In this document: in pieces, positions 1 through 64,000 of the stretch | How the letters are laid out: every line of letters begins with the position of its first letter | Position numbering within the stretch: position 1 is the first letter of the stretch | IMG/VR virus record: IMGVR_UViG_3300029451_000002 | Location: 1-64,000 of that record | Strand: one strand, 5' to 3' | Source of the DNA: a virus | Length of the DNA: 64,000 nucleotides | The notes under the pieces: generated by a model | Told to the model about the DNA's origin: nothing | Database searches by the model: none | What the model saw: the letters and a program-made list of their open reading frames with translations, nothing else | Position numbers and translations under genes: made by a program

Positions 1-454
1 AGCAAAGGGCATGGAGGATGCCAAGCAGAAAGCAGCGGAATGGCAGGTTGGACAAATGCTCTTGAATTGCGATGATTTCGAGGAGATTGTTATGTTTTTT
101 GGCTCAAAGAAAGAAACTTAAAAAGGAAATGTCAAATGGATAAGAATTTTAGAAGTTGTTTTTGTTGCGTCCATTTCTTGGAAATACAAAATACAAGTAC
201 AGGAAATGTCTTGAAATGCAAGAAAGGTAGCACTACGAAAGTACAAGGGAAGAGACTGACAGAAATTGCTGCAAGGTGCAAAAACTACAAAGCGTAAGGC
301 ACACGTTAAAGAACATAGTAAGACGAAATTAAGGATAAAGGTGATAGTAGAAAGAGTGTTTGAGAAAGAGAAAAATGTAAAAAGTTTAAAATAAATGGTA
401 GAAACTATATTAAACAATTAAAATACATTAATAAAATAAAGAAACACATTAAAA

Positions 455-490
455 TGCTTGCATGTTTTGAATATTCTTTGTATCTTTGCA
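455..490 (+). promoter_or_regulatory. Bacteroidetes-type promoter (-33 TTTG / -7 TATCTTTG) heading the 552.. operon
   Basis: TTTG in ttgcatgttttg at 456-470; TATCTTTG at 481-488 matches the TAnnTTTG -7 consensus. Confidence 0.6.
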
Positions 491-525
491 TTGCAATTAA
501 GAAATAAAGGTTATTAATTTGAAAA

Positions 526-538
526 GGTGAGACACACC
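526..538 (+). promoter_or_regulatory. Conserved leader motif GGTGAGACACACC (copy 1)
   Basis: The same 13-mer sits about 30 nt after the -7 box at 5 operon starts; small hairpin ggtg-agaca-cacc. Confidence 0.5.
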
Positions 539-551
539 ATAAAAACTGGGA

Positions 552-863
552 ATGATGACAAAAAAGGAAATAATAAAACAATGGTTGGATGAGCCGAAAG
601 TGAGATATTGTAATAATTCTAGTTTCACTTTGGGTTATGGTGATGGCTGGGATTGGGTTAAAGATGTTCTACGACCAGCTATCACGAAGAACGCTATGTT
701 TCTCAGATTCTTGGAGTATGGTTTCCGTGAGATAGAAGAGTTTTTGAAATCAAAAACCGGAAAACCGAGCGAAGAGGATTGTTCCTTGTATTCTGTTGGA
801 TATAAGGATGGTGTCAATGATGCCATGATTGCAATTAAGAATAGATTTGAAAATTTAAAATAG
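552..863 (+). CDS. hypothetical protein
   Basis: ATG ORF immediately after the promoter/leader cassette. Confidence 0.55.
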   Translation: MMTKKEIIKQWLDEPKVRYCNNSSFTLGYGDGWDWVKDVLRPAITKNAMFLRFLEYGFREIEEFLKSKTGKPSEEDCSLYSVGYKDGVNDAMIAIKNRFENLK

Positions 864-871
864 GAGGTTAA

Positions 872-1162
872 ATGGATTTAGGAAAGGCGATTAAGACAAT
901 GAGGGTAAGCAAGGGCTTGACCCAACGACAACTTGGTAAGGCTATCGGTTGTAGTGAGACAAATATGTTGTTTATGGAGACCGGAAGAACGTTTCCACGT
1001 AAGAGTAAGATTGATGCAATATGCAAGGTATTGGAGATTCCGATGTCTTATTTGTTGATGTTCTCTATTACACCGGATGACATTCCCGAAGATAAGCAGA
1101 GTTTGTACACAAGCATCGTTGAGCCGATGCGTAACGAATTTATTAGGGAGTTGTTGCGATGA
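872..1162 (+). CDS. HTH XRE-family transcriptional regulator
   Basis: LTQRQLGKAIGCSETNM helix-turn-helix signature. Confidence 0.6.
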   Translation: MDLGKAIKTMRVSKGLTQRQLGKAIGCSETNMLFMETGRTFPRKSKIDAICKVLEIPMSYLLMFSITPDDIPEDKQSLYTSIVEPMRNEFIRELLR

Positions 1163-1392
1163 AGAAATGCTATTATTTTGTGGCTAAGTATGTCAAGAAT
1201 GGCATAACATGTACATGTACAGGTACACAAGAGACGATTGAAGGCTATTTTGATTTTGTCAGTGCTGGAAATTTTATAGCACATGAACATAATGTTGATT
1301 TCGAAGGCGTAATTGTAACCTTTTGGTCTGAGATTAATTCAGTAATGTTAGATAAATATAGGAAAACATTAGGAGAGCAGAAAAATGGTTGA
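1159..1392 (+). CDS. hypothetical protein
   Basis: Start overlaps the upstream stop; same strand within an operon. Confidence 0.45.
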   Translation: MKKCYYFVAKYVKNGITCTCTGTQETIEGYFDFVSAGNFIAHEHNVDFEGVIVTFWSEINSVMLDKYRKTLGEQKNG

Positions 1393-1573
1393 ATTCGAGT
1401 ATGAAGGCAGTATCATTTTGAAAAATTACGATTTCCATTTTATGCCTTGTGTAGGGGATAAAGTCGTAATTAACAATCTTACATACAAGATTAAGTCTCG
1501 TGTGTTCAAGTGCCAAGGAAAGACAGTTAAAGTTGTTTTAAAAAAGGTTGATAATGAGAATACGAATAGTTAA
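1385..1573 (+). CDS. hypothetical protein
   Basis: Overlapping start/stop coupling within the operon. Confidence 0.4.
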   Translation: MVEFEYEGSIILKNYDFHFMPCVGDKVVINNLTYKIKSRVFKCQGKTVKVVLKKVDNENTNS

Positions 1574-1895
1574 ATATGTTTGTGCCGATGGAGTAGAAAG
1601 AGGTATCTTGGAGTATCGCAACCATTGGTGGGAGAAGTGGGAACCATTGCATCAGGAAGGCAAGCTGGCTTATGTCTCATATATGGGAACGAAACCATAT
1701 AAGTCATTGCAGGAAGAGTGCTTTGATGTACTTGGGTTGAATGAAGAACAGATAAAGGTTCGTGAACAGATGTCCCGTTATATCTTGGATGCCGAAGAGG
1801 TATACATTGGTGCAAGAATTGGTAACGAATATCGTATCGGCTATGATGTTGATAATGATGAGAGTTTGGAAACGCTTAGGAATTTGGAGGAATAG
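1548..1895 (+). CDS. hypothetical protein
   Basis: Co-oriented operon ORF; alternative (TTG) start in the ORF track. Confidence 0.4.
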   Translation: MIMRIRIVKYVCADGVERGILEYRNHWWEKWEPLHQEGKLAYVSYMGTKPYKSLQEECFDVLGLNEEQIKVREQMSRYILDAEEVYIGARIGNEYRIGYDVDNDESLETLRNLEE

Positions 1896-1897
1896 TT

Positions 1898-2194
1898 ATG
1901 TTCGGAAAGATTTTTTCGGTTAAGACCGATATTGTATATCGTAGAGAAGAGAGTTTGAATCTCTTCGATGGCAAGAAGAAACTTGATAAGGTGGTGTCCG
2001 GTCGGGTATTCAAGGAGCAAATCAAGTTCTTTGGTTTTACCATCAGAACAAAGTTTTTTTATCAGATTTGCTGTCCACAAGTCAATATGAATGATACTCA
2101 TGAGGCTTGCACATTGAATCGGGTCGAGGATTTGGTGAGAACGGAGTGCTATAATAAGGTAGTAGAATATTCAAACAGAAAGCATCATGCCTAG
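1898..2194 (+). CDS. hypothetical protein
   Basis: Operon ORF. Confidence 0.4.
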   Translation: MFGKIFSVKTDIVYRREESLNLFDGKKKLDKVVSGRVFKEQIKFFGFTIRTKFFYQICCPQVNMNDTHEACTLNRVEDLVRTECYNKVVEYSNRKHHA

Positions 2195-3011
2195 TGTTAA
2201 TTGTTTCAGAAGAGTCTTGTTGAACGTAGGTGGCAAGAAGATAATTATCAGTGTTCCGAATGGAATGACCGAAACCGAAGTGAATAAGGTTATGGTCGTT
2301 ACTAGGGCTTATCTTCAGCAGTATGTATATGTCGAAAGGGTCTTAGCAGAGTGCTTTATGCAGAAAATCGAAAAAAGTATTCTGAAGAAGAAATGCGTTA
2401 GGTTTGAAGTTAAGAAGAAGTGGGTGGACTGCAAGAAGAACCTTCGAAAGGTGGTTAAGTATTATGACGCTTATGTTCCTAATGCAGATTTTAATGAAGA
2501 ATTCGCAATGACGTTCTATGACAAGATTAGTGGAGACTTGTATAAGTTGCGAGATAAGCTTGCTTTAAGATTACAGAACTTAGGGATTGGTGAAAAATCG
2601 GGAGTTTATGCGAATGCAATCATTCTGTACAATCTGACCAACCTTTGTTTGGGAACTTATGAGAATATCATCCGTAAGCTGTATGAAGATTTGCATGTAA
2701 ACTTAATGCAAGCGTTCAAGGATTTTGCTCCTATCTTGGCCTTTGAAAACTCTTATGACTTCATGGCATTAGTGATGGATAAGGATTTCAAGAGATTGGC
2801 TGACCATTTGATGACAAAAGAAATTCTTTCTTATTTCGATAAGGTAAGAAAAGGTGTCTTTGACGAACAGACTTTGAATGAGGCGGCTATCAACGCAACG
2901 GAAGACCTGAAGGACGATGAGAAAGATTTACAGCGAACTTACATAGGAATTAGTGACTTTATGAAGAGTGACTATCCTCTGGATAGTGTGACATCTAAGA
3001 AAGCAAGCTGA
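2187..3011 (+). CDS. hypothetical protein (274 aa)
   Basis: Long ORF coupled to its neighbours. Confidence 0.55.
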   Translation: MPSVNCFRRVLLNVGGKKIIISVPNGMTETEVNKVMVVTRAYLQQYVYVERVLAECFMQKIEKSILKKKCVRFEVKKKWVDCKKNLRKVVKYYDAYVPNADFNEEFAMTFYDKISGDLYKLRDKLALRLQNLGIGEKSGVYANAIILYNLTNLCLGTYENIIRKLYEDLHVNLMQAFKDFAPILAFENSYDFMALVMDKDFKRLADHLMTKEILSYFDKVRKGVFDEQTLNEAAINATEDLKDDEKDLQRTYIGISDFMKSDYPLDSVTSKKAS

Positions 3012-3268
3012 TGAAAATAGAACCAAGTGAGTTCTTGCCGATAGGTAATGAGTTTCAGAAAATCTTTGGAATAAGCTTTGGAAAATTCATAGATATGCGG
3101 TTTCTTTTAGCGAGAAAAGAGTTAGTCTTCAATCTGCTGAAGTTCACAGATTGGCTTGAAGAGTGCTATCCGGATGAGTGTTCCATTGATGGAGTGAGTT
3201 ACAATGCGGTTGTCGAGCGAAAATTTGGCAAGCGAGGGGTTAAAATGATAAAGAAACTATTGCAATGA
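3011..3268 (+). CDS. hypothetical protein
   Basis: ATG overlaps the upstream stop. Confidence 0.45.
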   Translation: MKIEPSEFLPIGNEFQKIFGISFGKFIDMRFLLARKELVFNLLKFTDWLEECYPDECSIDGVSYNAVVERKFGKRGVKMIKKLLQ

Positions 3269-3987
3269 AGTATATGGGTAGCAAGGCTAGAATCGTGCAT
3301 GAAATATTGCCGATTATGCTTGATAAAGAACATGATACGTTTGTAGATGCTTTCTGTGGTGGCTGTAGCGTTATTGAGAACGTTCCGGACACGTATCGAA
3401 GGATTGCCAACGATAAGAATAGGTATCTTATCGAAATGTGGAAGTTTCAGAATGATGGGTTTGTCTTCAACCATATTAGTAAGACGTTGTATAACTTTGC
3501 AAGAGACTGCTATCACGGAAAGAATAAATTCTTCACAGAAGCAGGTGTCGGACTAATTGGCTTTATGGCGAGCTTTAATGGACGTTTCTTTGATGGTGGC
3601 TATAGCGGACATAATGTTGTCGGCAAGAACGGAAAGGCAAGAGATTACATAAGGGAGCAGATAGAAAATACAATGTGTGATGTGCCTCTTCTCAAAGGTG
3701 TCGAGTTTTATAGCGGCAGTTATGATGAACTTGTGATACCGGATAGGAGTATAGTGTATTGCGATTTGCCTTACAAAGCTACGAAAAAGTATGATGTATC
3801 AAAGAATTTCGATTACGAAAGATTCTATATATGGTGCATGGAAATGGCTAGAAGAGGTCATAAGGTATTTATCAGCGAGTATCAGATGCCCCAAGAGTTC
3901 AGATGTGTTTGGGAAAAGGAAGTAACAAACTCTCTTAACCCGAATATAACAAAGAGACCAGTCGAAAGGTTGTTTACAATTGATTAG
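3265..3987 (+). CDS. dam: DNA N6-adenine methyltransferase, D12/Dam class
   Basis: N-terminal MGSKARIV (the Y-GSK SAM motif) and the DLPY catalytic motif in VYCDLPYKAT. Confidence 0.8.
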   Translation: MKYMGSKARIVHEILPIMLDKEHDTFVDAFCGGCSVIENVPDTYRRIANDKNRYLIEMWKFQNDGFVFNHISKTLYNFARDCYHGKNKFFTEAGVGLIGFMASFNGRFFDGGYSGHNVVGKNGKARDYIREQIENTMCDVPLLKGVEFYSGSYDELVIPDRSIVYCDLPYKATKKYDVSKNFDYERFYIWCMEMARRGHKVFISEYQMPQEFRCVWEKEVTNSLNPNITKRPVERLFTID

Positions 3988-3996
3988 AAAGAAGAA

Positions 3997-4155
3997 ATGA
4001 AAGAAACTTATTGCTTGGAAGATACGCTTTACAATACAAAGCGTTACTTCACGTTTGAAAATGGCGTAGTATCAGGAACAGAAGTTGCACAGGAATACTT
4101 TAATATTTTTCTTGATCTTGCAAGTCGGCTTGGCTATAAGGTAGTGAAATTATGA
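3997..4155 (+). CDS. small hypothetical protein (52 aa)
   Basis: ATG ORF not in the supplied track (<60 aa); read by eye. Confidence 0.25.
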   Translation: MKETYCLEDTLYNTKRYFTFENGVVSGTEVAQEYFNIFLDLASRLGYKVVKL

Positions 4156-4313
4156 AAAGGCGGGTAAACAAGGATTGTCCGTTCTCGGCAGAAGAATTGG
4201 ATGAGTTCAGAGCAGCCTTATATAATGTGAATACATCTTTTCACTGCTGTAATGCAGCTCCGGTAGACTGGGCGGCAGGATGGCAGCGGAATGATATAAG
4301 AAAGACGAGGTAG
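4152..4313 (+). CDS. small hypothetical protein (53 aa, Cys-containing)
   Basis: ATG overlaps the upstream stop; read by eye. Confidence 0.25.
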   Translation: MKRRVNKDCPFSAEELDEFRAALYNVNTSFHCCNAAPVDWAAGWQRNDIRKTR

Positions 4314-4324
4314 GAAAGCCATAA

Positions 4325-4755
4325 TCTACCAAATACCCACGTGCCAAAGCCGTGTGATGCCTTGCGTGGGGGCATGATGATAAACTAGGAGTCGCACGGC
4401 TTTATTTGAATGTTTCATAACTACAAATAGCCTATCGCTAATGGTTGTTCCCTTGGGCAGGGAGATAGTTAATACCGCATCGTAAGATGTGAACACTTAA
4501 AATTTGCCGACAACCATTGGCAAATGCCTATTAGTCAGCGGCAGAAACCCTTGGGCAAGGTTGGGAATGGTGCACAATCTTCAAATTCGCATCTGTCGCT
4601 GACAAACGGATGAGTGGCATTGGCAACTGAAAGCAATGCGACCCTCGCAAACTTGGAGCGGATTTTCTGATTAAACATTCCGTGTACCAGGTCACTGGGG
4701 AGGTGTTGACACCAACAAGGGTTTAAATCCCTTGTCATCCACTAATTTTAAAAGG
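4325..4755 (+). ncRNA. Candidate structured non-coding RNA (GC-rich island, long-range complementarity)
   Basis: About 430 nt with no ORF on the sense strand; markedly higher GC than the flanks; hairpin cccacg...cgtggg; 9-bp pairing aaagccgtg/cacggcttt; aatggttgt/acaaccatt; repeated cccttgggca; terminal hairpin caaggg-tttaaat-cccttg. Confidence 0.35.
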
Positions 4756-4762
4756 TAAAATC

Positions 4763-4990
4763 ATGAATGAGTATTGTAAGAATTTGATTTCAAATGGTGT
4801 TCCTAGCTGGATAGTAGAGGAGGCTTATAAATTTACAATTGAGCCTTTGAAATCAACAGAAGGCTTGGTAGGAATTGATAAGGAAAATAGTGAGCTATAT
4901 AGAAATGTCATTATCGCAGCCTACATTGAGGGTGCTAGTGCTACATTGTTAAAAGTGCAAAGATATTATGGCGGTGAGGAACATAGTTAG
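4763..4990 (+). CDS. hypothetical protein
   Basis: ATG ORF. Confidence 0.45.
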   Translation: MNEYCKNLISNGVPSWIVEEAYKFTIEPLKSTEGLVGIDKENSELYRNVIIAAYIEGASATLLKVQRYYGGEEHS

Positions 4991-5207
4991 ACAATGGAAC
5001 GAGGCAACAGAAGGATATTCGTACCGCTTCAAAGGTGGAGATATTTTCATCCGGTTGGTTAAGGTTGAAGGTAGTTATGAGTTACGTAATCCTATAGGCT
5101 ATAATGTTAGGGTTATCAAGTGCAAAGACTTGGATGAAGCGGATGCAAAAGCCAAGGAAGTGCTAGAAGCGTTTTTTGAAGACAAAGTTAACATAAAAGT
5201 TATTTGA
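4968..5207 (+). CDS. hypothetical protein
   Basis: Overlaps its neighbours. Confidence 0.4.
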   Translation: MAVRNIVRQWNEATEGYSYRFKGGDIFIRLVKVEGSYELRNPIGYNVRVIKCKDLDEADAKAKEVLEAFFEDKVNIKVI

Positions 5208-5479
5208 TTATGGACTTAGAATTGTTGATTGATAAGATAGACTTTAGTCAAGGTGCAAGGCAGGTAGCCAAGCAAGCCTTGGAGTTGGGAATGAAATATC
5301 AAAAAGAAGGTGCTTGGCATTCTGTTGAAGAGCTGCCTGAGTATAACAGACGCATTGTCGGTCTGACCAAGGTTCGCAAGCGTTTCAAGCATCTGAATTT
5401 CTTAGGCGAGGAATGGTGGAATAGGTTCACGAAATCAAACGCCATCTATAAATGGGCTTATGTGGACGATTTAGTTTGA
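5204..5479 (+). CDS. hypothetical protein
   Basis: ATG overlaps the upstream stop. Confidence 0.45.
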   Translation: MIMDLELLIDKIDFSQGARQVAKQALELGMKYQKEGAWHSVEELPEYNRRIVGLTKVRKRFKHLNFLGEEWWNRFTKSNAIYKWAYVDDLV

Positions 5480-5524
5480 TAGTAATCGTAGAAATCCATA
5501 ATGCTATTTTGTTTTAAATGTTTG

Positions 5525-5566
5525 CCCCATCACTATATATAATAATGTAGTGGTGGGGATTTTTGT
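5525..5566 (+). terminator. Rho-independent terminator (hairpin ccccatcacta/tagtggtgggg plus T-run)
   Basis: An 11-bp stem followed by ATTTTTGTGTT; identical copy at 48357-48397. Confidence 0.65.
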
Positions 5567-5639
5567 GTTAACGTCAGTAAATTATTGGTGTTATGTGTTA
5601 TGATATATTAAAGAATAAAAGAAACACATTAAAAAGTTT

Positions 5640-5718
5640 GCATATTTCAGATATTCTTTGTATCTTTGCAATGTAATTAAGAAACAAGGTTACTAATTTT
5701 AAAAAGGTGAGACACACC
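5640..5718 (+). promoter_or_regulatory. Promoter (TATCTTTG at 5661-5668) plus conserved leader motif (5706-5718)
   Basis: Near-identical to the cassettes at 455-538, 26270-26347 and 48470-48549. Confidence 0.6.
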
Positions 5719-5738
5719 ATAAAAACTGTAAGAAGAAA

Positions 5739-5999
5739 GTGGAAAAGAATAATGTTTATGTAGAGGTGTTGGCAAAGATTGCCAGCCTCATGGGTAGAAC
5801 AAAGGAGTCTATCCAGATGTCGTCTTCAAATACTCATACGAGTATTACGATGTTTGCTGAAAATAATAGCAAGATTATTGGAAATTGGTATTTTGATGCT
5901 TCCGATAGCAAGGAGTTGGTGGATGCTACTTTCAATGGTCTGAAGGCTTTGGTTGAGTCTCTTGAGCACAATAAGAGCAATGACGGACAAGCAGCGTAA
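5739..5999 (+). CDS. hypothetical protein
   Basis: First ORF after the cassette (GTG start in the track). Confidence 0.4.
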   Translation: MEKNNVYVEVLAKIASLMGRTKESIQMSSSNTHTSITMFAENNSKIIGNWYFDASDSKELVDATFNGLKALVESLEHNKSNDGQAA

Positions 6000-6228
6000 G
6001 TACATAGAAACTCTTATCAAGAAAGTGTTTCGTAATGCAGATTCGCAGAGCGAAATACTTTCCAGATTGGATAGGGTTAAGATTTCAAGCCATCAAGCTT
6101 CAGTAATGATACATGCATTGAAGTTAGAGTGCAACATCGGTCGCTCCGTTCCGGCATATATGTTAATGGCAAACAATCTAAATCCAAAAATGGATGAGTT
6201 CTTTAGTATATTAGGGTACGATGAATGA
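5953..6228 (+). CDS. hypothetical protein
   Basis: Operon ORF. Confidence 0.4.
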   Translation: MSLLSTIRAMTDKQRKYIETLIKKVFRNADSQSEILSRLDRVKISSHQASVMIHALKLECNIGRSVPAYMLMANNLNPKMDEFFSILGYDE

Positions 6229-6257
6229 CGTATTCTTCAAGAAGAAAAGAAGTTGAT

Positions 6258-6533
6258 ATGAAAAAGGTAATAATGATAATAGCCGTTGCCGCCATTTTGG
6301 TAGGTTGCAAAGGTAAGGGTACAAGAGTCCAAATCTCGGATTCTGTTGACAAATTCAATGTCGAGAAATTGTTTGTTGTTGATAGTATAACAGTGTACAG
6401 GTTTTATGACCAAGGAAATGCTATCTATTTCACTAACCGGAAAGGTAGGGTAGATGCAACCCATTCTGAGTACAATCCGGTTACTCATACATACAATGAC
6501 GAGGTTAACGAAACTTTATGTGAAGGAGACTAA
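6258..6533 (+). CDS. putative lipoprotein
   Basis: MKKVIMIIAVAAILVGCKG: signal peptide with lipobox LVGC; start taken at the internal Met of the track ORF 6225..6533. Confidence 0.5.
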   Translation: MKKVIMIIAVAAILVGCKGKGTRVQISDSVDKFNVEKLFVVDSITVYRFYDQGNAIYFTNRKGRVDATHSEYNPVTHTYNDEVNETLCEGD

Positions 6534-6536
6534 AAA

Positions 6537-6794
6537 ATGGAAAAGAGATTAACTAAGGAAGAGTTCCTTAAGGACTTATGGCATACTGCTAGCGAAAAGC
6601 CAAACATTAAGCAAGGAGAATGTTGCGTTACATGTTTGGTTAAGTTCAAAAACGGAAGTACGGAATTATGTGTATATTTCCGTAATCCAGAAGGATGGGT
6701 ATGTGATGATATGACTCCTAAAGATTTTAAAAGATATTTTAAGGGATGGCTCTATATTGATGATTTACTTCCAAAGGAAGTAGGTAATCAATGA
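6537..6794 (+). CDS. hypothetical protein
   Basis: ATG ORF. Confidence 0.45.
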   Translation: MEKRLTKEEFLKDLWHTASEKPNIKQGECCVTCLVKFKNGSTELCVYFRNPEGWVCDDMTPKDFKRYFKGWLYIDDLLPKEVGNQ

Positions 6795-6948
6795 AATCAT
6801 TTGTATTTGATGTTATGCTCAACGGAAGATTTGTCTGCACATTGAAGTATAAATATTGTGCGCTCTTCCCGATAGATTTTGAAGATTTAACAAAGTTCAT
6901 CCTCAAAAAGAGACCCACTTTGAGAGGAAAGGACTATAGAATAGTGTT

Positions 6949-7134
6949 TTGATTATGAAAGAGTTTGAAGTTGGAGAAAGAGTAACTCTTGAAGTTACTG
7001 AGACTGATAAAGAATCTTGCAAAGGGTGCTTCTTTGATAGTAAGAAGTTTTGTGAAGTATGGCAGCTATACCCTTGTAGCATCAAAGGACGCTCAGACCA
7101 TAAAAATGTAATTTTTAAAGAAGTTAAGGAGTAA
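6949..7134 (+). CDS. hypothetical protein (Cys-containing)
   Basis: ORF. Confidence 0.35.
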   Translation: MIMKEFEVGERVTLEVTETDKESCKGCFFDSKKFCEVWQLYPCSIKGRSDHKNVIFKEVKE

Positions 7135-7140
7135 AGAGAT

Positions 7141-7683
7141 ATGTTATACGAAACAAAACAGGGAAGTAACGCTTATGAATACATTAAAGGTATTCTCGAT
7201 GCTGAAGAGAAAGAGTATCAAGCCTACATGAAAAGAGTGGAAGAAGCCGTAGGCTTCGAGTTTGAAAAATATCAGGGCTATCAGCCTAACAGAACTCTCA
7301 CAAGAGTGTACGAGATTACCGCTATATGGGTTCTTTCTGAGCGTTACGATACGCTAGATAAGAAGGTGTGGAAGAAGATAGACGGTGTAAAATTGGAAGA
7401 CGGTTACTATGTAGCTATTGCGCCTAACAAGCGTTGTAAGCAAGGCAAGGCAATAGCCTCCGTTCTTCTCTCCTATAAATCAGTTGCTAACCATTTCAAG
7501 GTAATGAAGGAACTGAATATAGAAGTCCCTCAAGTTAGCCGTTTCTCTATTACTCAGCTCCTCCGTCACAAAGACCGCATTTTCGTTTACTTTGATGACA
7601 GCATCCGAGCCGAGAAGCACAACTCTGATTTCAAGGAAATCACGATAGGTGAGTATGAGGATTTCATTAATAGCAAAGATTAA
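7141..7683 (+). CDS. hypothetical protein (180 aa)
   Basis: ATG ORF. Confidence 0.5.
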   Translation: MLYETKQGSNAYEYIKGILDAEEKEYQAYMKRVEEAVGFEFEKYQGYQPNRTLTRVYEITAIWVLSERYDTLDKKVWKKIDGVKLEDGYYVAIAPNKRCKQGKAIASVLLSYKSVANHFKVMKELNIEVPQVSRFSITQLLRHKDRIFVYFDDSIRAEKHNSDFKEITIGEYEDFINSKD

Positions 7684-7688
7684 AGCGA

Positions 7689-8057
7689 ATGGAACAGAAA
7701 TATATAGTTGGTGATGTTGTTATGTATCACAACAAAATCATGGTTGTTAAAGAGCCTAGAGACGAAAGTCACTTTGACTTGTCTTGCCCTAAAGAAGGGT
7801 TAGTATATTGTCTTGTTGATGTTAATGAGATAAAGCCAGTAAGTCTTACTATTGCCATATTGGAAAAGAATGGATGGAGTAAGGGACAAATATACTTTAG
7901 GCATAGTCGTATTCCAAGAATTAAACTTTGCACAGACGGCGGTATTAGTTGGTCTGTTTCAATAAATAATGATATTATGGGAGGGTATATCAATTACGTT
8001 CACGAGTTACAGCATATCCTATTTGCTTTTAAAATCAACTTAGAAATGGAGGTGTAG
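7689..8057 (+). CDS. hypothetical protein, ILEKNGW-family paralog (intact copy)
   Basis: Shares N-terminus Y-I-x-G-D-V-V, the motif ILEKNGW and the C-terminus HELQH..LEMEV with fragments at 50397-50756(-) and 51291-51390(+). Confidence 0.5.
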   Translation: MEQKYIVGDVVMYHNKIMVVKEPRDESHFDLSCPKEGLVYCLVDVNEIKPVSLTIAILEKNGWSKGQIYFRHSRIPRIKLCTDGGISWSVSINNDIMGGYINYVHELQHILFAFKINLEMEV

Positions 8058-8061
8058 GTGT

Positions 8062-8337
8062 ATGAAGCTAGTTATCGAACCAATGAATACGCTACCTTGC
8101 CGTACAGAGGTATTCACTATCAATGGAAAAAGTGCTGAACAAAATGATTTTGGTGATACATATGACCATCATCATGAAGATGCAGAGCCTTATGCTTGTG
8201 CCGATATGCACTTTGACCCAAAGCCTCCAACAAAGGAAGTACTAAACCGCTATAATATAACGGAAGAAGAATATTATAACATCTGCAACGAATTGGAATG
8301 CAAACTATGCGTAGGTAGTTGCGGATGGTGTATTTAA
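8062..8337 (+). CDS. small Cys-rich protein
   Basis: Several CxxC-like pairs. Confidence 0.4.
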   Translation: MKLVIEPMNTLPCRTEVFTINGKSAEQNDFGDTYDHHHEDAEPYACADMHFDPKPPTKEVLNRYNITEEEYYNICNELECKLCVGSCGWCI

Positions 8338-8521
8338 TAGATTTTAGAATAAATAATATAAGCAATGACAAAGGAAGAAATATTGGAAAAGGCATCCGAT
8401 TTTGAGGATGAAGATGAGTTCGTGAAGTGTGATAGATTGCCGTTCACTGAGGAATGGTGGCTTTTACATCAGCTAGTGTATATTGGCTTGTCTTGTACCT
8501 ATACAGGTCGTGGTTATATAA

Positions 8522-9322
8522 TTGAGAAACTTAAAGATTAGTAAAATGGAAGCAAATGATTATTTGAAAGCCATGCAAGCTATGGACGAATTGGATAGAC
8601 TTGTAACTAGTGTTTATCCGGATAAGTTCAAGTTGGTCTGCAAGAAGCATGGAATAGATGAATGCGAGGCGATGAACATGTATTCGTACTTGCAAAAGAT
8701 GCATAAAGGTCAGTCTTGGTTAGTTAGATACAAGCCATTGGAATATCTAGAGCGTGTATTAACACTAGCCAAAGAAGCTTATGCGTCTTACATGAACAAC
8801 GGCTTGATTCTAAGTATGGTCAATTTTGGTGATAAGTACACAAGAATACTTGTAATATTTGAGAAAGATGGCGTAAGAAGCCAACAAGAATTTGACCTTA
8901 GAGAGCAAAGAACATATGTTGATATAGCGGACTTTATTGGAAATGGTTACTCCATCGTATCTGTTATCCGTCAGTCTGACAATGTTGATAGCGAAAAATT
9001 TGTTGGAGAAAAGGATGAGCGAAGTCATAGTATTCCTATTTACGATGGTGATGTAATGCTTTGTTACGTGAATAAACCGGAATTTTGGAGTTCCGATTGG
9101 CGTAATAGCGGACTTTATATTTGTGAGAACGGCTCATATTATAGATTGCTATACACCCCGAATAAGTGGTACGTAAGACATGGAGAGCCTGATGTAGATG
9201 AAGACTTCACCCTTGATATTGGGGAAGAATCCTTCAATAGTTATGTTATGACTTTAAGCCAGTCTTGGTATAAGTTGGGTAATGTTCATGCAGGTATAGG
9301 CTTTTTGAAGGAGAAAGAATAG
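8522..9322 (+). CDS. hypothetical protein (266 aa)
   Basis: Long ORF. Confidence 0.5.
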   Translation: MRNLKISKMEANDYLKAMQAMDELDRLVTSVYPDKFKLVCKKHGIDECEAMNMYSYLQKMHKGQSWLVRYKPLEYLERVLTLAKEAYASYMNNGLILSMVNFGDKYTRILVIFEKDGVRSQQEFDLREQRTYVDIADFIGNGYSIVSVIRQSDNVDSEKFVGEKDERSHSIPIYDGDVMLCYVNKPEFWSSDWRNSGLYICENGSYYRLLYTPNKWYVRHGEPDVDEDFTLDIGEESFNSYVMTLSQSWYKLGNVHAGIGFLKEKE

Positions 9323-9326
9323 AAGA

Positions 9327-9352
9327 GTAAAAGGAGAGGAATATCATTTCCC
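9327..9352. terminator. Bidirectional hairpin terminator between convergent genes
   Basis: aaaggagagg...cccctccttt inverted repeat. Confidence 0.45.
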
Positions 9353-9610
9353 CTCCTTTGCCCTAATCTCCAGCTCGATAGGCTTGCCGCAATGGGGGCA
9401 GATGATAGCCGGATGCGATAAGGTTTCACCATCAATAGCAAGGAAACTAGATGGCGAGCAACCACAAATACTAGCTATTTGTTCTACTTTCGCAAATGAA
9501 ATTGAGCCATTATTGATTTGTTGCGATAAAGCTGATTGGGTAATACCTAACTTTTCTGCTACAGATGAAATGGTTTGCCCATGACTCCTAATTATTTTCT
9601 TTAAGTCCAT
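9344..9610 (-). CDS. HTH transcriptional regulator with C-terminal zinc ribbon (repressor-like), left copy
   Basis: GQTISSVAEKLGITQSALSQ helix-turn-helix; CPHCG motif; paralog of 15965..16270. Confidence 0.6.
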   Translation of the reverse strand: MDLKKIIRSHGQTISSVAEKLGITQSALSQQINNGSISFAKVEQIASICGCSPSSFLAIDGETLSHPAIICPHCGKPIELEIRAKEGK

Positions 9611-9644
9611 ACCTTATTATATATAAGTGAATACTAATATTTAT

Positions 9645-9825
9645 TATGCTGCAAAGATAGCTTATTTTTTTTTAACTGCCAAAGAAAAAGAGTTAAATAT
9701 TAGAATTAGCTAATAATTAGTGAATAAATGTTTAGAAATAGCTTATAAGTGTTAAATAAGTGATAATATTAGAAATTTCTTATAGAAATATTTGGTAATA
9801 TTAGAAAAAACTACTATCTTTGCAA
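9645..9825. promoter_or_regulatory. Divergent promoter region (minus-strand TATCTTTG at 9652-9659; plus-strand at 9815-9822)
   Basis: Two opposed TAnnTTTG boxes in an AT-rich gap. Confidence 0.55.
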
Positions 9826-9910
9826 TGTCTTTAAGAGATAAAGGCTTTAAAGTTTAACTATTAATTGCTGCTATGCAGCCGAGTCGGCACTCGTAAAACG
9901 GTTTGAGGAT

Positions 9911-10249
9911 ATGACTACTTCAATTAAGAACAAGATGAGAAAGGTAATGCAGTTAGCACATAGAGCCTATCAGTTGAAATCAAGTTCAATGTCTTGGGTT
10001 GAGTGCTTGAAACAGGCTTGGCAGGTTGTAAAGCTTGAGTCAGCGATGAAGACCAAGGTAGTAGAGTTCTTCTTTATGAAGATGAATGGTGAGGTAAGAC
10101 AAGCCTTTGGTACTCTCCTTCAGAGCCACATTGACTATACTCCAAATGGTACAGGGCATGCAGCATCAAGAGATTGCATCCGCTATTGGGATGAAGCAAA
10201 GGGCGCATGGAGACAATTCAAGGCTTACAACTTCTTGCGAGTTGCATAA
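9911..10249 (+). CDS. hypothetical protein, paralog A
   Basis: About 65% identical to 15109..15444(-). Confidence 0.55.
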   Translation: MTTSIKNKMRKVMQLAHRAYQLKSSSMSWVECLKQAWQVVKLESAMKTKVVEFFFMKMNGEVRQAFGTLLQSHIDYTPNGTGHAASRDCIRYWDEAKGAWRQFKAYNFLRVA

Positions 10250-10343
10250 AGATATATTCACGTTCTAAGGTGTTTGGCGAGGCTTAATAGGGGGTGTGCC
10301 TTTAAACACCCCTTTAGTTTAGGACTTTTAAAGTATTTGAGAT

Positions 10344-10592
10344 ATGGAGACAATTGCTAAGTGTTTGAAAGAAGTGTTCTACAAAGGGCATCATATTACC
10401 AAGGTGGAGGACGTATTCGGTCAGGTTGCCGTTCGCATTGATAATGTTGTTGAACCAGACTATGCTAGCATAGCCGATGCAAAACGAGTAATCAATGGTA
10501 AAGCCCCTAAGTGGTTTAATGATGGCTATATGTGGGACGAAGCCAGCAAGAAGGTCGTAAAAGACCCTAACGCTTTCCGATGGGAGGAGTAA
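10344..10592 (+). CDS. hypothetical protein
   Basis: ATG ORF. Confidence 0.45.
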   Translation: METIAKCLKEVFYKGHHITKVEDVFGQVAVRIDNVVEPDYASIADAKRVINGKAPKWFNDGYMWDEASKKVVKDPNAFRWEE

Positions 10593-10891
10593 GAAAAGAT
10601 AAGGTAAAGAACTTAATACAATTGATTATGGAAAAGTTTAATGATGGCAATTATGTATTCGAGATAACAAACGAGTTTCCGGATGGCTATGAGATTTGGG
10701 CGATTGGTCGAAGAAATTTCAAGCACAAAGGCTACGTACCATTGTGTGAGGTCGATGAGAGCCGCTACGTCAAAAGAGATACCTTGAAGGCTTTGAAAGT
10801 CAAGGATGAAGCATTAGCTTTGACTTTGCTCTATGAAGCCGTTAAACGAGGTGTTAATAAGAAGAAGTATAACAAAATGATTAATGCATAA
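10580..10891 (+). CDS. hypothetical protein
   Basis: ATG ORF. Confidence 0.45.
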   Translation: MGGVRKDKVKNLIQLIMEKFNDGNYVFEITNEFPDGYEIWAIGRRNFKHKGYVPLCEVDESRYVKRDTLKALKVKDEALALTLLYEAVKRGVNKKKYNKMINA

Positions 10892-11192
10892 GAAAATGGA
10901 TGAGAATTTTCTGAATGTGCTCTATATCGAGCATACAGATAAAATAGGCGTTCTAAAGGACGATAAGGAAGAAAGGGTATCAATTATCCTTGGGACGGAC
11001 AAAACGCTTGTAAAACGCAAAAGAGAGGGCAAAACGTACTTTCTTGTACCATTGACAAAGAACCATACTTTCAAGTGCAATGGCGATAGCTTGGAGGTTG
11101 ATGGCAAGATTATCCCTAGCAAGGTATTTTTCCGCAAGGATGCTTGCCAATGGATTGAGATTGATGAAGAAACATTATCTAAGGTTGCGTAA
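10884..11192 (+). CDS. hypothetical protein, paralog B
   Basis: Paralog of 14416..14787(-) (shared LYIEH.DKIGVL...FFRKDACQWI). Confidence 0.55.
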   Translation: MHKKMDENFLNVLYIEHTDKIGVLKDDKEERVSIILGTDKTLVKRKREGKTYFLVPLTKNHTFKCNGDSLEVDGKIIPSKVFFRKDACQWIEIDEETLSKVA

Positions 11193-11211
11193 TAAATAAG
11201 GAGTTTAAGCT

Positions 11212-11469
11212 ATGAAAGTATATGTAGTAATTTCTTCATACCAACATGGATTAGGTGAAGCTGTAGAAACTGATGCAGAAGTCTTCGATACCAGAGATAA
11301 GGCTAGAAAGGCGATAAGGCACAAAGGAATGAACACTTTGGAGAATTACAAGCGAGTTTTGAATTGCGATGATTATCTATACAATATCTCAGATTCTTTC
11401 TTTCATATCTCAGACAGCGAAGGAGAGACGTGGGATAATTTTGATATTGTAGAACGAGAAGTAAAGTAA
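11212..11469 (+). CDS. hypothetical protein
   Basis: ATG ORF. Confidence 0.45.
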   Translation: MKVYVVISSYQHGLGEAVETDAEVFDTRDKARKAIRHKGMNTLENYKRVLNCDDYLYNISDSFFHISDSEGETWDNFDIVEREVK

Positions 11470-11476
11470 TAAGACT

Positions 11477-11722
11477 ATGGATATTAAGATTATCAAAGAC
11501 ATCTTAGATGATGCAAAGGAGTGCGGTTGCATTGCAGGAATTTCACTCTCTAATGGGCAGTTAACTCATGCAAACTTTAGCAAATCAAAGTTATTTGATT
11601 TTACTGCCGATGTTCTTTATAACAAAAAAAAGCATTTGATAACTATACTTGGTGAGAACGGAAACAGAGATTACATTGATAGTGACTCTATCATACGTAT
11701 CTTTATTAGAGAAGGTGTTTAA
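11477..11722 (+). CDS. hypothetical protein
   Basis: ATG ORF; weak similarity to the next ORF. Confidence 0.4.
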   Translation: MDIKIIKDILDDAKECGCIAGISLSNGQLTHANFSKSKLFDFTADVLYNKKKHLITILGENGNRDYIDSDSIIRIFIREGV

Positions 11723-11741
11723 CAATTGATTAGATAAGAAT

Positions 11742-11990
11742 ATGGATGCAGGTCATGTGAATGTGATATTGGGCGAAGCCCAGGATAAAGGTCTTAGAGG
11801 AAATATCAACTTGGTAGGTGGAGCAAAGATAAGTTTCGACTTTAATAGTGTTGGTGGTGAAACCTCTTTCAATTGCAATACAAAGAACAGAACACTTATG
11901 ATTGGGAGTGGAAGTACAGTAGTGTTTACACGTAAATATATTGATTGCAACTCTATCCAGTATATTGAAGTGCTTGAACGTACAAACTAA
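11742..11990 (+). CDS. hypothetical protein
   Basis: ATG ORF. Confidence 0.4.
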   Translation: MDAGHVNVILGEAQDKGLRGNINLVGGAKISFDFNSVGGETSFNCNTKNRTLMIGSGSTVVFTRKYIDCNSIQYIEVLERTN

Positions 11991-12007
11991 TTATAGGAGA
12001 CAAGAAT

Positions 12008-12292
12008 ATGAATATACTAGACTATTATGAGGTTGTCACCTCAAAGATTTTCAAGTTGGAAAGCATTAACGAGGGGCTTGTATTAATAGCACCGGAGCAG
12101 GAGGTGGATGGAGTCCGTTCCTTGATGGTGGGATTATATGTTCCTGAGCATGAACGATACAAGATATATACTTTCCGTTCATCTATGAACGAGGGCGAAC
12201 TTGGCGACAAGTACAAGGCGATGGTCGGCACGATGGATGTGCTTAAACCGGATTGGGACAGAATCAGAAAGAAAAGACGGAAGAGGATCTAA
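12008..12292 (+). CDS. hypothetical protein
   Basis: ATG ORF. Confidence 0.45.
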   Translation: MNILDYYEVVTSKIFKLESINEGLVLIAPEQEVDGVRSLMVGLYVPEHERYKIYTFRSSMNEGELGDKYKAMVGTMDVLKPDWDRIRKKRRKRI

Positions 12293-12529
12293 CCTCTTAC
12301 CGCTTTTAGTTCTTGCTTAAATGCCATTTGACTTTCGTATGTAAGTACAGAAGAAACATAACTTGATGGTTTTTATCTGAATACATCAAGCAAAAGCGTG
12401 TTGAAATATCTGAGAATGCAAATTATTTCAAGATTATTTTTAGAAAATATGAAAATAAATTAGAGTTTTCTTGCATTTCACGAAGGTTTTTATTACCTTT
12501 GCGAATGTAAACATCAAAACAATGAGCTT

Positions 12530-12934
12530 ATGAAAGTATTATCAATTCGTCAGCCGTATGCTTGGTTAATCGCTATCGGCTGCAAGACCATTGAAAACAG
12601 AACATGGAATAGAAAGTTCCGTGGTCGTTTCCTTATTCATGCTAGCCAAGCCAAACCCGAAAAACTTGACGGATGGCAAGAGAGCGCAATGAAGAAATAT
12701 TGCCAAGAGCATGGTATTGTTATTCCAGACTTCAAAGACTTGCCAACGTCAGCCATTATCGGCAGCGTAGAGTTGGATGATATTCAGTATCATGAGGCTT
12801 ATCCGGATGCATTTGCTGAAGATTTCCAATATCATTGGTTCTTGAAGAATGCTAAATTGTTCGATGAGCCGATTAGAAACGTCAAAGGCAAGTTGTTCCT
12901 CTGGGATTATGAGTACAATGAAGCCGAAATGTAA
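12530..12934 (+). CDS. ASCH-domain (PUA-like) protein
   Basis: IRQPYAWLIAIGCKTIENRTW...GRFLIHAS matches the ASCH signature; own promoter (tacctttg) upstream. Confidence 0.55.
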   Translation: MKVLSIRQPYAWLIAIGCKTIENRTWNRKFRGRFLIHASQAKPEKLDGWQESAMKKYCQEHGIVIPDFKDLPTSAIIGSVELDDIQYHEAYPDAFAEDFQYHWFLKNAKLFDEPIRNVKGKLFLWDYEYNEAEM

Positions 12935-13076
12935 AATAACAATACTTTTGTAATAAAAATACAAGTCGTTGAAAATTAGCGCAAAAGTCTTTGTTGTTCT
13001 AAGTGTTAGATAAGAAGTAAATGTAAAAATAAAGAAAGCCTCAACCTCCAACGAGATTGGGGCTTTTACAGTTGTC

Positions 13077-13955
13077 CTAGTGTGTCTCACCGAATCCGAA
13101 CAAGTCGGTCTGCTTGTTGGTTTTAGCTAGGAACTTGTTTACGAAGTAGATTTGTCCCTTTGGAGTTATCAACGTTGTGCTGCCTTGTTTCAACTCCCCA
13201 TTTTTACCTGTAAACACACTATGGCTAATGAAAAAATAACCGCTGTTCACATATTGTTGGTTCGGAACATTCTTATGTGTTTTGTTCTTGCCCAAATAGC
13301 CATTGTCTCGCAACCAAGCGAAAAGCTGCTTTTCACCTATCTTGTAGCCATTCTGAGTGATAATCTTCGCCAAGTGGTCAACGTAGATATTGCTATTCGT
13401 ACACCCAACCATAGCCTTGCCAAAGATGGTGTAAGGCTCGTCCTTGCGCTTCTCATCCTTTAGCTGGTCGTTTTCTATCTGTTTTTGCTCCAACATCAAG
13501 GTCTGTTTCTTGTTAGTCTCAACCAAGGCTTGCTTCTCCTCCTCAGACTTAACCAAGGACTTCAAGGCTTCCAAGTAATTGCGAGGAACATCTTGTTTGC
13601 TCGCCTCGATTTCCTTCTTCATCTTGTTAAATGCGGCTATGTACTTCAACTTGAACTCCATAGCCTTACTACCAGTAAAGCCCATAGCCAAAAGCGTAAA
13701 GCCATCTTGGTTCATAACGTACATTGGAACTTTCTTTACTCCACCACCAAAAGGCATTGGCTGTTCAACCTCAATAAGCTTAAACATACTCGCAAGTTCT
13801 TGATTTTCAACGAGAGCCGAATTTTCGGCTTTCGTACCAACCAAGCTGCGAATTGCGTCTAACACATGCTTATGTTCCTTACCAAACACTTCTGCGACCA
13901 ATTTACTATTTGTAAGGGGCTGATCACTTTCACCTCTGAATACTAATTCTGTCAT
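13077..13955 (-). CDS. Phage antirepressor, Rha N-terminal domain plus KilA-C C-terminal domain
   Basis: N-terminal LTNSKLVAEVFGKEHKHVLDAIRSL (Rha); C-terminal LAKIITQNGYKIGEKQLFAWLRDNGYL (KilAC); minus-strand TAACTTTG box at about 14196-14203. Confidence 0.6.
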   Translation of the reverse strand: MTELVFRGESDQPLTNSKLVAEVFGKEHKHVLDAIRSLVGTKAENSALVENQELASMFKLIEVEQPMPFGGGVKKVPMYVMNQDGFTLLAMGFTGSKAMEFKLKYIAAFNKMKKEIEASKQDVPRNYLEALKSLVKSEEEKQALVETNKKQTLMLEQKQIENDQLKDEKRKDEPYTIFGKAMVGCTNSNIYVDHLAKIITQNGYKIGEKQLFAWLRDNGYLGKNKTHKNVPNQQYVNSGYFFISHSVFTGKNGELKQGSTTLITPKGQIYFVNKFLAKTNKQTDLFGFGETH

Positions 13956-14415
13956 TTCTTTATTCTATTTATAATTAAAATTAAACTTTGGTCGTAAGGA
14001 AAAACGGAAAAGCCTCATCCGTCATATTGTAAGAGTGGACGGACAAGGCTTGTGTCATTCGCCCATTATATTGAGGCGATGGGCAGAATGACGATACTCC
14101 ACGCTTGGAGTGAAAATGAAAATATTTAATTTTAAATTATAATCTATATCCTTGTTGGTCGCACTCTTACCTTACAACCGTTATCATTTTCGGTTGCAAA
14201 GTTAATGCTTTTCTCTTTAACTTGCAAACGTTTTAGTGTTTTATCCAAAACCTTAACGTTTGTTTTACTTTGGAGGACTTCTGCCCTCGCCAGCACGACC
14301 AGCTATCGTGGCACGTTGTTGCACATTACTTCTTCTTTCCATTGCTCACGGAATTTAATAGTTAAACATCAAAGATAATGTGCAGTTGTTCAGGTGTGCC
14401 TCACCTTGTATATTG

Positions 14416-14715
14416 TTACGCTACCATTGATAGCATTTCATTAGATTGCATCTGAATCCATTGACAAGCATCCTTGCGGAAAAAGATGTCAGAATCGAAC
14501 CGCTTGCCATCCACAATGATGTGGCTACCCTTGCACTCGAACTTGTGGTTTCGGGTCAATGGTATCAAAAGGTATGTATCACCCTCTTTCTTGTCGTACA
14601 CAAGCGTCAAATCCGTGCCGATAACCTGTGATACCACCTTGCGCTCATCTGAGCTTAAAACGCCAATCTTGCCATCATGCTCAACGTAAAGAGCATCCAT
14701 CAAATTCTTATCCAT
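14416..14715 (-). CDS. hypothetical protein, paralog B' (the track ORF extends to 14787 from an alternative start)
   Basis: Aligns to 10884..11192 from MDKNLMDALYVEH; leader-like GTGAGGCACAC at 14754-14764 lies upstream of this Met. Confidence 0.5.
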   Translation of the reverse strand: MDKNLMDALYVEHDGKIGVLSSDERKVVSQVIGTDLTLVYDKKEGDTYLLIPLTRNHKFECKGSHIIVDGKRFDSDIFFRKDACQWIQMQSNEMLSMVA

Positions 14716-14776
14716 ATCTCTTAAATGTTTAATGTTCAAAGTCCGGTGCAGTTTAGCGTGTGCCTCACGAAATCTA

Positions 14777-15076
14777 TTACAAATCACACTCGTATGAGTA
14801 TTGCTTTTTCAGCTTGTTCAATGCGTTCTCGGTAACGTAGTAGATGTTATCGAAATATTCGCTTTTCTTGATGCTTCGGCTTTCCTTCAGCTCTACCTTG
14901 TGATTGAATGTCACTTCGTAGCGGTTTGCGATGCTTGTAATCAAGAAATCGACCTCACGCTTATGTCTGTCCAGATCGGTCTCTTTATACTCACCACGCT
15001 TGATAAATGCGTCCTTGTTCGTCTCTTCGATGGTTGCAACCATGTTGCCTTGCATCACTATAATCTTTGCGCTCAT
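14777..15076 (-). CDS. hypothetical protein
   Basis: ATG ORF in the minus operon. Confidence 0.45.
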   Translation of the reverse strand: MSAKIIVMQGNMVATIEETNKDAFIKRGEYKETDLDRHKREVDFLITSIANRYEVTFNHKVELKESRSIKKSEYFDNIYYVTENALNKLKKQYSYECDL

Positions 15077-15108
15077 ATCTAGTTTCTTTTTAAATCGTTA
15101 GAAATCTG

Positions 15109-15444
15109 TTATGCAACTCTAATCAAGTTGTAGTTCTTGAATTGTCTCCACTCGCCCTTGACTTCATCCCAGTACTTGGTGCAGTCCTTGCAAGCGTAAC
15201 CCTTGCCGTTTGGAGTGTAGTCAATGTGACTCTCCATCAAAGTGCCGAAAGCCTGACGAATCTTACCATTCATCTTCTGAAAGTAAAACTCAACGACCTG
15301 CTTCTTCATGCGAGCCTTCAGCTTGATTACCTGCCAAGCTTGCTTCAAGCATTCTGTCCAACTCATGTAAGCACCCTTAAGCTGAAATGCTCTGTGAGCC
15401 ATATTCATTACTTCTCTCATCATATTCTTAAATGTAGTAGCCAT
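15109..15444 (-). CDS. hypothetical protein, paralog A'
   Basis: Paralog of 9911..10249. Confidence 0.55.
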   Translation of the reverse strand: MATTFKNMMREVMNMAHRAFQLKGAYMSWTECLKQAWQVIKLKARMKKQVVEFYFQKMNGKIRQAFGTLMESHIDYTPNGKGYACKDCTKYWDEVKGEWRQFKNYNLIRVA

Positions 15445-15478
15445 AATCTTTCAATTTTAAACGTTAAACTTAAATTAC

Positions 15479-15661
15479 TTACTTTGCAAGTCCGATGCTC
15501 TCACGCAAGAAGCTCTTGGCCTCATCGTTGTTCATATTGAGCTTAGTTGTTATCATATTCAACATTCTATCAACGTCCTTTTGGGTGTTTATCCTGTTGC
15601 TTACGAACTCTATCATAACGAACTTCTGAATCAAGTTTCTTCTTATCATTGAAGTAGTCAT
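15479..15661 (-). CDS. small hypothetical protein
   Basis: First ORF after the minus-strand promoter. Confidence 0.35.
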   Translation of the reverse strand: MTTSMIRRNLIQKFVMIEFVSNRINTQKDVDRMLNMITTKLNMNNDEAKSFLRESIGLAK

Positions 15662-15744
15662 ATTGCTATACCGTTTTACGAGTGCCGACTCGGAGGTGCA
15701 ACCTCAGCTAAATTAATAATGTTATTGTGACCTTTCTTTCTTAA

Positions 15745-15925
15745 TCACGATGCAAAGATACTAAGTTTTATCCTAACTACCAAATATTTTATTAAGTTTT
15801 ATCCTAACTTTAACCTTCGTTTGCTGATTTAATATACAAATTAAGATATGTTTGCATTGTTAGGTTAAAAACTTAGTTTTTCATAATAAGTTTGGCAGTT
15901 TGCGAAAATATGTGTATCTTTGCAA
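15745..15925. promoter_or_regulatory. Divergent promoter region (minus-strand TATCTTTG at about 15753-15760; plus-strand at 15915-15922)
   Basis: Mirror image of the 9645-9825 region. Confidence 0.55.
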
Positions 15926-15964
15926 CATCAATAAATAAAGTTAGAACTTAATATATAATAAGGT

Positions 15965-16270
15965 ATGGATATACGAGGCATAATTAAACGAAAAGGCTTT
16001 ACGCTAACGTATGTAGCTGATAGGCTGACTAACAAAAAAGGTGGTAAGGGAGTATCTTTGCCATCCTTGATACAAACTATTGATGGGAATCCAACTGTCG
16101 CCAGTCTTCAGGAGATAGCAAGCATTATAGGTGTAACGCTTGCAGAACTAGTTTCCGAAGCTGATTGTTCAGATTTCATCGCCCTAATAAAACAAGGTGG
16201 TGAGTTGTATTCCGCATCGTCCATCGCTGAGGCTAGGGTCGTGTTGGATAAGTTGGAAAGTGTTAAGTAA
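15965..16270 (+). CDS. HTH transcriptional regulator (repressor-like), right copy
   Basis: Paralog of 9344..9610 (MD..II...G.T...VA..L...IASI.G). Confidence 0.55.
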   Translation: MDIRGIIKRKGFTLTYVADRLTNKKGGKGVSLPSLIQTIDGNPTVASLQEIASIIGVTLAELVSEADCSDFIALIKQGGELYSASSIAEARVVLDKLESVK

Positions 16271-16309
16271 CGTGGGGTGTTCCTCACAAGGTTCAATAAT
16301 TAAATAAAT

Positions 16310-17032
16310 GTGATTATGAAGAAGAAAGTGATAATTGCCATCATCGTAGCTATCGTTGTGATAGGTGGCGGAATTGGTGGCTACGTGTACCATTCCAACC
16401 AAGTTAAGGCTGAAAAAATGGCTAATTACAAGAAGGCGTTGTCTGATTATCGCTTCAATAGCAATAGACTAATATATTCTTTGGATTTCGTAGCAACGGA
16501 TTTTGTTATCAATTGGAACTCAGCCATAATGAATAAAAAGGCTATGAACGCAAAGAATGAAATAGTTCCTTGCTCTGATTTTGAAGATGCCGTTTCTTCT
16601 CGATATGCCTTCTATGATAAGTATGGTGCATATAAGATTTTGGATAGTGTGTATGTATCATTAGGAAAGCATTTGGAAAAGATGCGTGTAAATTCTAATG
16701 AAGACCAGCAAAAAATCGTGGAAAGCTGTAGTGATGAATACAAGGAGTTGAATAATGCTATTGTTCTTGTAAAAAAGCCTTATGGCGCATTGGTGCAATA
16801 TTCTAAACAGAAAGGAGACTTGTTCTTTAAACTTTATGCTTTTGATAGCGAATTGGCTAAAGTTTCCCCATTGGAAGAAGATAAGGGCGATGAGAGAACA
16901 AAAGCAATGAATATGGAATTATACGGAACGCATTTGTTTGTTACGGCTGACTTTGACAAAGAACCGCAAAAGGCAAAAAAGCAAAGTTATACGTTTAGTA
17001 ACATTTCAACAAATTGGGTTTATTTGAAATGA
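16310..17032 (+). CDS. membrane-anchored protein (N-terminal TM helix), function unknown
   Basis: KKKVIIAIIVAIVVIGGGIGGYVY hydrophobic anchor. Confidence 0.5.
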   Translation: MIMKKKVIIAIIVAIVVIGGGIGGYVYHSNQVKAEKMANYKKALSDYRFNSNRLIYSLDFVATDFVINWNSAIMNKKAMNAKNEIVPCSDFEDAVSSRYAFYDKYGAYKILDSVYVSLGKHLEKMRVNSNEDQQKIVESCSDEYKELNNAIVLVKKPYGALVQYSKQKGDLFFKLYAFDSELAKVSPLEEDKGDERTKAMNMELYGTHLFVTADFDKEPQKAKKQSYTFSNISTNWVYLK

Positions 17033-17119
17033 TACTTTTATTATAATAATAAGGTGTAATTTTAAAAATAGGTTTTTAAAAGGAAATAAAGTTTAAAAGA
17101 ATAAAGAAATACACTAATT

Positions 17120-17160
17120 AATTTGCTTGTTTCGGAAATTATGCTTACCTTTGCAAACGA
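17120..17160 (+). promoter_or_regulatory. Promoter (TACCTTTG at 17146-17153) for the short repeat-containing transcript
   Basis: -33 TTTG in atttgcttgtttcgg; -7 box TAccTTTG. Confidence 0.5.
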
Positions 17161-17287
17161 AATCAGAAATGGTTTTGTAGCTTCCATATTGCATTCTCTA
17201 CATTAGCGATATTGGTAGCTACGTTTATACATAAGGCAATAGCTTTATAAGCTAGAAGTCATTAAATGAAGTGCAGTGTACAACAGA

Positions 17288-17377
17288 AAAGTGGTGTGAA
17301 GTGTAGTGGAGTGCGGTGAAGTCTAGTGTAGTAGGGTAAAGTGCAGTATGGTATAGTAAAGTATAGTACAGTATAGT
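17288..17377 (+). repeat. Nine in-register tandem 10-bp repeats, consensus AGTRYRGTRN
   Basis: agtggtgtga agtgtagtgg agtgcggtga agtctagtgt agtagggtaa agtgcagtat ggtatagtaa agtatagtac agtatagtga; almost C-free on the plus strand. Confidence 0.85.
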
Positions 17378-17407
17378 GAGCCATCCTTCGGGGTGGCTCT
17401 TTTTTTG
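17378..17407 (+). terminator. Rho-independent terminator (gagccatcc-ttcg-gggtggctc plus T7)
   Basis: Perfect 9-bp stem followed by ttttttt. Confidence 0.75.
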
Positions 17408-17534
17408 TTAATTGAGGTTAATATAACAAAAAAGTTATCCTTTTATTTGCATATATAACAAAAAAGTTATATATTTGCATTGTCTTAAGGACAAAAGAGG
17501 TCTTTTACTTATTTATTAATTTCTTCTATTATAT

Positions 17535-17723
17535 ATGATGAAGACTAGTCAATTAGTGAGAAAGCTGACCCAAGCAGGTTGCTATGTGGTTCGGCATGGT
17601 GGTAATCACGACATTTGGTTTAGTCCAACAACAAAACTTAAATGTCCAGTGCCACGGCACGGCAGTCGTGAAGTTTCTCGAAAGACTTACGACAGTATTC
17701 TTGAAAGATTGCTTGGGCTTTAA
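17535..17723 (+). CDS. hicA: HicA-family mRNA-interferase toxin
   Basis: LVRKLTQAGCYVVRHGGNHDIWFSP...VPRHGSREVSRKTYDSILERLLGL aligns to E. coli HicA (GSNH..., PRH, LGL). Confidence 0.8.
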   Translation: MMKTSQLVRKLTQAGCYVVRHGGNHDIWFSPTTKLKCPVPRHGSREVSRKTYDSILERLLGL

Positions 17724-17800
17724 GCCCAGCAATTTTTCGCTTATATAGCAAGAAGTTGATATGAGTTTAAGACCTCTTTTTAAAGTTTAGAATCGGAATT

Positions 17801-18205
17801 ATGGCAACAAAGGTAATTATACAAGTAGAAAAGTGTAAAGAAGAAAAGAATTTTTCTTGCTATATGGTGGATAAATTTCCAGACTTCCATCTAGTCGGAT
17901 TTGGCAACTCTGCAAAACAAGCGATGGATGATATTTTTGTAGCAAAGGAAGAGATTAAAGAGCTTCTTGAAGAAGAGGGAAAGCAAATGCCTGAATTGGT
18001 GTTTGAGTTCCGGTATGATATAGGTTCTTTCTTCGATTATTTTTCATATCTGAATATAAATGGTGTCGCAAAGAAAGCTGGCATTAATGCTTCTCTGATG
18101 CGTCAGTATGCAATGGGAATCCATGAGCCTAGCAAAAAACGTAAGCAGCAAATTCTTGATTGCTTACATGGAATTTCAAAAGAATTACAGGCTGTCGTGA
18201 TTTGA
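17801..18205 (+). CDS. hicB: HicB-family antitoxin (RNase H-like N-terminal domain plus C-terminal HTH)
   Basis: CYMVDKFPDFHLVGFGNSAKQAMDDIFVAKEEI resembles the HicB N-terminus; C-terminal GVAKKAGINASLMRQYAMG HTH; immediately downstream of hicA. Confidence 0.7.
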   Translation: MATKVIIQVEKCKEEKNFSCYMVDKFPDFHLVGFGNSAKQAMDDIFVAKEEIKELLEEEGKQMPELVFEFRYDIGSFFDYFSYLNINGVAKKAGINASLMRQYAMGIHEPSKKRKQQILDCLHGISKELQAVVI

Positions 18206-18242
18206 CGGTCTTTATATATAGAAGAAAAATAAGTAAACAACC

Positions 18243-18283
18243 GAGCCTTCTGCATGTGAATGTGGAAGGCTTTTTTGTATCTA
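18243..18283 (+). terminator. Rho-independent terminator after hicB
   Basis: agccttc-tgcatgtgaatgtg-gaaggct followed by tttttt. Confidence 0.6.
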
Positions 18284-18383
18284 GACATTATTCTTTGCAC
18301 TTAAATCTTTTGTGAAATAGCATACCTTAATTCTTTCGTTATTTCTTTGATTATTAGCTAATTTTGCCAATAAAACATAAAAT

Positions 18384-21300
18384 ATGGCAGAATTAAGATT
18401 CGATGTCAAAGCGAATTTCGAGGAGGTTACGAAACTTCGTTCCGAGTGTGAAAAGTTGAGGGCTGAGTTGTTGAAGACCAATAAGTCAACCGACCCAGCT
18501 ATTGTTGCGGATTTGACGGAAAAATATGCGGATGCTAGCAATCGCTTAAAGGATTTAACGCAAGCAGCTTCAAGAGCCGCTTACGTGATGTCTTCTGAGT
18601 TTAATAAGAAGATGCAAGCAGCCGCAAGGGAAGTTTATAGCTATGAACTTCAAATGCAAGCTACCAAAGACCGAATAGAGAAAATCCAACAGCAAATCAC
18701 GAATAAGAGATTAACTCTAGGAGTTACAACGGATAAGTCATCCATAGATTCTTTACAGAAGAATATTGACTATTTAAAAGGCTCTTTGGCAGGTCAAACA
18801 GCTCAGTTGAAGAACTTAGAAGGAGGTGCTGTCGGTGCTCGTCAGACCTTGGAGAATATGCGAAATGAGTATGTTTTGTATGCAGGTTCAGCAAATCCGG
18901 CAAAAGAGGCAACAAATATGTTGACCGATAGCATGAGCCAAATGATAGAACGTATGAAGTCCGCTCCAACTGCCGGAGAGGGTGTGTCTAGCTTGTTCCA
19001 AAGAGTTACTGGCGATGCTCACATGCTTTCGGCAACATTACTTGGTGGTTTAGGATTTGAACAATTAACACGTAGCGTTTTTAATACTCGTTCCCAATTC
19101 CAACAACTTGAAATATCTTTCAATACCATGCTTGGTAGTGCGGATAAGTCCAAACAATTGATGGACGAACTTATCCAAACAGCAGCTCATACACCTTTCG
19201 ATATGTCCAGCATTACGGGTGGCGCAAAACAACTTTTAGCATACGGTACGGAAGCGAAAGATGTTAACAAAACCCTTGTCCAGCTTGGTGACATTGCTTC
19301 GGGCTTGAATATTCCGCTTGGAGACCTTGTTTATCTTTATGGAACGACCGTCTCGCAAGGAAGAATGTTTACAATGGACTTGCGTCAGTTCATGGGCAGA
19401 GGTGTCCCATTAGCAGAAGAATTGGGTAAAATCTTACACCAAAACACAACGGAGGTTCAAGAGTCTGTTTCCAAGGGTAAAGTGACATCAGACATCTTCA
19501 AAGAAGCTATCGCCAACATGACGCAAGCAGGTGGACGCTTCGGAGGCTTGATGGAACAACAATCAAAGACATTGGAGGGTCAGTGGAGTAACATTGGCGA
19601 TTCCATCCAGCAAGCGTTCAATGAAATCGGCAAAAAATCCGAGGGCGTGTTCTCTAGTGGATTGTCAATTATTTCTGCTATGGTAGAGAATTGGCAAGAG
19701 GTAATAAAAGTTATTGGTGTAGCTACAATAGCCGTTGGCTCTTATCGTGCATCATTAATGGCGGCTGCTTCTATTCGCAAAGCTGAGGAAGCGCAACAAG
19801 CCGATGATATGATGAAGGGAATTGATGCAGAAATCAAGCGTTTGCAAGACCTAGAGAACTCAAACTACAAGTCGCTGGGTAAGGACAAAAAGCAAGAGCG
19901 AGTAAGCAAACAACAAGACTTGGCAAGTATTGTTGGAGATACTGCTGTGTCCGATGATTTTGTAAAGGCAAGATTAGATGCAGCAGAGCAAGAGGGCATT
20001 ATTACGGAACAAATGCGTTCTCAATTAGAGATGAAACGTGAACTCTTGCAGGCTCAGCAACAAGCAACAGCACAAAGCCAGATAGAACTTGATGAAGAAA
20101 AGAGGAAGACCGAGGAACTTCGTCAACAAAAAATAGAGTCTCTTAAAGATGATTTGAAGACTACTACGGAGAAAATATCAAATCTTGATGATAGGGATGT
20201 AGAGTTGGCTAGACAATATACATCAGCCTTGAATGATTTGCAAGATGCCCAAGATGCCTTTGCTGAGGCTCAAAAATTGGTTGAGGAAACCGCTGATGGT
20301 GCAAACTTGGCTTTTGACTCCGAGGGTAATGCCGTGAACGCACTAGAAGCAAAGGAACGTTTAGCAACCGCTGCGAAGAAAGTGAATATTGCTCAAACAA
20401 ATGTTTCAACAATTGCAAGTCAGCAAAGAGGAGCTGCGCTTATTCGTGAGCAATTACAAGAGAGACAAGCAACACTACAAACGCAGTTGAATTCTGTTAG
20501 TCAAGCTACCAATACGACTACGAAAAAGGCTAGTACTTTAGCTACGGCTGCTTCAACTGTAAAAAATGCCATCCATACCGCAAGTGTTAAAATAATGACA
20601 ACTGCTGAATTAATGCTTAGTAATGCGGTAAAATCTACAACTATGGCTTTAAAGGGAATGTGGGCTGCTATGCTCGCAAATCCGATTACTGGTATTATAA
20701 CATTGGTAACAACGCTTGCTAGTGCCGTTGCTATGTTCGGAGGTGAAGAGGAAGATATTTCTGTTGACACTAAGCATTTTGGAGATTCTGCTGAAAACAC
20801 AAGGGCGAAAGTTGATGGTTTGCTTAACGTAATGAAGTCTTCTAAGGAAGGAACTGATGCTTACAACAAAGCTAAAGAAGAACTTATCCAAACCTACGAG
20901 CAGTTTGGGATTAAGTGTGATGCCGAAAAGGATAATTTAACAACACTTAAAGGCAAGCATGATGAATTTCTTGCAACTTTACAATTGGAGAATGCTGAAA
21001 GAGAAAAGGCTAATGCTTTAATGTCTGCCACTTCCCAATACACAGAAGCAAGAAACAAAGAAGATGACAATTTTAGCAAAGACTTATCCGGTCATTGGTA
21101 TCAAGGTGGGCAACATGTAGATAAGGAAGATATAACATCAATACAAATGATGTATAATTCCATAGCAACAGATGAGGTTTTAGATAGGTTGGCTAAGTTG
21201 AAGCAAAGAGTAGATGATAGCACATTGTCTTACAAGGAGCATATAGATGCTTTTAATATTTACACAAATGCAGTTAAAAAGACATTTGCGCCTATTGATG

Positions 21301-24300
21301 CGTTCTTAGAAAAACAACATTACAATATAGCGACTATAGAGAATACTGACCATTCGATATTGGAGCATACGAGTAATCTTGCAAAATTAAAGACAAGTTA
21401 TAAAAACGCAGAGGATGCGATAATGAAGGCGGCTGCTGAAAATGTAGATTGGAATAATACACAGGCTAGGTCACAATGGGTAGCTCAGCAAAATAAACAA
21501 AGCATAGATGCCTTAACTTCCTCAACAGACCAGCTTATTTCTATATGGAATCAGGAATATGGATTAAATTTAAAAATCCATTATGATGATACAGAAATTC
21601 CAAGTTGGATGAAATCTTTAACGGATAAACAGTTGCAATCTTTGATTAATAGACGTAAGGCAGATTTAAATAGGCAAGAGCAATACCGAACAAATCATAA
21701 AGGAAGTAAATTGCTGACAAAGCAAGGAAATCAGCTAAGAGACGAAAATGCCAATAGGCTTGATGTTGCTATGGCTGGTTCTATTCTGAAAGATAGAGAG
21801 GCGAAAAGAAAAGCCGATGCAAATAAGCCGAAGGAAACGACAAAGAAAACTACACCAAAGAAAACAGGTGCAACGGATAACCCACAAGCAAGAGCGTATG
21901 AACGCAAGAAGGCTGAGGAGGACTATTTCAAGTCTATTTCATCCTATTCGGAGAAAGCTATCCAAGACATGACCAAGAACCGCATCAATGCGATGAATGA
22001 GGGTTATAACAAGGAGTTGGCTCAGATAACCGAGAATGCCGACAAGGAGAGAAAGGCGGTAGAAGAAGGTATAGACAAATTGGTTGAGGCTAGAAAAAAA
22101 CGTGACCAAGCTGTTTGGGTTAATTCCGGCAAGGGTCGTAAGGCTAATATGTGGAAACAGAGCAAAACCGATGAAGAGTATAAGAATGAGGTTTTGAATG
22201 AAACCATGAAGGATAGCAAGGGTAATCCGGTTAAGGTCAATGGCATGAATATGACCATAGGCATGAGCGTTGCTAATCAGATGAATGCAATTCGGGATAA
22301 GGCGGTAAAGCAGAATGAGGATGTACTTGCTAAAGAAGCGCAAAGCATGTACGATTATCTGAAGACTTATGGCACATTCCAGGAGCAGAAGTTAGCTATT
22401 GCTGCCGATTATGCTAAGAGGATTAGCGAGGTAGAAAACTCTACGGATTCGGACTCAAGCAAGCAATGGAAGATAAAGTCTTTGAAAGAAGAGCAGAAGA
22501 AAGAGGCGGATTCGGTTGAGGCTAGTGCTATTATGCAGAAGATAGACTGGTATCAAGTCTTCGGAAATGTTGGGGGCATTATGAAGGATGCGCTTGTTCC
22601 TTTATTAGCAGATCTGGATAAGTTCGTAGGTACGGATAAGTTCCAAAATTTGGGAGCAGACCAGCAGAAGAATATCGTTGATGCTATGCAGAATATCCGT
22701 AATTCGATTGGTAATACAAGTGATTTAGGTTGGAAAGACCTTGCAAGGGACGTTGTAGCTTATCAAGAGGCTCTGAAGAATGCGAAAATTGCTCAAGATG
22801 AATATACGGAAACGGAAACCAAGCTTATACCTCGCATTAAGGATTTACAAAATCAGATAGCGAATGCGAAAAAGTCGGGTAATGTTGCTGAGCAAACAAG
22901 GCTACAAGAAGACTTGAATAAAGTTCAAGGCCAGTTAGCGGAGTCCGGAAAGAAGATTGTTACGGCTAACACAAAAGTTCGTACTAGTGGTCAGAAGTTG
23001 GCTCTAACGACACAGAATGTGACGCAACCGATTTCCGCTATCCATGAGTTCCTTTCAAATTCCGGATTATCTGATTTGGAAGCTCTTTGGGATAGTTTCG
23101 ATCAACTTAAAGGTGGAATTGACGGATTGAAAGCTTTGAGTGAGGCTAAGAAAGCGGCAGATGGTCTGAAGGATATGGGCAAGGAAGCCGCAGATGCAGC
23201 CGCAGATGCTGGAAAGGATGCAGGAAAAGCTCTAAGCGAAGGATTATCACAAGCTGGATTTATAGGTCAAATCGTATCTGCCATCTTGAAGATACTTGAT
23301 GTTTTGAAAGATGGTATTGGAACTTTGATTAGCAACCTTCTTGACACTGTTTTTAATGCTATAAGTGGAATCTTGAAGAATATCCTAAGTGGTGATTTTA
23401 TTACACAGATAGGAGGGTCTTTGATAAGCGGTATTGGTAATATTCTCAATACAATATCGTTTGGTGGCTTCAATAGTTTGTTTGGAGTTGGTGGAAACGC
23501 AAAAGAAGTAAACCAGACTATAGACAAATTGACGGATAGAAATGAAATCTTGACGGATGCTATAGACAAGTTACGAGACTCCATAGACAAGAATAGTGGT
23601 ATTAAAGCCGTAGAGGATGCGCAAAAAGCCGAAAACCTTCAAAAGGAGAAAGAGCAAAATCTAAAGAGTATCATGGAGGCGCAAATGGGTTATCATGGCT
23701 CTCATCACAGTTTTAACGCTTATTTTCGAGGATTTTCGCAAGAGCAAATCAAAAAGGTGTCCGATGCAATAGGCAGACAATGGAATGGTAATCTTAACGA
23801 CTTGCAATCTGCTGATGAAGCAGCTGCCATTTTGCAGAATCCAGATGTTGTTGAGGCTATCAAGAATACAGGTAAGGGTGGCTATGGAGATAGAGTTCTT
23901 GAAAAGTTGAAAGACTATGCGGCTGAGGCAGGAACATTAGAGGATATTGCTGATGACCTTGCAGAAAGTTTGACACAAATATCTTTCGATAGTTTGAAGA
24001 GCGAGTTCGTAGATACTTTGATGGATATGAATTCCTCTGCTCAGGACTTCTCCGATAATTTCTCCAAGATGCTTATGCAAGCTGTTCTGAAAGCGAAGGT
24101 AGATGATTTGTTGGGTAATGATATGCAAGCATTCTATGATGAGTGGACGGAACGAGCTAAGGCAAATGGCGGCAAATTGTCTAAGACGGATATAACTGCC
24201 TTGAAGGAAAAGTATGATGAAATGGTTCAAGAAGGACTGAAGATTAGAGATGAAGTAGCCGAAATTACGGGTTACAAGCAATCTTACGAGCAGTCCGCTT

Positions 24301-24659
24301 CTTCCGGTTCTTTTGAATCAATGAGTCAAGACACAGGCGATGAGTTGAATGGTCGTTTTACAGCGGTGCAGATCGCTACGGAGGGAACGTATGAGGAAAC
24401 AAAACTCATAAATACCAAGTTGGATGCTATTGCTGCTCGTGATGGTGGTACAGAGGGTAGCTTGTTGACGGCTAGCGTGAATACTATTATGGGTAATGTA
24501 GGCAATATTTGGTTAGCCGTTGATGAGGGAAGAACTATTCTTGCCCAAAGTCTGATGTACTTGCAGTCGATTGATGAGCGACAAGAGCGATGGCATAAGC
24601 CTATGTTGCAAGCATTCAATGATATACACGAATTGAAAGATAAAATGAGTAGATTGTAA
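18384..24659 (+). CDS. Tail tape measure protein (2091 aa)
   Basis: Coiled-coil-rich giant ORF; TMP core-like segment GTEAKDVNKTLVQLGDIASGLNIPLGDLVYLYGTTVSQGRMFTMDLRQFMGRGVPLAEELGK; hydrophobic segments. Confidence 0.6.
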   Translation: MAELRFDVKANFEEVTKLRSECEKLRAELLKTNKSTDPAIVADLTEKYADASNRLKDLTQAASRAAYVMSSEFNKKMQAAAREVYSYELQMQATKDRIEKIQQQITNKRLTLGVTTDKSSIDSLQKNIDYLKGSLAGQTAQLKNLEGGAVGARQTLENMRNEYVLYAGSANPAKEATNMLTDSMSQMIERMKSAPTAGEGVSSLFQRVTGDAHMLSATLLGGLGFEQLTRSVFNTRSQFQQLEISFNTMLGSADKSKQLMDELIQTAAHTPFDMSSITGGAKQLLAYGTEAKDVNKTLVQLGDIASGLNIPLGDLVYLYGTTVSQGRMFTMDLRQFMGRGVPLAEELGKILHQNTTEVQESVSKGKVTSDIFKEAIANMTQAGGRFGGLMEQQSKTLEGQWSNIGDSIQQAFNEIGKKSEGVFSSGLSIISAMVENWQEVIKVIGVATIAVGSYRASLMAAASIRKAEEAQQADDMMKGIDAEIKRLQDLENSNYKSLGKDKKQERVSKQQDLASIVGDTAVSDDFVKARLDAAEQEGIITEQMRSQLEMKRELLQAQQQATAQSQIELDEEKRKTEELRQQKIESLKDDLKTTTEKISNLDDRDVELARQYTSALNDLQDAQDAFAEAQKLVEETADGANLAFDSEGNAVNALEAKERLATAAKKVNIAQTNVSTIASQQRGAALIREQLQERQATLQTQLNSVSQATNTTTKKASTLATAASTVKNAIHTASVKIMTTAELMLSNAVKSTTMALKGMWAAMLANPITGIITLVTTLASAVAMFGGEEEDISVDTKHFGDSAENTRAKVDGLLNVMKSSKEGTDAYNKAKEELIQTYEQFGIKCDAEKDNLTTLKGKHDEFLATLQLENAEREKANALMSATSQYTEARNKEDDNFSKDLSGHWYQGGQHVDKEDITSIQMMYNSIATDEVLDRLAKLKQRVDDSTLSYKEHIDAFNIYTNAVKKTFAPIDAFLEKQHYNIATIENTDHSILEHTSNLAKLKTSYKNAEDAIMKAAAENVDWNNTQARSQWVAQQNKQSIDALTSSTDQLISIWNQEYGLNLKIHYDDTEIPSWMKSLTDKQLQSLINRRKADLNRQEQYRTNHKGSKLLTKQGNQLRDENANRLDVAMAGSILKDREAKRKADANKPKETTKKTTPKKTGATDNPQARAYERKKAEEDYFKSISSYSEKAIQDMTKNRINAMNEGYNKELAQITENADKERKAVEEGIDKLVEARKKRDQAVWVNSGKGRKANMWKQSKTDEEYKNEVLNETMKDSKGNPVKVNGMNMTIGMSVANQMNAIRDKAVKQNEDVLAKEAQSMYDYLKTYGTFQEQKLAIAADYAKRISEVENSTDSDSSKQWKIKSLKEEQKKEADSVEASAIMQKIDWYQVFGNVGGIMKDALVPLLADLDKFVGTDKFQNLGADQQKNIVDAMQNIRNSIGNTSDLGWKDLARDVVAYQEALKNAKIAQDEYTETETKLIPRIKDLQNQIANAKKSGNVAEQTRLQEDLNKVQGQLAESGKKIVTANTKVRTSGQKLALTTQNVTQPISAIHEFLSNSGLSDLEALWDSFDQLKGGIDGLKALSEAKKAADGLKDMGKEAADAAADAGKDAGKALSEGLSQAGFIGQIVSAILKILDVLKDGIGTLISNLLDTVFNAISGILKNILSGDFITQIGGSLISGIGNILNTISFGGFNSLFGVGGNAKEVNQTIDKLTDRNEILTDAIDKLRDSIDKNSGIKAVEDAQKAENLQKEKEQNLKSIMEAQMGYHGSHHSFNAYFRGFSQEQIKKVSDAIGRQWNGNLNDLQSADEAAAILQNPDVVEAIKNTGKGGYGDRVLEKLKDYAAEAGTLEDIADDLAESLTQISFDSLKSEFVDTLMDMNSSAQDFSDNFSKMLMQAVLKAKVDDLLGNDMQAFYDEWTERAKANGGKLSKTDITALKEKYDEMVQEGLKIRDEVAEITGYKQSYEQSASSGSFESMSQDTGDELNGRFTAVQIATEGTYEETKLINTKLDAIAARDGGTEGSLLTASVNTIMGNVGNIWLAVDEGRTILAQSLMYLQSIDERQERWHKPMLQAFNDIHELKDKMSRL

Positions 24660-24684
24660 ACTTAATATGTGCCATGTTAAAGTA

Positions 24685-24722
24685 AGAGGGGAATGCGTGA
24701 TGCACTCTCCTCTTTTTTTTAT
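24685..24722 (+). terminator. Terminator-like hairpin plus T-run after the tape-measure gene
   Basis: agagggg...ctcctct followed by tttttttt. Confidence 0.45.
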
Positions 24723-24837
24723 GGTGATAGTTTTTGTTTTTCACAATATAGATAAGTGTTGTTAAACTGAGTGCTAATTTTTGGTAGAGTGGAATATAAT
24801 AGTTATCTTTGTAGTCGAATTTCAAACTTATAAGGAT

Positions 24838-25734
24838 ATGAAGATATTAGAACCGAAATATGAAATCCTATCCCAAGGCGAGGGTATGGATGGAGTTTAC
24901 AAGCAGATAGAGTTGTGCGGTCGAACTTGCTATGCGTCAAGTATGAAGATAGGCAAAGACAGCGCAAAGCCTTTCGTTGAGCGTATGGTAAGCAGCAACC
25001 ATCTTGCCATGTGTGAGCATGGAACGATTTACCTCCATGTAGCCTATGAAGAAGGATTTTTTGTGCCGGAGTCTTTATTGGTCAAGCACTATCGTGAGAA
25101 CAAATATTCAAAGGTGATGCAGATAGGTAACGATTACTATATCACAACCAACTACAGAGTGATAGTTGAAAATAATTGGTTTGAGGATTTGGACTATATC
25201 TGCGAGCCTACGGAATGGCATGAGAAGCGAATAACCGTCCGCTTTACTACTCAGATTGCGGTAAGTAGAGAGGCTAACAGACATCGTGTAGATTCCGTAG
25301 CGGAACAAAGCACTAGATATTGCAACTATAGTAAGGATAAGTTCGGAGGCGAGATTGCTATCAACAAACCAAAGTGGGTTGGTGAAGATGATGCGGTTAA
25401 TCCATCGTCTTTTGATGGTGGAACATTTGTTGACCTATCAAAGAACATCGGTAGTTATGAGCATTGGAGTCCGGTAGAAAAATGGTGGTTTGCCAATAGA
25501 GTATGTGAAATGATGTATTTGTCTTTGGTTAAGGATGATGGTTTAAAGCCACAAGATGCGAGAACTGTTCTTCCTCTTGATACCAACACGGAGTTGATTC
25601 ATACCGCATTCGTGAGTGATTGGCTTCATTTCTTCGATTTGCGATCAAAAGGAACTACTGGAAAGCCTCATCCAGATATTGAGGTCTTGGCAACCCCATT
25701 GATGAATGAGTTCAAGGAACGAGGTTTGATTTAA
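24838..25734 (+). CDS. thyX: Flavin-dependent thymidylate synthase ThyX
   Basis: ThyX motif RHR-x7-S in REANRHRVDSVAEQSTRY; ATG at 24838 with a TATCTTTG box at about 24803. Confidence 0.8.
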   Translation: MKILEPKYEILSQGEGMDGVYKQIELCGRTCYASSMKIGKDSAKPFVERMVSSNHLAMCEHGTIYLHVAYEEGFFVPESLLVKHYRENKYSKVMQIGNDYYITTNYRVIVENNWFEDLDYICEPTEWHEKRITVRFTTQIAVSREANRHRVDSVAEQSTRYCNYSKDKFGGEIAINKPKWVGEDDAVNPSSFDGGTFVDLSKNIGSYEHWSPVEKWWFANRVCEMMYLSLVKDDGLKPQDARTVLPLDTNTELIHTAFVSDWLHFFDLRSKGTTGKPHPDIEVLATPLMNEFKERGLI

Positions 25735-25740
25735 TCGCTT

Positions 25741-26211
25741 ATGAAGAAGAAAGCCAAGCAAATAGCCAATGTGATGAGCAATGACTCTTTGGAGGTTGTT
25801 GCTCAGATGATTGTTGATGAGGCTAAAGGTGTGCGCTATGAAGTGTATGCTGATGGCTCTAGTAAGAACAACAAGTGTGGTTGCGGTTGGCTTGTGCTTC
25901 ATAAGGGAGCGATTATCAATAGTGGGAAATATACATTTATCACAGCCAAAGTGAACGATTCGGTGAGAGCCGAAATAAGGGCGGTCATTCAAGCATTGGG
26001 TGATTGCCCTCCTTTGTGTTCTGTTGATGTATATGTGGATTGCCAAGTGGCTATAGAGAGAATACAGGCTTGCAAGTTAGGAGACTTACAGCCTATATAT
26101 AATAAGGTAGCGAAAGGCAAGGTGATAAGATACCATTGGGTTAAGGCTCATAGAGGTAATATGTATAACGAAATGGTGGATTCTTTGGCTTTTTCTGCTA
26201 CAGAAAGTTAA
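25741..26211 (+). CDS. rnhA: Ribonuclease H (RNase HI-like)
   Basis: YADGSS..., AEIRAVIQAL, VDVYVD, HWVKAHRGNMYNEMVDSLA fit the DEDD-H catalytic pattern. Confidence 0.7.
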   Translation: MKKKAKQIANVMSNDSLEVVAQMIVDEAKGVRYEVYADGSSKNNKCGCGWLVLHKGAIINSGKYTFITAKVNDSVRAEIRAVIQALGDCPPLCSVDVYVDCQVAIERIQACKLGDLQPIYNKVAKGKVIRYHWVKAHRGNMYNEMVDSLAFSATES

Positions 26212-26269
26212 TTTTGTGCCTACATATATAATAAGCGTTAAAATATAAAAGAAATACATTAAATAATTT

Positions 26270-26347
26270 GCATGTTTCAAATATTCTTTGTATCTTTGCA
26301 TCGTAATTAAGAAACAAGGTTACTAATTTTAAAAGGTGAGACACACC
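26270..26347 (+). promoter_or_regulatory. Promoter (TATCTTTG at 26291-26298) plus conserved leader motif (26335-26347)
   Basis: Cassette copy 3. Confidence 0.6.
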
Positions 26348-26366
26348 GTAAAAACTGTGATTCGTT

Positions 26367-26588
26367 ATGAATACTAGATTGAGTAAGAAAGAGACAATGG
26401 TTTATGGCAACATCGGAGTGATGGCTGACGTAATCGGAGGTAATAAGTACTTCACTTTTGCAGATTTGTATGATTTCGATTTGGATAATACCAAGGATGA
26501 GTTGAAAGAAATATTAAACTCTTTGACCGAGAAAGGTTACTTAAAGAGTTTTAATGATTTCGATAAAACTTATCGAGTTTTGAAGTAA
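26367..26588 (+). CDS. hypothetical protein
   Basis: ATG about 20 nt after the leader motif. Confidence 0.5.
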   Translation: MNTRLSKKETMVYGNIGVMADVIGGNKYFTFADLYDFDLDNTKDELKEILNSLTEKGYLKSFNDFDKTYRVLK

Positions 26589-26753
26589 GAACACAAAGGG
26601 GATCCAAAATCCCCTTATAATATAAATTAAGAACGTGAGACACACGTAAAACTGTATTGAAAAAATGAAAAAGGTATTCACGATTGAGAATGCATTAACG
26701 CTTTTGTTTGCTCTTGAAATAGTATCATTAATATTTTTTCTAGGATAGGGCTT

Positions 26754-26972
26754 ATGCAGATTAAGTTTGGTAAGATAAAGTTTACTGCGGCTAAGTCCGA
26801 CAAAGGATGCCGCTTTGATGCTTGCTATAAAGGTGAGCATGTGGCTTTTGAGAGTGAAGATATGTCTTTGTATGATGATGTCTTTTCTGCTAATAATAGA
26901 AGAGCAAAGGCTGCAAAGAGGGTGATTTACGAGAATATAAAGCACAAGTATTATGAATATCATAGAGATTAG
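26754..26972 (+). CDS. hypothetical protein
   Basis: ATG ORF. Confidence 0.4.
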   Translation: MQIKFGKIKFTAAKSDKGCRFDACYKGEHVAFESEDMSLYDDVFSANNRRAKAAKRVIYENIKHKYYEYHRD

Positions 26973-27387
26973 CGACTTTAACGCTGCTGATGAATTTGTT
27001 GTTGAGGCAATGATGCATGATGGCAAATTCAAGGTAATAGGCAAGGTTATCACGGATAATAATCTTCTGAATGATGATGATTTGGAAACCATCTGGGATT
27101 ATGCCAACTGGGAGACGAACGGCTATGAAAAGATGGTTGTCTCTAATGGAGTGTACAAAGGCTTGAAAGCATTCAGCGATGGGCGTTTGTTCTATGTTAT
27201 CACAGATGATGAGACTGGAGTGGTAAACGACAATATCATGGTACGTAAGCATTACGATGTCAACAATGGCTATTATATTAAGTCTTCAAGGTTGCACAAG
27301 GAGCTATCCAAGGATTTGTGGTGCTTCGGTAGCCGTGAGACTATTGAGAACGAATATAAGTCTAACCCATTTATTTGTGGTAAGTGA
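26953..27387 (+). CDS. hypothetical protein
   Basis: ATG ORF. Confidence 0.45.
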   Translation: MNIIEISDFNAADEFVVEAMMHDGKFKVIGKVITDNNLLNDDDLETIWDYANWETNGYEKMVVSNGVYKGLKAFSDGRLFYVITDDETGVVNDNIMVRKHYDVNNGYYIKSSRLHKELSKDLWCFGSRETIENEYKSNPFICGK

Positions 27388-27641
27388 TGGCAAAAAAGAT
27401 TAATCATGTTAAGCCTTCATTTATTGAAGGCGGTGAAGTCTGGCATGATATTGATAAGTTCCCGATGCTAGACCATACAATTCTAGTAGAGTTGCAAGTA
27501 AAAGGCTCAGACGGATTGATTTACCGGACGCAAGATGTATGTGTTGAGCGTGCGGATAGGTTCGTACCTACGATGTCTTTTGTTCCTAAGCGTTGGGCGT
27601 ACGCAATAGACTTAGCTCAATGTAAGCAACTTGAAGGATAA
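27384..27641 (+). CDS. hypothetical protein
   Basis: ATG overlaps the upstream stop. Confidence 0.45.
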   Translation: MMAKKINHVKPSFIEGGEVWHDIDKFPMLDHTILVELQVKGSDGLIYRTQDVCVERADRFVPTMSFVPKRWAYAIDLAQCKQLEG

Positions 27642-27670
27642 AAACAAAATACAAAATTAAGAATTAGCAT

Positions 27671-28021
27671 ATGGAAGAATCAAGAGGTGTTTACACATTA
27701 CCTGTCTTGTATAATGAACAAAGTGGTAGAAATGAAGGTGTATGTGTCAGAAGTGAACTTGGAGTAGTTGTTGCAATTGACAATGAAGATGAGTTTAAAG
27801 GTGTTTTTTCAAAGGATGGTGAGGTTGATGTATTCAAGCAGTTACTATCACAAGAAGTGTATCGTTTCAACACAGAACACCATGCATTCCCAACTGAGCC
27901 TTTGATTTCTTACAAGATGGATGGCGACATTATCTTTGATTTCGTTGAAGTAACAATCGGAAAGATGTATGGCGGTTATGTTTATATCGTGCATTACAAC
28001 TTTGCAAGCACGGCATCATAA
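27671..28021 (+). CDS. hypothetical protein
   Basis: ATG ORF. Confidence 0.45.
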   Translation: MEESRGVYTLPVLYNEQSGRNEGVCVRSELGVVVAIDNEDEFKGVFSKDGEVDVFKQLLSQEVYRFNTEHHAFPTEPLISYKMDGDIIFDFVEVTIGKMYGGYVYIVHYNFASTAS

Positions 28022-28195
28022 TAAACAAGTTTGATTATGACAGTAGTAAGAGAAAGATTAAAAATTGCGGCTCAGATTGAGGTGCTGGAAGATATTGCTA
28101 TTGATTATAGGGGAAAGACTATAGATAACATAATCCAACAGCTAGAAGCGAGGTTGAGTGCATTGAAGTAAGTTCAAGTTTGAAGTTAAAAGTCA

Positions 28196-36288: not shown

Positions 36289-37377
36289 ATGGAAAAATCA
36301 CTTTATTTTCAGTTGGTCAATAAATACTTCCCACAACTTGTTGCAAGTGTAGTAGAGAAGTTGAACGGCAAGAATCAGACTGCATTGACCTATATGTACC
36401 GAGACCACTTGACTAACACATATAGTCAGGACGGACGCTGGGCATCAATTACTGCGGAATACACACGAGTTGCTGCTGATGTTGTATCAATGGATGCAGA
36501 ACTTCCATTGAAGAGCCGTGATAAGGTTTCAACCGCTGAGGGTCAAATCCCAAAGGTTGGTATGAAGCTTTACATGTCAGAGAAGCAGCTTAAGGATTTG
36601 GATAACATGATTGCGCAACGTTTGCCTCAGCCACAGATTTTGCGTAACTTGTTTGCAGACCTTCCTCGTTGTATTCAGGCGGTTTACGAGCGTATTGAAG
36701 ATATGTTCCTCAGTGAGCTGTCAACAGGTGTAGCTTTGGCAACTCGTTCCGGTGGTACTGGTATCCGAATTGATGTAGGTTTTGCCGAGAAGAATAAGTT
36801 CGGTCACGGTGCTAAGGCTTGGGACGCAGAGGATGCAACTCCTCTTGATGACATCCAATTGGTTTACGACAAGGCGATGGAAGACCAAAATACCATCACT
36901 ACTTGTTATCTTGATGATTACACAATCAAGTTGCTTGGCAAGAACAAGCAGGTTCGTGCTCAGTTTGCCTTCAATCAAGGCATTGCAACCAATAGTAATA
37001 GCAATATTCCTATTTTGAGCTTTGAGCAGATTGCTTCTATCTTCAGAAATAAGTGGCAGACTGACTTGGTACGTGTAGCCCGTACAATCAAGACCGAGAT
37101 TAACGGCAAGAAGGGAACACACAACCCTTGGGCTAAGGGTCACATGACCTTTACATGCTATGATAACCTTGGTGATTTGTTCTGGACTAACGTAGCCGAA
37201 GCTACAAGACCAGTTGCAGGTGTTACTTATCAGTCAGCCGATGAGTATATCTTGGCTAGTCGTTATTCTACCAACGACCCACTCCGTGAGTTCACCAGCT
37301 CACAAGCAATGGTTGTTCCTATCTTGAATAACGTTGATGCTATCTATTCTTTGGACTCAACACAAGCAGTAGGTTAG
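36289..37377 (+). CDS. Major capsid protein, lambda gpE family
   Basis: C-terminal DPLREFTSSQAMVVPIL closely matches lambda gpE DPAREFTMIQSAPLMLL; 362 aa. Confidence 0.75.
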   Translation: MEKSLYFQLVNKYFPQLVASVVEKLNGKNQTALTYMYRDHLTNTYSQDGRWASITAEYTRVAADVVSMDAELPLKSRDKVSTAEGQIPKVGMKLYMSEKQLKDLDNMIAQRLPQPQILRNLFADLPRCIQAVYERIEDMFLSELSTGVALATRSGGTGIRIDVGFAEKNKFGHGAKAWDAEDATPLDDIQLVYDKAMEDQNTITTCYLDDYTIKLLGKNKQVRAQFAFNQGIATNSNSNIPILSFEQIASIFRNKWQTDLVRVARTIKTEINGKKGTHNPWAKGHMTFTCYDNLGDLFWTNVAEATRPVAGVTYQSADEYILASRYSTNDPLREFTSSQAMVVPILNNVDAIYSLDSTQAVG

Positions 37378-37381
37378 GCTT

Positions 37382-37840
37382 ATGAGAGGTGAGGTAATTA
37401 GTCCGTTCCGTGATAAGTTCCATTTTAACACCATCTATGAAGTAGGTGCAATCTTGGACTTTGACGAAGAACGCATGAACTCCCTTATCGAACGTAAGCT
37501 TTGCAAGATGTTGGAGGTGCAGAACGATAATAGTTCTGCATCTCCAAAAGACGATAAGGAAATTAAAGATACTCCTAAAAAGGAAGTCTTGAATGATGGA
37601 AAAGAAAATCCTAAAGAGGATGAAGATAAAAAATCAGAAGAGACACCTAAGAAGGAAGTCTTAAAGGAGAAGAAGGAGAGCAAGACTAAAAAGGAGAAAA
37701 CCCCAAAAAAGGATGCTGCCGAGTCAACCGAAGAGACTTCTGAAAAGGAGAATGTAGAAGAGGAGCTTGACGAAAAGACTAAGAGCGAGCAAGAGGCTGC
37801 AAAGAAAATCGCTGAGGCTATGAGTCAGGCTCAGAAATAA
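37382..37840 (+). CDS. hypothetical protein with K/E-rich repetitive tail (TPKKEVL repeats)
   Basis: Internal repeats DTPKKEVLNDGKENPKEDEDKK / ETPKKEVLKEKKESKTKK. Confidence 0.45.
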   Translation: MRGEVISPFRDKFHFNTIYEVGAILDFDEERMNSLIERKLCKMLEVQNDNSSASPKDDKEIKDTPKKEVLNDGKENPKEDEDKKSEETPKKEVLKEKKESKTKKEKTPKKDAAESTEETSEKENVEEELDEKTKSEQEAAKKIAEAMSQAQK

Positions 37841-37849
37841 TGATGTCAC

Positions 37850-38185
37850 ATGAAGATAAGAGAATACATTTCGCAGAAGTTGCGTGCTTGGAACATAACG
37901 GATGCCCAATTGGAAGATATTTCGTCAGGTATAGACCTTGACGAAGAATATACGTCTGATAATTCGCAGGTTGTAGGCAAGGCGATGATTTCCGTAATCG
38001 AGGAACTTATGCTTGCCCCATATATGAGCAATGTGAACGAAAATGGATTCTCTGTCTCTTGGGACTACTCTAGGATAGGACAATACTATATGTGGCTTTG
38101 CCGTAAGTATGGTGTTACTCCGGATAATGAAGTGGTGGCAGCTTTAGGGCTTTCCACTATCACGGATAAGTCTGATATTTGGTAA
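37850..38185 (+). CDS. putative head-tail connector protein
   Basis: Position only. Confidence 0.35.
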   Translation: MKIREYISQKLRAWNITDAQLEDISSGIDLDEEYTSDNSQVVGKAMISVIEELMLAPYMSNVNENGFSVSWDYSRIGQYYMWLCRKYGVTPDNEVVAALGLSTITDKSDIW

Positions 38186-38196
38186 ATGTCTAGGTT

Positions 38197-38511
38197 ATGT
38201 TATATTCCCCTCATATATTAAAGAAAAAGTTCGTGAATAAGGTTGTCAACAAGTACAACGAGGTCATTAGCTCTTCTGAGGAATGGAAAGAAATGGGGCG
38301 TTGTCGGTGCGATGACAACTCTACCGAGCATTTCACTACCGATAATGGTAGCATATATACACCGAAATATCATATTGTTTGTGACAAGTGCCAGATTTCC
38401 GAAGGTGATGAAGTCAAAGTATATTCCGATGATGGAAGTTACCGAGGAGGTGGAAAGGTCTATAATGCCCCTAAGTGCAATTATCTTGGTTATATGAGTA
38501 TCTATGTCTGA
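38197..38511 (+). CDS. hypothetical structural-module protein
   Basis: Position only. Confidence 0.35.
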   Translation: MLYSPHILKKKFVNKVVNKYNEVISSSEEWKEMGRCRCDDNSTEHFTTDNGSIYTPKYHIVCDKCQISEGDEVKVYSDDGSYRGGGKVYNAPKCNYLGYMSIYV

Positions 38512-38794
38512 TGTTATAAAGGATGAGATAGACGCTTTCTTTGCACAGGGAGAAAGGGAAGTAGATGAATTTCTTGACAGGTTAGGTAAAACTGCTGTTG
38601 AGCTTGATAAGGCTAACGGAAACTACCGAAACCGCACAGGTAATCTCAGAAGGTCTAACTATAGTAATGTACATGACCACACCTTGACCCTTGGCAACAA
38701 AGCGGAATATGCGTCTGATGTTTCCTCTAGGGGATATGATGTTATAGATTCGGGTATTCAGTATATCAAGAAAGAAATCGAGGATATGCGATGA
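38504..38794 (+). CDS. putative head-tail joining protein
   Basis: Position; overlapping starts. Confidence 0.35.
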   Translation: MSDVIKDEIDAFFAQGEREVDEFLDRLGKTAVELDKANGNYRNRTGNLRRSNYSNVHDHTLTLGNKAEYASDVSSRGYDVIDSGIQYIKKEIEDMR

Positions 38795-39219
38795 TAACAG
38801 AAATAGATGCTGGTCATGTAATCTATGATGACTTGGAACTTATGGGATTGGAACGAAGACTGAAAGGACATCTGACAAAGGGTGGACTTGAGGGGGAAAG
38901 ACCTTTGGTCGGTGAGAAGATTCCTGATGAAGGCATGATAGTAATCATTCCTAAGCGCATGAGTGCAGATAAGACATATTTCAACGATTGTACTATAGAG
39001 GTAAACATATTGCTCAAAGATATAGAGGGCGAGGCTAATCCTCAATTGAACGAGCTTTTAAAGAAGGCTATTCAAACCCTGTCCGACAATGAGGTCGGAA
39101 AAGCTGAGGATGTATGGTATCGTTATTCTATCCGCTCCCACGGCATAGAGCAAGAGAGTAGGTTGAGTTGCCATTACGCAAACATTACTATTGATTTTGA
39201 AACATTAAACGTAAGATAA
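38791..39219 (+). CDS. putative tail completion / terminator protein
   Basis: Position (lambda gpU position). Confidence 0.35.
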   Translation: MITEIDAGHVIYDDLELMGLERRLKGHLTKGGLEGERPLVGEKIPDEGMIVIIPKRMSADKTYFNDCTIEVNILLKDIEGEANPQLNELLKKAIQTLSDNEVGKAEDVWYRYSIRSHGIEQESRLSCHYANITIDFETLNVR

Positions 39220-39220
39220 G

Positions 39221-39778
39221 ATGAAACCATTTATTGGAATCAAGAGAATTTGGTATGGTGCTCCTCTTACCGAGGCAAATACACCTGCTAAGTTGGCTAC
39301 ATGGTTGAAAACCGCTACAGAGGTTAAGAACAGCCATGAGGGAACATGGGGATATTCTCAGGATGACCCTAGTGTTACCGAGTACAAGAACGAGCTGAAC
39401 GGACAGGTTTACTATCGTGACAAGACCGATGAGGGTGCTAAGACAATTACATTCTCTATTGGTGTCTTTTCATGGAAGAATAAGGTAGACTTGCAGGGTG
39501 GTAAGATGTACAAGGCAACTGGAGAAGAGACTACAACGGAGGCAGATGCAGTAGGTTGGTCTTCTAGCCAAGATTTGGCTAATATCAACAAGTGTATCGT
39601 TGCTCAGACCAAGACAGGGAACTACATCGTTTTCTCAAATGCGGCTATCGTTGCCAAGGGTGACCAGCAGGATAAGAATATCACTTTGGGTATTTCTGCC
39701 GTTGCTATGGAAAGCGAGACCGATGGTGTGGCTGGCGAGTACCAATGGGAAGGCTCTGCGGTTGTAGAACAAGAATAA
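39221..39778 (+). CDS. putative major tail tube protein
   Basis: Position (lambda gpV position); 185 aa; followed by a terminator hairpin at about 39800-39835. Confidence 0.4.
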   Translation: MKPFIGIKRIWYGAPLTEANTPAKLATWLKTATEVKNSHEGTWGYSQDDPSVTEYKNELNGQVYYRDKTDEGAKTITFSIGVFSWKNKVDLQGGKMYKATGEETTTEADAVGWSSSQDLANINKCIVAQTKTGNYIVFSNAAIVAKGDQQDKNITLGISAVAMESETDGVAGEYQWEGSAVVEQE

Positions 39779-39845
39779 GACATAGGCAACAAATGATAGA
39801 GGGGGATGGTGTTAATGCCGTTCCCCTTTTTTAATATTCAGAACC

Positions 39846-40229
39846 ATGAGTAAGGCAAGTAAATTAGTTACGGATGCAATTCTTGGAGAGGACACCGTAA
39901 CGATAATCGTGAATGGAAGGGCTTATTACGTTTCACCACCTACAATTATAAAATTGGTCAAGGCGGCTAAATACCTTGATAGTTTCGAAGAGGGCAAGAC
40001 CTTAGCAGAAGTCTTATGCATGCTTAAGAATTTGGATGATGCTTGCAAGGCGTTGTCCGTATTCATACAAGGCGATGAATCCATTAGTGATGAATTATCT
40101 AAAGGAACGCTTGAAGAGGTTGTCAATGGCTTACAAACGGCTTATTCCTTAATCTCTATAAAGGATTTTCAGACGCTATCAATTTTGGCGAAGAGTGCGG
40201 CAAGGATGATAGCAAAACCACGACCATAG
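39846..40229 (+). CDS. putative tail assembly chaperone (gpG-like)
   Basis: Position after the tail tube; a -1-frame ORF continues past its stop. Confidence 0.35.
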   Translation: MSKASKLVTDAILGEDTVTIIVNGRAYYVSPPTIIKLVKAAKYLDSFEEGKTLAEVLCMLKNLDDACKALSVFIQGDESISDELSKGTLEEVVNGLQTAYSLISIKDFQTLSILAKSAARMIAKPRP

Positions 40230-40420
40230 GTAACGATACACTCTTAGGACAGATTGCATCTTTTATGGATAGTCTGCATTTATCTTACCAAGAAGTCGTG
40301 AAAGAGATACCTTATAGAAACTTATTGCTGATGGCAAAAGACAAGCAAAGAGTAGCATGTGGTGATGTAATGTATGAGGTAACGGAAGAAGAGTTTGGCA
40401 TGAACTTCAAAAAAGGATAA
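40226..40420 (+). CDS. -1-frame extension ORF (gpT-like part of a G/GT-like pair)
   Basis: 64-codon ORF in the -1 frame, open across the 3' end of 39846..40229; no canonical XXXYYYZ slippery site found. Confidence 0.25.
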   Translation: MGNDTLLGQIASFMDSLHLSYQEVVKEIPYRNLLLMAKDKQRVACGDVMYEVTEEEFGMNFKKG

Positions 40421-40439
40421 GTTTAAAATAATGCAAATA

Positions 40440-40500
40440 AAGTATTAAAAGCACTAAAATGCTTGCAAGTTAGCGAAATATTATTTATCTTTGCAAGCGC
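40440..40500 (+). promoter_or_regulatory. Promoter (TATCTTTG) before the small membrane-protein genes and methyltransferase island
   Basis: aatgcttgcaagttagcgaaatattatttatctttgcaagc. Confidence 0.5.
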
Positions 40501-40646
40501 AGAACAAAAAAGGATAAAATGGCGATTTAAGAAATTGATAAGATATTAGAGACACGAAACCCGATGGACTATACCGAAAGGCAGTCCGAGTCACTATTCC
40601 TTTGACTTTGCAATCGGTAGTTTCGTGTTTTTGTGTTTAAAATAAG

Positions 40647-40949
40647 ATGCAAGACGTAAGGTTGATATTCGAGATACTGGTTTCCATGTTGCTTTGCGTT
40701 TGTCTCATATTGCTTGCTGTAAGTAGATATAGGCAAAAGAAAAAACGTGAAGAACCGGAGCGAAAGGAAATGGACTTGATAGACTTCTTTTCTTTGGGAG
40801 GAGTTGCCTATTATTGGAACAAAGGTGGTAAGCAGCAGAAATGCTACACATACGAAGAATTTCTGAAAATCAAGGCTGACTACGTGGAGCTTTGGTTGAA
40901 TCAGAACAGATATATTTTTAACTCTCAATTAGATTGCGATGATATATAG
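40647..40949 (+). CDS. small single-pass membrane protein
   Basis: LVSMLLCVCLILLAV TM helix. Confidence 0.4.
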   Translation: MQDVRLIFEILVSMLLCVCLILLAVSRYRQKKKREEPERKEMDLIDFFSLGGVAYYWNKGGKQQKCYTYEEFLKIKADYVELWLNQNRYIFNSQLDCDDI

Positions 40950-41169
40950 AGTATTTGTTTTGTTTCCGACAATAGTAGTATCAGATGGTATTGTTGGTAT
41001 AGCTTGGCTAGGAAAGTTTTTTAGCTGGCGATATGGAAAGAACAAGAAAAAGAGCAAGAATGTGTCCTTAATGATAGGATATAACACAGGAATGTCTCTT
41101 AAGTCAAAAATAGACGATAACGCTGCGGATGATTATTTAAGACGCATTGTCGAAGAAAACAGAATCTAA
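40939..41169 (+). CDS. small single-pass membrane protein
   Basis: VFVLFPTIVVSDGIVGIAWL TM helix. Confidence 0.4.
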   Translation: MIYRVFVLFPTIVVSDGIVGIAWLGKFFSWRYGKNKKKSKNVSLMIGYNTGMSLKSKIDDNAADDYLRRIVEENRI

Positions 41170-41263
41170 ATTCAAGGGTTAGAGTCCCTTTTTTACAACC
41201 ATATTACTTGTGGTTATTTTTATACATCGGTTTTTATTAACGATTGTTTTTTATGGTAGATAA

Positions 41264-42370
41264 ATGTATAAAAACGAGCACAAGTTCCCTTATAGATGGA
41301 CTAAAAAAGATGCTAATTTCACAAAAGACAAAGGTAAGGTGATGTCTTGCTTTTGTTGTGGAGGTGGAAGTTCCTTTGGTTACAAACTAGCTGGCTACGA
41401 TGTTGTAGCCTGTAATGAGATAGACCCAAAGGTTATGAAGATGTACTTGAAGAATCACGATGTCAAGTATTCTTTCAATTGTGATATTCGTGAGTTGATT
41501 ACCAATATCAATATGGGGGGGCATATTATGAAAGAAGAGTTGCATAATTTGGATATATTGGATGCTAGTTTCCCATGTTCTGTATTCAGTATTGCAGGTG
41601 ACCGCCAAAAGGCTTGGGGAAAGGAAAAAGTATTCCGAGAAGGTCAGAAGGCGCAAAGGCTTGACGATTTGGCTTTCTACTCTATTGACCTTGCTAAAGA
41701 ACTAAAGCCAAAGGTGGTGGTTTTTGAGAATGTCCAAGGTTTGTTGCAAGGTGAAGCTATCGAGTACGTGAAAGAGATTTACAAGCAGATGGATAATGCC
41801 GGATATATCTTGCAGCATTGGTTGCTTAATGCACGTAATATGGGTGTTCCTCAGAATCGACCTAGGGTGTTCTTTCTAGGATTACGCAAAGACCTTTGCG
41901 AGCCGTTTATGGTTCAGAAGGATTTGTTCGAGCGAGTGCCTAAGATAGATATGGACTTCAACGAGAAAGAAATTGTCTTGGATGAGTTCTCGGACTATAA
42001 TGGAAGACAGATTCCTAAAGGAATGATGAAGTATTGGGAGTATAGAAACGAAAAGGACAATTCTATCGGTGATATTGTCAAGCGGATGGATAATCGTCTT
42101 TCTATGTTCAATAATATGTTTCTTAAAAAGAACAAGGTATGCAATACCATATCAGCAATGGAAGATAGACTTGTGTATTATGATAATCCAAGTTATCTTT
42201 CAGCACATGATACGATTTTAGCATCAACATTTCCGATGGATTATGACTTTAATGGCATGAAACCTTGGTTTGCTTGCGGAATGTGTGTTCCTCCTGTTAT
42301 GATGGCTAATGTAGCTACAAGAATCTGGGATTGTTGGTTATCAAAGATTAAAAAGGAGGAATGCGCATGA
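41264..42370 (+). CDS. DNA C5-cytosine methyltransferase
   Basis: Motif I FCCGGGSSFG, motif IV FPCSVFSIAG, motif VI VVFENVQGL, motif VIII QNRPRVFF. Confidence 0.85.
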   Translation: MYKNEHKFPYRWTKKDANFTKDKGKVMSCFCCGGGSSFGYKLAGYDVVACNEIDPKVMKMYLKNHDVKYSFNCDIRELITNINMGGHIMKEELHNLDILDASFPCSVFSIAGDRQKAWGKEKVFREGQKAQRLDDLAFYSIDLAKELKPKVVVFENVQGLLQGEAIEYVKEIYKQMDNAGYILQHWLLNARNMGVPQNRPRVFFLGLRKDLCEPFMVQKDLFERVPKIDMDFNEKEIVLDEFSDYNGRQIPKGMMKYWEYRNEKDNSIGDIVKRMDNRLSMFNNMFLKKNKVCNTISAMEDRLVYYDNPSYLSAHDTILASTFPMDYDFNGMKPWFACGMCVPPVMMANVATRIWDCWLSKIKKEECA

Positions 42371-43104
42371 TAACAGCAAGTATGACATCGGGAGAGATGC
42401 GTAGAGTACGAAACTTAGATGAAGCTAGAATCTATGAGTTTCAGATGCGAAAAGCTAATGAGCTTAAACGTGAAATGAGAAAGCAGAACGTAAGACAAAT
42501 AACAAAGACCTTTGAGCTTGCTACACCTAATGCCGATTATTTCATCGTTGTAGGTGTAAAACATGGCGATGTATTTGCTTCCGGTTTGTTCATTTATCTG
42601 AAGGAAACCAACGAGTATATTCCTATGAGTAGAAACGAGGGGTATAGCGAAGATTGTTTTGCTATGAGCGTTCATTTTCTGAAGAGATTTGCAGAAAGGT
42701 TTTTGAAAAAAGACTTACCGATTCTCAAGATATTGCAAAAGATATATACATCGTTTACAGGTGCTGTTCAGCTCTATAGTGATGACAAGACAAGAAGAGT
42801 GGTATTTGCTATTCCGGAAGGGCTTATACTCACAGAATACGAGCAAGAAAAGCATATCATCCATTACAAAACCTTTGTAAGCATGGATATGCTAAAGAAG
42901 ACACAGAAGCGAAGTTATGAGAAGATAAGTGCATTTCTCATGGAGTCTTGTCAGCAAATAGCTAAAGCAAGAGACACCGGAAATGACGAAAGGCTGTGCG
43001 TTGTGTACAGAAGGTTTTACAATGATATTGATTTGCTAGATACAAAGGAGGCGCAAGCCATATATTCAAGTTTCTTTGAAAAAGGAGGTAACAATGAAAG
43101 ATAA
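42361..43104 (+). CDS. hypothetical protein, start overlaps the C5-methyltransferase stop
   Basis: 10-nt overlap with the C5-methyltransferase stop; 247 aa; no recognised motif. Confidence 0.45.
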   Translation: MRMITASMTSGEMRRVRNLDEARIYEFQMRKANELKREMRKQNVRQITKTFELATPNADYFIVVGVKHGDVFASGLFIYLKETNEYIPMSRNEGYSEDCFAMSVHFLKRFAERFLKKDLPILKILQKIYTSFTGAVQLYSDDKTRRVVFAIPEGLILTEYEQEKHIIHYKTFVSMDMLKKTQKRSYEKISAFLMESCQQIAKARDTGNDERLCVVYRRFYNDIDLLDTKEAQAIYSSFFEKGGNNER

Positions 43105-43597
43105 ATGTATAACAAGGTTTCTTGGTGATATAAAGCCTATAAAGAATTACGAAAGGTATTATGTTAGCAAGCTGGGACATGTTTTTACTATTGGGAGAAC
43201 GTCTCAATTAAAGGAAATCGTACCTTGCAAGACACCAAAAGGTTATCTGAAGGTATGGCTTTACAAGAACGGAAAGCGCAAGATGTTTTATATCCATCGT
43301 TTGGTAGCTCAGGCTTTCTTGGAGAATCCAGAAGCGTTGCCGATGGTGAATCATAAGGATTTCGACAAGACGAATAACGATGTAGACAACTTGGAGTATT
43401 GCACCGCAAGATACAATGTGATTTATTCTGCTATAGCAAAGAAAACCTCTTCCGAATATTTGGGTGTGACTTGGAATAAGAGTGTAAGAAAATGGCAAGC
43501 GCAGTATCAGATAGGTAAAAAGAAAATATATATAGGTTGCTTTGATACGCAACAAGAGGCTCATGAAGCTTATGTTAACGCTATAAAAGAGATTTGA
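43094..43597 (+). CDS. HNH endonuclease with AP2 DNA-binding domain (homing-endonuclease-like)
   Basis: NHKDFDKTNNDVDNLEYCTARYN (HNH_3-like) plus EYLGVTWNKSVRKWQAQYQIGKKKIYIGCFDTQQEAHEAY (AP2 domain). Confidence 0.65.
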   Translation: MKDKCITRFLGDIKPIKNYERYYVSKLGHVFTIGRTSQLKEIVPCKTPKGYLKVWLYKNGKRKMFYIHRLVAQAFLENPEALPMVNHKDFDKTNNDVDNLEYCTARYNVIYSAIAKKTSSEYLGVTWNKSVRKWQAQYQIGKKKIYIGCFDTQQEAHEAYVNAIKEI

Positions 43598-43598
43598 T

Positions 43599-44312
43599 AT
43601 GCTTGAATTTGATAGAATATACAATTCCGACTGCATAGAAGGAATGAAACAAATAGAGAGCGGGAAAGTAGATTTAATTGTTACTGACCCACCATATTGT
43701 ATCTCCTATAAGACGGGACGGAGAGCAGACGGCCATCGTTTTTCGAAGGAAATACTCAATGACGATAATGAGCAATTGATTATTGATTATATGAGCGAAT
43801 GCTACCGGATTTTGAAGGATGATAGTGCTGCTTATATCTTCTGTAGTGCCAAGACCTTGGACTTTTTTATGCAACAAGCGAGGAACGCAGGGTTTACCAT
43901 TAAGAATGTGCTCATTTGGCGAAAGAACAACCATACGGCTGGAGATTTAGATGCGCAATATGGTCAATGTTACGAGCCAATCCTGTACTTGAATAAAGGC
44001 AGACGAATCATAAACGGCAAGCGTTTGGAGGACGTGTGGGACTTTGATAGAGTTCCATCAGATAAATTGGTACATCAGAACGAGAAGCCAATCCCCTTGC
44101 TAATGCAATGCATCTTGAAATCATCGAACGAAGGAGATTTGGTGTTTGATGGCTTTATGGGCAGCGCAAGTACTGCTCTGGCTTGTATGCGGACAAATCG
44201 GAATTACCTTGGTTTTGAATTGGATGAGGATTATTTCAAGGTGGCACAAAGAAGAATTAAGGAAGAATTGTTTAATCAAAAAGATATGTTTGGATATGCT
44301 GGAGTTAAATAG
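43599..44312 (+). CDS. DNA amino-methyltransferase (N6A/N4C, PF01555-like)
   Basis: DLIVTDPPY (motif IV) before FDGFMGSASTALAC (motif I). Confidence 0.8.
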   Translation: MLEFDRIYNSDCIEGMKQIESGKVDLIVTDPPYCISYKTGRRADGHRFSKEILNDDNEQLIIDYMSECYRILKDDSAAYIFCSAKTLDFFMQQARNAGFTIKNVLIWRKNNHTAGDLDAQYGQCYEPILYLNKGRRIINGKRLEDVWDFDRVPSDKLVHQNEKPIPLLMQCILKSSNEGDLVFDGFMGSASTALACMRTNRNYLGFELDEDYFKVAQRRIKEELFNQKDMFGYAGVK

Positions 44313-45012
44313 AATTTATCAAGGTGATTGTCGAAAGCTTTTAAAGCTGATTGATAGTGATAGCATAGACCTCGTATGTTCCGATGTGGCTTATCCGGTT
44401 CGGTCTAGGGGTGGCTCAGGGAGTATGGGAGGATATTGGACGGAATCTCAAACAAGAAAGGGCAAGATATTCAAGAGTAACGATATTGATATTTCGGACT
44501 ACATCAATGATTTGTACCGGATATTAAAGGACAGGTCGCATTGCTATCTGATGTGTAATGATTATAATTTAATGCACTTTCTTGATGTGGTAGGAAAGAG
44601 TGAGTTCCATTTTACCAAATGCTTAATATGGGATAAGTGCGCAAAAATATGTGGCCGCTATTATATGGCACAGAAAGAGTATATCATCATGCTACGCAAA
44701 GGTGGTGATAGACCGATAAATGAATGTGGTACATCTGACATTCTGAGTGTTCCTATTCCAACCAACAAGCGCAAGGATAAGGATGGTTTGATTAATCAGA
44801 CTGAAAAACCTGTAAAGTTGATGGAGATATTAATTAGAAACTCGACAAATGTTGGTGATGTTGTTCTAGACCCATTCATGGGGAGCGGTACAACGGCAAG
44901 AGCTTGCGTAAACCTTGAAAGAAAGTATATAGGCTTTGAAATAGACCAGCGTCAAGTAGATTTTGCTAATAACGAATTAAAGAATATGAGTAGGCAGTTA
45001 AGTCTGTTTTGA
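44296..45012 (+). CDS. DNA methyltransferase-like protein with degenerate catalytic motif
   Basis: SAM motif LDPFMGSGTTARAC present, but motif IV reads DLVCSDVAY instead of (D/N/S)PPY. Confidence 0.6.
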   Translation: MLELNRIYQGDCRKLLKLIDSDSIDLVCSDVAYPVRSRGGSGSMGGYWTESQTRKGKIFKSNDIDISDYINDLYRILKDRSHCYLMCNDYNLMHFLDVVGKSEFHFTKCLIWDKCAKICGRYYMAQKEYIIMLRKGGDRPINECGTSDILSVPIPTNKRKDKDGLINQTEKPVKLMEILIRNSTNVGDVVLDPFMGSGTTARACVNLERKYIGFEIDQRQVDFANNELKNMSRQLSLF

Positions 45013-45016
45013 AACT

Positions 45017-45241
45017 ATGGATATGTGCAAGGTGTTTTGTTGCAATCCTGTTGTAAGAAATGGGAATAAAGAAACAACGGATGCTCTTATAAGAGCTATG
45101 AGAGACGAAGCCTTAAAACGAGGGTTGGTACGTGATGAATTGATAGGTTTTTGCAACCGATTCTTGAGAGAAGGCGAAATCAAAGCTTGTATAGAGCATT
45201 TGCTAGATAATTTCAAACGTTATTTTTGGAGGTATCATTGA
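45017..45241 (+). CDS. hypothetical protein
   Basis: ATG ORF. Confidence 0.4.
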   Translation: MDMCKVFCCNPVVRNGNKETTDALIRAMRDEALKRGLVRDELIGFCNRFLREGEIKACIEHLLDNFKRYFWRYH

Positions 45242-45242
45242 T

Positions 45243-45872
45243 ATGAGAAGAAGAAAGTTGAACAAGTCTCCAGTGCTAGGCTTCTGCGGATTTGTTATCG
45301 GTTACGAATGCAAGGAAAAGGGAATAAAGCTGATGGAGTGCGATAAGGCGCAAGCAGATGCAATCATAGTTCCTCATCACTTTTCACACAAGGTAACGAA
45401 GAATAGTTGCTTGAATCTTTTGGTATTGTATAAGGATAAGATAAGGGGTGCAATGCAAATAGGGTATGGAATCCGACCTCACATCAAGACTGAAAAGGGC
45501 GAAGTGTTGGATTACCATCAAGTGAGGGAATTTGACAGAATGTGGTTGTCTGATGATATGCCAAAGTTTAGCGAGACGATTTGCCTATCTCTCTTGCATA
45601 AGTATATTAGGGCAACACATAAGGAAATCAAGTACCTTATATCTTATGCCGATACGTCCATAGGTAACAAGGGAACTATATATAAAGCTGCAAACTATGA
45701 GCATATTGATACCATTAAGGCAGATTTCTATGTGTTACCAAGTGGTGAGCGTGTGCATCCGGTTACGATGTGGCATCGGCACAAGACAAGAGCATGGGAG
45801 GTTCTAACGAAGCTATACCCAGGAATAAAAAAGGCAGAAGGGTTTCAACTTAAATTTCTGAAGAAGTTATGA
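45243..45872 (+). CDS. hypothetical protein within the methyltransferase island
   Basis: 209 aa; RGAMQIGYG resembles an acyl-CoA-binding GNAT motif. Confidence 0.4.
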   Translation: MRRRKLNKSPVLGFCGFVIGYECKEKGIKLMECDKAQADAIIVPHHFSHKVTKNSCLNLLVLYKDKIRGAMQIGYGIRPHIKTEKGEVLDYHQVREFDRMWLSDDMPKFSETICLSLLHKYIRATHKEIKYLISYADTSIGNKGTIYKAANYEHIDTIKADFYVLPSGERVHPVTMWHRHKTRAWEVLTKLYPGIKKAEGFQLKFLKKL

Positions 45873-46087
45873 AGAAAAGAAATAAATGTATTCCTCGTCA
45901 TTTGCATCCAGATCCTGAGCATTGGGTTAGAAAAGGTCAATCTTGGAAGGCGAAGGTAGCTTATGAAAGCGAGGATGATGCTTGGGAATTTCTGAATCAG
46001 AATCCGAAGTTACGGGCACAAGGTATGGCGGTGTATCGGTGTAGGATATGCAACAAATATCATATAGGGCACAAGAACAACAAATAA
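45869..46087 (+). CDS. small zinc-ribbon-like protein
   Basis: CRICNKYH plus His pairs. Confidence 0.35.
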   Translation: MKKRNKCIPRHLHPDPEHWVRKGQSWKAKVAYESEDDAWEFLNQNPKLRAQGMAVYRCRICNKYHIGHKNNK

Positions 46088-46102
46088 AAAATATAAACAG
46101 CA

Positions 46103-46384
46103 ATGATAGTAATAAAAATCAAAACATGGAAAGACTGGAAGAAGGACTTTCTTGATTGGGTGCAAGCACCTCGACGCAGAACTTGCAAGGATTATGTAGA
46201 CTATATGGAGGCTTTGCAAAATCGTGTTCTCTACAAAATAATAGCCGATACTTGCGATAAATACGACAATATGCGTGATGGGCAAATCCAAGAAATCACA
46301 GAAGCAGTCGAAAAATGCGTGGCTGAGTGTGCTAAAGAAGCACGCAAGTTAATCGATGAATGTCAGCCCGCAAAATTCTTCTAA
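46103..46384 (+). CDS. hypothetical protein
   Basis: ATG ORF. Confidence 0.4.
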   Translation: MIVIKIKTWKDWKKDFLDWVQAPRRRTCKDYVDYMEALQNRVLYKIIADTCDKYDNMRDGQIQEITEAVEKCVAECAKEARKLIDECQPAKFF

Positions 46385-46446
46385 GGCTGTAACTTTCATT
46401 ACACTGCCGTGAAATGGTTTAACTGATAGATTTAGAACAACAAAGT

Positions 46447-47220
46447 ATGATAGAGCTGAATAAGATATATAATGAGGATTGTCTAGTGGGAATGAAACAG
46501 ATTCCGGACGTAAGTGTGGATTGTATTATCTGCGATTTGCCTTATGGCGTTCTCAATAAAAAGAGTGAGGGCGGTGGCTGGGATAGCATTATTCCGTTTG
46601 AACCATTGTGGAAAGAATATCTGCGCATAACAAAACCTAATGCAGCGATTATTCTTTTCTGTCAAGGTATGTATACCGCACAGCTTATGATGTCGCAGCC
46701 GAAACTTTGGAAATATAATCTTATTTGGAGCAAGCAGCGGGTAACAGGCTTTTTGAATGCCAACAAGATGCCTCTGCGCTCGCATGAGGATATTGCCGTA
46801 TTCTATCGGAAACAACCTATCTACAATCCTCAGATGGTAAAATGTGCGCCACATCAAAGAAATCATCGAAGAGGCGACGGTTCTCATAGTTTGAAACGAG
46901 GTTGCTATGGCGATCATAAAGAAGTGCCTACTATCGTATCAGATGAGAAATTTCCAAAGAGCATTCTCTGCTTCGACAAGGAACATTCTGCCGACACTTT
47001 CCACCCCACTCAAAAGCCAGTCGCTCTTATTCAGTACCTCATCCGTACCTACTCCAACGAGGGCGACACCATCTTAGACAACTGCATGGGCAGCGGCACT
47101 ACCGCCATCGCCTGCATCAGAGAAAAGAGGAACTTCATCGGCTTTGAGATGAACAAAGAATATTACGACAAGGCTTGTAAGCGCATTAAGTTAGAAATGA
47201 TGCAACCAAGCCTATTCTAA
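46447..47220 (+). CDS. DNA amino-methyltransferase (N6A/N4C, PF01555-like)
   Basis: DCIICDLPYGV (motif IV) before LDNCMGSGTTAIAC (motif I). Confidence 0.8.
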   Translation: MIELNKIYNEDCLVGMKQIPDVSVDCIICDLPYGVLNKKSEGGGWDSIIPFEPLWKEYLRITKPNAAIILFCQGMYTAQLMMSQPKLWKYNLIWSKQRVTGFLNANKMPLRSHEDIAVFYRKQPIYNPQMVKCAPHQRNHRRGDGSHSLKRGCYGDHKEVPTIVSDEKFPKSILCFDKEHSADTFHPTQKPVALIQYLIRTYSNEGDTILDNCMGSGTTAIACIREKRNFIGFEMNKEYYDKACKRIKLEMMQPSLF

Positions 47221-47239
47221 AACGTAAATAGTTGAGAAT

Positions 47240-47626
47240 ATGAAAAAAGAAGATAGACTTAAAATATATCGCAAATACGATGGGCATTGTGCTTATTGCG
47301 GCAAGAGTATAGAGTATAAGGATATGCAGGTTGACCATCTTGTTCCGAAGAATCGAGGTTGTTACTCTCGGTGGAGCGACAAGGAGGGAAAGTTTGTCGT
47401 ATCCCATGGCGATGAATCCATGGAGAACTATATGCCATCTTGCAGGTCTTGTAATCTTCGTAAGCGTGATATGAGTTTGGAACAATTTCGCTCAGAGATT
47501 ACTAGACAGGCTAAAGGATTGCTTAATGGTAAGGCTTCTTTCCAAGTAAAGATGTCGCTTGCTTATGGTTTAATCGAAGAGCACTTTGATAGACAAATTG
47601 AGTTCTACTTTGAGAAATTTAAATAG
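47240..47626 (+). CDS. HNH endonuclease (free-standing, homing-type), copy 1
   Basis: DGHCAYCG...QVDHLVPKNRG...NYMPSCRSCN; about 70% identical to 55752..56165. Confidence 0.75.
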   Translation: MKKEDRLKIYRKYDGHCAYCGKSIEYKDMQVDHLVPKNRGCYSRWSDKEGKFVVSHGDESMENYMPSCRSCNLRKRDMSLEQFRSEITRQAKGLLNGKASFQVKMSLAYGLIEEHFDRQIEFYFEKFK

Positions 47627-47634
47627 TTGGGAAT

Positions 47635-47919
47635 ATGAAGAAGTTTAAGAAGTCGATAGAGATTAGCACTGAGAATATTTCAGACGTTCTTCAAGTGCCA
47701 ATTGTTACAAGTTTATACAAGACTAAGAATTTTAAAAATCCTTGTCTTGAAGGTAGTAGCGTTCCTTATGATACTATAGCACTGATGTATGTTCATATCG
47801 AAGGCTTTGATAGCGATTTTTGTATTAACCAAGGCAACATTCTCGCTCTTGACATTTGTGATACTTGGTATGCCTTTTCAAGAGCAGGGTGGGAGAAACA
47901 TAAAAACGATGAGGTATGA
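47635..47919 (+). CDS. hypothetical protein
   Basis: ATG ORF. Confidence 0.4.
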   Translation: MKKFKKSIEISTENISDVLQVPIVTSLYKTKNFKNPCLEGSSVPYDTIALMYVHIEGFDSDFCINQGNILALDICDTWYAFSRAGWEKHKNDEV

Positions 47920-48326
47920 AGAAGAAAGGATATTACGAATACGACCAGCCCATTTACCCACACTTATTGTGTGTTGGGGTTGGGTTGCAGTTTGAGGATG
48001 CAAAGAAAGCATTCTTGAATAATGATGGTACGGATATTGAAAAGTACGATTTTTTAAATGGTGATGGATTTACTTATTACGGACTTCACATAAGAGAAAC
48101 AGGAAGAAAGTGCGTTCTTGTTTTATTCAGTAGCAGTAAGGCTATGCGTATGAATGTAATTTGTCATGAGGCTAGTCACGCTTGTGATGCTATCGAGGGT
48201 AATATTGAAATGGAACATGGTGGAGAACCATCTGCCTATCTGATAGGTTGGATAGCATCATGTATCAATAAGGCTCGTTTGGAAATTGGAGATTTTGTTG
48301 AAATCGTAGATAAGGAAGAAAAATAG
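47916..48326 (+). CDS. small putative zinc metallopeptidase (HExxH)
   Basis: ICHEASHACD contains HEASH; 136 aa. Confidence 0.3.
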   Translation: MKKKGYYEYDQPIYPHLLCVGVGLQFEDAKKAFLNNDGTDIEKYDFLNGDGFTYYGLHIRETGRKCVLVLFSSSKAMRMNVICHEASHACDAIEGNIEMEHGGEPSAYLIGWIASCINKARLEIGDFVEIVDKEEK

Positions 48327-48397
48327 CCCAAAGGCAAAATACCCTTTGGTGTTTACCCCATCACTATATATAATAATGTAGTGGTGGGGATTTTTGT
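48327..48397 (+). terminator. Tandem terminator hairpins (cccaaagg...cctttgg; ccccatcacta...tagtggtgggg plus T-run)
   Basis: Second hairpin identical to 5525-5566. Confidence 0.65.
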
Positions 48398-48469
48398 GTT
48401 AACGTCAGCAAATTATTTGTTTGTATTATTATAGAGTGTTAAAAGCTATAAGAAATACATTAAATAACT

Positions 48470-48549
48470 TGCATATTTCGAATATTCTTTGTATCTTTGC
48501 AATGTAATTAAGAAACAAGGTTACTAATTTTAAAAAGGTGAGACACACC
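48470..48549 (+). promoter_or_regulatory. Promoter (TATCTTTG at 48492-48499) plus conserved leader motif (48537-48549)
   Basis: Cassette copy 4. Confidence 0.6.
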
Positions 48550-48569
48550 ATAAAAACTGTAAGAAGAAA

Positions 48570-48944
48570 ATGAAAAAGTTTTTTGAAAACTTATCTGAAA
48601 AGATTGAAGATGCGGCTTTTGAGGCGCAGCTTGATGATTTTACTTGCGAGTTTGATGCTATTAACAAACCAGCCGAAATCGTAGTGTCTGTTAAGAGTAG
48701 AAAGGTTATTCATTCAAATGGAAACGTTTCTTCTTATCCATATTACAATGTAGATAAGATTAATATCTATGATGAAGACGGAAAAGACGTTTCTTCAAAA
48801 TATCCTTTGTTCTGCCAAAGAGTTAAGGATTGCGTGCCTTCTTATAAAGGTGTTGAGAATGACTTGACGGAGGCAAATATGAGCGATACCGAGCTTTATT
48901 TCGGCTCAGAGGCTAATTATTTGCATTACAAGTATGGTAACTAA
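48570..48944 (+). CDS. hypothetical protein
   Basis: ATG 20 nt after the leader motif. Confidence 0.5.
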   Translation: MKKFFENLSEKIEDAAFEAQLDDFTCEFDAINKPAEIVVSVKSRKVIHSNGNVSSYPYYNVDKINIYDEDGKDVSSKYPLFCQRVKDCVPSYKGVENDLTEANMSDTELYFGSEANYLHYKYGN

Positions 48945-49068
48945 ATGGTTTGGATATGGAGTACGAAAATAACTTTGTAGGTCTTTCATCTGTAACGAGT
49001 CACGCCCTTGAAATATTAAGGTATGAACTAGAGTATGGATGGACATTGGCTCTTATGCCAAATGATGT

Positions 49069-49476
49069 GTGGTACAACTAATTACTTTTAAAATTTCAAA
49101 TTATGGCAGAATATATGAGCTTCTTCTAGAAGAACCATTCAGAGAAGATGTTGGAGATATTGAACTTCGCCTTGCTACGGACTCAGAGAAGCAGCAACTC
49201 TTTGAAGCATTAGCTAAGGAAAGCAAACAATGGGATGCTGGCAAGAAAATGATTATTGACTTGAAGCAAAAAGTCGAGCTGAAGCCATTCGATAAGGTGT
49301 TGGTTAGACATCAAAAAACAGAGGAATGGAGTGCAAATATATTTAGCCATACAGATAAGACAGATGAATATCTTGACTATGTATGTGTTAATGGTAGATG
49401 GGAGTTCTGCATCCCTTACGAAGGCAACGAATCATTGTTAGGTACAACTAAAGACGTGGAGGATAGATATGATTAG
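49069..49476 (+). CDS. hypothetical protein
   Basis: ORF. Confidence 0.4.
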   Translation: MVQLITFKISNYGRIYELLLEEPFREDVGDIELRLATDSEKQQLFEALAKESKQWDAGKKMIIDLKQKVELKPFDKVLVRHQKTEEWSANIFSHTDKTDEYLDYVCVNGRWEFCIPYEGNESLLGTTKDVEDRYD

Positions 49477-49678
49477 AGACGATGCAAAGATAATTATAAC
49501 ACCAACTAGTGTATTACTTAAAGAAGCCTTGACTAGTGAAGAAATCAATGAAGCTCATATCTATAGAGGTTATGATTGCATTCCGCAACTAAAGTATGCT
49601 GGCAACCCTCCTAGTGGCAAGGAAATCCGTAGAACTAGGAGAATGTTAGAACTCAGAAAAAGAAAGGGTAGATTATGA
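49469..49678 (+). CDS. hypothetical protein
   Basis: ORF. Confidence 0.35.
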   Translation: MIRDDAKIIITPTSVLLKEALTSEEINEAHIYRGYDCIPQLKYAGNPPSGKEIRRTRRMLELRKRKGRL

Positions 49679-49860
49679 ATGATGAAAGCATAGATGTTAA
49701 CATTAGTTTTATCAATACTGATTATTTCTCAGTATCTGTAAGGGATGGGGCTATTTCAGTTATTGGTAGAATAACCAAGTTAGAGATGGAAAAATTTATA
49801 AAGGCTCAATATTTCGAGATTAAAGAGGTATTGGATAAAAATAGCAAGAAAGGAAGATAA
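49675..49860 (+). CDS. hypothetical protein
   Basis: ORF. Confidence 0.35.
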   Translation: MNDESIDVNISFINTDYFSVSVRDGAISVIGRITKLEMEKFIKAQYFEIKEVLDKNSKKGR

Positions 49861-49862
49861 TT

Positions 49863-50276
49863 ATGATAGACGACAAGAAAATAGAAGCTGCAAAGCAAGA
49901 AATCTATGAAGATAGATTCCTGTTAAATGGCGAAGAAGTAGTCTTCGATAATGATGCTAAAGAGGAAATGTTCTATGAAGGGGACATTAAGGAAGCTATC
50001 GGGCTTGGTGCTAAGTGGGCTATCAATGAGTTCTTGAACGATTTGAATAAATTGCTTCATCCTGCTAGCGAAGTTCCTAGAAATGATAACGGAAAGATTC
50101 TCGCATTCTCAAAAGTGAATAGTAATATAAAGCTCTACGATATGAACGCTATGTTAAATGAAACTGCTTGTGACACATATCAAGAAATGTGGGAAATTAG
50201 AGTTAGAGCATATACTTTTACTGATTGGGTATTTGTGGAAGAACTACTTGATTTAATTGTCAAAGGAGGTGAGTAA
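49863..50276 (+). CDS. hypothetical protein
   Basis: ATG ORF. Confidence 0.45.
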   Translation: MIDDKKIEAAKQEIYEDRFLLNGEEVVFDNDAKEEMFYEGDIKEAIGLGAKWAINEFLNDLNKLLHPASEVPRNDNGKILAFSKVNSNIKLYDMNAMLNETACDTYQEMWEIRVRAYTFTDWVFVEELLDLIVKGGE

Positions 50277-50476
50277 TGAAAGAGCTTAAAGATTTAGTTG
50301 AGGGCGATGAAGTACTAGTTACAGGTATGTATCATAGACATATCGCCAAGGTTGATAAAGTGACAAAGACTCAAATTATTGTTAATAACGCTAGATTTAG
50401 AAGAGATTCTGGCTGGCAATGTGGTATCGATAGATGGGATAGGAAAAGTATATCCGTTCCCCAATATAAGAAATAA
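50276..50476 (+). CDS. hypothetical protein
   Basis: ATG ORF. Confidence 0.4.
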   Translation: MKELKDLVEGDEVLVTGMYHRHIAKVDKVTKTQIIVNNARFRRDSGWQCGIDRWDRKSISVPQYKK

Positions 50477-50756
50477 ACCCTTCTGCTACATCTAAGTAAT
50501 AGTACCATCTGTTTTGTGTTCTCCATCCATTCTTCTCTAGAATCTCAGTAGTGAGAGGAATCGGAGATACCTCATCATTATAAGTTTGAATCCAATCGTC
50601 TTTAGAAGAACCTTGAAACCCTTTACCAATAAATACAACAAGACTATAGCAACCTTTTCTTCTTAAAAAAGTATTTGTTACGAAACCTATTTTTCCAGTA
50701 GCTTTTCCATATTCAATTTTTACTATATCTCCTGGAATATATTCTAATTTATCCAT
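50397..50756 (-). CDS. ILEKNGW-family paralog on the inverted segment (N-terminal homology, novel C-terminus)
   Basis: EYIPGDIV...ILEKNGW aligns to the N-terminal two-thirds of 7689..8057. Confidence 0.45.
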   Translation of the reverse strand: MDKLEYIPGDIVKIEYGKATGKIGFVTNTFLRRKGCYSLVVFIGKGFQGSSKDDWIQTYNDEVSPIPLTTEILEKNGWRTQNRWYYYLDVAEGFISYIGERIYFSYPIYRYHIASQNLF

Positions 50757-51290
50757 ACGTTTTACTTTTTATTATCCATCATAAGAGCCATTTCACATAC
50801 CTTGTGACACATTTGAAGTACGTCTGATATACTTCTAGTGCTCCAATTATAGTACATTCTTCCGTGGTCTTCGGTTATTACTACAACCTGTCTGTCACGG
50901 AGGATTCGCCATATCATTTTCAACTTCTGTTTCATACGCCTAGTCTTTTATATATTCATTTACTTCACACAGAACCTTTTCTAGCAGGTTCTTTAGAATC
51001 TTCAATTCATCATTTGAATATGTAGCTATAGGATAACCATCAAGGGTAGTTTCGCCAAAGAAGCTACGACTTATCTTTAATGAGTGTTTATTCTTTTTCA
51101 TTTTTCTTTGCCTTTTACAATATTGTACACTTGTTTTAACTCATCTGTTGATAAGCGTTTGAAATCAAAAGAACTGATAGAGTAGATGAGAGTCTTACGA
51201 AGATTCTCTTCTTTAACATCTGATATTTCCTTTTCTGTAGGAACGGATAGACTTTAAGCATAAATCTAATAAAGGTCATCTATATGTAGA

Positions 51291-51390
51291 GGTTGATGGA
51301 AATAATATGGTAGAGATACAATACTGCCACGAACTCCAGCATTTTCTCTTCGGTCTAGGACTTAACTCAGAAATGGAGGTGTAGGTATGA
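51291..51390 (+). pseudogene. C-terminal remnant of an ILEKNGW-family gene
   Basis: Translates ...EIQYCHELQHFLFGLGLNSEMEV*, matching the C-terminus of 7689..8057; identical 22-nt junction agaaatggaggtgtaggt.tatga. Confidence 0.45.
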
Positions 51391-51508
51391 GTGTAGCAAC
51401 ACAAGTAAATTACCATTGCCCTTTCTACGGAAGAAAATGTTACCAATGCGGTTATTGGAATCGTAGAGGAAATGAATGTGAGATAATAACTCATCAAGAC
51501 AGAAAGAT

Positions 51509-51841
51509 TTGATGTTTAACCTAACATTTAAAGATATGACAAAAGAAGAATTAGAAGCAAAGGTTACTAAGAAACAAAATCTTATTAATGCTATAAATGA
51601 CGAGATTCTTTCTTACGTAACGGAATACATTGAGGGCTTACCATACAAGGTTGGCGATAAAGTTAGCTGCTCTAGATGTGATGTTTGTTGGATTGAGACC
51701 ATCACACCAGAACAATATAATAGTTACTATACAGGCGATATTGTAATAAGAATCAACCCAGCCAAGAAAGATGGCACTCGCTCGAATAGATTGTTTGTAC
51801 TATTTGGCATGGAAATCGATAGCATCAAGAAGATTGATTAA
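51509..51841 (+). CDS. hypothetical protein
   Basis: ATG ORF. Confidence 0.45.
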   Translation: MMFNLTFKDMTKEELEAKVTKKQNLINAINDEILSYVTEYIEGLPYKVGDKVSCSRCDVCWIETITPEQYNSYYTGDIVIRINPAKKDGTRSNRLFVLFGMEIDSIKKID

Positions 51842-52077
51842 CCATCCTGCAAAGGATATAAATAGATAGTAATATGGAAATAATACCAGCTTGTATCAAC
51901 TGTAAGCATATAAAACGACAATATGGCGTCTTATATTGTGATGTTGATAAGTCAAGAGTAGAAGAATCTGATTGTTGCGATGGTGATAATTGGAATTTTG
52001 AAAGTATATTTAAATAAACTAACCACCCTCTACTTGGCAACAGGGAGGGGGGGGAGGGAAGAAGAGAAAATGGAAGT

Positions 52078-52383
52078 ATGGATAAGAAAGAGAAATCAAT
52101 CAATAGTCATATTGGTAAGGCTATAGGCTATTCAGATAAAGCTCATTACGAGTTGCAAACCGCTCTAAATATTGCTTTGGAAGGAAAAGGGCTTAGTGAC
52201 GAGGAAAAGGAACTTCTAAGCGTTGACTTTGCAACGGGACCAGAAGAAGCCGTAGAGCGTGTTGCTGATGGTAGTTGTAATGATGAACATACCAGTGCCT
52301 GGGATAGCTCAATTAGAGACTGCCGAATATCTGAGGTATATCGCATGACAGGTGAGCAGATACGTGAATATTTTAATTTGTAA
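52078..52383 (+). CDS. hypothetical protein
   Basis: ATG ORF; G-rich tract just upstream. Confidence 0.45.
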   Translation: MDKKEKSINSHIGKAIGYSDKAHYELQTALNIALEGKGLSDEEKELLSVDFATGPEEAVERVADGSCNDEHTSAWDSSIRDCRISEVYRMTGEQIREYFNL

Positions 52384-52385
52384 CT

Positions 52386-52745
52386 ATGGATAAGAAGAAA
52401 GTTAAAGAGCTGATACAAGAAGTTATCAACAGCAATATTGATAGCTTGGAATTTGGATGCGATAAGCATAATGCTCCTTTGAGAAAGGCAAATAGCTTAT
52501 TGCATGATGCTTTGATAGAGTTAGGAAAGTCAGACTGGGTATCTGTTGAGGATGGGTTGCCACCTTATGGAGAGAATGTTCTTGCTATATCAAAAGATGG
52601 GTATATGAATGTGTCTTACAGACGTAAGATTCCAAGAGATAAAATTAGTAGAGAGGTTATGGATGATAACGGATTCATTCTAAACTTCAATTTGCATTGT
52701 AGCACTATCACTCATTGGAAACCTATTGATAAGTTGGAGGAATAG
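52386..52745 (+). CDS. DUF551-like protein (paralog of 29034..29360)
   Basis: WVSVEDGLPP ... THWKPIDKLE. Confidence 0.4.
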   Translation: MDKKKVKELIQEVINSNIDSLEFGCDKHNAPLRKANSLLHDALIELGKSDWVSVEDGLPPYGENVLAISKDGYMNVSYRRKIPRDKISREVMDDNGFILNFNLHCSTITHWKPIDKLEE

Positions 52746-52747
52746 TT

Positions 52748-52969
52748 ATGGATAAAAACGTTTGTGATAACACATTAGTCTTTGGCAGTTGCCATGCTAG
52801 AAGCTGTATTGAAGTACCTTCTTTGAACGCAGGAAAGGCTAAATGGAAGGCTTTCTATGATAAGTTCCCTTGGCTTAAAGGTCAACCTTTCTATCTTAGA
52901 CGTTCATGCTTCTGGGATGGAGGTGAAAGAAATCTGAAGGCAATAAAAATAAAACTTAAAAAGATATAG
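52748..52969 (+). CDS. hypothetical protein
   Basis: ATG ORF. Confidence 0.4.
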   Translation: MDKNVCDNTLVFGSCHARSCIEVPSLNAGKAKWKAFYDKFPWLKGQPFYLRRSCFWDGGERNLKAIKIKLKKI

Positions 52970-52971
52970 TT

Positions 52972-53160
52972 ATGGCATGGGTAGCAGTTAATTATCATGG
53001 TGTGGAAGTTATTCTTTCAGATAGACCGAAGAAATTATTCCGTAGGTTATGGGGCAATGATAAAACCCAGATAATTCCTCTTCCACAAGGCTCTATCAAG
53101 AAGCTCATCGGAAGAGAGCTGTCTTGGCAAGATGAGCCAGTTGAACTTAAAGAAGAATAG
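52972..53160 (+). CDS. hypothetical protein
   Basis: ATG ORF. Confidence 0.35.
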   Translation: MAWVAVNYHGVEVILSDRPKKLFRRLWGNDKTQIIPLPQGSIKKLIGRELSWQDEPVELKEE

Positions 53161-53416
53161 CTTATGTTTGGATTTTATGTTATACTTACCCTAGCTGTTC
53201 TATATATAGCTTTTATGGGTGGAGTTATCGGTTATTTAATTGGTAAATATTGGAAGAGATAAATATGAGCATGCAAATATGTAAGGAAGCCTATCAAGAA
53301 TTGATAGACGGAGATATAGAATGGCTTCTTAGACAGCCTAGAGACCTCGAAAGAGACCATATAGAGACAGTGCTAAGAAAGAGTGTTGAACTTTTATACG
53401 GAAAGGAGAAATAGAT

Positions 53417-53731
53417 ATGGAAGTATTAAAAGACATAAGTCAGTTAACAAAAGGTTGCGGAGTGACATTTATTAAAAATGATATTTTCCACTTCTACGAG
53501 TACCTTATGGTACACCCTAATCGTGAAACCTATTATCTTTTTATAGATAACTGGACGCAAGACGTTGTACGAATACACGTCAGCGAACTCTTAAATGGAG
53601 ATTACTATATAGGTGAATATGATACTGTTTTCGTTAATAAAAAGATGATAGAATTTTATAAACGTATGATTCAGTGTCACGAGAAGAGAATTAAAGAGAG
53701 TTTAAAGAAAAATAGTTATGGCAACATATAG
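53417..53731 (+). CDS. hypothetical protein
   Basis: ATG ORF. Confidence 0.4.
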   Translation: MEVLKDISQLTKGCGVTFIKNDIFHFYEYLMVHPNRETYYLFIDNWTQDVVRIHVSELLNGDYYIGEYDTVFVNKKMIEFYKRMIQCHEKRIKESLKKNSYGNI

Positions 53732-53972
53732 AATAGTAGACATGTATCGCAAAAGCAAGGCTGTTAAAGGCATACATTACGATTCTCAGGATAATCCAAT
53801 CCTTGCTTATCGTGTAGATAAGAGACATTCATTGTTATTTGGACTTATCCATTATTGGGATTATGGTGCATATAACCTTTGCCCAACGTATTTGTTTTCT
53901 TCTATCGGTAAAGCAAAAGAAGCTATATTAAAGGTAGATAAAAGTAAAAGAATAACAATTTTATATGAATAG
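53718..53972 (+). CDS. hypothetical protein
   Basis: ATG ORF. Confidence 0.4.
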   Translation: MATYRIVDMYRKSKAVKGIHYDSQDNPILAYRVDKRHSLLFGLIHYWDYGAYNLCPTYLFSSIGKAKEAILKVDKSKRITILYE

Positions 53973-53975
53973 CTT

Positions 53976-54359
53976 ATGAAAATAAAAAACATAAAATTCA
54001 AGGCTAAGCAGCTCAACTCAGGAAAATGGTTTGAGGGCGATTTAGTACGTCTTGGGAATAGGGTATGTATAGGAGGAGACCATATAAAAGATGGTATAAC
54101 TGACGTTGACCCTTCTACAGTCTGTATGTTCACAGGGTTGAAAGATTGTGAAGGAAATGAGACTTGGGAAGGTGATATTCTACAGGATGTTGATGATGAC
54201 GATATTAAGTATGTTGTTATTTTCGATGTAGGCGCATTCCTTGCACGAAAGGAAGGTCTATATACAAGTATTCCTCTTCACGAATGTGTAGGTAGCTTGG
54301 GTAATGATGTAATAACTTATGCAAAAGTTGTCGGCAATAAATTCGATAAGAAGGAGTAG
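53976..54359 (+). CDS. YopX-like protein
   Basis: KFKAKQLNSGKWFEGDLV...FTGLKDCEGNETWEGDIL...VGNKFD resembles the YopX family pattern. Confidence 0.4.
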   Translation: MKIKNIKFKAKQLNSGKWFEGDLVRLGNRVCIGGDHIKDGITDVDPSTVCMFTGLKDCEGNETWEGDILQDVDDDDIKYVVIFDVGAFLARKEGLYTSIPLHECVGSLGNDVITYAKVVGNKFDKKE

Positions 54360-54686
54360 TGTATGAAAAGTATATTCTCTATGTTTGCTTATTGGGATAG
54401 AGTACATCAATTCCCAGACGGGCATATTAAAGTAGAAAATAATTTAGCGTGGAGAAGAAAATATCTCCATGTTCTCAGTAGAAACAAACAATTAATCTTT
54501 TAGCGTATGAAAAAAGAAACAAGAAATGTAGTAGTTCTCGATTGGGAGGATAAAATTAAGCTACAACAATTTATCAAGGATTTGGAACAAATCTCTGAGA
54601 CTTACCAAAGGCCTTGTAAGGAACTTACAGGTATCAATAATACAATTTACTATCTCAAAACGATTGAGGAGGAAATTAATTAAGAT

Positions 54687-54944
54687 ATGAGACTTTTAAA
54701 GAAAGATAAGCTAACGGCATATTGGGATAAGAAAGAGAACTGCATTGGTGCTTATCATCCTCTAGGGTTTATGACTCAAACAGATGCTCATTATCTTTTC
54801 GATAAGGTCTTCACCAAAGAGTTTGTCAAAGAAATGACTGATAGAGGATATGATGTTACAACGATGAAGTTTGAAATCTCTCCCAAGTTGCCGAACTATG
54901 AGCGATTCAACGGCTTATCAGAGAAGTATTACGGAAAGAAATAG
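54687..54944 (+). CDS. hypothetical protein
   Basis: ATG ORF. Confidence 0.4.
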   Translation: MRLLKKDKLTAYWDKKENCIGAYHPLGFMTQTDAHYLFDKVFTKEFVKEMTDRGYDVTTMKFEISPKLPNYERFNGLSEKYYGKK

Positions 54945-54950
54945 TAGCGT

Positions 54951-55184
54951 ATGAAGAATAAGATTTTAAACTTAATTAAGTCAGCCGTTTGGTTTGTCTT
55001 GTGTTTGTTTGTAGGAGCATTGATTTTTGAGGGCATTCGCTCTTTGGCTAATAGCAATGAACCTGCAAAGAAGATTGGTATGTCAGTATTCACTGAGGAA
55101 GGACACGATTATCTGGTTGTGGACACGAAACATGGTGTTTGCGTTATCCACGCTGAGAGTTGCCCTTGTCGTAAAAAGAAGTAG
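54951..55184 (+). CDS. small membrane protein
   Basis: AVWFVLCLFVGALIF TM helix. Confidence 0.4.
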   Translation: MKNKILNLIKSAVWFVLCLFVGALIFEGIRSLANSNEPAKKIGMSVFTEEGHDYLVVDTKHGVCVIHAESCPCRKKK

Positions 55185-55187
55185 CGT

Positions 55188-55493
55188 ATGGAAAATAATA
55201 TGTTTGAAGATATTGTTGCTGAAGGCAATATAGTTGTGATAAATAATAATTGGATTGTGTTATGTAAGCGTTGGAGACCAGAGTGTTACAATCTCTTCTG
55301 CTATCTTTATCTTCATAAGGAAGATAAGAATTTAATGGTAGGCTCTCATTTCACAATGACCGAGGATAAAAAGAAATCTACTCGGTTGGCTACCAACGAG
55401 GAGCGTCTTATGCTTTTTGAAGAAATGTTCAAGTATGGAATTGCTTTCGATAAGCACGACCATCATTTGATTGGAAAATTGATTAGCGTATGA
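55188..55493 (+). CDS. hypothetical protein
   Basis: ATG ORF. Confidence 0.4.
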   Translation: MENNMFEDIVAEGNIVVINNNWIVLCKRWRPECYNLFCYLYLHKEDKNLMVGSHFTMTEDKKKSTRLATNEERLMLFEEMFKYGIAFDKHDHHLIGKLISV

Positions 55494-55786
55494 AGATTAG
55501 ACTAGCAAAGAAGATAATGAAGCAAGCTCGTCATCTAAGTACGGCAAGTGATTATTGGTACAGAAGATTAAGAGATTTTGAGTACAAAATATGCTATGGC
55601 TTTGTTGGTAAAAAAGACCACCGCATCACCAAGGCGATAAGTTTAACAAGTAAAAAGAGAAAAATGAGAATAAAAGATACTGACACTTTTGTGGATTTAA
55701 GTAAAGAAGATAAGGATGCTTTAGATACTTGGGCACATTATTGTAAACAACATGAAGGTTATGAAAGAAATGAAGAAGGAAACTAG
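55490..55786 (+). CDS. hypothetical protein
   Basis: ATG ORF. Confidence 0.4.
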   Translation: MKIRLAKKIMKQARHLSTASDYWYRRLRDFEYKICYGFVGKKDHRITKAISLTSKKRKMRIKDTDTFVDLSKEDKDALDTWAHYCKQHEGYERNEEGN

Positions 55787-56165
55787 ACTAAAGGTATATC
55801 GTATGTATGATGGTCATTGTGCCTATTGTGGCAGGACTATAGAGTACAAGGATATGCAAGTAGACCATATTGTTCCCAAAAACAGAGGAATGTATTCCAG
55901 ATGGGATGAGAAACAAGGCAAGTTCGCAGTAACTCAAGGCGAGGATAGCTTAGAGAACTATATGCCAGCTTGCCGTGCTTGTAACTTCCGTAAGAGGGAT
56001 ATGACCTTAGAACAGTTCAGAGCAGAAATAAAGAGGCAGGCGGTTGGCTTGCTAAGTGGCACTGCCAAGTTTCAAATGAAGATGAGTATTGCCTATGGTC
56101 TTATTATTCCTCAGTTCGATAAGAAGGTAGTGTTTTATTTTGAGAAAGTTAAACGTAAAGATTAA
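55752..56165 (+). CDS. HNH endonuclease (free-standing, homing-type), copy 2
   Basis: Paralog of 47240..47626; sits immediately upstream of rtcB. Confidence 0.75.
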   Translation: MKVMKEMKKETRLKVYRMYDGHCAYCGRTIEYKDMQVDHIVPKNRGMYSRWDEKQGKFAVTQGEDSLENYMPACRACNFRKRDMTLEQFRAEIKRQAVGLLSGTAKFQMKMSIAYGLIIPQFDKKVVFYFEKVKRKD

Positions 56166-56170
56166 GAGAT

Positions 56171-57376
56171 ATGAATGAGTTTACAAAGATTTTCGCAAAG
56201 ACAATAGAAGATGAAGCTATCAAACAGATAGAAACCCTATCTAATAGCGAGGCTTACAATAGTTGTAAAATAAGAATAATGCCAGATTGCCATGCAGGTA
56301 AAGGATGCACTATTGGCACGGTAATAGAGCTTGATAACAGAGTAGTTCCTAACACTGTTGGAGTAGATATAGGCTGCGGCATGAAAGTCGTAAGACTTGG
56401 TAAAGTTGATATTGACTTGCAGAAATTTGATGAAGCAGTCAATAAGTTGATTCCGTCTGGTTTTAATGTCAACGAGGGAGAAGTATCAGCCTGCATAAAC
56501 GGATTGGTTGATGGTTGTATGTTTGGCAAATTCCGTGCTTGGGATTGTCTTGACAGCATGGAAATAGTATATCGTTCTGTTGGAAGTCTTGGCGGTGGCA
56601 ATCACTTTATTGAGTTAGATGCAAATGAAGAAGGAGAGAAGTTTCTTGTGATACATACAGGAAGTAGAAACCTTGGTGTTAGGGTATGCAACTATTACCA
56701 AAAACTTGCCTACGAGTATTGCCGTAAGAAAATAGCTGATAAGTCTGAGGTTATTGCCAAGCTAAAAAGCGAAGGCAGAGAAAATGAGATACAGAGTGTT
56801 ATTAAGTCATTAGGTACTAAAAATATAAGCAAGGAACTTTCTTACTTGGAAGGTGATTTGCTCAATGACTACCTCAATGATATGCGCATAGTTCAAAAAT
56901 ATGCTGAACGAAACAGAATGATTATCGCCAACAGACTTGTAAATGCTTTAGGTGTAGATATTGATGCTAATTCAGATAAGTATTCTTTTACAACCATTCA
57001 CAACTATATAGATACAGACAAGGGTATATTGCGAAAGGGAGCTATCAGTGCAAAAAAGGATGAGGTAGTCATTATCCCAATGAATATGCGTGATGGTTCT
57101 CTTATCTGCAAGGGAAAAGGTAACAAAGATTGGCTATGCTCTGCCCCTCATGGCGCAGGTAGATTAATGTCTCGTACACAGGCAAAGAAAGAGTTATCTA
57201 TGGATTCTTACAAGAATGAAATGAATGGTATTTATTCCACATCAGTTTGTGAAGAAACCATTGATGAAGCACCTATGGCATACAAGCCAACCGAAGAGAT
57301 TGTTGAGTTAATCAAACCTACGGTTGATGTCATTGATGTCATTAAGCCAATTTACAACTTCAAAGCAAAATTATAA
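56171..57376 (+). CDS. rtcB: RNA 3'-phosphate/5'-OH ligase RtcB
   Basis: MPDCHAGKGCTIG, GVDIGCGM, GGGNHFIELD, HNYID, APHGAGR: the full set of RtcB metal- and GTP-binding motifs. Confidence 0.85.
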   Translation: MNEFTKIFAKTIEDEAIKQIETLSNSEAYNSCKIRIMPDCHAGKGCTIGTVIELDNRVVPNTVGVDIGCGMKVVRLGKVDIDLQKFDEAVNKLIPSGFNVNEGEVSACINGLVDGCMFGKFRAWDCLDSMEIVYRSVGSLGGGNHFIELDANEEGEKFLVIHTGSRNLGVRVCNYYQKLAYEYCRKKIADKSEVIAKLKSEGRENEIQSVIKSLGTKNISKELSYLEGDLLNDYLNDMRIVQKYAERNRMIIANRLVNALGVDIDANSDKYSFTTIHNYIDTDKGILRKGAISAKKDEVVIIPMNMRDGSLICKGKGNKDWLCSAPHGAGRLMSRTQAKKELSMDSYKNEMNGIYSTSVCEETIDEAPMAYKPTEEIVELIKPTVDVIDVIKPIYNFKAKL

Positions 57377-57499
57377 TGAGCAAGGAAACTGGGAGGAAGT
57401 GGAAGAATGAAAAAGAAGTATAGTTTCGCAAACGCCAAGCCTGTTCCTTTATAAAGAGTCAAAAAAGCTTGGTATTAAACAAGAGTTGCGATTGCTTTA

Positions 57500-57535
57500 A
57501 AAAGGGTAGGGGAAGTTATTCTTCCCCTATCTCTT
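57500..57535. terminator. Bidirectional terminator hairpin at the convergence point
   Basis: aggggaag-ttatt-cttcccct. Confidence 0.5.
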
Positions 57536-57953
57536 TTAAACCCAAATCTATTAATAGCTTATCCAATATTTCATTCACGTCATTACGGAAACTTCGGTAA
57601 GTAACATAATAGAAACTGATGTTTTTGTAATCATGGCTTACATTAGAACATGTACACCCCAAAACCTTAGCGATTTTTTCTCTTAACCCTCTTCTCATCT
57701 TAGAACCGCCAAGGGCACTAGGAGAATAAAGATAAAGAATAACAAAGATAAATTGCTTGCGTACCATTGTGGAATTTCGTCCGGCATGATAGCTCATAAA
57801 CTTATCGTAAATATTGCCTACTTGCGATAAGTCTTGCATCAATGGAATGGAAAGACTTATTTCTTCCTTGGATAAGATGGCCTTAGTTTCTCTAATCCAT
57901 TTTATGCGTTCCATGATTTTCTTTAGATTCATTTCAATGTCTGGTTCTTTCAT
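57516..57953 (-). CDS. hypothetical protein
   Basis: Last gene of the leftward operon. Confidence 0.45.
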   Translation of the reverse strand: MKEPDIEMNLKKIMERIKWIRETKAILSKEEISLSIPLMQDLSQVGNIYDKFMSYHAGRNSTMVRKQFIFVILYLYSPSALGGSKMRRGLREKIAKVLGCTCSNVSHDYKNISFYYVTYRSFRNDVNEILDKLLIDLGLKEIGEE

Positions 57954-58108
57954 TCTTTTCTATTTTTAATCCAACATTTCATAGACGAAGTTAACCTCGT
58001 CTGCATCTATTTGTTTCCTAAACTTTTCTATGTTAGAAACTATCAACGAGCAGTGCTCGTACGAACTCTGCCCATTGATAACTTTTTCTATTCTTGTTAT
58101 TCGGTATC

Positions 58109-58651
58109 TCATTTTATTTCGATAAGCGTTAAAATACAATACCCCAATAAATCTTTATAGCTGTCTAGGACAGGCTCTTCTTTAGCATCCTCGTTCAAAG
58201 TCAGCAAAGAGCAAATACGATTAATCTTCTCTTGCAAATGACCGAAGGCATACGGATAACCATCTTTAGCAAAACATTCAGAAAATGCGTTTCCATACCG
58301 CTTATTTTTGGTTTTGAACAATTCGATTTGCGACTCGATGATGTCGTTATAATCTGAAACAATATACCAAGAGAGCGTAAGCAAGGCTTCCATCGCCATT
58401 ACACTGATATGGCTTCGTAAGGTTTCTTTGTCTTCAGAAGATGCTCGTATCCCATACATAAGACGAAGGAAATTGGCTGCGCTTGAAAATAATCCGAGCT
58501 TTCCGAAGTCCTCCCTTAGAGATGAAACGAAAGTGGCATTATCCTTGCATTCAATCATGTCTGCCAAACGTCTTATCACAAAGATATACTTGTTAGCATA
58601 TTCGCAACACCCATTGTTATTTTGTTCCACCATGTCCGTATCCTCCTCCAC
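58109..58651 (-). CDS. putative MazG-like nucleotide pyrophosphohydrolase
   Basis: KNKRYGNAF...G....L.EKINR pattern resembling the MazG family. Confidence 0.3.
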   Translation of the reverse strand: MEEDTDMVEQNNNGCCEYANKYIFVIRRLADMIECKDNATFVSSLREDFGKLGLFSSAANFLRLMYGIRASSEDKETLRSHISVMAMEALLTLSWYIVSDYNDIIESQIELFKTKNKRYGNAFSECFAKDGYPYAFGHLQEKINRICSLLTLNEDAKEEPVLDSYKDLLGYCILTLIEIK

Positions 58652-59204
58652 GATTATTTTCCATATTCAACTCTCCAAGTATGCAATCTGGATTTTCTAC
58701 CTTGCGGAATGCGCCCTGGCAAACACGAGTGCCTTTCTTGACTACGAAAACATAATATTCGTAATCTGAATCTAGTTTAAATTTGCTATCCTTTGTCGGC
58801 ATATAACGGTCGGAATTAACTCTATAAAGCGCACCAATATTGTCCCTATAATCTTCATCGACCAGACCTAGGCAAATATCAATATCCGCTCTAACATTAG
58901 TCATGTAACCAACTCGTGTTTCGTTCTTGCCAATAAAGGCCACATCAACTTGCATACCTTTGTCAGTAAAGCCAGAACGTGAACGAATATCCAAGCCAAC
59001 ATCTTTAGGAAGTTCCACGCCTAAATGCAGATTTATGTGACCTCTTCCCATTTTCACCCAAGGCATATTCAATACCACATCTTGTGGACAGTAAAAATCA
59101 ACTGCCGCAGCATTACCTTCCTTATAAGGAACACGACCACCTCGCAAGTCAAGTACATAAGCCTTGCCTTGTGCTACTAACTTCTTTATTAACTCCTTAT
59201 CCAT
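58617..59204 (-). CDS. dut: dUTP diphosphatase (dUTPase)
   Basis: AAAVDFY, IRSRSG, GLVDEDYRDNIG, NRGGGYGHGG correspond to dUTPase motifs 1, 2, 3 and 5. Confidence 0.75.
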   Translation of the reverse strand: MDKELIKKLVAQGKAYVLDLRGGRVPYKEGNAAAVDFYCPQDVVLNMPWVKMGRGHINLHLGVELPKDVGLDIRSRSGFTDKGMQVDVAFIGKNETRVGYMTNVRADIDICLGLVDEDYRDNIGALYRVNSDRYMPTKDSKFKLDSDYEYYVFVVKKGTRVCQGAFRKVENPDCILGELNMENNRGGGYGHGGTK

Positions 59205-59344
59205 TGTATATAAAGCCTAAATCATTTAAAGTTCTACAATTCTTAACCAGTCCTTTTGCCCATAAATTACGCAACTCAGGTAACGGGTCTTTTCCGTACC
59301 TATTCTTTATGGTTGCTAAGGTCAAGATTTCCGGTTTAATATGT

Positions 59345-59827
59345 TTATCTCTTTTCTGCTGTCTTAGCTCCTTCAGAATATTCTCCAAGTTCTCCATTGA
59401 CGAAATCCTCCATTGTTATATTGTCAACCCCAAATTTATCAGCCAGATCATCGTTCCCAATAATCAGCCAATTAGATTTGTCTTTGAGAAACTCAATACT
59501 CTCGGTGCTTTTTGCAGCATCAACAAAAGTATCATCAATATTATCAGTAGAGCAATATGGAACTACCGCATTAACTGTATACATAGCAATTTCGTATGAA
59601 ATAACCGATACCATTTTCTTGAATGTTATATCGCTTGAATACATTACTTGGTTCTTGTCATATCCTAAGATGTTGACACGGACTATATTATTATCTGCTT
59701 GCAACGCTCTAAAGAAATCGTGCTTTAGCTGAAAATCCGTAATATCTACAGGATGCTCGTTACCCGATGGAATACTTATAATATCCAACAGGCTTACAAA
59801 AATAACTTTTTTATTCATTGTCTTCAT
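59345..59827 (-). CDS. hypothetical protein
   Basis: ATG ORF in the minus operon. Confidence 0.45.
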   Translation of the reverse strand: MKTMNKKVIFVSLLDIISIPSGNEHPVDITDFQLKHDFFRALQADNNIVRVNILGYDKNQVMYSSDITFKKMVSVISYEIAMYTVNAVVPYCSTDNIDDTFVDAAKSTESIEFLKDKSNWLIIGNDDLADKFGVDNITMEDFVNGELGEYSEGAKTAEKR

Positions 59828-60071
59828 CTGTTAATAATTTATCTATTGTTTTTTCTAATTCGTCTAATCTTAGAGTATAATCCTCTTCGTAAACGCATGT
59901 CAATGTAGAAATAAAGAACTTATCATTATCTGTTCTCAATTCAATCTCCATGTATTCCTCGTAATAGCTATCATATTTAATTACTATCGAAAAGGAGTTC
60001 ATGTAATTTGGGTCAAACCTTCTCTGCAAAGCTTGTGCTCTCGTAAACGCATCATTGAATTCGTTTGTCAT
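59811..60071 (-). CDS. hypothetical protein
   Basis: ATG ORF. Confidence 0.4.
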   Translation of the reverse strand: MTNEFNDAFTRAQALQRRFDPNYMNSFSIVIKYDSYYEEYMEIELRTDNDKFFISTLTCVYEEDYTLRLDELEKTIDKLLTDEDNE

Positions 60072-60454
60072 GGTTCAATATTTTGTGTAAGCATTTCTCT
60101 GTTCTTTGCCATTGCATCATGGAAGCCTATATCGTATCTGTCGGTCTGCTCCAGCTCATAGTTCCGCTTTATAAGTTCACTTGTCTGATACGAACTCTTT
60201 GCTAGTTGAATTTTAAAATAGATAAACTCAACAAACATAACCATAAAGCAGATAGCAAAGCCTATTATTACGGCAGCCTTTGTATTCTCCTTACAGAACC
60301 TTACAATACACTTAGCAAGCCAGCATGTTGTACTAACTATGCCTACAAGTACAAGGTAAGGAATTCGTAAAAGAACCTTGCATAACATACCCATAGTACT
60401 CTTCGTATAAGATGCGAAATCCGTACTTGTAAAAACTAACTTTAACTTCTTCAT
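60068..60454 (-). CDS. membrane protein (multi-TM)
   Basis: Several hydrophobic segments. Confidence 0.4.
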   Translation of the reverse strand: MKKLKLVFTSTDFASYTKSTMGMLCKVLLRIPYLVLVGIVSTTCWLAKCIVRFCKENTKAAVIIGFAICFMVMFVEFIYFKIQLAKSSYQTSELIKRNYELEQTDRYDIGFHDAMAKNREMLTQNIEP

Positions 60455-60462
60455 ATTTTAGC

Positions 60463-60942
60463 CTATTTAATGTTTATCAAAAGTCTTTTGTTAACGAACC
60501 ACAACAAATCAATACCATTCATCATGCAATATCCGCAAAGCATGCCAATCAAGATTATTATCTTCTTGAACACTCGGTAATGTGTCATTTCAATCTTCAG
60601 CATAGACATCATCAAGTCTTCAAAGGAACGGTCTCTCATTGAATCTGGGTCTAGCCTCAATGATTTGACATTCATCTTGTACTTATTGGCCATTGAGAAT
60701 AATATAATAGCAAACTCTGCTAATTTGTCCTCTAGAGTTCCGGCAACGAGTTTAGAATATATTTCTATCGTACCACGTCCATTAACATTTTCATATTCCC
60801 AACGTTTGGCGTTGAAACGACCTTCGTATTTGCGCATTTCTACAATAGCGTCAATTACGTTGAATGTTTCTGCTCTTTGGGTCTGGCTAGCAACATCAAA
60901 GTTGCAAGCCTCTATAATCTGTTCTATTTCTGCTATCTCCAT
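60463..60942 (-). CDS. hypothetical protein
   Basis: ATG ORF. Confidence 0.45.
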   Translation of the reverse strand: MEIAEIEQIIEACNFDVASQTQRAETFNVIDAIVEMRKYEGRFNAKRWEYENVNGRGTIEIYSKLVAGTLEDKLAEFAIILFSMANKYKMNVKSLRLDPDSMRDRSFEDLMMSMLKIEMTHYRVFKKIIILIGMLCGYCMMNGIDLLWFVNKRLLINIK

Positions 60943-60943
60943 T

Positions 60944-61237
60944 TTATACTATTGAATCTAAGTCAAAATCATTAGAAGGAATGAAAGCCACATGGTCTTT
61001 CTCCCTTGTCATCGTTTTCTCTCCTGTTCGCACGCAATTAATTTGCTTGGGATTTTTATGTCGTACCACAAATGTTCCAAAGCTGCGTATCATAACACGG
61101 TCTCTGTTGCGCAACGATTGCTTTGTGAGGTCTATGAAATAATTCACAATGGCTTGAACATCATCCTTGCGGAACTTTTTGCCATTTACATCTCTAAGGT
61201 TCTTAATGATTGCCTTGACAATTTCTTCTTTCTTCAT
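60944..61237 (-). CDS. hup: HU/IHF-family DNA-binding protein
   Basis: IRSFGTFVVRHKNPKQINCVRTGEKTMTREKDHVAFIPSNDF matches the HU arm signature (GxF.V..R..R.GRNP.TGE.I.I). Confidence 0.65.
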   Translation of the reverse strand: MKKEEIVKAIIKNLRDVNGKKFRKDDVQAIVNYFIDLTKQSLRNRDRVMIRSFGTFVVRHKNPKQINCVRTGEKTMTREKDHVAFIPSNDFDLDSIV

Positions 61238-61943
61238 ATTCTCTAAGTTTTTTATTCCCTAAACTTCTAATCAAGTCGTATGGGTCTATACCATATTTCT
61301 TAACGAAACATTCTCTTAGCTTGCATATAGCCTTAAAATCTGCATTTGTTGTATTCTTGACTATCATATAAGCTGAGTCTAATCTAATATCAGCTTTAGG
61401 AGTTTTTACCCGAAAAATCTTGTTGCCTTTCTCGTCTTCGATAAGTTCTATATTAACTTCCTCGCCCTTAGCTTTTTTTCTTGCCGCCCATTCTTCATAA
61501 GTGATGGCATTTTGCTTGATAGCCTCATCTTCTTTAGCCTCTTTCTCTTTCTGTATATTTGCCTCTACTGCTTTTATGGCATCTATACGATTGGAACAGA
61601 AAGTATTCAAGCTCTTTGTTATAACTTGCGGATTTGGCTTCTTGTAGAATTTCTCAAACTTTCCGGCAATAAACATCTTGAAGAAAGTAATCAGCTCGTT
61701 CAGATTAAGGAAATAATACTCATCCTTTATAGCATTTGCAGTCATTATCTTGATATTTTCAGTAGCCTCATTATTTACAAAGCCACAAATACCATAGACA
61801 TCAGAAACCCATGCTACAAGCCATGTTATTGCACTTCCTTCTCCATAACACAAGTCAAGATAGGTAAGTGTTGGTGCGTTGCTTTTAAAAGCTTTCCCGA
61901 TTGGCATCTTACTACCTACTTGGCTTGATGGAGAGAAAGACAT
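61203..61943 (-). CDS. hypothetical replication-module protein
   Basis: The track ORF runs to 62105 and would overlap the upstream gene by 137 nt; the internal Met at 61943 removes the overlap. Confidence 0.4.
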   Translation of the reverse strand: MSFSPSSQVGSKMPIGKAFKSNAPTLTYLDLCYGEGSAITWLVAWVSDVYGICGFVNNEATENIKIMTANAIKDEYYFLNLNELITFFKMFIAGKFEKFYKKPNPQVITKSLNTFCSNRIDAIKAVEANIQKEKEAKEDEAIKQNAITYEEWAARKKAKGEEVNIELIEDEKGNKIFRVKTPKADIRLDSAYMIVKNTTNADFKAICKLRECFVKKYGIDPYDLIRSLGNKKLREYEERRNCQGNH

Positions 61944-61968
61944 TAGAACGTTATCGAATGTTCCGTAC

Positions 61969-62664
61969 TCATTGAATATTCGTTGCTTTTCTCTGTTGAT
62001 TGAGACGCTGCACGAGGTCGGCTGATTCTTGGTAATAGCCTTGCTCTGCGTCTTTATTAGTCCCTTGCTTTCTATCATCATAATTTCCTTCCAATACTTT
62101 AACAAAATTATTTGGTCTCATAATCCAATCAAAACTCGCCATCCATCCATTACTACCATTAAGGAATGAAGATGCTGCCGCCTTGTCAATCATCAACTTC
62201 ATCTGCTCACTCCCATATTCTTTAAGCCGTGAATTAATCATTGACTTTCTCTTCGATGTCAGGGCATGAACTAGAGGCATTCCTCTTCCAGCGATAACCT
62301 TATTGAAATATTCGCAAACCTTTTTTGCTTTATCATCCACTTGTTGTACACTAGGGACGTTATTCAATGCTATTCGTTCAGGTTCATTCTTGTGTGGTTT
62401 AGATTCTTCACCTTCAGCAAATTCTATGTTGTCTTCATGTTTCCAAATAAAGACTTTTCCGTTTCCGATAGATACCATTTGTTTCTGAAATAACCCATCA
62501 ATAGCTTTTTTTGTCTTTGCAACCGACATACCTATCTTTTCCGATAATTCTTTGTTGCTCCCATACACATATCCGTCTTTGTCAGCATTAAATGAAAGAC
62601 GTACGAAAGCGACTAATTCATCAGCATCCAAGCTACACGCTTTTTCGTCTAATTTTACTATCAT
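61969..62664 (-). CDS. putative replication initiator / replisome organiser (winged-helix N-terminus)
   Basis: N-terminal wHTH-like segment VAFVRLSFNADKDGYVYGSNKELSEKIGMSVAKTKKAIDGL. Confidence 0.3.
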   Translation of the reverse strand: MIVKLDEKACSLDADELVAFVRLSFNADKDGYVYGSNKELSEKIGMSVAKTKKAIDGLFQKQMVSIGNGKVFIWKHEDNIEFAEGEESKPHKNEPERIALNNVPSVQQVDDKAKKVCEYFNKVIAGRGMPLVHALTSKRKSMINSRLKEYGSEQMKLMIDKAAASSFLNGSNGWMASFDWIMRPNNFVKVLEGNYDDRKQGTNKDAEQGYYQESADLVQRLNQQRKATNIQ

Positions 62665-62667
62665 ATC

Positions 62668-63840
62668 TTAAAAGAATGTATTTGTTAATTGTTTATTTCC
62701 ACTCATTATTACCCACTTTCCTTTGCCGTTTAGGTCTAGCAATTTCAAGTCTTCAACTTTCCCGAACCTCTCATAAGTACCGCAGAGGTCAACAAACCAA
62801 GGTCGTTTCCCTTTTGATAGTCTAAGAAGTCTTCCTACGACTTGATAGTATTGCGCTAATGAACGTGTTGGCTTTGCATACACGACCGTATCTAACTCCG
62901 GATAGTCAAAACCTACGACCAATATTTGACTATTTACCAATACCTTAGTCTGACCATTACGGAAACGCTCGATGATTGCTTCACGTTCTTTCGGTGGTGT
63001 CTCGCCACAGACCATTTCGCAGTTAGGTATGGAATAGGTCAGTTTCTGAGCCTCCTTAACGAACTTCGTAAAAACCAAGATACCTTTACGCTGTCCACCT
63101 CGTTTAGGATTAAGCAATCTTTTAACAACACTAACTAGCCATCCGTACAAATCTACACGTTCATATTCTTGCTTGACACTTTGATCAGTGTAATCACGGC
63201 AAGTTGAATTGAGCTGCAAGTTTCCTTCGTTCCATTGTGGTGGTGGGCATGTGTAATAGTTCGGAAGACAGATATATCCGTTCTTTGCCATATCCTCAAC
63301 TTGAACATAGTAAATAAGCTCCTTGAAAATCTTGTCTCTACTTCTTGTCAGAAACTTCAGTATGCTACCATAGTTCTGATAGGAATACAGACGGAAAGGT
63401 GTTGCGGTTAAACCTATGACCTTGCTCTTTAATTTATCAAGAAACTCCTTATACATGCCGGATTCAGGTTTCACTAAATGAACCTCATCAATCAATATGT
63501 ATTTGAAGTCAGTAAACAATTCGGGATGTCCTTTCACGCTACCAATTGTAGCAAAAGTAACATCGCTGATTTCTTTTGATTTAAAGCTAGCGGAATAGAT
63601 GCTGGCATTATCAAATCCATAAGAACAATACTTCTTGTAGTTTTGTTCCAAAATTTCCTTAGTAGGAGAGAACACAAGCACTTTATCCTTGAGCCTAGCA
63701 GCTATATCTGCCAAAATCAATGATTTGCCCGATGCAGTAGGGAGCACTTCCAGAGCGTTCCAATTTTTCTTTTCATCCAAGAAAAACTCAACTGCCTTCT
63801 TGCTTGCTTCTTCTTGATATGGTCTTAATTTAAACTTCAT
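62668..63840 (-). CDS. SF2 DEAD/DEAH-box DNA helicase
   Basis: Motif I PTASGKS, motif II DEVH, motif III TATP, motif VI QVVGRLLR. Confidence 0.8.
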   Translation of the reverse strand: MKFKLRPYQEEASKKAVEFFLDEKKNWNALEVLPTASGKSLILADIAARLKDKVLVFSPTKEILEQNYKKYCSYGFDNASIYSASFKSKEISDVTFATIGSVKGHPELFTDFKYILIDEVHLVKPESGMYKEFLDKLKSKVIGLTATPFRLYSYQNYGSILKFLTRSRDKIFKELIYYVQVEDMAKNGYICLPNYYTCPPPQWNEGNLQLNSTCRDYTDQSVKQEYERVDLYGWLVSVVKRLLNPKRGGQRKGILVFTKFVKEAQKLTYSIPNCEMVCGETPPKEREAIIERFRNGQTKVLVNSQILVVGFDYPELDTVVYAKPTRSLAQYYQVVGRLLRLSKGKRPWFVDLCGTYERFGKVEDLKLLDLNGKGKWVIMSGNKQLTNTFF

Positions 63841-63937
63841 TTCACAAATAATATGAAATCACTTTTGTTACTATATAGGAATGCACAAGTCTTATGCATA
63901 ACAAAAGCCAATAGAAAAATGACCTTACAGTTTTTAT

Positions 63938-63990
63938 GGTGTGTCTCACCAAGACGATTGCAAAGGTACGAAGAATAATTTAATAATGCA
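63938..63990 (-). promoter_or_regulatory. Minus-strand promoter (TACCTTTG box; plus-strand coordinates about 63961-63968) plus conserved leader motif (63938-63950) driving the helicase operon
   Basis: Reverse complement reads ttgcattattaaattattcttcgtacctttgcaatcgtcttggtgagacacaccataaaaactg. Confidence 0.55.
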
Positions 63991-64000
63991 AACAATTTAG

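What the first reader, a model, noticed from the sequence alone, without database searches (positions are those of the whole stretch)
420..551. Recurrent roughly 200-bp operon-start cassette: terminator hairpin, TATCTTTG promoter and conserved leader with GGTGAGACACACC
Near-identical copies occur at 420-551, 5520-5738, 26230-26366, 48355-48569 and, on the minus strand, 63900-64000. Each has the -33/-7 promoter (TATCTTTG) followed about 30 nt later by the leader cattgcaattaagaaacaaggttactaattttaaaaaGGTGAGACACACCataaaaactg, and then a start codon 15-95 nt further on. Two copies (5525-5566 and 48357-48397) are preceded by the identical terminator hairpin ccccatcacta...tagtggtgggg-TTTTT. The 13-mer can form a 4-bp stem with a 5-nt loop (ggtg-agaca-cacc). 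This geometry resembles lambdoid boxB/nut and HK022 put leader RNAs that load antitermination factors. It could equally be a binding site for a phage transcription factor or a translational control element. Variants occur at 33100 (ggtgagagcgacacc, upstream of the amidoligase), 26634 (cgtgagacacacg), 14754 (minus strand, upstream of the B' paralog) and 14394. The exact 12-mer also forms the last codons (G-E-T-H-stop) of the Rha antirepressor gene at 13080-13095. For random sequence of this length the expected number of such hits is about 0.01. The dispersed repeats are also substrates for homologous recombination and module shuffling.
Basis: seen in the sequence. Interest (0 to 1): 0.65.

Follow-up and report, generated by a model that had tools for sequence, protein, structure and literature searches.

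The report
Conserved leader hairpin before start codons
The repeated cassette is a host-type promoter followed by a small, apparently undescribed RNA hairpin plus A-rich tail that sits a fixed 8-10 bases ahead of the start codons of many unrelated early genes in gut Bacteroidales phages and conjugative elements; it most likely helps express those genes in bacteria that lack ordinary ribosome-binding sites.

Summary
Exact GGTGAGACACACC occurs five times and nine times with up to 2 mismatches, against 0.63 expected. Each exact copy follows a canonical Bacteroidota sigma-A promoter, and two copies follow an identical terminator. The functional core is a 23-nt unit: a 4-5 bp hairpin with a G-C-closed AGACA/AGGCA loop, then (N)UAAAAACUG. 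Seven different stems all pair, which supports the hairpin. The unit always points the same way as the downstream gene. In 22 of 32 unrelated downstream protein families as computed (about 25-26 after correcting false upstream ATGs), the start codon lies 8-10 nt after CUG, while the promoter-to-hairpin distance varies from 10 to 60 nt. The unit is not specific to this phage. It occurs in more than 118 viral contigs, in Alistipes and Prevotella conjugative or mobilisable elements, and once ahead of a chromosomal cysS. There is no Rfam match and no literature match. My best reading (0.4) is an RNA element tied to Shine-Dalgarno-independent translation initiation that works with host machinery. 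The main rival (0.25) is a pause or elongation-factor loading site like nut or ops. A nut-type boxA is absent and no NusG paralog was detected in the sequence searched. The whole cassette resembles the T4 PeSL terminator-promoter modules.

The parts
439..490 (+). Cassette 1 promoter: upstream block AAGAAACACATTAA (439-452), -33 TTGCAT (458), -7 TATCTTTGCA (481-490)
526..548 (+). Cassette 1 leader unit: hairpin GGUG-agaca-CACC (526-538) plus tail AUAAAAACUG (539-548). Start codon at 555 (552 is also ATG) of a 102-103 aa gene
   Evidence: (43.4 bits)
5525..5568 (+). Intrinsic terminator of the preceding operon: 14-pair hairpin 5525-5558 then ATTTTTGTGT
5619..5670 (+). Cassette 2 promoter: upstream block 5619-5632, -33 TTTGCA 5637, -7 TATCTTTGCA 5661-5670
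5706..5728 (+). Cassette 2 leader unit: hairpin 5706-5718 plus tail 5719-5728. GTG start at 5739, 10 nt after CUG (86 aa)
   Evidence: (47.9 bits)
26249..26300 (+). Cassette 3 promoter: upstream block 26249-26262, -33 26267, -7 26291-26300
26335..26357 (+). Cassette 3 leader unit: hairpin 26335-26347 plus tail GUAAAAACUG. ATG at 26367, 9 nt after CUG (73 aa)
   Evidence: (44.9 bits)
26634..26654 (+). Intercistronic unit: CGUG-agaca-CACG plus UAAAACUG, placed after a terminator-like hairpin (about 26598-26618). ATG at 26665, 10 nt after CUG, opens a 27-aa hydrophobic ORF
   Evidence: (35.5 bits)
48356..48399 (+). Terminator identical to the one at 5525-5558, plus its T-tract
48450..48501 (+). 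Cassette 4 promoter: upstream block 48450-48463, -33 48469, -7 48492-48501
48537..48559 (+). Cassette 4 leader unit: hairpin plus tail. ATG at 48570, 10 nt after CUG (124 aa)
   Evidence: (47.9 bits)
63928..63992 (-). Cassette 5: -33 TTTGCA (63992), -7 TACCTTTGCA (63968-63959), hairpin 63950-63938, tail 63937-63928. The helicase ATG at 63840 is 87 nt after CUG, with an invariant structured leader in between
   Evidence: (39.3 bits)
14749..14769 (-). Intercistronic variant CGUG-aggca-CACG plus CUAAACUG. It begins 7 nt after the stop of ORF 15076-14777. The next ATG is at 14715
   Evidence: 28.1 bits
14383..14405 (-). Variant GGUG-aggca-CACC plus UGAACAACUG, 10 nt after the stop of ORF 14715-14416. 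No convincing downstream gene
   Evidence: 36 bits
13069..13091 (-). Variant or relic GGUG-agaca-CACU (G-U pair) plus AGGACAACUG. It overlaps the last codons and stop of the Rha/ANT gene and is followed by a terminator-like hairpin
   Evidence: (20.5 bits)
9880..9901 (+). Type-2 unit CGAGU-cggc-ACUCG plus UAAAACGG, 57 nt after -7 box 9815-9822. ATG at 9911, 9 nt downstream
15671..15692 (-). Type-2 unit, same sequence, 60 nt after -7 box 15760-15753. ATG at 15661, 9 nt downstream
33100..33139 (+). Expanded variant in the amidoligase leader: GGUG-agagcga-CACC, a second small hairpin GGG-guaaga-CCC, then GAAACAACUAG. ATG at 33151, 11 nt later. The promoter has a degenerate -7 box, TATCTTCA (33044-33051)

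Best explanation
Shown.
- The cassettes are operon-start modules. In two copies they begin with the intrinsic terminator of the previous operon. Then comes a near-consensus Bacteroidota sigma-A promoter with a conserved A/T-rich upstream block, then a conserved leader.
- The functional core of the leader is a 23-nt strand-specific unit: a marginally stable 4-5 bp hairpin whose stem sequence can change if pairing is kept, whose closing G-C pair and AGACA/AGGCA loop are fixed, followed by (N)UAAAAACUG.
- The unit is placed relative to the start codon, not the promoter. AUG or GUG follows CUG by 8-10 nt. This puts the 3' edge of the hairpin at about -17 to -21 and the A-run at about -13 to -17.
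- The unit is shared by many gut Bacteroidales phages, by Alistipes and Prevotella conjugative or mobilisable elements, and by one chromosomal cysS.

Inferred.
- It acts in the mRNA as part of a translation-initiation region that does not use a Shine-Dalgarno sequence. The A-tract is held single-stranded where Bacteroidia mRNAs carry their A-rich determinant, thought to be the bS1 contact zone.
- The hairpin sits just outside the roughly -20 to +20 zone that must stay unstructured. There it is probably read by a conserved host component: the 30S platform, bS1 or another host RNA-binding protein.
- This would give incoming mobile DNA immediate, context-independent expression of early genes.
- Some role in defining or stabilising mRNA ends is not excluded.
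For: - Enrichment.
- Hairpin: the base 5' of the searched pattern always pairs with the base after it (GGUG..CACC or CGUG..CACG) in 94 unique viral and 33 genomic instances. Relaxed scans recovered CGAG..CUCG, GCGG..CCGC, AGUG..CACU and UAAG..CUUA. On 9 distinct stems, 100% of cells pair, 3 of 4 pairs change on both sides, the covariation score is 0.875 against 0.171 for shuffles, and 0 of 500 shuffles reach it.
- Orientation: none of the 283 regex-selected paired instances was seen antisense to its neighbouring gene (not scored formally).
- Start-codon spacing: in 22 of 32 unrelated downstream protein families the modal distance after CUG is 8-10 nt. Several apparent 2-4 nt cases are false upstream ATGs whose real spacing is 8-9 nt. 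The spacer sequences are unrelated to each other. Type-2 units keep a 9-10 nt spacing.
- The distance from the -7 box to the hairpin varies from 10 to 60 nt.
- Some units sit between cistrons directly after a stop codon with no promoter: L021, L030, L091, window 26634 and 14769.
- The 100 non-motif genes of this phage show the Bacteroidia A peak at -14 to -12. This matches Baez et al. 2019, who report A-rich -14 to -11 and low structure from -20 to +20 (PMC6847099).
- A host-level partner is suggested by occurrence in unrelated elements: a ParB_N-ArdC operon in Alistipes, a Mob_Pre/T4CP element in Hoylesella/Segatella, and cysS. No protein family was shared with the window phage in the flanks available, apart from the amidoligase and two weakly matching ORFs in one Prevotella locus (L150) and one weak match in L129.
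- Leader constraint: the unit is invariant in 49 distinct helicase leaders while flanks and synonymous sites vary.
- Phage-derived promoter-RBS modules are known to out-express native Bacteroides modules.
Against: - There are no expression data. The transcription start sites are inferred from promoter consensus only.
- A generic initiation-region role does not explain why the loop (AGACA/AGGCA), the closing pair and CUG are nearly invariant.
- The A-run lies 2-3 nt upstream of the usual A peak, and C-U-G occupies -12 to -10, where ordinary genes prefer A.
- The helicase copy is 87 nt from its AUG and yet invariant.
- The copies at 14405 and 13091 lie at gene 3' ends with no gene to serve.
- The hairpin is weak, -2.1 to -3.6 kcal/mol, and appears in the minimum-free-energy fold in only 4 of the 6 type-1 leaders folded. 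It cannot act as a simple thermodynamic insulator.
- The stem set used for the covariation count was chosen by me from scan hits, although the scans themselves did not require pairing.
Confidence: 0.4

Rival explanations
1. Transcription-elongation signal. RNA polymerase pauses at C-U|G about 10 nt after the nascent hairpin. There a factor is loaded that makes elongation resistant to terminators or Rho. The factor could be a specialised NusG paralog, as at RfaH-ops or Bacteroides UpxY-opsX sites, or an N-like protein, as at lambda boxB.
For: - The geometry (hairpin, 9-10 nt, Y-G) resembles hairpin-stabilised pauses.
- B. fragilis opsX sites combine a pause hairpin with a pause, and class-2 sites have the start codon at +9 of the pause (PMC11685472). 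This is close to the +10/+11 seen here.
- Fixed loop and stem sequences fit recognition by a protein.
- Terminator-like hairpins lie downstream of some units: after the 73-aa ORF at about 26598-26618 and in the helicase leader.
- The helicase copy far from its AUG fits a transcript-level role.
- The phage is temperate and lambdoid-like: an S24 CI-like repressor, NinG and Rha/ANT.
- Mobile DNA is a typical client of anti-Rho devices (established knowledge for RfaH and F tra operons).
Against: - The main variant has C, not G, at -10 of the putative pause.
- The hairpin-to-CUG distance varies from 8 to 10 nt.
- No NusG-like ORF was found by phmmer in about 1.3 Mb of held sequence or in the Pfam hits seen for the window and about 20 kb of flanks. 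In one search only 25 of 43 families were listed.
- There is no boxA. The Bacteroidota boxA, GTTCTTTGAAA, is absent from the transcribed leader.
- The start-codon distance is maintained across unrelated genes with unrelated spacers, which elongation control does not require.
- Units occur between cistrons and in tandem: 26335/26634, and L234 with copies 27 nt apart.
Confidence: 0.25
2. Operator or processing site for an RNA-binding protein or endoribonuclease encoded by the mobile elements themselves. Models are T4 RegA/RegB, or Csy4-like hairpin cleavage. It would shut off or trim early mRNAs and standardise their 5' leaders.
For: - A small hairpin with a fixed loop and closing pair is typical of protein-bound RNA operators.
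- It sits inside the initiation region, where a bound protein would block the ribosome.
- It is confined to non-structural operons; the promoters at 17470, 34913 and 40486, which precede the tape-measure, major-capsid and adjacent gene blocks, lack it.
- Copies at gene 3' ends (13091, 14405) would make sense as 3'-end-forming or protecting sites after cleavage in the A-tract.
- The phage encodes WYL_2 (Sm-like fold) proteins and HicA.
Against: - The same loop and tail occur in unrelated phages, in conjugative elements of Rikenellaceae and Prevotellaceae, and ahead of cysS. No common element-encoded protein was seen in the flanks available.
- No candidate protein has been linked to the unit.
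Confidence: 0.15
3. The conservation mainly reflects recombination. The cassette would be a mobile terminator-promoter module, like the PeSLs of T4-type phages, homogenised by gene conversion. The 23-mer would have no RNA function of its own.
For: - The composite terminator plus early-type promoter is repeated at operon boundaries, with 89% identity over 229 nt between 5519-5747 and 48350-48578.
- The same cassette precedes different small genes in one genome and in relatives.
- There is a relic copy at the Rha 3' end.
- PeSL precedent: (PMC2839356, PMC4122927).
Against: - Homogenisation does not produce compensatory stem changes.
- It does not produce a fixed distance to start codons across unrelated spacers.
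- It does not explain the unit surviving alone in otherwise unrelated leaders of other genera.
- Recombination is compatible with the other explanations rather than an alternative to them.
Confidence: 0.07
4. Double-stranded DNA operator. A dimeric DNA-binding protein recognises the inverted repeat GGTG-N5-CACC just downstream of the promoter.
For: Symmetric half-sites would also co-vary. Cro/C1-type HTH genes are present.
Against: - Strict orientation with the gene.
- An asymmetric conserved loop and a 10-nt tail on one side only.
- Variable distance to the promoter and positions between cistrons.
- A G-U pair in the 13091 copy.
- Presence in unrelated elements and at cysS.
Confidence: 0.05

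Closest known systems
PeSL (promoter-early stem-loop) cassettes of T4-type phages (Arbiol et al. 2010; Comeau et al. 2014)
   Same: Small composite terminator-plus-early-promoter modules repeated at the boundaries of small variable genes, proposed as sites of modular exchange. Here the identical terminator at 5525-5558 and 48356-48389 is followed by a host-type promoter.
   Different: The host promoter type differs (Bacteroidota -33/-7) and the phage is siphovirus-like and temperate. The cassette also carries a structured leader unit tied to the start codon, which PeSLs are not described as having. I did not demonstrate exchange at these cassettes.
Lambdoid nut sites (boxA plus boxB) and N-type antitermination
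   Same: A 13-15 nt hairpin with a five-base loop in early-operon leaders of a temperate phage, with a conserved linear element next to it.
   Different: The linear element follows the hairpin and is unlike the Bacteroidota boxA (GTTCTTTGAAA). The loop is A-G-A-C-A, not a G...A pentaloop. The unit has a fixed distance to start codons and is shared with conjugative elements and a host gene. No N-like protein was identified.
RfaH ops and Bacteroides UpxY opsX sites (Saba et al. 2024), and the LoaP leader hairpin
   Same: A leader-region signal on horizontally acquired or accessory operons. opsX combines a nascent-RNA hairpin with a Y-G pause, and class-2 sites lie 9 nt before the start codon.
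   Different: No cognate NusG paralog gene was found next to the unit. The unit lacks G at -10 in its main form, occurs between cistrons, and precedes dozens of unrelated genes rather than one regulator gene.
Shine-Dalgarno-independent initiation regions: the Bacteroidia A-rich -11 to -14 determinant (Baez et al. 2019) and the structured SD-less E. coli rpsA leader (own knowledge: Boni and co-workers)
   Same: An A-rich single-stranded tract upstream of AUG in an SD-less context. A hairpin placed at the 5' border of the ribosome footprint. In rpsA, hairpins with fixed loops separated by A/U-rich linkers give highly efficient initiation.
   Different: The A-run is shifted 2-3 nt upstream of the usual peak. 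There is a fixed CUG and a fixed loop sequence. Distribution is almost entirely on mobile elements rather than host genes. No binding data exist.

Membership tests
Bacteroidota sigma-A promoter | -33 TTTG and -7 TAnnTTTG separated by about 19-21 nt | tested here: met
   TT(T)GCA-N19-20-TA(T/C)CTTTGCA lies upstream of all five exact copies and both type-2 copies. There are 15 such promoters in the window. The consensus is from established knowledge and is referred to.
Lambdoid nut site | boxA element (NusB-S10 site) adjacent to the hairpin | tested here: not met
   The Bacteroidota rrn boxA recovered from 106 rrn leaders is GTTCTTTGAAA (59 of 106). The tail UAAAAACUG is unlike it, and the hairpin motif is absent from rrn leaders. 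The only TTCTTTG in the cassette lies upstream of the -7 box, so it is not transcribed.
Lambdoid nut site | boxB: 5-bp stem with a GNRA-like G...A pentaloop bound by an arginine-rich N protein | tested here: inconclusive
   The stem and loop sizes are similar (4-5 bp, 5 nt). The loop is AGACA/AGGCA closed by G-C, not GAAAA/GACAA. The N-like protein cannot be tested by sequence.
Lambdoid nut site | Confers readthrough of downstream terminators | not testable with these tools
   Terminator-like hairpins exist downstream of some units, but there are no transcript data.
ops / opsX (NusG-paralog recruitment site) | Consensus elemental pause G-10 ... Y-1 G+1 in the operon leader | tested here: inconclusive
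   Y-G (U|G or C|G) is invariant. Position -10 is C in the GGUG form and G in some CGUG forms. The pause itself cannot be tested.
ops / opsX (NusG-paralog recruitment site) | Cognate specialised NusG paralog encoded at the locus or in the genome | tested here: not met
   No NGN/KOW hit by phmmer with E. coli NusG and RfaH against all ORFs of 70 aa or more in the held sequence. None in the Pfam results for the window, where only 25 of 43 families were shown, or for the flanking 20 kb. Sensitivity is limited and host genomes were not examined.
ops / opsX (NusG-paralog recruitment site) | One site per operon, in the promoter-proximal leader | tested here: not met
   Intercistronic, tandem and gene-end copies exist.
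PeSL cassette | Composite stem-loop terminator immediately upstream of an early host-type promoter, repeated in the genome | tested here: met
   5525-5558 and 48356-48389 are identical and each is followed by the promoter. The other three cassettes lack the terminator.
PeSL cassette | Marks insertion, deletion or replacement boundaries between close relatives | tested here: inconclusive
   The same leader precedes different genes in relatives, and several such genes are absent from the window. No synteny breakpoints were mapped.
Bacteroidia SD-less translation initiation region | A-rich tract about -11 to -14 and low structure from -20 to +20 | tested here: inconclusive
   The A-run is at -13 to -17 and overlaps only part of the peak seen in 100 other genes of this phage (-14 to -12). 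The 3' edge of the hairpin is at -17 to -21, at or just inside the 5' border of the unstructured zone.
Any Rfam family | Covariance-model match | tested here: not met
   Only the five tRNAs pass gathering thresholds in the window. Nothing relevant at E up to 10 in 5480-5800.

The most novel reading that the evidence does not exclude
The unit is a dedicated ribosome-recruitment or coupling signal for bacteria that cannot use Shine-Dalgarno pairing. Either the G-C-closed AGACA hairpin docks on the 30S platform or bS1 while the A-tract fills the bS1 zone, or RNA polymerase pauses at CUG 10 nt before the AUG and a NusG-family factor loaded there hands the emerging start codon to the first ribosome. 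Phages and conjugative elements of several Bacteroidales families would have converged on it, or exchanged it, to obtain immediate early expression and protection from Rho in a new host.
Probability: 0.25. Interest if true: 0.85.

Novelty: new variant of a known kind. Interest (0 to 1): 0.6.

Why it matters
How Bacteroidia ribosomes choose start codons without Shine-Dalgarno pairing is still open. So is how incoming mobile DNA secures expression in these dominant gut bacteria. This unit offers a handle on both.

- It is compact (23 nt) and defined by covariation.
- It has a fixed position relative to the start codon.
- It occurs in a very abundant gut phage lineage: one of its proteins is indexed in 11,666 blocks of the assembly collection.
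- It also occurs in conjugative elements that carry anti-restriction genes.

It can be tested directly with compensatory mutants and spacing variants. It could become a portable expression part for Bacteroides and Prevotella engineering. It could also serve as a sequence marker for early or anti-defence gene islands in metagenomes.

Tried and rejected
- Promoter for a phage RNA polymerase, including N4-like hairpin promoters. No RNAP, sigma or giant virion-RNAP gene was seen. The 2091-aa ORF is a tape measure. Canonical host promoters precede the structural gene blocks as well as the early operons, so host RNAP plausibly transcribes the whole window.
- Mimic of the rrn antitermination leader. 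Rejected: the Bacteroidota boxA is GTTCTTTGAAA and the hairpin is absent from 106 rrn leaders.
- Shine-Dalgarno-like pairing of GGUG with the 16S 3' end. Rejected because the stems CGAG, GCGG and UAAG work equally well, and the distance to the AUG is about 30 nt.
- Anticodon-arm mimic for CysRS, prompted by the cysS copy and GCA in AGGCA loops. The loop size and sequence do not fit a 7-nt CUGCAAA loop, and the cysS copy has AGACA.
- Known RNA family. None in Rfam.
- Exact-sequence literature search. Only unrelated primers turned up. Topic searches found nothing on this motif.
- Named phage isolates or plasmids carrying the cassette. Only unannotated fecal phage fragments matched, and no plasmid did.
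- Distant orthologues of the helicase, to study leader evolution. The single-protein scan returned only relatives at 97-100% identity. These were used instead for the constraint profile.
- opsX sequences for a direct comparison. They are not in the held text or supplements.
- A start-stop mini-ORF (CUG followed by a stop codon) and a second 5'-proximal leader hairpin. Neither is conserved and neither shows compensatory changes.
Full report
**Observation**

The 13-mer GGTGAGACACACC occurs exactly five times, at 526, 5706, 26335 and 48537 on the plus strand and at 63950-63938 on the minus strand. With up to two mismatches there are nine hits against 0.63 expected, and no shuffle reaches nine. 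The surrounding cassettes are true dispersed repeats. The pair 5519-5747 and 48350-48578 is 89% identical over 229 nt, and four copies share 148 nt at 63-80% identity.

Each exact copy lies downstream of TT(T)GCA-N19-20-TA(T/C)CTTTGCA, which is the Bacteroidota sigma-A -33/-7 promoter. Four copies also share an upstream block, AAGAAAYACATTAA. The identical terminator hairpin is at 5525-5558 and 48356-48389, followed by ATTTTTGTGT.

**What the window is**

The window is 38% G+C and comes from a large siphovirus-like phage of the human gut.
- Annotated genes include a tape measure (18384-24659), major capsid (36289-37377), RtcB, Thy1, several methylases, Rha/ANT, HicA and HU.
- Five tRNA genes are present.
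- Just beyond the right end of the window, relatives carry an S24 CI-like repressor divergent from an early operon with a Rad52-like gene and NinG. The phage therefore looks temperate and lambdoid in layout.
- Only unannotated fecal phage fragments match it in GenBank phage records.
- Contigs of the same phage are binned with Segatella copri MAGs.
- One of its proteins is indexed in 11,666 blocks of the assembly collection, so the lineage is very common.

**The real unit**

Reading all variants together shows a unit larger than the 13-mer. It is a small hairpin followed by (N)UAAAAACUG, or the shorter forms UAAAACUG or UAAAACGG. A covariance model built on eleven instances finds eight clear copies in the window and a weak one at the Rha gene end.

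A second hairpin type, CGAGU-cggc-ACUCG plus UAAAACGG, precedes two paralogous small genes at 9911 and 15661. The amidoligase leader carries an expanded form.

**The hairpin is supported by covariation**

The base before the pattern was not specified. In all 94 unique instances it pairs with the base after the core, giving GGUG..CACC or CGUG..CACG. The same holds for the 33 genomic instances.

I then ran two scans that forbade the usual base at one stem position.
- With stem position 3 not T, there were five unique hits. Three have fully compensated new stems: CGAG..CUCG, GCGG..CCGC and UAAG..CUUA. One of these loci, L234, also carries AGUG..CACU in tandem. The other two hits are unpaired and lie in unrelated contexts.
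- With the closing pair not G, only unpaired, chance-like hits came back. The closing G-C pair and the AGACA loop therefore appear fixed.

On nine distinct stems, every cell pairs. Three of four pairs change on both sides. The covariation score is 0.875 against 0.171 for shuffles, with 0 of 500 shuffles reaching it, and slid registers collapse. I assembled that set from scan hits, so it is not a blind sample.

The hairpin alone is weak, -2.1 to -3.6 kcal/mol. The leaders as a whole fold no better than shuffled sequences.

**Position**

The distance from the -7 box to the hairpin is 10, 36-37, 48 and 57-60 nt within the window. It ranges from about 16 to 46 nt in other elements.

The distance from CUG to the start codon is narrow by contrast. 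Downstream proteins fall into 32 unrelated families. The modal spacing is 8, 9 or 10 nt in 22 of them. Several apparent 2-4 nt cases, in the Alistipes elements and cysS, are upstream false ATGs whose real spacing is 8-9 nt. The spacer sequences themselves are unrelated.

In the window the spacings are:
- 6 nt for the start at 555;
- 10 nt for 5739, a GTG that is ATG in the paralogous cassette;
- 9 nt for 26367;
- 10 nt for 48570;
- 10 nt for 26665, a 27-aa hydrophobic ORF;
- 9 nt for each of the two type-2 copies.

Some units have no promoter and sit right after the stop codon of the preceding gene: L021, L030, L091, and window 26634 and 14769.

There are exceptions. The helicase copy is 87 nt from its AUG. 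The 14769 copy is 33 nt from the next ATG. The copies at 14405 and 13091 have no downstream gene.

**Distribution**

Exact matches also occur in 33 stretches of bacterial genome assemblies.
- Many are in Alistipes. There the unit precedes a ParB_N protein followed by an ArdC anti-restriction gene.
- Others lie in Hoylesella and Segatella next to Mob_Pre and a type IV coupling protein.
- One lies in a Prevotella island with amidoligase, SNF2, PAPS-reductase/DUF3440 and ParB.
- One lies in a Prevotella multiformis prophage.
- One chromosomal case precedes cysS, with purE and purL as neighbours, in a Bacteroidales MAG.

The flanks of these elements share almost nothing with the window phage. The only shared families are the amidoligase and two weakly matching ORFs in L150, plus one weak match in L129. 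The partner of the unit, if there is one, is therefore more likely a conserved host component than a protein of one element.

**Constraint**

The 23-mer is invariant in 49 distinct sequences of the helicase leader, taken from relatives with 97-100% protein identity. Positions upstream of the -33 box, a patch just after the unit, and synonymous sites all vary.

**Mechanism**

The fixed distance to start codons holds across unrelated genes and spacers. Together with the intercistronic copies, it points to a role tied to translation initiation.

Bacteroidia lack Shine-Dalgarno pairing. Instead they use upstream adenines at -11 to -14 and an unstructured zone from -20 to +20. The 100 other genes of this phage show that A peak at -14 to -12. 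In unit-bearing genes the A-run lies at -13 to -17 and the hairpin ends at -17 to -21, at the border of the footprint. I therefore rank a Shine-Dalgarno-independent initiation element, read by host machinery, as most likely (0.4).

That reading does not explain the invariant loop, the closing pair or the CUG. It also does not explain the helicase copy or the gene-end copies.

The main rival (0.25) is an elongation signal. The layout of hairpin, 9-10 nt and Y-G resembles a hairpin-stabilised pause. B. fragilis opsX sites for UpxY have a pause hairpin, and in class 2 the start codon is at +9. Against this rival:
- G at -10 is missing in the main form;
- the hairpin-to-CUG distance varies;
- no NusG paralog was detected in the sequence searched;
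- the nut-type boxA is absent.

The remaining alternatives are an element-encoded RNA-binding regulator or RNase (0.15), conservation driven by recombination alone (0.07) and a DNA operator (0.05).

**Comparison and novelty**

The cassette as a whole works like the PeSL terminator-promoter modules of T4-type phages. The leader unit fails the defining tests for nut and ops and matches no Rfam family. No paper in the held library mentions it.

I file it as a new variant of a known kind, namely a cis-acting leader hairpin. Its function is unresolved but directly testable.

Noticed in passing
window 32260-32334: ARAGORN calls a tRNA with an unassignable four-base anticodon (tggt). The anticodon loop reads CUUGGUAA, 8 nt. 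Rfam scores it as a tRNA at 57 bits. It could be a quadruplet-decoding or frameshift-suppressor tRNA, or a mis-called loop.
   Followed up: no
L250 4030-9803, beyond the window's right end in relatives: An S24-peptidase CI-like repressor lies divergent from a 93-aa gene led by the unit, followed by Rad52-like, DUF3127, DUF4494 and NinG genes. This is a lambdoid immunity and early-right layout, implying a temperate lifestyle.
   Followed up: partly
window 63927-63841 (-): The helicase leader downstream of the unit is almost invariant in 49 distinct relatives. It folds into a long hairpin (about 63908-63861, about -18 kcal/mol for the region) and contains a 9-codon mini-ORF (MHKTCAFLY). It is a candidate attenuator, leader peptide or small RNA.
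   Followed up: partly
window 9650-9901 and 15671-15924: There are two divergent promoter pairs: 9659(-)/9815(+) and 15760(-)/15915(+). The type-2 leaders at 9815(+) and 15760(-) precede paralogous genes starting MTTS.... In these leaders the hairpin immediately 5' of the type-2 hairpin differs in sequence but not in pairing (GCUGC-uau-GCAGC vs GAGGU-ugc-ACCUC).
   Followed up: partly
L123, L131, L124, L128 and other Alistipes loci, about 20-60 nt upstream of the unit: An inverted repeat brackets the putative promoter. Its arms change with compensation between species: CCTGCAC...GTGCAGG, ATGCA...TGCAT, TTGCGCAAT...ATTGTGCGG. It could be an operator or a leader structure of the ParB-ArdC operon.
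   Followed up: no
L478 12711-13847; L028, L037, L061, L075 and L098 weak model hits: Some relatives carry an IS605 OrfB/TnpB (Cas12f-like TNB) gene inserted in the first early operon. Weak covariance-model hits (about 22 bits) lie 16 nt upstream of it. They probably belong to the insertion element rather than to the unit.
   Followed up: no
L234 (-) 686-735: Directly after a tRNA-like 3' end (GGTTCGACTCCCACC), two units lie in tandem 27 nt apart with different stems (GCGG..CCGC and AGUG..CACU). An ATG follows 14 nt after the second unit.
   Followed up: no
L252-L371 (metagenome rrn loci): As a by-product of the control, the Bacteroidota rrn leader boxA is GTTCTTTGAAA. It is often followed about 20-30 nt later by AAGTAGTACAAG.
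   Followed up: partly
window 47240-47539 vs 55770-56069: A 300-nt direct repeat at 71% identity lies within coding sequence, indicating paralogous genes in the 48.5-57.4 kb early block.
   Followed up: no
window 5661-5690 and paralogous cassettes; 26620-26633: The first about 20 transcribed bases, AUUAAGAAA(C/U)AA(A)GG, are conserved between cassettes. They are also conserved in a different phage group (contigs binned with a 'Waltera' MAG) and in the type-2 leaders. AAUUAAGAA also directly precedes the promoter-less 26634 unit. This is a second conserved leader element of unknown role.
   Followed up: no

Follow-up and report, generated by a model that had tools for sequence, protein, structure and literature searches.

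Orphan structured-RNA candidates from microbiomes and phages have been reported in the thousands (PMC8040213, PMC10690425). The locus described here, an intergenic unit of a phage genome, resembles several better-known systems and departs from each of them. It is like the GOLLD and ROOL RNAs in being phage-borne, free of open reading frames (ORFs), several hundred nucleotides long, built of multiple hairpins and conserved with no known function, but it is smaller (about 400 nt), matches no covariance model, lies away from the tRNA cluster, is confined to one lineage (at least 90% identity) and lies within an operon, not being an evident gene of its own. IStrons, in which an intron and an insertion sequence (IS) transpose as one element with shared ends, reside inside genes and have a group I core (PMC4227781); the likeness is that one allele of the locus, allele B, has a co-oriented TnpB element of the IS200/IS605 family in a structured non-coding region, but here the IS moves alone, the unit is intergenic and there is no group I signal. 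The omega-RNAs (reRNAs) of TnpB and the PATEs are structured RNAs of 150-250 nt tied to TnpB elements, and positions 4686-4705 of the locus would be the guide in allele B; the unit, however, lies outside the IS boundaries, is unlike the IS in sequence, is single-copy and occurs in a window without TnpB. Protein-sponge and scaffold RNAs of the CsrB/RsmZ and 6S types use repeated hairpin motifs, and the unit likewise has duplicated hairpins with an identical internal-loop motif and conserved unpaired regions, but only two copies of the module, no promoter or terminator of its own and no homology to these families. Finally, the T7 RNase III sites, HK022 put and lambda nut are, like the unit, cis-encoded structured RNAs on the gene strand of an early polycistronic transcript, but they span 30-80 nt, whereas the unit spans about 400 nt, lies 3.8 kb from the operon start and has no adjacent terminator that could be found.

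The window (the whole stretch of 64,000 nt that was analysed) belongs to a tailed phage, with genes for a tape-measure protein, a major head protein, an anti-repressor, an RtcB ligase and several DNA methyltransferases, and with five tRNAs in a cluster at about 32 kb that does not adjoin the unit. A GenBank search at blastn sensitivity gave as the nearest record an unannotated phage scaffold from human faeces (94% identical); IMG/VR has hundreds of contigs of the same phage lineage, and the sole match in the genome collection is a contig binned with a Segatella copri metagenome-assembled genome. Judging from this binning, the host is probably one of the gut Bacteroidota, with Segatella/Prevotella copri as the candidate. 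The interpretation favoured here, with a probability of roughly 0.45, is that positions 4338-4740 are a functional, lineage-restricted, non-coding structured RNA domain of the + strand, most likely a scaffold or decoy, with an accessory role. The features to which the argument refers are as follows:

4152..4313, + strand: upstream 53-aa ORF, flanking and outside the unit; missing along with the methyltransferase module in relatives of the L084 type.
4338..4740, + strand: the whole conserved non-coding unit, about 403 nt, with four hairpin domains on the gene strand.
4346..4403, + strand: hairpin A, a 16-pair helix (4346-4362 / 4387-4403); z = -2.75; three compatible variant types and one broken.
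4430..4526, + strand: module M1, with hairpin B (helix 4437-4449 / 4509-4521); z = -3.83, 0/200 shuffles.
4517..4522, + strand: TTGGCA at the foot of hairpin B, the presumed target or TAM-like motif directly 5′ of the IS left end.
4523..4685, + strand: central 163 nt, replaced in allele B by a 1276-nt TnpB IS.
4527..4629, + strand: module M2, paralog of M1, with hairpin C (helix 4534-4545 / 4592-4603); z = -3.79.
4608..4740, + strand: 3′ multi-helix domain; z = -3.71, 0/200 shuffles.
4686..4705, + strand: ACCAGGTCACTGGGGAGGTG, the flank directly beyond the right end of the IS in allele B; in the window it forms 3′ helix strands of hairpin E.
4741..4762, + strand: A/U-rich tail without structure, containing AAAGG; it serves translation initiation of the 75-aa gene (ATG 4763).
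4763..4990, + strand: downstream 75-aa ORF, flanking; a three-helix protein always encoded directly 3′ of the unit.

The edges of the unit lie slightly inside the segment 4325-4755 that an earlier, sequence-only reading had singled out as a candidate structured RNA. On the left the edge is at about 4337/4338, where relatives without the methyltransferase module have a different upstream gene abutting AAATAC/CCACGTG (the slash marks the junction); in relatives of the L084 type, which lack the methyltransferase, 52-aa and 53-aa genes, the stop codon of an 85-aa gene directly precedes the unit. On the right the edge is at about 4740, at the closing helix; the A/U-rich ribosome-binding region that serves the 75-aa gene comes next. 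A 16-mer of this A/U-rich tail, TAATTTTAAAAGGTAA, is seen again at another gene start (26322). Both flanking ORFs are complete and stand-alone, so the region is indeed not inside a recognisable host gene, as had been read from its letters. The neighbouring genes all have the same (+) orientation as the unit, which belongs to a rightward early operon that begins beside an XRE-type HTH gene, about 3.8 kb before the unit. The Bacteroidota-type -7 motif (TAnnTTTG) is absent from the unit and from the sequence directly before it (its closest occurrences are at 3492 and 5661), and no U-tract terminator was found in or next to it. The absence of these signals and the co-orientation with the operon suggest that the unit would be transcribed inside a polycistronic early mRNA, on the + strand.

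The 431-nt segment has a GC content of 0.459, against a window mean of 0.384 (standard deviation 0.035); only 1.4% of equal-sized segments of the window reach this value, which bears out the description of the segment as GC-rich. The complementary pairs CCCACG (4336) with CGTGGG (4365), AAAGCCGTG (4346) with CACGGCTTT (4395) and AATGGTTGT (4440) with ACAACCATT (4510), the duplicated CCCTTGGGCA (4450 and 4548) and the hairpin CAAGGG-TTTAAAT-CCCTTG (4716-4734), all of which the sequence-only reading had listed, are present and in place. Its wider claim of high self-complementarity was put to shuffled controls. The 449-nt intergenic region has a minimum free energy (MFE) of -142.6 kcal/mol on the + strand (z = -3.48, with one of 100 dinucleotide shuffles as low) and z = -2.21 on the - strand; when its four sub-domains are folded separately, z = -2.75, -3.83, -3.79 and -3.71 on the + strand and -2.73, -1.54, -2.76 and -1.60 on the - strand. 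Folding is better than that of shuffled sequence for the whole region and for all four + strand sub-domains, and a self-complementarity in excess of chance is confirmed.

The apex of hairpin A is variable and partly deleted in some relatives; an 8-nt apical deletion is tolerated in L108/L110. Modules M1 and M2 both start with GCCUAU, form a stem of 12-13 bp, show CCCUUGGGCA(G/A)GG just inside the stem and end with CAUUGGCAA. The internal motif is CCCTTGGGCAGGG in M1 (4450-4462) and CCCTTGGGCAAGG in M2 (4548-4560), while the 3′ motif CATTGGCAA is found in both (4515-4523 and 4618-4626), giving the repeated motifs a regular spacing of 98 and 103 nt. The two-motif pattern has exactly two matches, in tandem, against 0 expected, and the alignment of M1 with M2 scores 57 against 38.7 +/- 6.4 for shuffles (3 of 500 shuffles match the score and 497 fall below it). 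M1 is capped by an invariant hairpin, CGCAUC-GUAA-GAUGUG (4476-4491), with a GNRA loop; six variants are compatible with the 13-bp helix of hairpin B and one breaks it. The 3′ domain comprises hairpins D (4614-4642), E (4643-4700) and F (4715-4735), and its closing helix, GGATG/CATCC (4608-4612 / 4736-4740), is invariant and so uninformative on pairing.

The region is non-coding, neither a gene nor a decayed gene. Each of its six frames has 6-12 stops, and all three kinds of stop codon occur in every frame; no single reassignment opens one, and stop-codon recoding was rejected. The small ORFs present are three antisense ones, of 67 aa (4535-4738), 56 aa and 54 aa, and, on the + strand, a 32-aa ORF. 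None of these four has an excess of third-position variation (variable sites fall about equally across codon positions), all four are frameshifted or stopped in some of 42 unique relatives, and searches against PHROG and Pfam gave no matches; the antisense 67-aa peptide, which is the best preserved, has only three clusters of its own family among 5.8 billion proteins. The region had been described as ORF-free except for this antisense frame, and stops in all frames together with the broken small ORFs agree with that description; a degraded gene detectable by translated search, which the sequence-only reading had allowed as an alternative, was looked for and did not appear.

The candidacy as a structured RNA has stood in that the region is stably folded, non-coding, constrained and has strand-specific variants; the analogies that had been drawn to GOLLD, ROOL, HEARO and group I introns have not, as nothing in Rfam matches. 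A cmscan of the window against the 4227 families of Rfam 15 at the gathering score returned only the five tRNAs. With permissive filters at E <= 10, a 751-nt segment returned only sub-threshold chance matches, to DUF2815 (19.9 bits, against a gathering score of 41.2), mcrA and mir-232. Among the families searched in this way, and for several of which the earlier reading had proposed a scan (introns, GOLLD, ROOL, riboswitches), there is no match to group I or group II introns, GOLLD, ROOL, HEARO, riboswitches, T-box or leader families, or ribozymes. The unit thus matches no known RNA family and looks new; its motif words are also not found in the available supplementary files of two large structured-RNA screens (PMC10690425, PMC8040213).

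Constraint was measured on 53 unique genomes aligned over 2.5 kb, with seven flanking genes. Nucleotide diversity (pi) is 0.043 in the unit, compared with 0.08-0.18 at third-codon positions of the flanking genes and 0.02-0.07 at positions 1 and 2; segregating sites make up 18% of the unit, 50% of third-codon positions (Fisher p = 1.7e-26) and 18% of codon positions 1+2. When the invariant runs of the 2.5 kb are ranked by length, four of the top five belong to the unit (two of 27 nt, at 4421 and 4472, one of 26 nt at 4578 and one of 23 nt at 4643), and strong conservation also covers its loops and linkers. Because segregating sites and pi are well below those of third-codon positions and the invariant runs are long, there is strong evidence from the alignment that the non-coding sequence of the unit is functional and under purifying selection. 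Purifying selection by itself does not separate an RNA from a DNA-level element. That the unit is a sharp island of conservation is only partly true: relatives are 85-99% identical across the whole neighbourhood, in which the 75-aa gene forms a divergent mosaic patch (75-80% nucleotide and 68-74% amino acid identity, with the adjoining unit 93-98% identical).

All homologs of the unit are at least 90% identical and belong to one phage lineage, and neither the window nor any fetched locus has a second copy. More distant homologs were sought among GenBank phages at blastn sensitivity (only the one 94% relative), through loci keyed on the flanking methyltransferase and on TnpB proteins (only close relatives), through 75-aa protein homologs of as little as 67% identity (the unit still 93-98% identical), with a degenerate pattern for the GNRA hairpin (no stem variants) and with a scan for the two-motif architecture outside the known family (nine matches, all due to chance and in coding sequence). 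As the homologs are all so similar, the power to detect covariation is low.

The polymorphisms that exist were nevertheless compared with the predicted fold. An RNAalifold consensus of 33 unique sequences has 106 pairs, with 99.5% of cells paired, many alternations of G-C with G-U and of A-U with G-U, and one fully compensatory pair; since this structure is fitted to the same alignment, non-circular tests were added. The compensatory pair, the sole full one, is 4716/4734 in hairpin F, which changes from C-G to G-C in 7 of the 33 unique sequences and in 10 of 42. For the MFE structure of the window sequence only, the ratio of compatible to broken variant pair types is 33:33 on the + strand and 21:48 on the - strand, and common variants contradict several predicted helices, among them a long-range closing helix predicted to mask the Shine-Dalgarno region. 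When helices were chosen by an a priori rule (at least 8 bp in single-sequence folds of the sub-domains), preserving and breaking variants number 15:9 on the + strand and 4:17 on the - strand; the difference between strands is significant (Fisher p = 0.006), while the excess of preserving variants on the + strand alone is not (p = 0.31). Of the common variants (at least three unique sequences) in the five a priori + strand helices, seven preserve pairing and two break it, and most of the preserving ones are of the G-U type, which would be mismatches on the - strand. A hand tally over helices picked after seeing the data (A, B, C, inner E and F), and illustrative for that reason, counts ten preserving variants and none breaking, nine of the ten through G-U pairs that correspond to C-A mismatches on the other strand. 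On this modelling, hairpins A (4346-4403), B (4437-4521), C (4534-4603) and F (4715-4735) and parts of the 3′ domain are credible as RNA helices of the + strand, and covariation support for the unit's helices appears only moderate. A global fold of the unit is not established by the variant data.

In a large fraction of relatives the unit is interrupted. Allele B keeps the first 209 nt of the region (4314-4522) and the last 76 nt (4686-4761), but in place of the central 163 nt it has a stretch of 1276 nt with a gene for a 378-aa protein, whose OrfB_IS605 and Cas12f1-like TNB domains identify it as a TnpB. An allele-neutral scan keyed on the 5′ domain found 68 contigs with the intact unit (allele A, 58%) and 50 with the IS (allele B, 42%); given that the disrupted allele is so common, any function of the unit is non-essential. 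The same phage genomes have further TnpB copies, at 85-92% identity, in several other places; TnpB is absent from the window by tblastn. Because the IS copies elsewhere are homologous only across positions 5262-6537 of L005, the sequence comparison indicates that the 1276 nt are an autonomous IS200/IS605-family element and that the 5′ and 3′ parts of the unit are its flanks, not its ends. The left-end junctions at two independent sites are ...TTGGCA/C(T)TTAATTA and ...CTGCA/C(A)TTAATTA, and the right end is sharp (...GAGTATGTCAA/ACCAGGTCACTGG). In allele B the IS sits 4 nt before the boundary of M1 and M2. All IS-bearing alleles have identical junctions, which implies one ancestral event that would later have been spread by recombination. 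A search of IMG/VR for an empty allele, one that lacks the 163 nt as well as the IS, found none, and 29 matches in JGI metagenomes were all due to chance. With the flanks of the two alleles nearly identical, insertion of the IS and deletion of 163 nt from an allele A ancestor would be more economical than insertion into a shorter allele now lost. The 5′ domain is equally conserved in IS-bearing (pi 0.041) and intact genomes (pi 0.054); no relaxation of constraint is seen on the 5′ domain of the disrupted genomes, which fits either a young insertion or parts that work independently.

The unit might act in cis, as a leader or processing element through which the 75-aa gene and later early genes are controlled at the level of translation, stability or RNase processing; hairpin F and the A/U-rich tail would then make up a regulated initiation region. 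Its position directly 5′ of the 75-aa gene in both genomic contexts, its lack of a promoter or terminator of its own, the retention in the IS allele of the 3′ 76 nt that include hairpin F and the ribosome-binding site, and the true covariation in hairpin F are all as such an element would have them. A leader of about 400 nt would, however, be a very long one, none of the riboswitch, T-box and leader families matches, the common variants contradict the long-range helix that would sequester the Shine-Dalgarno region, and in 42% of genomes a 1.3-kb IS parts most of the unit from the gene. Nor has the unit co-evolved with the gene product: the supposedly regulated gene is only about 70% identical between two alleles, against 93-98% for the unit. 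The 75-aa protein has 73 homologs, all of about 75 aa with no fused or longer form, and its AlphaFold model is a three-helix bundle (pLDDT 90.5) with no significant fold match in the PDB (best E = 3.5) and no recognisable RNA-binding fold; there is therefore no support for an autoregulatory pair of RNA and protein. Control in cis is regarded as unlikely, though it is the likeliest of the alternatives; if the unit were merely a processing or stability element, its description would be a useful but ordinary annotation.

The unit could instead act as DNA, CCCTTGGGCA and CATTGGCAA being sites for a protein on the duplex, or the hairpins forming in single-stranded DNA for priming or recombination, with the RNA fold incidental. 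Conservation that reaches into loops and linkers would suit this, as would the regular 98- and 103-nt spacing of the repeated motifs. IS200/IS605 elements insert into single-stranded DNA beside hairpins, and one such element did insert at the foot of hairpin B. Against this, each motif has only two copies, and the variants fit the fold of the + strand and not that of the - strand (p = 0.006), largely through G-U-type changes that would be unexpected for a site on duplex DNA. The O-like replication initiator and helicase are encoded at 61-64 kb, on the opposite strand and about 57 kb from the unit, and neither an integrase nor a terminase is adjacent. A role as a DNA element is thus rather improbable. 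A replication origin in particular was considered and found unlikely, given the distance and strand of the replication module and the absence of a GC-skew inversion at the unit.

A more elaborate form of the favoured interpretation takes in the IS itself. The guide of a TnpB omega-RNA is the sequence abutting the right end of the transposon, and on that basis ACCAGGTCACTGGGG... (from window position 4686) would be the guide in allele B. An empty site, with TTGGCA next to the guide match (...CCATTGGCA/ACCAGGTCACTGGGGAGG...), would then be cleaved by TnpB, whereas allele A would be immune because it has no TAM-like motif before the guide-matching sequence. On a homing scheme the unit would be an undescribed phage RNP scaffold or decoy RNA, perhaps serving counter-defence or host takeover by way of its duplicated CCCUUGGGCA modules, and its strong constraint would have made it a 'safe' homing site for TnpB, with the guide ACCAGGTCACTGGGG... 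taken from the RNA gene itself; if true, this would be analogous to homing endonucleases on conserved RNA genes and would explain the missing empty allele. This homing scheme is speculative, and the chances are well against it.

It is very unlikely that the unit is a relic of a mobile element, whether an IS200/IS605 derivative that has no TnpB (MITE- or PATE-like) or the orphaned scaffold of an omega-RNA, with youth as the only reason for its conservation. The TnpB IS takes the exact place of the central 163 nt in relatives, those 163 nt with the adjacent hairpin have the length of an omega-RNA, and no empty allele was found to show the ancestral state. The 5′ 209 nt and 3′ 76 nt, however, are flanks of the IS and not ends, as its other copies (homologous across the 5262-6537 interval alone) make clear, and local alignment of the central 163 nt and of the whole unit with the IS gave no similarity above shuffled controls. 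The omega-RNA region of allele B lies inside the IS (L005 about 6340-6537) and outside the unit, and Rfam found nothing in it. An IS200/IS605 element or ORF-less derivative was rejected as the identity of the unit, which is single-copy and excluded by the IS boundaries, and so was a TnpB omega-RNA, for want of a TnpB in the window. Diversity that is three-fold below that of neighbouring third-codon positions in the same genomes points to constraint, not youth.

An ORF-less self-splicing intron (group I or IStron-like) or other ribozyme, to which the length of about 400 nt, the GNRA tetraloop, the multi-helix build and the co-oriented IS of relatives give a superficial IStron-like resemblance, is extremely improbable, as no group I, group II or ribozyme model matches at E <= 10 (the group I catalytic core, P3-P9, being matched neither at that level nor at the gathering score), the 53-aa and 75-aa ORFs are complete and stand-alone with 73 unfused downstream homologs of about 75 aa, in other relatives the unit is directly preceded by the stop codon of another gene, of 85 aa, and IS copies at other loci transpose without the unit's 5′ and 3′ parts where an IStron moves in one piece.

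The interpretation as a structured RNA domain may be drawn together as follows. The unit would act as RNA rather than DNA, would be carried as an internal part of the early polycistronic mRNA, on the + strand, and would consist of the apically variable hairpin A, the tandem modules M1 and M2 of about 100 nt each, and a multi-helix 3′ domain ending in hairpin F. The duplicated modules may bind a partner, either protein or nucleic acid, making the RNA a scaffold or a decoy; this mechanism is favoured because loops and linkers are conserved, the motif is displayed twice and there is no co-evolution with the downstream gene, and it is put forward tentatively, as a possibility with the odds still somewhat against it. 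The role would be accessory, for example in host takeover or counter-defence and not in core replication, and the unit is dispensable, a TnpB transposon at the foot of hairpin B having replaced its central 163 nt in about 40% of related phages.

Segatella/Prevotella copri is a dominant gut bacterium in many human populations; to our knowledge its phages have hardly been studied, and only very few structured RNAs have been described in phages of Bacteroidota. A non-coding element of about 400 nt that is as constant as protein-coding positions points to a function at the RNA level in early infection, missed by annotation pipelines. The locus is also suited to studies of how sites in phage genomes are chosen and kept by RNA-guided transposons, and the natural polymorphism, with the unit intact in 58% of contigs and disrupted by the TnpB IS in 42%, is a ready comparison for testing what the unit does.

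The D12 methyltransferase gene at position 3265 of the window and the two small genes (52 and 53 aa) that separate it from the candidate structured RNA (the unit, 4338-4740, + strand) constitute a single indel module (3265-4337), which is missing from related phage contigs of the L084 type; the module's junction lies inside a short direct repeat, AAATAC (3268-3273 and 4332-4337), and reads …TTGAAATGAAATAC followed directly by CCACGTG…. In one relative (locus L168, 1481-3223), the D12 methyltransferase gene encodes 580 aa and includes a LAGLIDADG_3 domain, suggesting that the methyltransferase contains an intein or has a homing endonuclease fused into it. The D12 methyltransferase at 3265 is additional to four others in a densely packed block of DNA-modification genes (41264-47220), whose members lie at the following positions of the window:

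41264, DNA methyltransferase
43599, DNA methyltransferase
44146, DNA methyltransferase
45243, Mom-like modification protein
46447, DNA methyltransferase

The insertion element that interrupts the unit in some relatives is a TnpB-only member of the IS200/IS605 family, 1276 nt in length (locus L005, 5262-6537). It also occupies other sites in related phage contigs (L127-L159), with no more than three copies per related phage genome, each at a different locus (for example, contig 3300045988_108385), and some copies are missing the left end. The RuvC-like motifs of its TnpB (GIDFG, LEDLNLEG and HPRDLFAAEN) look intact, and the omega-RNA region matched no model in Rfam. In one relative (loci L080 and L122), the element lies in the unit, the sequence on its 3′ side is a different one (CATGTGAATGTGATTTTAGG…), and the 3′ 76 nt of the unit are absent; this loss indicates an additional rearrangement adjoining the element.

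Directly 3′ of the unit, the 75-aa gene (4763-4990, + strand) is a hyper-divergent mosaic patch, with 75-80% nucleotide and 68-74% amino acid identity among relatives in surroundings that are 92-99% identical. Two allelic forms of the gene appear to be swapped through recombination, a breakpoint lying exactly at the end of the unit. Just 5′ of the start of this gene is the 16-mer TAATTTTAAAAGGTAA (4741-4756), of which there is an exact second copy at 26322-26337 and 13-mers at 5692 and 48523; it may be a common translation-initiation or regulatory motif. Farther downstream, an ORF-free, AT-rich gap (5480-5738, GC approximately 0.26-0.29) contains the sole full match to a Bacteroidota-type promoter (TTTG…TAnnTTTG) within the first 9 kb (5637-5668), probably an internal promoter that opens the next transcription unit.

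One of the five clustered tRNAs (32260-32334), identified as a tRNA by Rfam (57 bits), was called tRNA-??? by ARAGORN with a four-base anticodon (tggt), a call that suggests an enlarged anticodon loop; this tRNA may be frameshift-suppressor-like or miscalled. The phage possesses both this tRNA cluster (at approximately 32 kb) and an RtcB-type RNA ligase (56171-57376; PHROG 1075, E = 1e-131), and their co-occurrence suggests that tRNAs cut by the host are repaired.

Follow-up and report, generated by a model that had tools for sequence, protein, structure and literature searches.

A promoter, a repeat tract and a terminator upstream of hicAB

The locus lies on the plus strand of a 64-kb stretch of phage DNA (hereafter the window, the whole stretch of DNA analysed here), between a gene for a membrane protein and the hicAB pair. 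It had been described, from 17120 to 17407, as a stand-alone unit encoding a G/U/A-rich repeat RNA, and the promoter and terminator that bracket the unit support this description of the predicted RNA. The features of the unit are as follows:

17122–17125, plus strand: TTTG, a -33-like box of a Bacteroidetes-type promoter, 20 nt 5' of the -7 box
17146–17153, plus strand: TAccTTTG, the -7 box, read from the sequence
17160–17269, plus strand: predicted 5' leader of the solo transcript, its start approximate because the transcription start site is inferred
17270–17379, plus strand: candidate vrRNA repeat tract of 22 pentamers, (xGU)+NN, with the motif mostly AGU, from TRF, pattern search and decoding
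17378–17399, plus strand: 3' tail hairpin GAGCCATCC-TTCG-GGGTGGCTC, 9-bp and GC-rich, overlapping the final repeat unit AGTGA
17400–17406, plus strand: U7 tract of an intrinsic terminator, a T7 run directly after the hairpin

The consensus of Bacteroides promoters is -33 TTTG / -7 TAnnTTTG. The promoter proposed near 17146 agrees with it, since the box at 17146–17153 is joined by the TTTG found 20 nt upstream. The unit is ~245 nt long and has no credible open reading frame, as had been said of some 240 nt of it; within 17160–17406 the longest ORFs (27 aa on the plus strand, 40 aa on the minus strand) are trivial. The terminator expected at 17378–17407 is present as a 9-bp GC-rich hairpin followed by T7, and the reported scarcity of C on the plus strand is also borne out. 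When RNA folding was compared with shuffles, the plus strand scored z = -4.8 and the minus strand z = -1.1. A search of 16900–17600 with Rfam 15, at gathering and permissive thresholds, gave nothing above noise, the best hit (E 0.23) falling on the terminator; ARAGORN called no tRNA or tmRNA at the locus, and its only call in the window was a tRNA cluster at 31974–32409. Among GenBank phages, matching sequence was found only in two unannotated human-faecal contigs, both of which terminate inside the array.

The repeat is real and far above chance, but its unit is half as long as first proposed: what had been read as nine 10-mers has a period of 5, and so comprises 18 RGT+NN pentamers. TRF reported periods of 5, 10 and 20 on the tract, and the pattern (RGTNN)x8 has nine overlapping matches, all within 17300–17377, where 0.00 are expected (100 shuffles). 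The array does occupy the last 90 nt before the terminator, to which it had been confined, but it begins earlier. Four extra in-phase units (AGTGC AGTGT ACAAC AGAAA, 17270–17289) are part of the tract, which thus runs to 22 units from 17270. GU stands at positions 2-3 in 20 of the 22 units, and position 1 of these 20 is A in 16, G in three and U in one. The two remaining positions, NN, read in order GC GT AC AA GG GA GT GG GC GA CT GT AG AA GC AT AT AA AT AC AT GA. Neither strand of the 64-kb window holds a second RGU/NN or GGY/NN array.

The original prediction could name no element that the repeat matches; it does match the vrRNAs of VIPR systems (bioRxiv 10.64898/2026.04.26.720920). In VIPR, a phage-encoded minimal RAMP protein of about 20 kDa, Vipr, polymerises along vrRNAs, and the vipr gene adjoins the vrRNA, as does the accessory gene vap. 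A vrRNA consists of 9-16 YNNGG (GGY/NN) pentamers followed by a structured 3' tail, and the alternative repeats YNNNG and NNNNG are known. According to the cryo-EM preprint, one Vipr protomer occupies each repeat, with G1, G2 and Y3 sequestered; the exposed NN pair with double-stranded DNA such that every third target base, usually the codon wobble position, is skipped, and binding of the Vipr filament silences transcription of competing phages. G1 is recognised specifically in SUSP1, and His17 is the residue reported to read it. Satellites with 'their own vrRNAs' and one-vrRNA systems are also mentioned in the preprint (all bioRxiv 10.64898/2026.04.26.720920, 10.64898/2026.04.26.720927). By analogy with this family, in which each pentamer carries one Vipr protomer, the earlier suggestion that the repeats are protein-binding sites may well hold at the level of the RNA.

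Cargos of one promoter slot in related phages

More than 100 related IMG/VR phage loci were gathered via the neighbouring 240-aa gene and via the promoter with the first transcribed bases; the promoter pattern TACCTTTGCAAACGAWATCAGAAATGG has matches in 116 IMG/VR stretches. Across these relatives, a common promoter and the first ~29 transcribed nt precede either a solo unit or a full vipr-vrRNA-vap cassette. The 116 distinct sequences divide into 53 with a solo unit of type A, the type found in the window, four with a solo unit of type B, 37 Vipr-200 loci, 20 Vipr-190 loci and two remnants, so that the guide-only unit is the commonest state of the slot. Vipr-200 loci contain a 200-aa gene, one or two arrays and a gene of 153-155 aa. 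Vipr-190 loci contain a 190-aa paralogue, with arrays both before and after the second gene. The two remnants (L194 and L234) are deletion derivatives in which only one array and the final ~44 codons of vipr are left. The proteins encoded at the slot include homologues of SUSP1 Vipr (32% identity) and SUSP1 Vap1 (25% identity). On the scale of the population, the slot upstream of the tape-measure gene in these human-gut (Bacteroidetes-type) phages thus alternates between full VIPR and guide-only states.

Comparison of the arrays, which had been suggested together with a tandem-repeat search as a check on the repeat, showed that the xGU frame is kept in related phages and that NN is variable. 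With GU fixed, NN is hypervariable across the relatives: 25 different arrays occur among 69 loci, and 52 in total. Within solo A the array is near-invariant (99.7% identical), as is the leader (99.9%, 48 loci), against 89% for the upstream intergenic sequence, 97.5% for the flanking genes and 89-97.6% for flanking sequence as a whole. Solo B shares the xGU frame and the tail with solo A, and has a different NN string and an unrelated leader. The leader in the window has no homology elsewhere in the compared loci and shares only its first 29 nt with that of solo B; comparison with the relatives' loci indicates that these ~110 nt are no leftover of a vipr-vap cassette. On its own, the leader is predicted to fold into stable hairpins. 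The minimum free energy fold also pairs leader positions 17184–17201 with array positions 17328–17351, a long-range pairing that is absent in solo B, whose leader folds on itself. Since solo type B does not reproduce this pairing, we do not claim it as a structure.

Which Vipr would suit the solo unit can be judged from motif and tail. AGU makes up 76% of the motifs in solo arrays and 68% in Vipr-190 arrays, where GGU accounts for 5%; in Vipr-200 arrays, GGU accounts for 61%. Residue 17 is Asn in Vipr-190 and His in SUSP1 and Vipr-200, which is a correlation only with AGU/GGU usage. The tail (…AGTAAAGTGAGCCATCCTTCGGGGTGGCTC-T6) and the last unit recur unchanged in the terminal vrRNA, located after vap, of the Vipr-190 loci L210 and L270, and the sequence downstream of the solo unit is likewise homologous to Vipr-190 terminal vrRNA loci. 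As judged from these sequences, the solo unit seems to suit one specific Vipr, that of the Vipr-190 type.

As a separate observation, the arrays of full loci are interspersed with tRNA-like minihelices, in which 10 of 11 pairs show compensatory changes; the main text of the VIPR preprint does not contain the word 'tRNA'. Work on motif recognition and guide processing could benefit from this tRNA-like punctuation of arrays and from the variant that reads AGU, with which a His17→Asn change in Vipr is correlated.

No effector gene was found in the window. For vipr, the best tblastn hit had an E value of 1.2 and the best hit of a family HMM against 326 six-frame ORFs an E value of 0.15; for vap, tblastn with the relatives' vap gave a best E value of 0.08. 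The 51 contigs with a solo unit, many of them 63-130 kb long, do not overlap with the best 80 Vipr-encoding IMG/VR contigs, and in the lists compared solo-unit and Vipr contigs share no IMG/VR sample ID. Because no effector is encoded, any activity of the solo RNA would depend on a hypothetical supply of Vipr in trans.

Decoding of the variable dinucleotides

The NN string was decoded with the 1-nt skip rule against ~5 Mb of sequence, on both strands; the threshold for a target call in the VIPR preprint is an NN match of ≥80%. The 18-unit guide matches the tape-measure gene of related phages at 31 of 36 positions, compared with 23.7±0.7 for shuffles of unit order and ≤23 for controls with a 0- or 2-nt skip. 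The four upstream units had been left out of this search, and they match the same target at 7-8 of 8 positions. With all 22 units, the guide matches the rival tape-measure allele at 36-39 of 44 positions (82-89%), where shuffles reach 27.7±0.86 (maximum 30) and skips of 0 or 2 nt at most 26. The match is in-frame in the allele AVT[DK]G[KE]VGADLVK…, and the skipped base is codon position 3 (wobble). In L208 the first 12 guide units match perfectly, and a natural guide variant of the L003 type (CT→TT) has an improved target match.

The homologous segment of the window's own tape-measure gene is the best site in the window. Because its NN match of 66% is below the 80% threshold, it is not a predicted target. 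We thus show here, by sequence matching, that the NN string is predicted to decode to the rivals' tape-measure allele and not to the phage's own. The same gene holds three sites that match guides of full VIPR loci, as listed here with the homologous segment:

18384–18431, plus strand: MAELRFDVKANFEEVT at the start of the tape-measure gene, which guide 1 of the Vipr-200 relatives L004, L068 and L191 is predicted to target (30/32 NN, in-frame)
18609–18659, plus strand: KMQAAAREVYSYELQMQ within the tape-measure gene, which the terminal guide with the hairpin tail in the Vipr-190 relatives L197, L210 and L244 is predicted to target (31-32/34 NN)
19341–19385, plus strand: GTTVSQGRMFTMDLR within the tape-measure gene, which guide 2 of the relative L033 is predicted to target (27/30 NN)
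19464–19529, plus strand: SVSKGKVTSDIFKEAIANMTQA, the homologue of the rivals' target in the tape-measure gene of the window (29/44 NN)

Targeting is therefore predicted to be reciprocal, with guides of Vipr-190 and Vipr-200 relatives matching the window's tape-measure gene at 90-94% of NN, and the two tape-measure alleles downstream of the slot would be under reciprocal attack. Target-like tape-measure alleles were found, counted by sequence type, in seven Vipr-190, five Vipr-200, three solo B and four solo A types, counts that are not phylogenetically independent. Most solo-A loci have a non-target tape-measure allele; four (L016, L031, L058 and L276) have a target-like allele in cis, with 30-31 of 36 matches. 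Solo B decodes to a different gene: its units 6-21 match codons 25-45 of the Vipr-190 gene of L270 at 29 of 32 positions (null 23.5±0.8).

Searches for a better target of the window's guide were negative. A hybrid-allele pattern designed for a perfect target had 0 matches in IMG/VR, and a pattern for the 3' half had 13 matches in JGI metagenomes, all of them at chance level over the full guide (24-27 of 36). Other kinds of element were considered as well, namely a site for a TRAP-like ring protein (triplets with 5-nt spacing), G-quadruplexes, a retron or DRT template, and antisense Rho-utilisation sites; we dropped these candidates because the RAMP neighbour and the NN decoding explain the pattern.

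Alternative readings and relation to known systems

Positions 17146–17406 of the window are, we think, probably a self-standing guide-RNA (vrRNA) gene of the VIPR type, and we are more confident still that the unit is an element of the vrRNA type. The 2026 VIPR preprints describe this kind of element, of which the window has a variant configuration: the guide gene is without an effector, has a promoter to itself, uses an AGU motif and ends in a terminator-hairpin tail. Effector-less guide genes in full-size phages, aimed at effector-bearing rivals, are not described in the portion of the VIPR preprint text available to us.

The original prediction had offered two other readings. One was that the repeats act at the level of DNA, as phased protein-binding sites (iterons, a parS site or an array of operators) that all lie on the same face of the helix. 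Iterons, partition sites and operator arrays are consensus repeats of ~17-22 bp, or helically phased, beside a rep, par or regulator gene. The 10-mers are in register and the tract is intergenic, but its period of 5 is half a helical turn, which would therefore place the sites on alternating faces. The signal is strand-specific, what is conserved is a motif of 2-3 nt with free spacers rather than a binding consensus, and the variable positions decode to coding sequence. No rep or par gene adjoins the tract, whose neighbours are the membrane-protein gene and hicAB; promoter and terminator enclose it on a single strand, the strand whose RNA folds far better than its complement, and equivalent arrays in relatives are punctuated by RNA-processing elements, the tRNA-like minihelices. 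We thus regard helical phasing as highly improbable. We give even less credence, and in effect none, to the second proposal, that the RNA serves the neighbouring HicA toxin as a type-III-like antitoxin or as a regulator. Type III antitoxins have repeats of ~34-36 nt, which are processed by, and neutralise, an obligately linked adjacent toxin. The arrangement does recall ToxIN-type loci, in that the unit lies 128 nt 5' of hicA on the same strand with a terminator between them. However, the repeat here is 5 nt rather than the about 36 nt of toxin-cut repeats, hicA (Pfam HicA_toxin, E 1.3e-12) has its hicB partner directly downstream, and hicAB has promoter and operator repeats of its own at 17421–17480. 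Nor do the two travel together. The position 'immediately upstream of hicAB' is true of the window but incidental, since L010-L012 carry the unit without hicAB, directly 5' of the tape-measure gene; hicAB also follows full VIPR cassettes, is absent from five Vipr-200 loci, and its presence is independent of the cargo of the slot. Across solo-A loci the unit is 99.7-99.9% identical, although most of these loci have a different hicA allele.

Three further explanations accept the resemblance to a vrRNA and differ in what the RNA does. It could act in cis with an unrecognised effector of the phage or host, either a very divergent Vipr or another RNA-binding protein. RAMPs do diverge past sequence recognition, and because terminal redundancy is absent, the window may be a partial genome; yet vipr sits at this very locus in every relative, the window has no other array and is negative with the family HMM, and the best 80 Vipr contigs include no contig of the 51 with a solo unit, which leaves this option very unlikely. 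The unit could also be a relic, the surviving terminal vrRNA of a VIPR locus after deletion of vipr and vap, perhaps still transcribed and without function. Deletion derivatives such as L194 and L234 exist, homology to the Vipr-190 terminal vrRNA covers both the tail and the sequence downstream of it, and the few solo phages with target-like alleles in cis are what inactive targeting would produce. A relic would not be expected, however, to keep its promoter, 20 of 22 GU motifs and its terminator intact, to be more conserved than the adjoining protein genes, or to form the commonest state of the slot. The ~110-nt leader does not derive from the vipr-vap cassette, and solo B, with an unrelated leader and guide, retains the architecture and has a significant target; we consider loss of function unlikely on these grounds. 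A pure decoy or sponge would soak up rival Vipr protomers (≤22 per molecule) and shield the phage's own tape-measure gene, with NN irrelevant, as an RNA anti-VIPR analogous to RNA anti-CRISPRs. It would suit a phage without vipr whose tape-measure gene contains three predicted target sites for relatives' guides, and which carries a unit with its own consensus promoter and with a motif and tail that match the rival's vrRNA. A sponge requires no target, however, and the NN string is far above the shuffle null against the rival allele; solo B independently matches the rival vipr gene. Titration as the sole role is thus rather unlikely, while decoy and guide roles are not mutually exclusive.

Based upon these considerations, the reading that we prefer for the unit is a VIPR-type guide gene, and whether its RNA works as a guide loaded in trans is a separate matter. 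We regard such trans-loading as a realistic possibility, although we stop somewhat short of expecting it. The RNA would be transcribed and trimmed to about 130 nt, and would act only when a protein of the Vipr-190 type is provided in trans by a co-infecting or resident rival. Solo A RNA might then load into the rival Vipr and steer the filament to the rival's own tape-measure gene, whereby this gene and the downstream tail genes would be silenced, and solo B RNA would steer the rival Vipr to the rival's vipr gene. The solo RNA could also compete with those rival guides that target the tape-measure gene of the window phage. The full scenario, in which solo RNA loads rival Vipr-190 against the rival tape-measure gene and dilutes the rival guides while solo B is directed against rival vipr, is more tentative than trans-loading as such. 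Several findings count against the guide model, in addition to the lack of an effector gene and of any sample ID common to solo-unit and Vipr contigs. The best target match is 82-89% and none is perfect; four solo-A loci have a target-like allele in cis; the motif is AGU, not GGY; the 22 units of the tract exceed the published 9-16; and two internal units have no GU.

VIPR was described only in 2026 and has been proposed as the ancestor of CRISPR RAMP effectors. That guide-only loci are the commonest state of the slot raises the question of whether vrRNAs are trans-loaded by a competitor's Vipr, as a hijack or as a decoy, and this question bears on VIPR conflicts and on engineering with guides supplied apart from the effector. 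If true, the hijack would be an RNA-only capture of an effector in phage-phage conflict, and VIPR guides would be exchangeable in trans between natural genomes.

The closest known systems are the type II VIPR systems of Escherichia phage SUSP1 and a Pseudomonas fulva prophage. Like the window unit, these have phage-borne pentamers with a fixed triplet and a hypervariable NN, arguably a structured 3' tail, and NN that decode to the coding sequence of competing phages with the wobble base skipped and without a self-target; in addition, relatives of the window encode homologues of SUSP1 Vipr and Vap1 at the same locus. The window differs in that no vipr or vap adjoins the unit or occurs anywhere else in it. 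Its motif is AGU/RGU (YNNRG) rather than GGY, its tract has 22 units, two of them without GU, rather than 9-16, and its tail is a plain hairpin terminator, conserved with L210 and L270, rather than a pseudoknot. A promoter of its own and a conserved leader of ~110 nt further set the window unit apart. Type III toxin–antitoxin systems (ToxI-like) resemble it in having a repetitive non-coding RNA and a terminator just 5' of a toxin gene; the window unit differs in its 5-nt repeat and in its lack of dependence on the neighbouring toxin, and HicA already has HicB. Virus-borne mini-CRISPR or orphan arrays depend on Cas machinery encoded elsewhere. Such an array is likewise a guide-only viral locus set against close relatives, with an effector that presumably comes from another genome. 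It has a contiguous spacer and a host effector, whereas the window unit has a non-contiguous NN code, would take its effector from a rival virus and has no repeat-spacer-repeat structure. RNA anti-CRISPRs (Racr) are solitary CRISPR-repeat mimics of phages that sequester Cas proteins. They too are small phage non-coding RNAs that mimic the protein-binding part of a guide, and the window RNA could, in the same way, titrate an opponent's RNA-guided effector. Racr RNAs are without targeting information and their opponent is the host; in contrast, the window RNA has a significant predicted target, and its opponent would be another phage.

tRNA-like elements beside vrRNA arrays

In the full VIPR loci carried by relatives of the window, tRNA-like minihelices border the vrRNA arrays, at the positions listed here.

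tRNA-like minihelices in full VIPR loci
L005, 5753-5808: one minihelix
L014, 5740-5800 and 5915-5965: two minihelices
L210, either side of array 1: minihelices
L185: on the minus strand

In each, a linker of about 11 nt (ATGGTGNTNNT) joins an acceptor-like stem of 7 bp to a T-arm whose loop reads GTTCGAWTC, and compensatory changes between lineages affect 10 of 11 pairs. The minihelices beside the arrays probably serve as signals for processing by RNase P / RNase Z. The text of the VIPR preprint names hammerhead-interspersed and staggered arrays and never mentions tRNA. The window itself carries five clustered phage tRNAs (31974-32409), one of which was called by ARAGORN with a four-base anticodon.

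tRNA called with a four-base anticodon (window)
32260-32334: tRNA, anticodon tggt

Rfam also scores this element as a tRNA (57 bits). A frameshift-suppressor-like tRNA is one possibility, a mis-called anticodon loop another.

Cassette deletions, array variants and contig breaks

Over the first 400 nt past the shared promoter, two relatives (L194 and L234) carry a VIPR cassette reduced by deletion, in which all that is left of vipr, its last ~44 codons, is followed by one GGU-rich array, a tRNA-like minihelix and then the tape-measure gene, with vap and hicAB both absent. This state shows a route by which effector-less arrays can arise. Separately, a single variant resembling the sister type of the solo unit (L040, 4958-5060) has an array shortened by a 60-nt deletion; here the terminator hairpin (GAGCCACCCCGAAGGATGGCTC) exactly reverse-complements the usual sequence.

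GenBank holds only two relatives, MT835610.1 and MT835576.1, both human faecal virome contigs, and the repeat tract contains the break point of each: the former ends at window position ~17345 and the latter starts at ~17363. That both break inside the tract suggests that short-read assembly breaks down on the array itself or on heterogeneity in it.

hicAB and the tape-measure gene downstream of the VIPR slot

Just upstream of hicA lie two direct repeats of ~30 bp each (window 17421-17480), and in each a TAnnTTTG-like box is overlapped by the palindrome ATATAAC-N6-GTTATAT. These repeats probably represent the promoter of hicAB together with operators for HicB, and they show hicAB to be a separate transcription unit.

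Guides from VIPR-carrying relatives have three predicted target sites in the 5' part of the window's own tape-measure gene, with 90-94% of guide dinucleotide positions fitting the target under the 1-nt skip rule.

Predicted target sites in the tape-measure gene (window)
18384-18431
18609-18659
19341-19385

Family-wide, the 5' region of the tape-measure gene and its promoter, directly downstream of the VIPR slot, are where the guides converge.

Array flavour and Vipr residue 17

Long series of degenerate GGTNN arrays occur in many unrelated viral contigs from IMG/VR (L189, L079, L083, L087, L175 and L188), where they are punctuated in a lineage-specific manner, for example by GGCTAATGGGT or GGAATGGTTTAATGAATTTAATT. 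L189 contains over 25 arrays across about 10 kb. Presumably these represent other VIPR types.

Among the relatives, the arrays of the 200-aa Vipr are GGU-rich, whereas those of the 190-aa Vipr are AGU-rich, as are the solo units, which lack vipr. When the Vipr encoded at L005:5046-5645 was aligned with the products of the L210 and L270 vipr genes, residue 17 was His in the 200-aa Vipr, as in Vipr of Escherichia phage SUSP1, and Asn in the 190-aa Vipr. The match between residue and array flavour looks like protein-RNA co-variation; in SUSP1 Vipr, H17 reportedly contacts G1 of the GGY motif.

What the first reader, a model, noticed from the sequence alone, without database searches (positions are those of the whole stretch)
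41264..47626. DNA-modification island: C5-cytosine methyltransferase, three amino-methyltransferases (one with degenerate catalytic motif), HNH-AP2 and HNH endonucleases
Within 6.4 kb sit a C5-cytosine methyltransferase with all four diagnostic motifs, three PF01555-type methyltransferases (43599, 44296, 46447), an HNH-AP2 homing-type endonuclease (43094), a free HNH endonuclease (47240) and four uncharacterised ORFs (42361, 45243, 45869, 46103). A Dam-like enzyme is also encoded at 3265. Two points stand out. First, the 44296..45012 protein keeps the SAM motif but has DVAY in place of the catalytic (D/N/S)PPY tetrapeptide, suggesting an inactive or altered-specificity paralog. Second, the 247-aa ORF 42361..43104 overlaps the C5-methyltransferase stop by 10 nt and has no recognisable motif. 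The 209-aa ORF 45243..45872 has a GNAT-like R-G-x-x-x-G-x-G stretch, reminiscent of Mom-type DNA acyl-modification enzymes. The island has its own promoter (about 40440-40500) and is preceded by two small membrane proteins. Multiple methyltransferases imply broad protection against host restriction systems. The HNH genes suggest the island is itself mobile.
Basis: partly seen in the sequence, partly recalled or inferred. Interest (0 to 1): 0.6.

Follow-up and report, generated by a model that had tools for sequence, protein, structure and literature searches.

The report
Phage anti-restriction DNA-modification operon with Mom
A phage, probably of the gut bacterium Segatella (Prevotella) copri, packs a cytosine-C5 enzyme, three adenine methyltransferases and a Mom-type tRNA-dependent adenine modifier into one operon that most likely hides its DNA from host restriction enzymes; the families are all known, but several copies carry unusual, conserved active-site variants.

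Summary

All sit in one tightly packed operon. It runs from a Bacteroidetes-type promoter at 40463-40493 to a strong terminator at 48356-48399. The phage is very common in gut metagenomes, and its best host lead is Segatella copri.

Three readings need correction.
- **DVAY enzyme:** it is not decaying. The motif is kept in 79/79 lineage copies and in relatives down to about 59% identity, with dN/dS 0.055.
- **Mobility:** the island is not mobile as a unit. Its core is fixed in 106 unique islands, and only single cassettes come and go. The DLPY methyltransferase was found in none of them at this site.
- **"Classical" C5 enzyme:** its closest solved relative is CmoX, the phage cytosine carboxymethyltransferase. 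It has Met where methyltransferases have Asn and CmoX has Arg.

The 247-aa ORF (really 245 aa) founds an unannotated family whose central domain is predicted to have a RelE/ParE fold.

Verdict: a new member of known kinds (phage self-modification for anti-restriction), with several testable active-site oddities. Target motifs and chemistry remain inferred.

The parts
40463..40493 (+). Bacteroidetes-type promoter (-33 TTG at 40463-40465; -7 TATCTTTG at 40486-40493)
   Evidence: the only intergenic TAnnTTTG upstream of the block, with TTG 23 nt before it. The same arrangement occurs in L012 and L027. A twin (CTTGCA...TATCTTTG) at 48492 starts the next unit.
40647..41169 (+). Two small single-pass membrane proteins (40647-40949, 40939-41169), the first genes of the operon
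   Evidence: translations. No family hit. Conserved in all relatives.
41264..42370 (+). Cytosine-C5 DNA alkyl(methyl)transferase of the CmoX-related clade. Catalytic SFPC (Cys105), ENV, QxRxR. Motif X is G339-M340-C-V-P-P.
   Evidence: PF00145 1.2e-41. Best PDB is 8YF3 SpCmoX, 3.2e-34 over the full length. Met340 aligns with CmoX R350 / HhaI N304. The same GM[SC]VPP occurs in Bacteroides, Flavobacterium and Rhodobacteraceae phage homologues. dN/dS 0.06.
42367..43104 (+). orf245: unannotated family protein, translationally coupled (ATGA) to the C5 gene. The central domain (about residues 97-172) is predicted to have a RelE/ParE-like fold.
43094..43597 (+). HNH-AP2 (NUMOD4) free-standing nuclease, a fixed resident of the island
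   Evidence: HNH_3 1.8e-06, AP2 3.1e-06, NUMOD4 1.1e-04. PHROG 59 3.7e-38. Present in 106/106 islands. dN/dS 0.09.
43599..44312 (+). Beta-class amino-methyltransferase A, canonical D30-P-P-Y, probable m6A enzyme
   Evidence: PF01555 1.5e-37. NCBIfam adenine-specific models. PDB 5hek 1.3e-23, CcrM 6e-20. Present in 105/106 islands.
44296..45012 (+). Beta-class amino-methyltransferase B with D30-V-A-Y (44383-44394) in place of DPPY. Motif I FMGSGTT is intact.
   Evidence: PF01555 1.6e-29. Motif distribution DPPY 80 / DVAY 23 / DVPY 15. Tree. dN/dS 0.055 and DVAY in 79/79 lineage copies.
45017..45241 (+). orf74, small protein of unknown function between methyltransferase B and Mom
   Evidence: No family hit. 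Present in 102/106 islands, absent in the L013 lineage.
45243..45872 (+). Mom-family GNAT, predicted aminoacyl-tRNA-dependent modifier of adenine N6 in dsDNA
   Evidence: PF25680 2.9e-35. PHROG 1384. Mu Mom 8bv8 1.2e-23. Residue mapping. Present in 105/106 islands. dN/dS 0.09.
45869..46087 (+). orf72, small C-x2-C-x3-H-x2-H protein overlapping the Mom stop (ATGA)
   Evidence: PHROG 14788/15216, both of unknown function. No similarity to Mu Com beyond the CxxC. Present in 104/106 islands.
46103..46384 (+). orf93, optional cassette of unknown function
   Evidence: Present in 65/106 islands. No family hit.
46404..47212 (+). Inserted cassette carrying beta-class amino-methyltransferase C (gene 46447-47220), motif IV D30-L-P-Y
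   Evidence: PF01555 2.3e-34. Best PDB is M.BceJIV 8urk/9c3u, 9e-24. Absent from all 106 related islands. Junctions mapped against L027. A 54%-identical CDLPYG homologue lies next to Mom in L188.
47240..47626 (+). HNH nuclease, near-fixed cassette with a paralogue at 55752-56165
   Evidence: PF01844 1.6e-08. Present in 99/106 islands. Paralogue: about 70% nt and 72% aa identity.
47635..48326 (+). orf94 and orf136 (HExxH motif), the last genes of the operon
   Evidence: no family hit. HEASH seen in the translation.
48356..48399 (+). Intrinsic-terminator-like hairpin (14-bp stem) plus T-run, closing the operon
3265..3987 (+). Separate D12-class (Dam-like) adenine methyltransferase, motif IV DLPY
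   Evidence: PF02086 2.7e-15. Translation.

Best explanation
The region is the core of one roughly 7.9-kb operon (promoter 40463-40493, terminator 48356-48399) of a siphovirus-like phage that probably infects Segatella/Prevotella. Its job is to chemically disguise the phage's own DNA after replication so that host restriction enzymes cannot cut it.

Five enzymes act in parallel on different bases and contexts:
- A CmoX-related cytosine-C5 transferase, most likely making 5-methylcytosine with SAM.
- Three beta-class amino-methyltransferases (motif IV DPPY, DVAY, DLPY). All three most likely make N6-methyladenine at different sites.
- A Mom-family GNAT. By homology with Mu Mom, it takes an aminoacyl group (glycine in Mu) from charged tRNA, puts it on N6 of adenine in double-stranded DNA, and the group rearranges to N6-carbamoylmethyl-adenine.

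The DVAY and DLPY enzymes keep the Asp and Tyr that hold the flipped adenine. The main-chain carbonyl of the second residue is the other ligand of N6, so loss of the proline side chain need not abolish catalysis.

The set is diversified by swapping whole methyltransferase cassettes between conserved flanks. The window's DLPY enzyme is such a recent gain.

The HNH-AP2, the HNH, orf245 (RelE/ParE-like fold) and the small ORFs are co-transcribed passengers or accessories. Their roles are not shown.

What is shown: gene identities, operon layout, conservation, purifying selection and cassette flux. What is inferred: all chemistry, all target sites and the anti-restriction purpose.
For: - **Families:**
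- **Mom mechanism and key residues:** PMC13219725. H58, R111, D149 and Y159 equivalents are conserved here and in 115-116 of 116 subfamily members.
- **Motif IV:** in M.BceJIV the adenine N6 bonds to the Asp59 side chain and the Pro60 main-chain carbonyl and stacks on Tyr62 (PMC11380664). D and Y are kept in both DVAY and DLPY.
- **DVAY and DVPY are conserved and recurrent**. A DVAY homologue is the only methyltransferase seen in its stretch of an unrelated phage-like contig.
- **DLPY is conserved** in a 54%-identical homologue.
- **Purifying selection:** dN/dS 0.055-0.16 for all six main genes.
- **One operon:** promoter, terminator, gaps of 94 nt or less and several overlaps.
- **Fixed core, variable cassettes:** 106 unique islands.
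- **No CmoA-like gene:** among the window ORFs of at least 200 aa, those on the gene-coding strand were all scanned and none is CmoA-like. No conserved partner gene sits next to Met-clade C5 homologues in cultured phages. This favours plain SAM use.
- **Host:** a 99%-identical contig in a Segatella copri MAG, Prevotella MAGs for family relatives, and C5 homologues in Bacteroides and Flavobacterium phages.
Against: - No methylome or nucleoside data exist for this phage. No target motif could be predicted.
- The Mom homologue lacks Mu residues whose mutation abolished or drastically reduced activity: R151 (Ser here, never Arg in 116 relatives) and W181 (Arg). It has Thr for S124 and a shorter C-terminal tail. 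Its donor or product may therefore differ.
- The C5 enzyme lacks the near-universal motif X Asn.
- GATC, GGCC and CGCG are almost eliminated from the genome. Avoidance carries much of the anti-restriction load there, and the enzymes evidently do not protect those sites.
- The host assignment rests on binned MAG contigs.
Confidence: 0.72

Rival explanations
1. The C5 enzyme is not a methyltransferase. It is a CmoX-clade enzyme that moves a larger or different group from a SAM derivative onto cytosine C5, giving a handle for hypermodification. The coupled orf245, or the amidoligase at 33145-34080, might be a downstream partner.
For: - The best solved relative is the carboxymethyltransferase SpCmoX (3.2e-34, full length). 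The next is M.HaeIII at 4e-17 over the N-terminal half only.
- Both positions that line the transferable group differ from classical enzymes: PC-S instead of PC-Q, and Met340 instead of Asn.
- PMC12783734 shows that this position decides the cofactor (R350, and the engineered M.MpeI N374K).
- A PF12224 amidoligase is encoded in the same genome.
Against: - Neither CmoX signature is met: SFPC instead of SPPC, and Met instead of Arg350. R350N CmoX was dead with both cofactors, and Met cannot bind a carboxylate.
- No CmoA-like gene was found in the window.
- Met-clade homologues in cultured phages have no shared neighbour. That fits a universal cofactor such as SAM.
- The amidoligase lies 7 kb away, beside head genes.
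Confidence: 0.12
2. The DVAY protein is catalytically dead. It survives as a DNA-binding, regulatory or partner subunit, for example guiding Mom or another methyltransferase.
For: - Both prolines of the catalytic tetrapeptide are lost. The Pfam match starts only at profile position 32 and so skips motif IV.
- It lies immediately upstream of Mom in this lineage, directly abutting it in L013.
- An inactive-partner precedent exists in METTL14 (EPPL), from general knowledge.
Against: - Asp, Tyr and an intact SAM motif are retained.
- The motif variant is recurrent (DVPY in about 10 lineages) and sits inside an otherwise DPPY family.
- A DVAY homologue stands alone, without Mom or another methyltransferase in the stretch fetched.
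- Mom homologues occur without it.
- Strong purifying selection fits either reading but argues against decay.
Confidence: 0.1
3. The block is a selfish mobile island that spreads between phages by the HNH-AP2 and HNH nucleases (homing), the methyltransferases being cargo.
For: - Two free-standing HNH genes lie inside the block.
- The 47240 HNH is missing from 7 of 106 islands with clean flanks and has a paralogue at 55752.
- The methyltransferase cassettes are clearly exchanged.
- The DVAY allele has dS 1.3, against 0.1-0.35 for its neighbours. This implies recombination.
Against: - HNH-AP2, C5 and orf245 are present in 106/106 islands and also in the relatives with about 65% identical HNH-AP2 and orf245 proteins. 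All are under purifying selection.
- No related phage lacking the island was found, and no island boundary repeats were seen.
- The variation is at the level of single genes, not of the island.
Confidence: 0.08
4. The enzymes serve regulation or host takeover rather than protecting phage DNA. Examples are epigenetic control of phage gene expression or packaging, modification of host DNA, or toxicity.
For: - Mom is toxic when mis-expressed in Mu (abstract of PMC3378877).
- orf245 has a toxin-type fold.
- The phage already avoids many restriction sites.
Against: - Stacking five enzymes of different specificity with rapid cassette turnover is the pattern expected from an arms race with diverse host restriction systems.
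- Mom's demonstrated role is restriction evasion (PMC13219725).
Confidence: 0.08

Closest known systems
Bacteriophage Mu Mom (PF25680; PDB 8bv8), the Gly-tRNA(Gly)-dependent maker of N6-carbamoylmethyl-dA
   Same: - Clear homology: 122 bits to the Pfam model and E 1.2e-23 to Mu Mom.
- The H58, R111, D149 and Y159 equivalents are conserved, and Y59 is conservatively Phe.
- It is phage-encoded and set among anti-restriction genes.
   Different: - 209 aa against 231 aa.
- Thr for S124, Ser for the essential R151, Arg for W181, no W48.
- A shorter C-terminal tail in place of the HTH-like insertion.
- No Com-like or Dam/OxyR-type control is evident.
- It sits inside a methyltransferase operon instead of at a genome end.
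- It belongs to a large short-Mom subfamily (759 hits) that shares these substitutions.
SpCmoX (PDB 8YF3), the DNA cytosine C5-carboxymethyltransferase of Synechococcus phage S-B43
   Same: - Best solved relative over the full length.
- Shared PC-S-x-FS and VPP-x-MM signatures.
- Phage origin.
   Different: - About 30% identity.
- SFPC instead of SPPC.
- Met340 instead of Arg350.
- No CmoA or CmoY (asparagine-synthetase-type ligase) found in the window.
Beta-class orphan amino-methyltransferases (M.BceJIV 8URK, CcrM 6PBD, H. pylori 5HEK) and phage multi-methyltransferase clusters
   Same: - Motif order IV then I, with an FxGSGTT SAM motif.
- Size of about 240 aa and no cognate nuclease.
- Several copies stacked in a phage, as also seen in L008.
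   Different: Two of the three copies have DVAY or DLPY instead of (D/N/S)PP(Y/F). Their targets are unknown.
Mu-like prophages that carry a non-specific adenine methyltransferase at the mom position (hin1523, nma1821, hia5; PMC3299994)
   Same: Mom and beta-class adenine methyltransferases are used as alternative or complementary anti-restriction devices at one locus.
   Different: Here both kinds are present together, and more than one methyltransferase is stacked. Non-specificity was not tested.
RelE/ParE toxin superfamily (for orf245)
   Different: - No sequence signal (hhalign E 0.16).
- 245 aa, with extra N-terminal beta-meander and C-terminal helical domains.
- No adjacent antitoxin.
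- The conserved residues (H103, R107, E110, R111) lie on the first helix, not at the RelE catalytic positions.

Membership tests
Mom family (PF25680) | Profile match above the curated cut-off and homology to Mu Mom | tested here: met
   122.2 bits against a cut-off of 27.1. 8bv8 E 1.2e-23.
Mom family (PF25680) | Catalytic R111 and S124 (Mu numbering) | tested here: inconclusive
   R99 matches R111. T112 aligns with S124, and Thr is found in 108/116 subfamily members. The hydroxyl is kept but the residue differs.
Mom family (PF25680) | H58, Y59, D149, Y159 | tested here: met
   H46, F47, D137, Y147.
Mom family (PF25680) | Essential R151, plus W181 and the dimer residue W48 | tested here: not met
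   S139, R170 and D34/A36 (which of the two depends on the alignment used). Ser or Thr in 116/116 relatives at the R151 position.
Mom family (PF25680) | HTH-like insertion (Mu 175-209), required for activity | tested here: inconclusive
   A 33-aa basic tail follows the aligned core, against about 44 aa in Mu.
Mom family (PF25680) | Gly-tRNA-dependent formation of 6-NcmdA on dsDNA | not testable with these tools
   Needs biochemistry or LC-MS.
C5-cytosine DNA methyltransferase (PF00145) | Motifs I (FxGxG), IV (PC), VI (ENV), VIII (QxRxR) | tested here: met
   FCCGGGS, SFPC105, E155-N-V, Q197-N-R-P-R. PF00145 1.2e-41.
C5-cytosine DNA methyltransferase (PF00145) | Motif X Gly-Asn (HhaI N304) lining the methyl group | tested here: not met
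   G339-M340. The same Met is present in all five aligned members of this clade: the window, its relative L013, and phages of Bacteroides, Flavobacterium and Rhodobacteraceae.
CmoX cytosine C5-carboxymethyltransferase | SPPC motif | tested here: not met
   SFPC in the window lineage. The 50%-identical homologues do have SPPC.
CmoX cytosine C5-carboxymethyltransferase | Arg350 binding the carboxymethyl group | tested here: not met
   Met340 aligns with R350.
CmoX cytosine C5-carboxymethyltransferase | Phage-encoded CmoA (Cx-SAM synthase) and/or amide ligase nearby | tested here: not met
   No class-I methyltransferase-like ORF among the gene-strand window ORFs of at least 200 aa. Only a PF12224 amidoligase, 7 kb away.
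Beta-class amino-methyltransferase (PF01555) | Profile match, motif IV before motif I, FxGSG SAM motif | tested here: met
   All three copies.
Beta-class amino-methyltransferase (PF01555) | Catalytic (D/N/S)PP(Y/F/W) | tested here: not met
   Met by 43599 (DPPY). Not met by 44296 (DVAY) or 46447 (DLPY). Both variants are conserved in relatives.
HNH-AP2 homing endonuclease | HNH_3 nuclease plus AP2/NUMOD DNA-binding modules | tested here: inconclusive
   HNH_3 28.0 bits (cut-off 24.8). AP2 27.8 (cut-off 33.3). NUMOD4 22.8 (cut-off 23.4). PHROG 59 3.7e-38.
HNH-AP2 homing endonuclease | Sporadic presence or absence among close relatives (homing) | tested here: not met
   Present in 106/106 unique islands and in relatives whose copy is only about 65% identical.
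RelE/ParE toxin superfamily (orf245) | Fold | tested here: met
RelE/ParE toxin superfamily (orf245) | Sequence homology, cognate antitoxin gene, toxin activity | tested here: not met
   No Pfam, PHROG or PADLOC hit. hhalign against RelE gives E 0.16. No antitoxin-like neighbour. Activity is not testable here.

The most novel reading that the evidence does not exclude
Several enzymes of this operon may not do the textbook reaction.
- The CmoX-related C5 enzyme has a remodelled cofactor pocket (Gln to Ser, Asn to Met). This is conserved across Bacteroidota phage homologues and one Rhodobacteraceae phage homologue. It could transfer a group other than methyl.
- The short-Mom subfamily never has the Arg151 that is essential in Mu. 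It could use a different aminoacyl-tRNA or give a different adenine adduct.
- Non-canonical DVAY and DLPY methyltransferases lie next to Mom in two unrelated phages. They could act on, or in concert with, the Mom product.

Together these would give a so far undescribed combination of DNA hypermodifications in a dominant human-gut phage lineage.
Probability: 0.12. Interest if true: 0.8.

Novelty: new member of a known kind. Interest (0 to 1): 0.42.

Why it matters
Segatella copri is one of the most abundant and strain-diverse human gut bacteria. This phage lineage is very common in gut metagenomes: single 90%-identity protein clusters hold hundreds to over a thousand sequences.

- **Practical value.** Knowing that its DNA probably carries m5C, several m6A patterns and a Mom-type adenine adduct matters for sequencing, cloning, host-range prediction and phage isolation.
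- **Natural experiments on textbook motifs.** The conserved DVAY/DVPY/DLPY variants bear on the DPPY motif. The Met variant sits at the position that decides methyl versus carboxymethyl transfer in C5 enzymes. Both are of use for enzyme engineering.
- **A way to probe Mom.** The Mom mechanism was solved only in 2026. The short-Mom subfamily offers a way to ask which Mu Mom residues are truly required.

Tried and rejected
2. **Foldseek searches.** afdb50 was not available. The BFVD search gave only one uncharacterised phage protein.
3. **Sequence-level links of orf245 to known families.** All negative: Pfam, PHROG and PADLOC on 60 members, the central domain alone at E up to 10, and hhalign against RelE.
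4. **Is orf245 a conserved partner of C5 enzymes?** Rejected. Distant members lie by an Eco57I-type RM gene plus a Schlafen protein, by a TraG coupling protein, by PAPS-reductase phage genes, or by the his operon.
5. **Obligatory DVAY-Mom pairing.** Rejected.
6. **orf72 as a Com equivalent.** No similarity.
7. **Second orf245 paralogue in the window.** None found.
8. **IMG/VR search for distant orf245 contexts.** It returned only the same lineage.
9. **Rfam.** Only the five tRNAs.
10. **Sigma-70 promoter scan.** Uninformative: 29 found against 26 expected. The Bacteroidetes consensus was used instead.
11. **Papers on M.MpeI N374 variants.** Wang and Kohli 2021 and Loo 2023 are not in the library. 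Statements on steric engineering of M.HhaI Q82/N304 rest on memory.
12. **Target-site prediction.** Not possible without REBASE.

Full report

Yes. The six-frame ORF list reproduces every ORF at the stated coordinates.

Pfam results:
- 41264-42370: PF00145 (C5 DNA methylase), 1.2e-41.
- 43599-44312, 44296-45012 and 46447-47220: PF01555, at 1.5e-37, 1.6e-29 and 2.3e-34.
- 43076/43094-43597: HNH_3 plus AP2 plus NUMOD4.
- 47240-47626: PF01844 HNH.
- 45243-45872: PF25680 "Mom protein family", 2.9e-35.

PHROGs agree, including "Mom-like DNA modification protein". The Mom ORF matches the crystal-structure sequence of Mu Mom (8bv8) at 1.2e-23. The separate gene at 3265-3987 is a D12-class (Dam-like) enzyme.

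Small corrections:
- The "247-aa" ORF almost certainly starts at 42367. That gives 245 aa and an ATGA overlap with the C5 stop, as in all homologues.
- The HNH-AP2 gene starts at ATG 43094.
- A 74-aa ORF at 45017-45241 was overlooked.
- The third PF01555 enzyme and the Dam-like enzyme both read DLPY, not DPPY.

**2. Genome and host**

The window has 35-45% G+C. Its genes are mostly on one strand. They include a tape-measure protein, an E-type major capsid protein, a Rha/ANT antirepressor, a helicase and five tRNAs.

- The only GenBank phage relative is an unannotated human-faecal contig, MT835576.
- IMG/VR holds more than 200 contigs of the lineage, typically 63-125 kb.
- A 99%-identical contig is binned in a Segatella copri MAG. 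More distant relatives of orf245 are in Prevotella genomes.
- The nearest cultured-phage homologues of the C5 enzyme infect Bacteroides, Phocaeicola and Flavobacterium.
- A relative carries a Bacteroidota-type integrase.

The host is therefore most likely Segatella/Prevotella. This rests on MAG binning and is an inference.

**3. Operon layout**

- The 226-nt gap before the two small membrane-protein genes contains the only intergenic Bacteroidetes-type promoter signal: TTG at 40463-40465 and TAnnTTTG = TATCTTTG at 40486-40493. It is conserved in relatives.
- From 40647 to 48326 the 17 genes are separated by at most 94 nt, and several overlap.
- A 14-bp-stem hairpin with a T-run at 48356-48399 follows the last gene.
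- A near-identical promoter-like site at 48492 then opens the next unit.

The unit is larger than the finding, at about 7.9 kb.

**4. The Mom homologue**

A 2026 study showed that Mu Mom transfers glycine from Gly-tRNA(Gly) to N6 of adenine in dsDNA (SAS context). The adduct then rearranges to N6-carbamoylmethyl-dA. The study named W48, H58, Y59, R111, S124, D149, R151, Y159, W181 and an HTH-like insertion (175-209) as important (PMC13219725).

I mapped these onto the window protein and 116 full-length relatives.
- Conserved: H58, R111, D149 and Y159. Y59 is Tyr or Phe.
- Changed: S124 is Thr (108/116). R151 is Ser or Thr (116/116, never Arg). W181 is Arg (115/116). W48 is not kept.
- The tail after the aligned core is 33 aa, against about 44 aa in Mu.

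The protein therefore belongs to a large, coherent "short-Mom" subfamily (759 hits) that differs from Mu at residues essential in Mu. It is a family member by homology. The same chemistry is the best guess but is not shown. No Com-like activator is present.

**5. The three PF01555 enzymes**

All have the beta-class order (motif IV, then motif I) and an intact FxGSGTT motif. NCBIfam and PDB relatives are adenine-specific enzymes: the H. pylori 5HEK enzyme, CcrM and M.BceJIV.

*DVAY enzyme.* Among the 120 best 90%-cluster representatives of its family, motif IV is DPPY in 80, DVAY in 23, DVPY in 15, and DPAY and DSPY in one each.
- In a tree built with the motif columns masked, the clade spanning all 17 full-length DVAY representatives also contains 8 DPPY and 1 DPAY. 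DVPY appears in about ten separate lineages.
- DVAY is kept in 79/79 lineage copies. dN/dS against L012 is 0.055.
- A 62%-identical DVAY homologue is the only methyltransferase in the 10-kb stretch fetched from an unrelated phage-like contig.

*Structural rationale.* In the M.BceJIV ternary complex the adenine N6 is held by the Asp side chain and the main-chain carbonyl of the first Pro, and the base stacks on Tyr (PMC11380664). DVAY and DLPY keep Asp and Tyr. The reading "inactive paralogue" is therefore not supported. "Active variant, perhaps with altered kinetics or substrate" is the better one.

*DLPY enzyme.* DLPY is likewise conserved in a 54%-identical enzyme that sits right next to a Mom gene in another phage.

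**6. The C5 enzyme is not fully classical**

Its best solved relative is 8YF3 (3.2e-34, full length). The next is M.HaeIII at 4e-17 over the N-terminal half only.

8YF3 is SpCmoX, a phage DNA cytosine C5-carboxymethyltransferase. It uses carboxy-SAM made by a phage CmoA. It is defined by SPPC and by Arg350 replacing HhaI Asn304 (PMC12783734).

The window enzyme shares PC-S-x-FS and VPP-x-MM with CmoX. However, it reads SFPC, and it has Met340 at the Asn/Arg position. The same G-M-[SC]-V-P-P is found in the lineage relative L013 (87% identical) and in 50-53% identical enzymes of Bacteroides phage LoVEphage, Flavobacterium phage Fpv5 and a Rhodobacteraceae phage.

It thus fails both CmoX signatures and also lacks the canonical Asn. 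Three points argue for ordinary SAM use:
- All window ORFs of at least 200 aa on the gene-coding strand were scanned, and none is CmoA-like.
- The cultured-phage homologues share no neighbour.
- Met cannot bind a carboxylate.

I therefore take 5-methylcytosine as the most likely product, at about 0.8, and flag the pocket as unexplained. From memory, not checked here: Q82 and N304 are the positions enlarged in M.HhaI to accept bulky SAM analogues.

**7. orf245**

It and 60 relatives hit nothing in Pfam, PHROGs or PADLOC. A full HMMER scan found 169 representatives of a family of about 200-250 aa. Invariant residues are H103, R107, R111, G152, T169 and Q180, in the motifs S-x-H-x2-k-R-y-A-E-R and k-T-F-V-S-x-D-M-L-k-x-s-Q.

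Distant members sit in Prevotella mobile or defence contexts, not next to C5 enzymes. Within the lineage the gene is fixed and under purifying selection (dN/dS 0.15).

Best guess: a nucleic-acid-directed accessory (toxin-like or anti-defence), not a modification enzyme. Confidence in this is low.

**8. Mobility**

I compared 106 unique complete islands.

| Gene | Islands with it (of 106) |
|---|---|
| C5, orf245, HNH-AP2 | 106 |
| Methyltransferase A, Mom | 105 |
| orf72 | 104 |
| DVAY enzyme, orf74 | 102 |
| HNH (47240) | 99 |
| orf93 | 65 |
| Extra DPPY methyltransferase between A and DVAY | 13 |
| DLPY methyltransferase of the window | 0 |

- The window's segment 46404-47212 replaces about 37 nt of spacer in relatives.
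- The DVAY allele has dS 1.3, against 0.1-0.35 for its neighbours. This points to allele exchange.

The island is therefore a stable part of this phage type. It is diversified by cassette swapping, not carried as a self-mobile unit. HNH-AP2 shows no homing-type polymorphism.

**9. What the enzymes do not cover**

Maximal-order Markov expectations show extreme avoidance of some palindromes.

| Site | Observed | Expected |
|---|---|---|
| GATC | 15 | 229 |
| GGCC | 13 | 94 |
| CGCG | 0 | 46 |
| GATATC | 0 | 23 |
| CTGCAG | 0 | 8 |

GCGC and CCGG are not avoided. Avoidance and modification thus work side by side. The Dam-like enzyme is unlikely to be a protective GATC methylase.

**10. Verdict**

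It is best described as a new member of known kinds: a phage anti-restriction self-modification operon that combines Mom with stacked orphan methyltransferases.

The points of real interest are conserved departures from textbook active sites:
- DVAY/DVPY/DLPY in motif IV.
- Met in motif X of a CmoX-related C5 enzyme.
- A Mom subfamily without R151.
- An unannotated family with a predicted RelE/ParE fold.

All chemistry and target sites remain inferred. Methylome and LC-MS data would settle them.

Noticed in passing
window 55752-57376: An RtcB RNA ligase (PF01139, 3e-64) is immediately preceded by an HNH gene that is a paralogue of the island HNH at 47240 (about 70% nt, 72% aa identity). This looks like a tRNA/RNA-repair counter-defence module. 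It is of interest because Mom consumes charged tRNA.
   Followed up: partly
window 31974-32409: A cluster of five tRNAs: Glu-TTC, Gln-TTG, Tyr-GTA, Lys-TTT and one with an 8-nt anticodon loop ("tggt") that ARAGORN cannot assign. There is no tRNA-Gly. From general knowledge, Glu, Gln and Lys are typical targets of anticodon nucleases.
   Followed up: no
window, whole 64 kb: Extreme palindrome avoidance: GATC at 0.07 of expectation (z = -14), GGCC at 0.14, CGCG 0 of 46, GATATC 0 of 23 and CTGCAG 0 of 8. GCGC and CCGG are not avoided. 14 of the 50 GCGC sites lie inside the 6.4-kb island.
   Followed up: partly
window 33145-34080; 24781-25734; 58109-58651 (-): Other genes that may be connected with nucleotide or base modification: a PF12224 Amidoligase_2 (4.6e-34), a ThyX-like protein (PF02511, 2.4e-21, C-terminal half only) right after the tape-measure gene, and a DUF1599 "nucleotide modification associated domain 1" protein (2.4e-05, at the cut-off). 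Amidoligase_2 also occurs near the methyltransferase cluster of the unrelated phage L008/L009.
   Followed up: no
window 47916-48326: orf136, the last gene of the operon, contains an HExxH motif (CHEASHACD) and may be a small zinc metallopeptidase. It has no family hit. Relatives carry 52-62% identical alleles, so it is unusually variable.
   Followed up: no
window 40463-40497 and 40494-40646: The promoter region holds two copies of TTGCAAG (40463-40469, 40491-40497), one over the -33 element and one just after the -7 element. This may be an operator. A roughly 150-nt leader with visible self-complementary stretches precedes the first gene.
   Followed up: no
L085 7233-8334; L072 7233-8107: Two related contigs carry in-island deletions. 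In L085 methyltransferase A appears fused to Mom, with the DVAY gene and orf74 lost. L072 lacks everything from mid-methyltransferase A to orf124. These may be real deletion variants or assembly artefacts.
   Followed up: no
L179 1063-8708; L183 5418-8477; L180 1506-2213: Distant orf245-family genes in Prevotella genomes lie beside a 1302-aa Eco57I/MmeI-type RM methylase plus a Schlafen/AlbA_2 protein, beside a TraG-type coupling protein, and next to the his operon. The family is thus linked to mobile and defence islands.
   Followed up: partly
L013 4166-5252 and 13578-14768: The most divergent colinear relative has Bro-N and AntA genes inserted upstream of the island. It has a Phage_int_SAM_5 integrase about 2.2 kb downstream of Mom. 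This suggests that the lineage is, or was, temperate.
   Followed up: no
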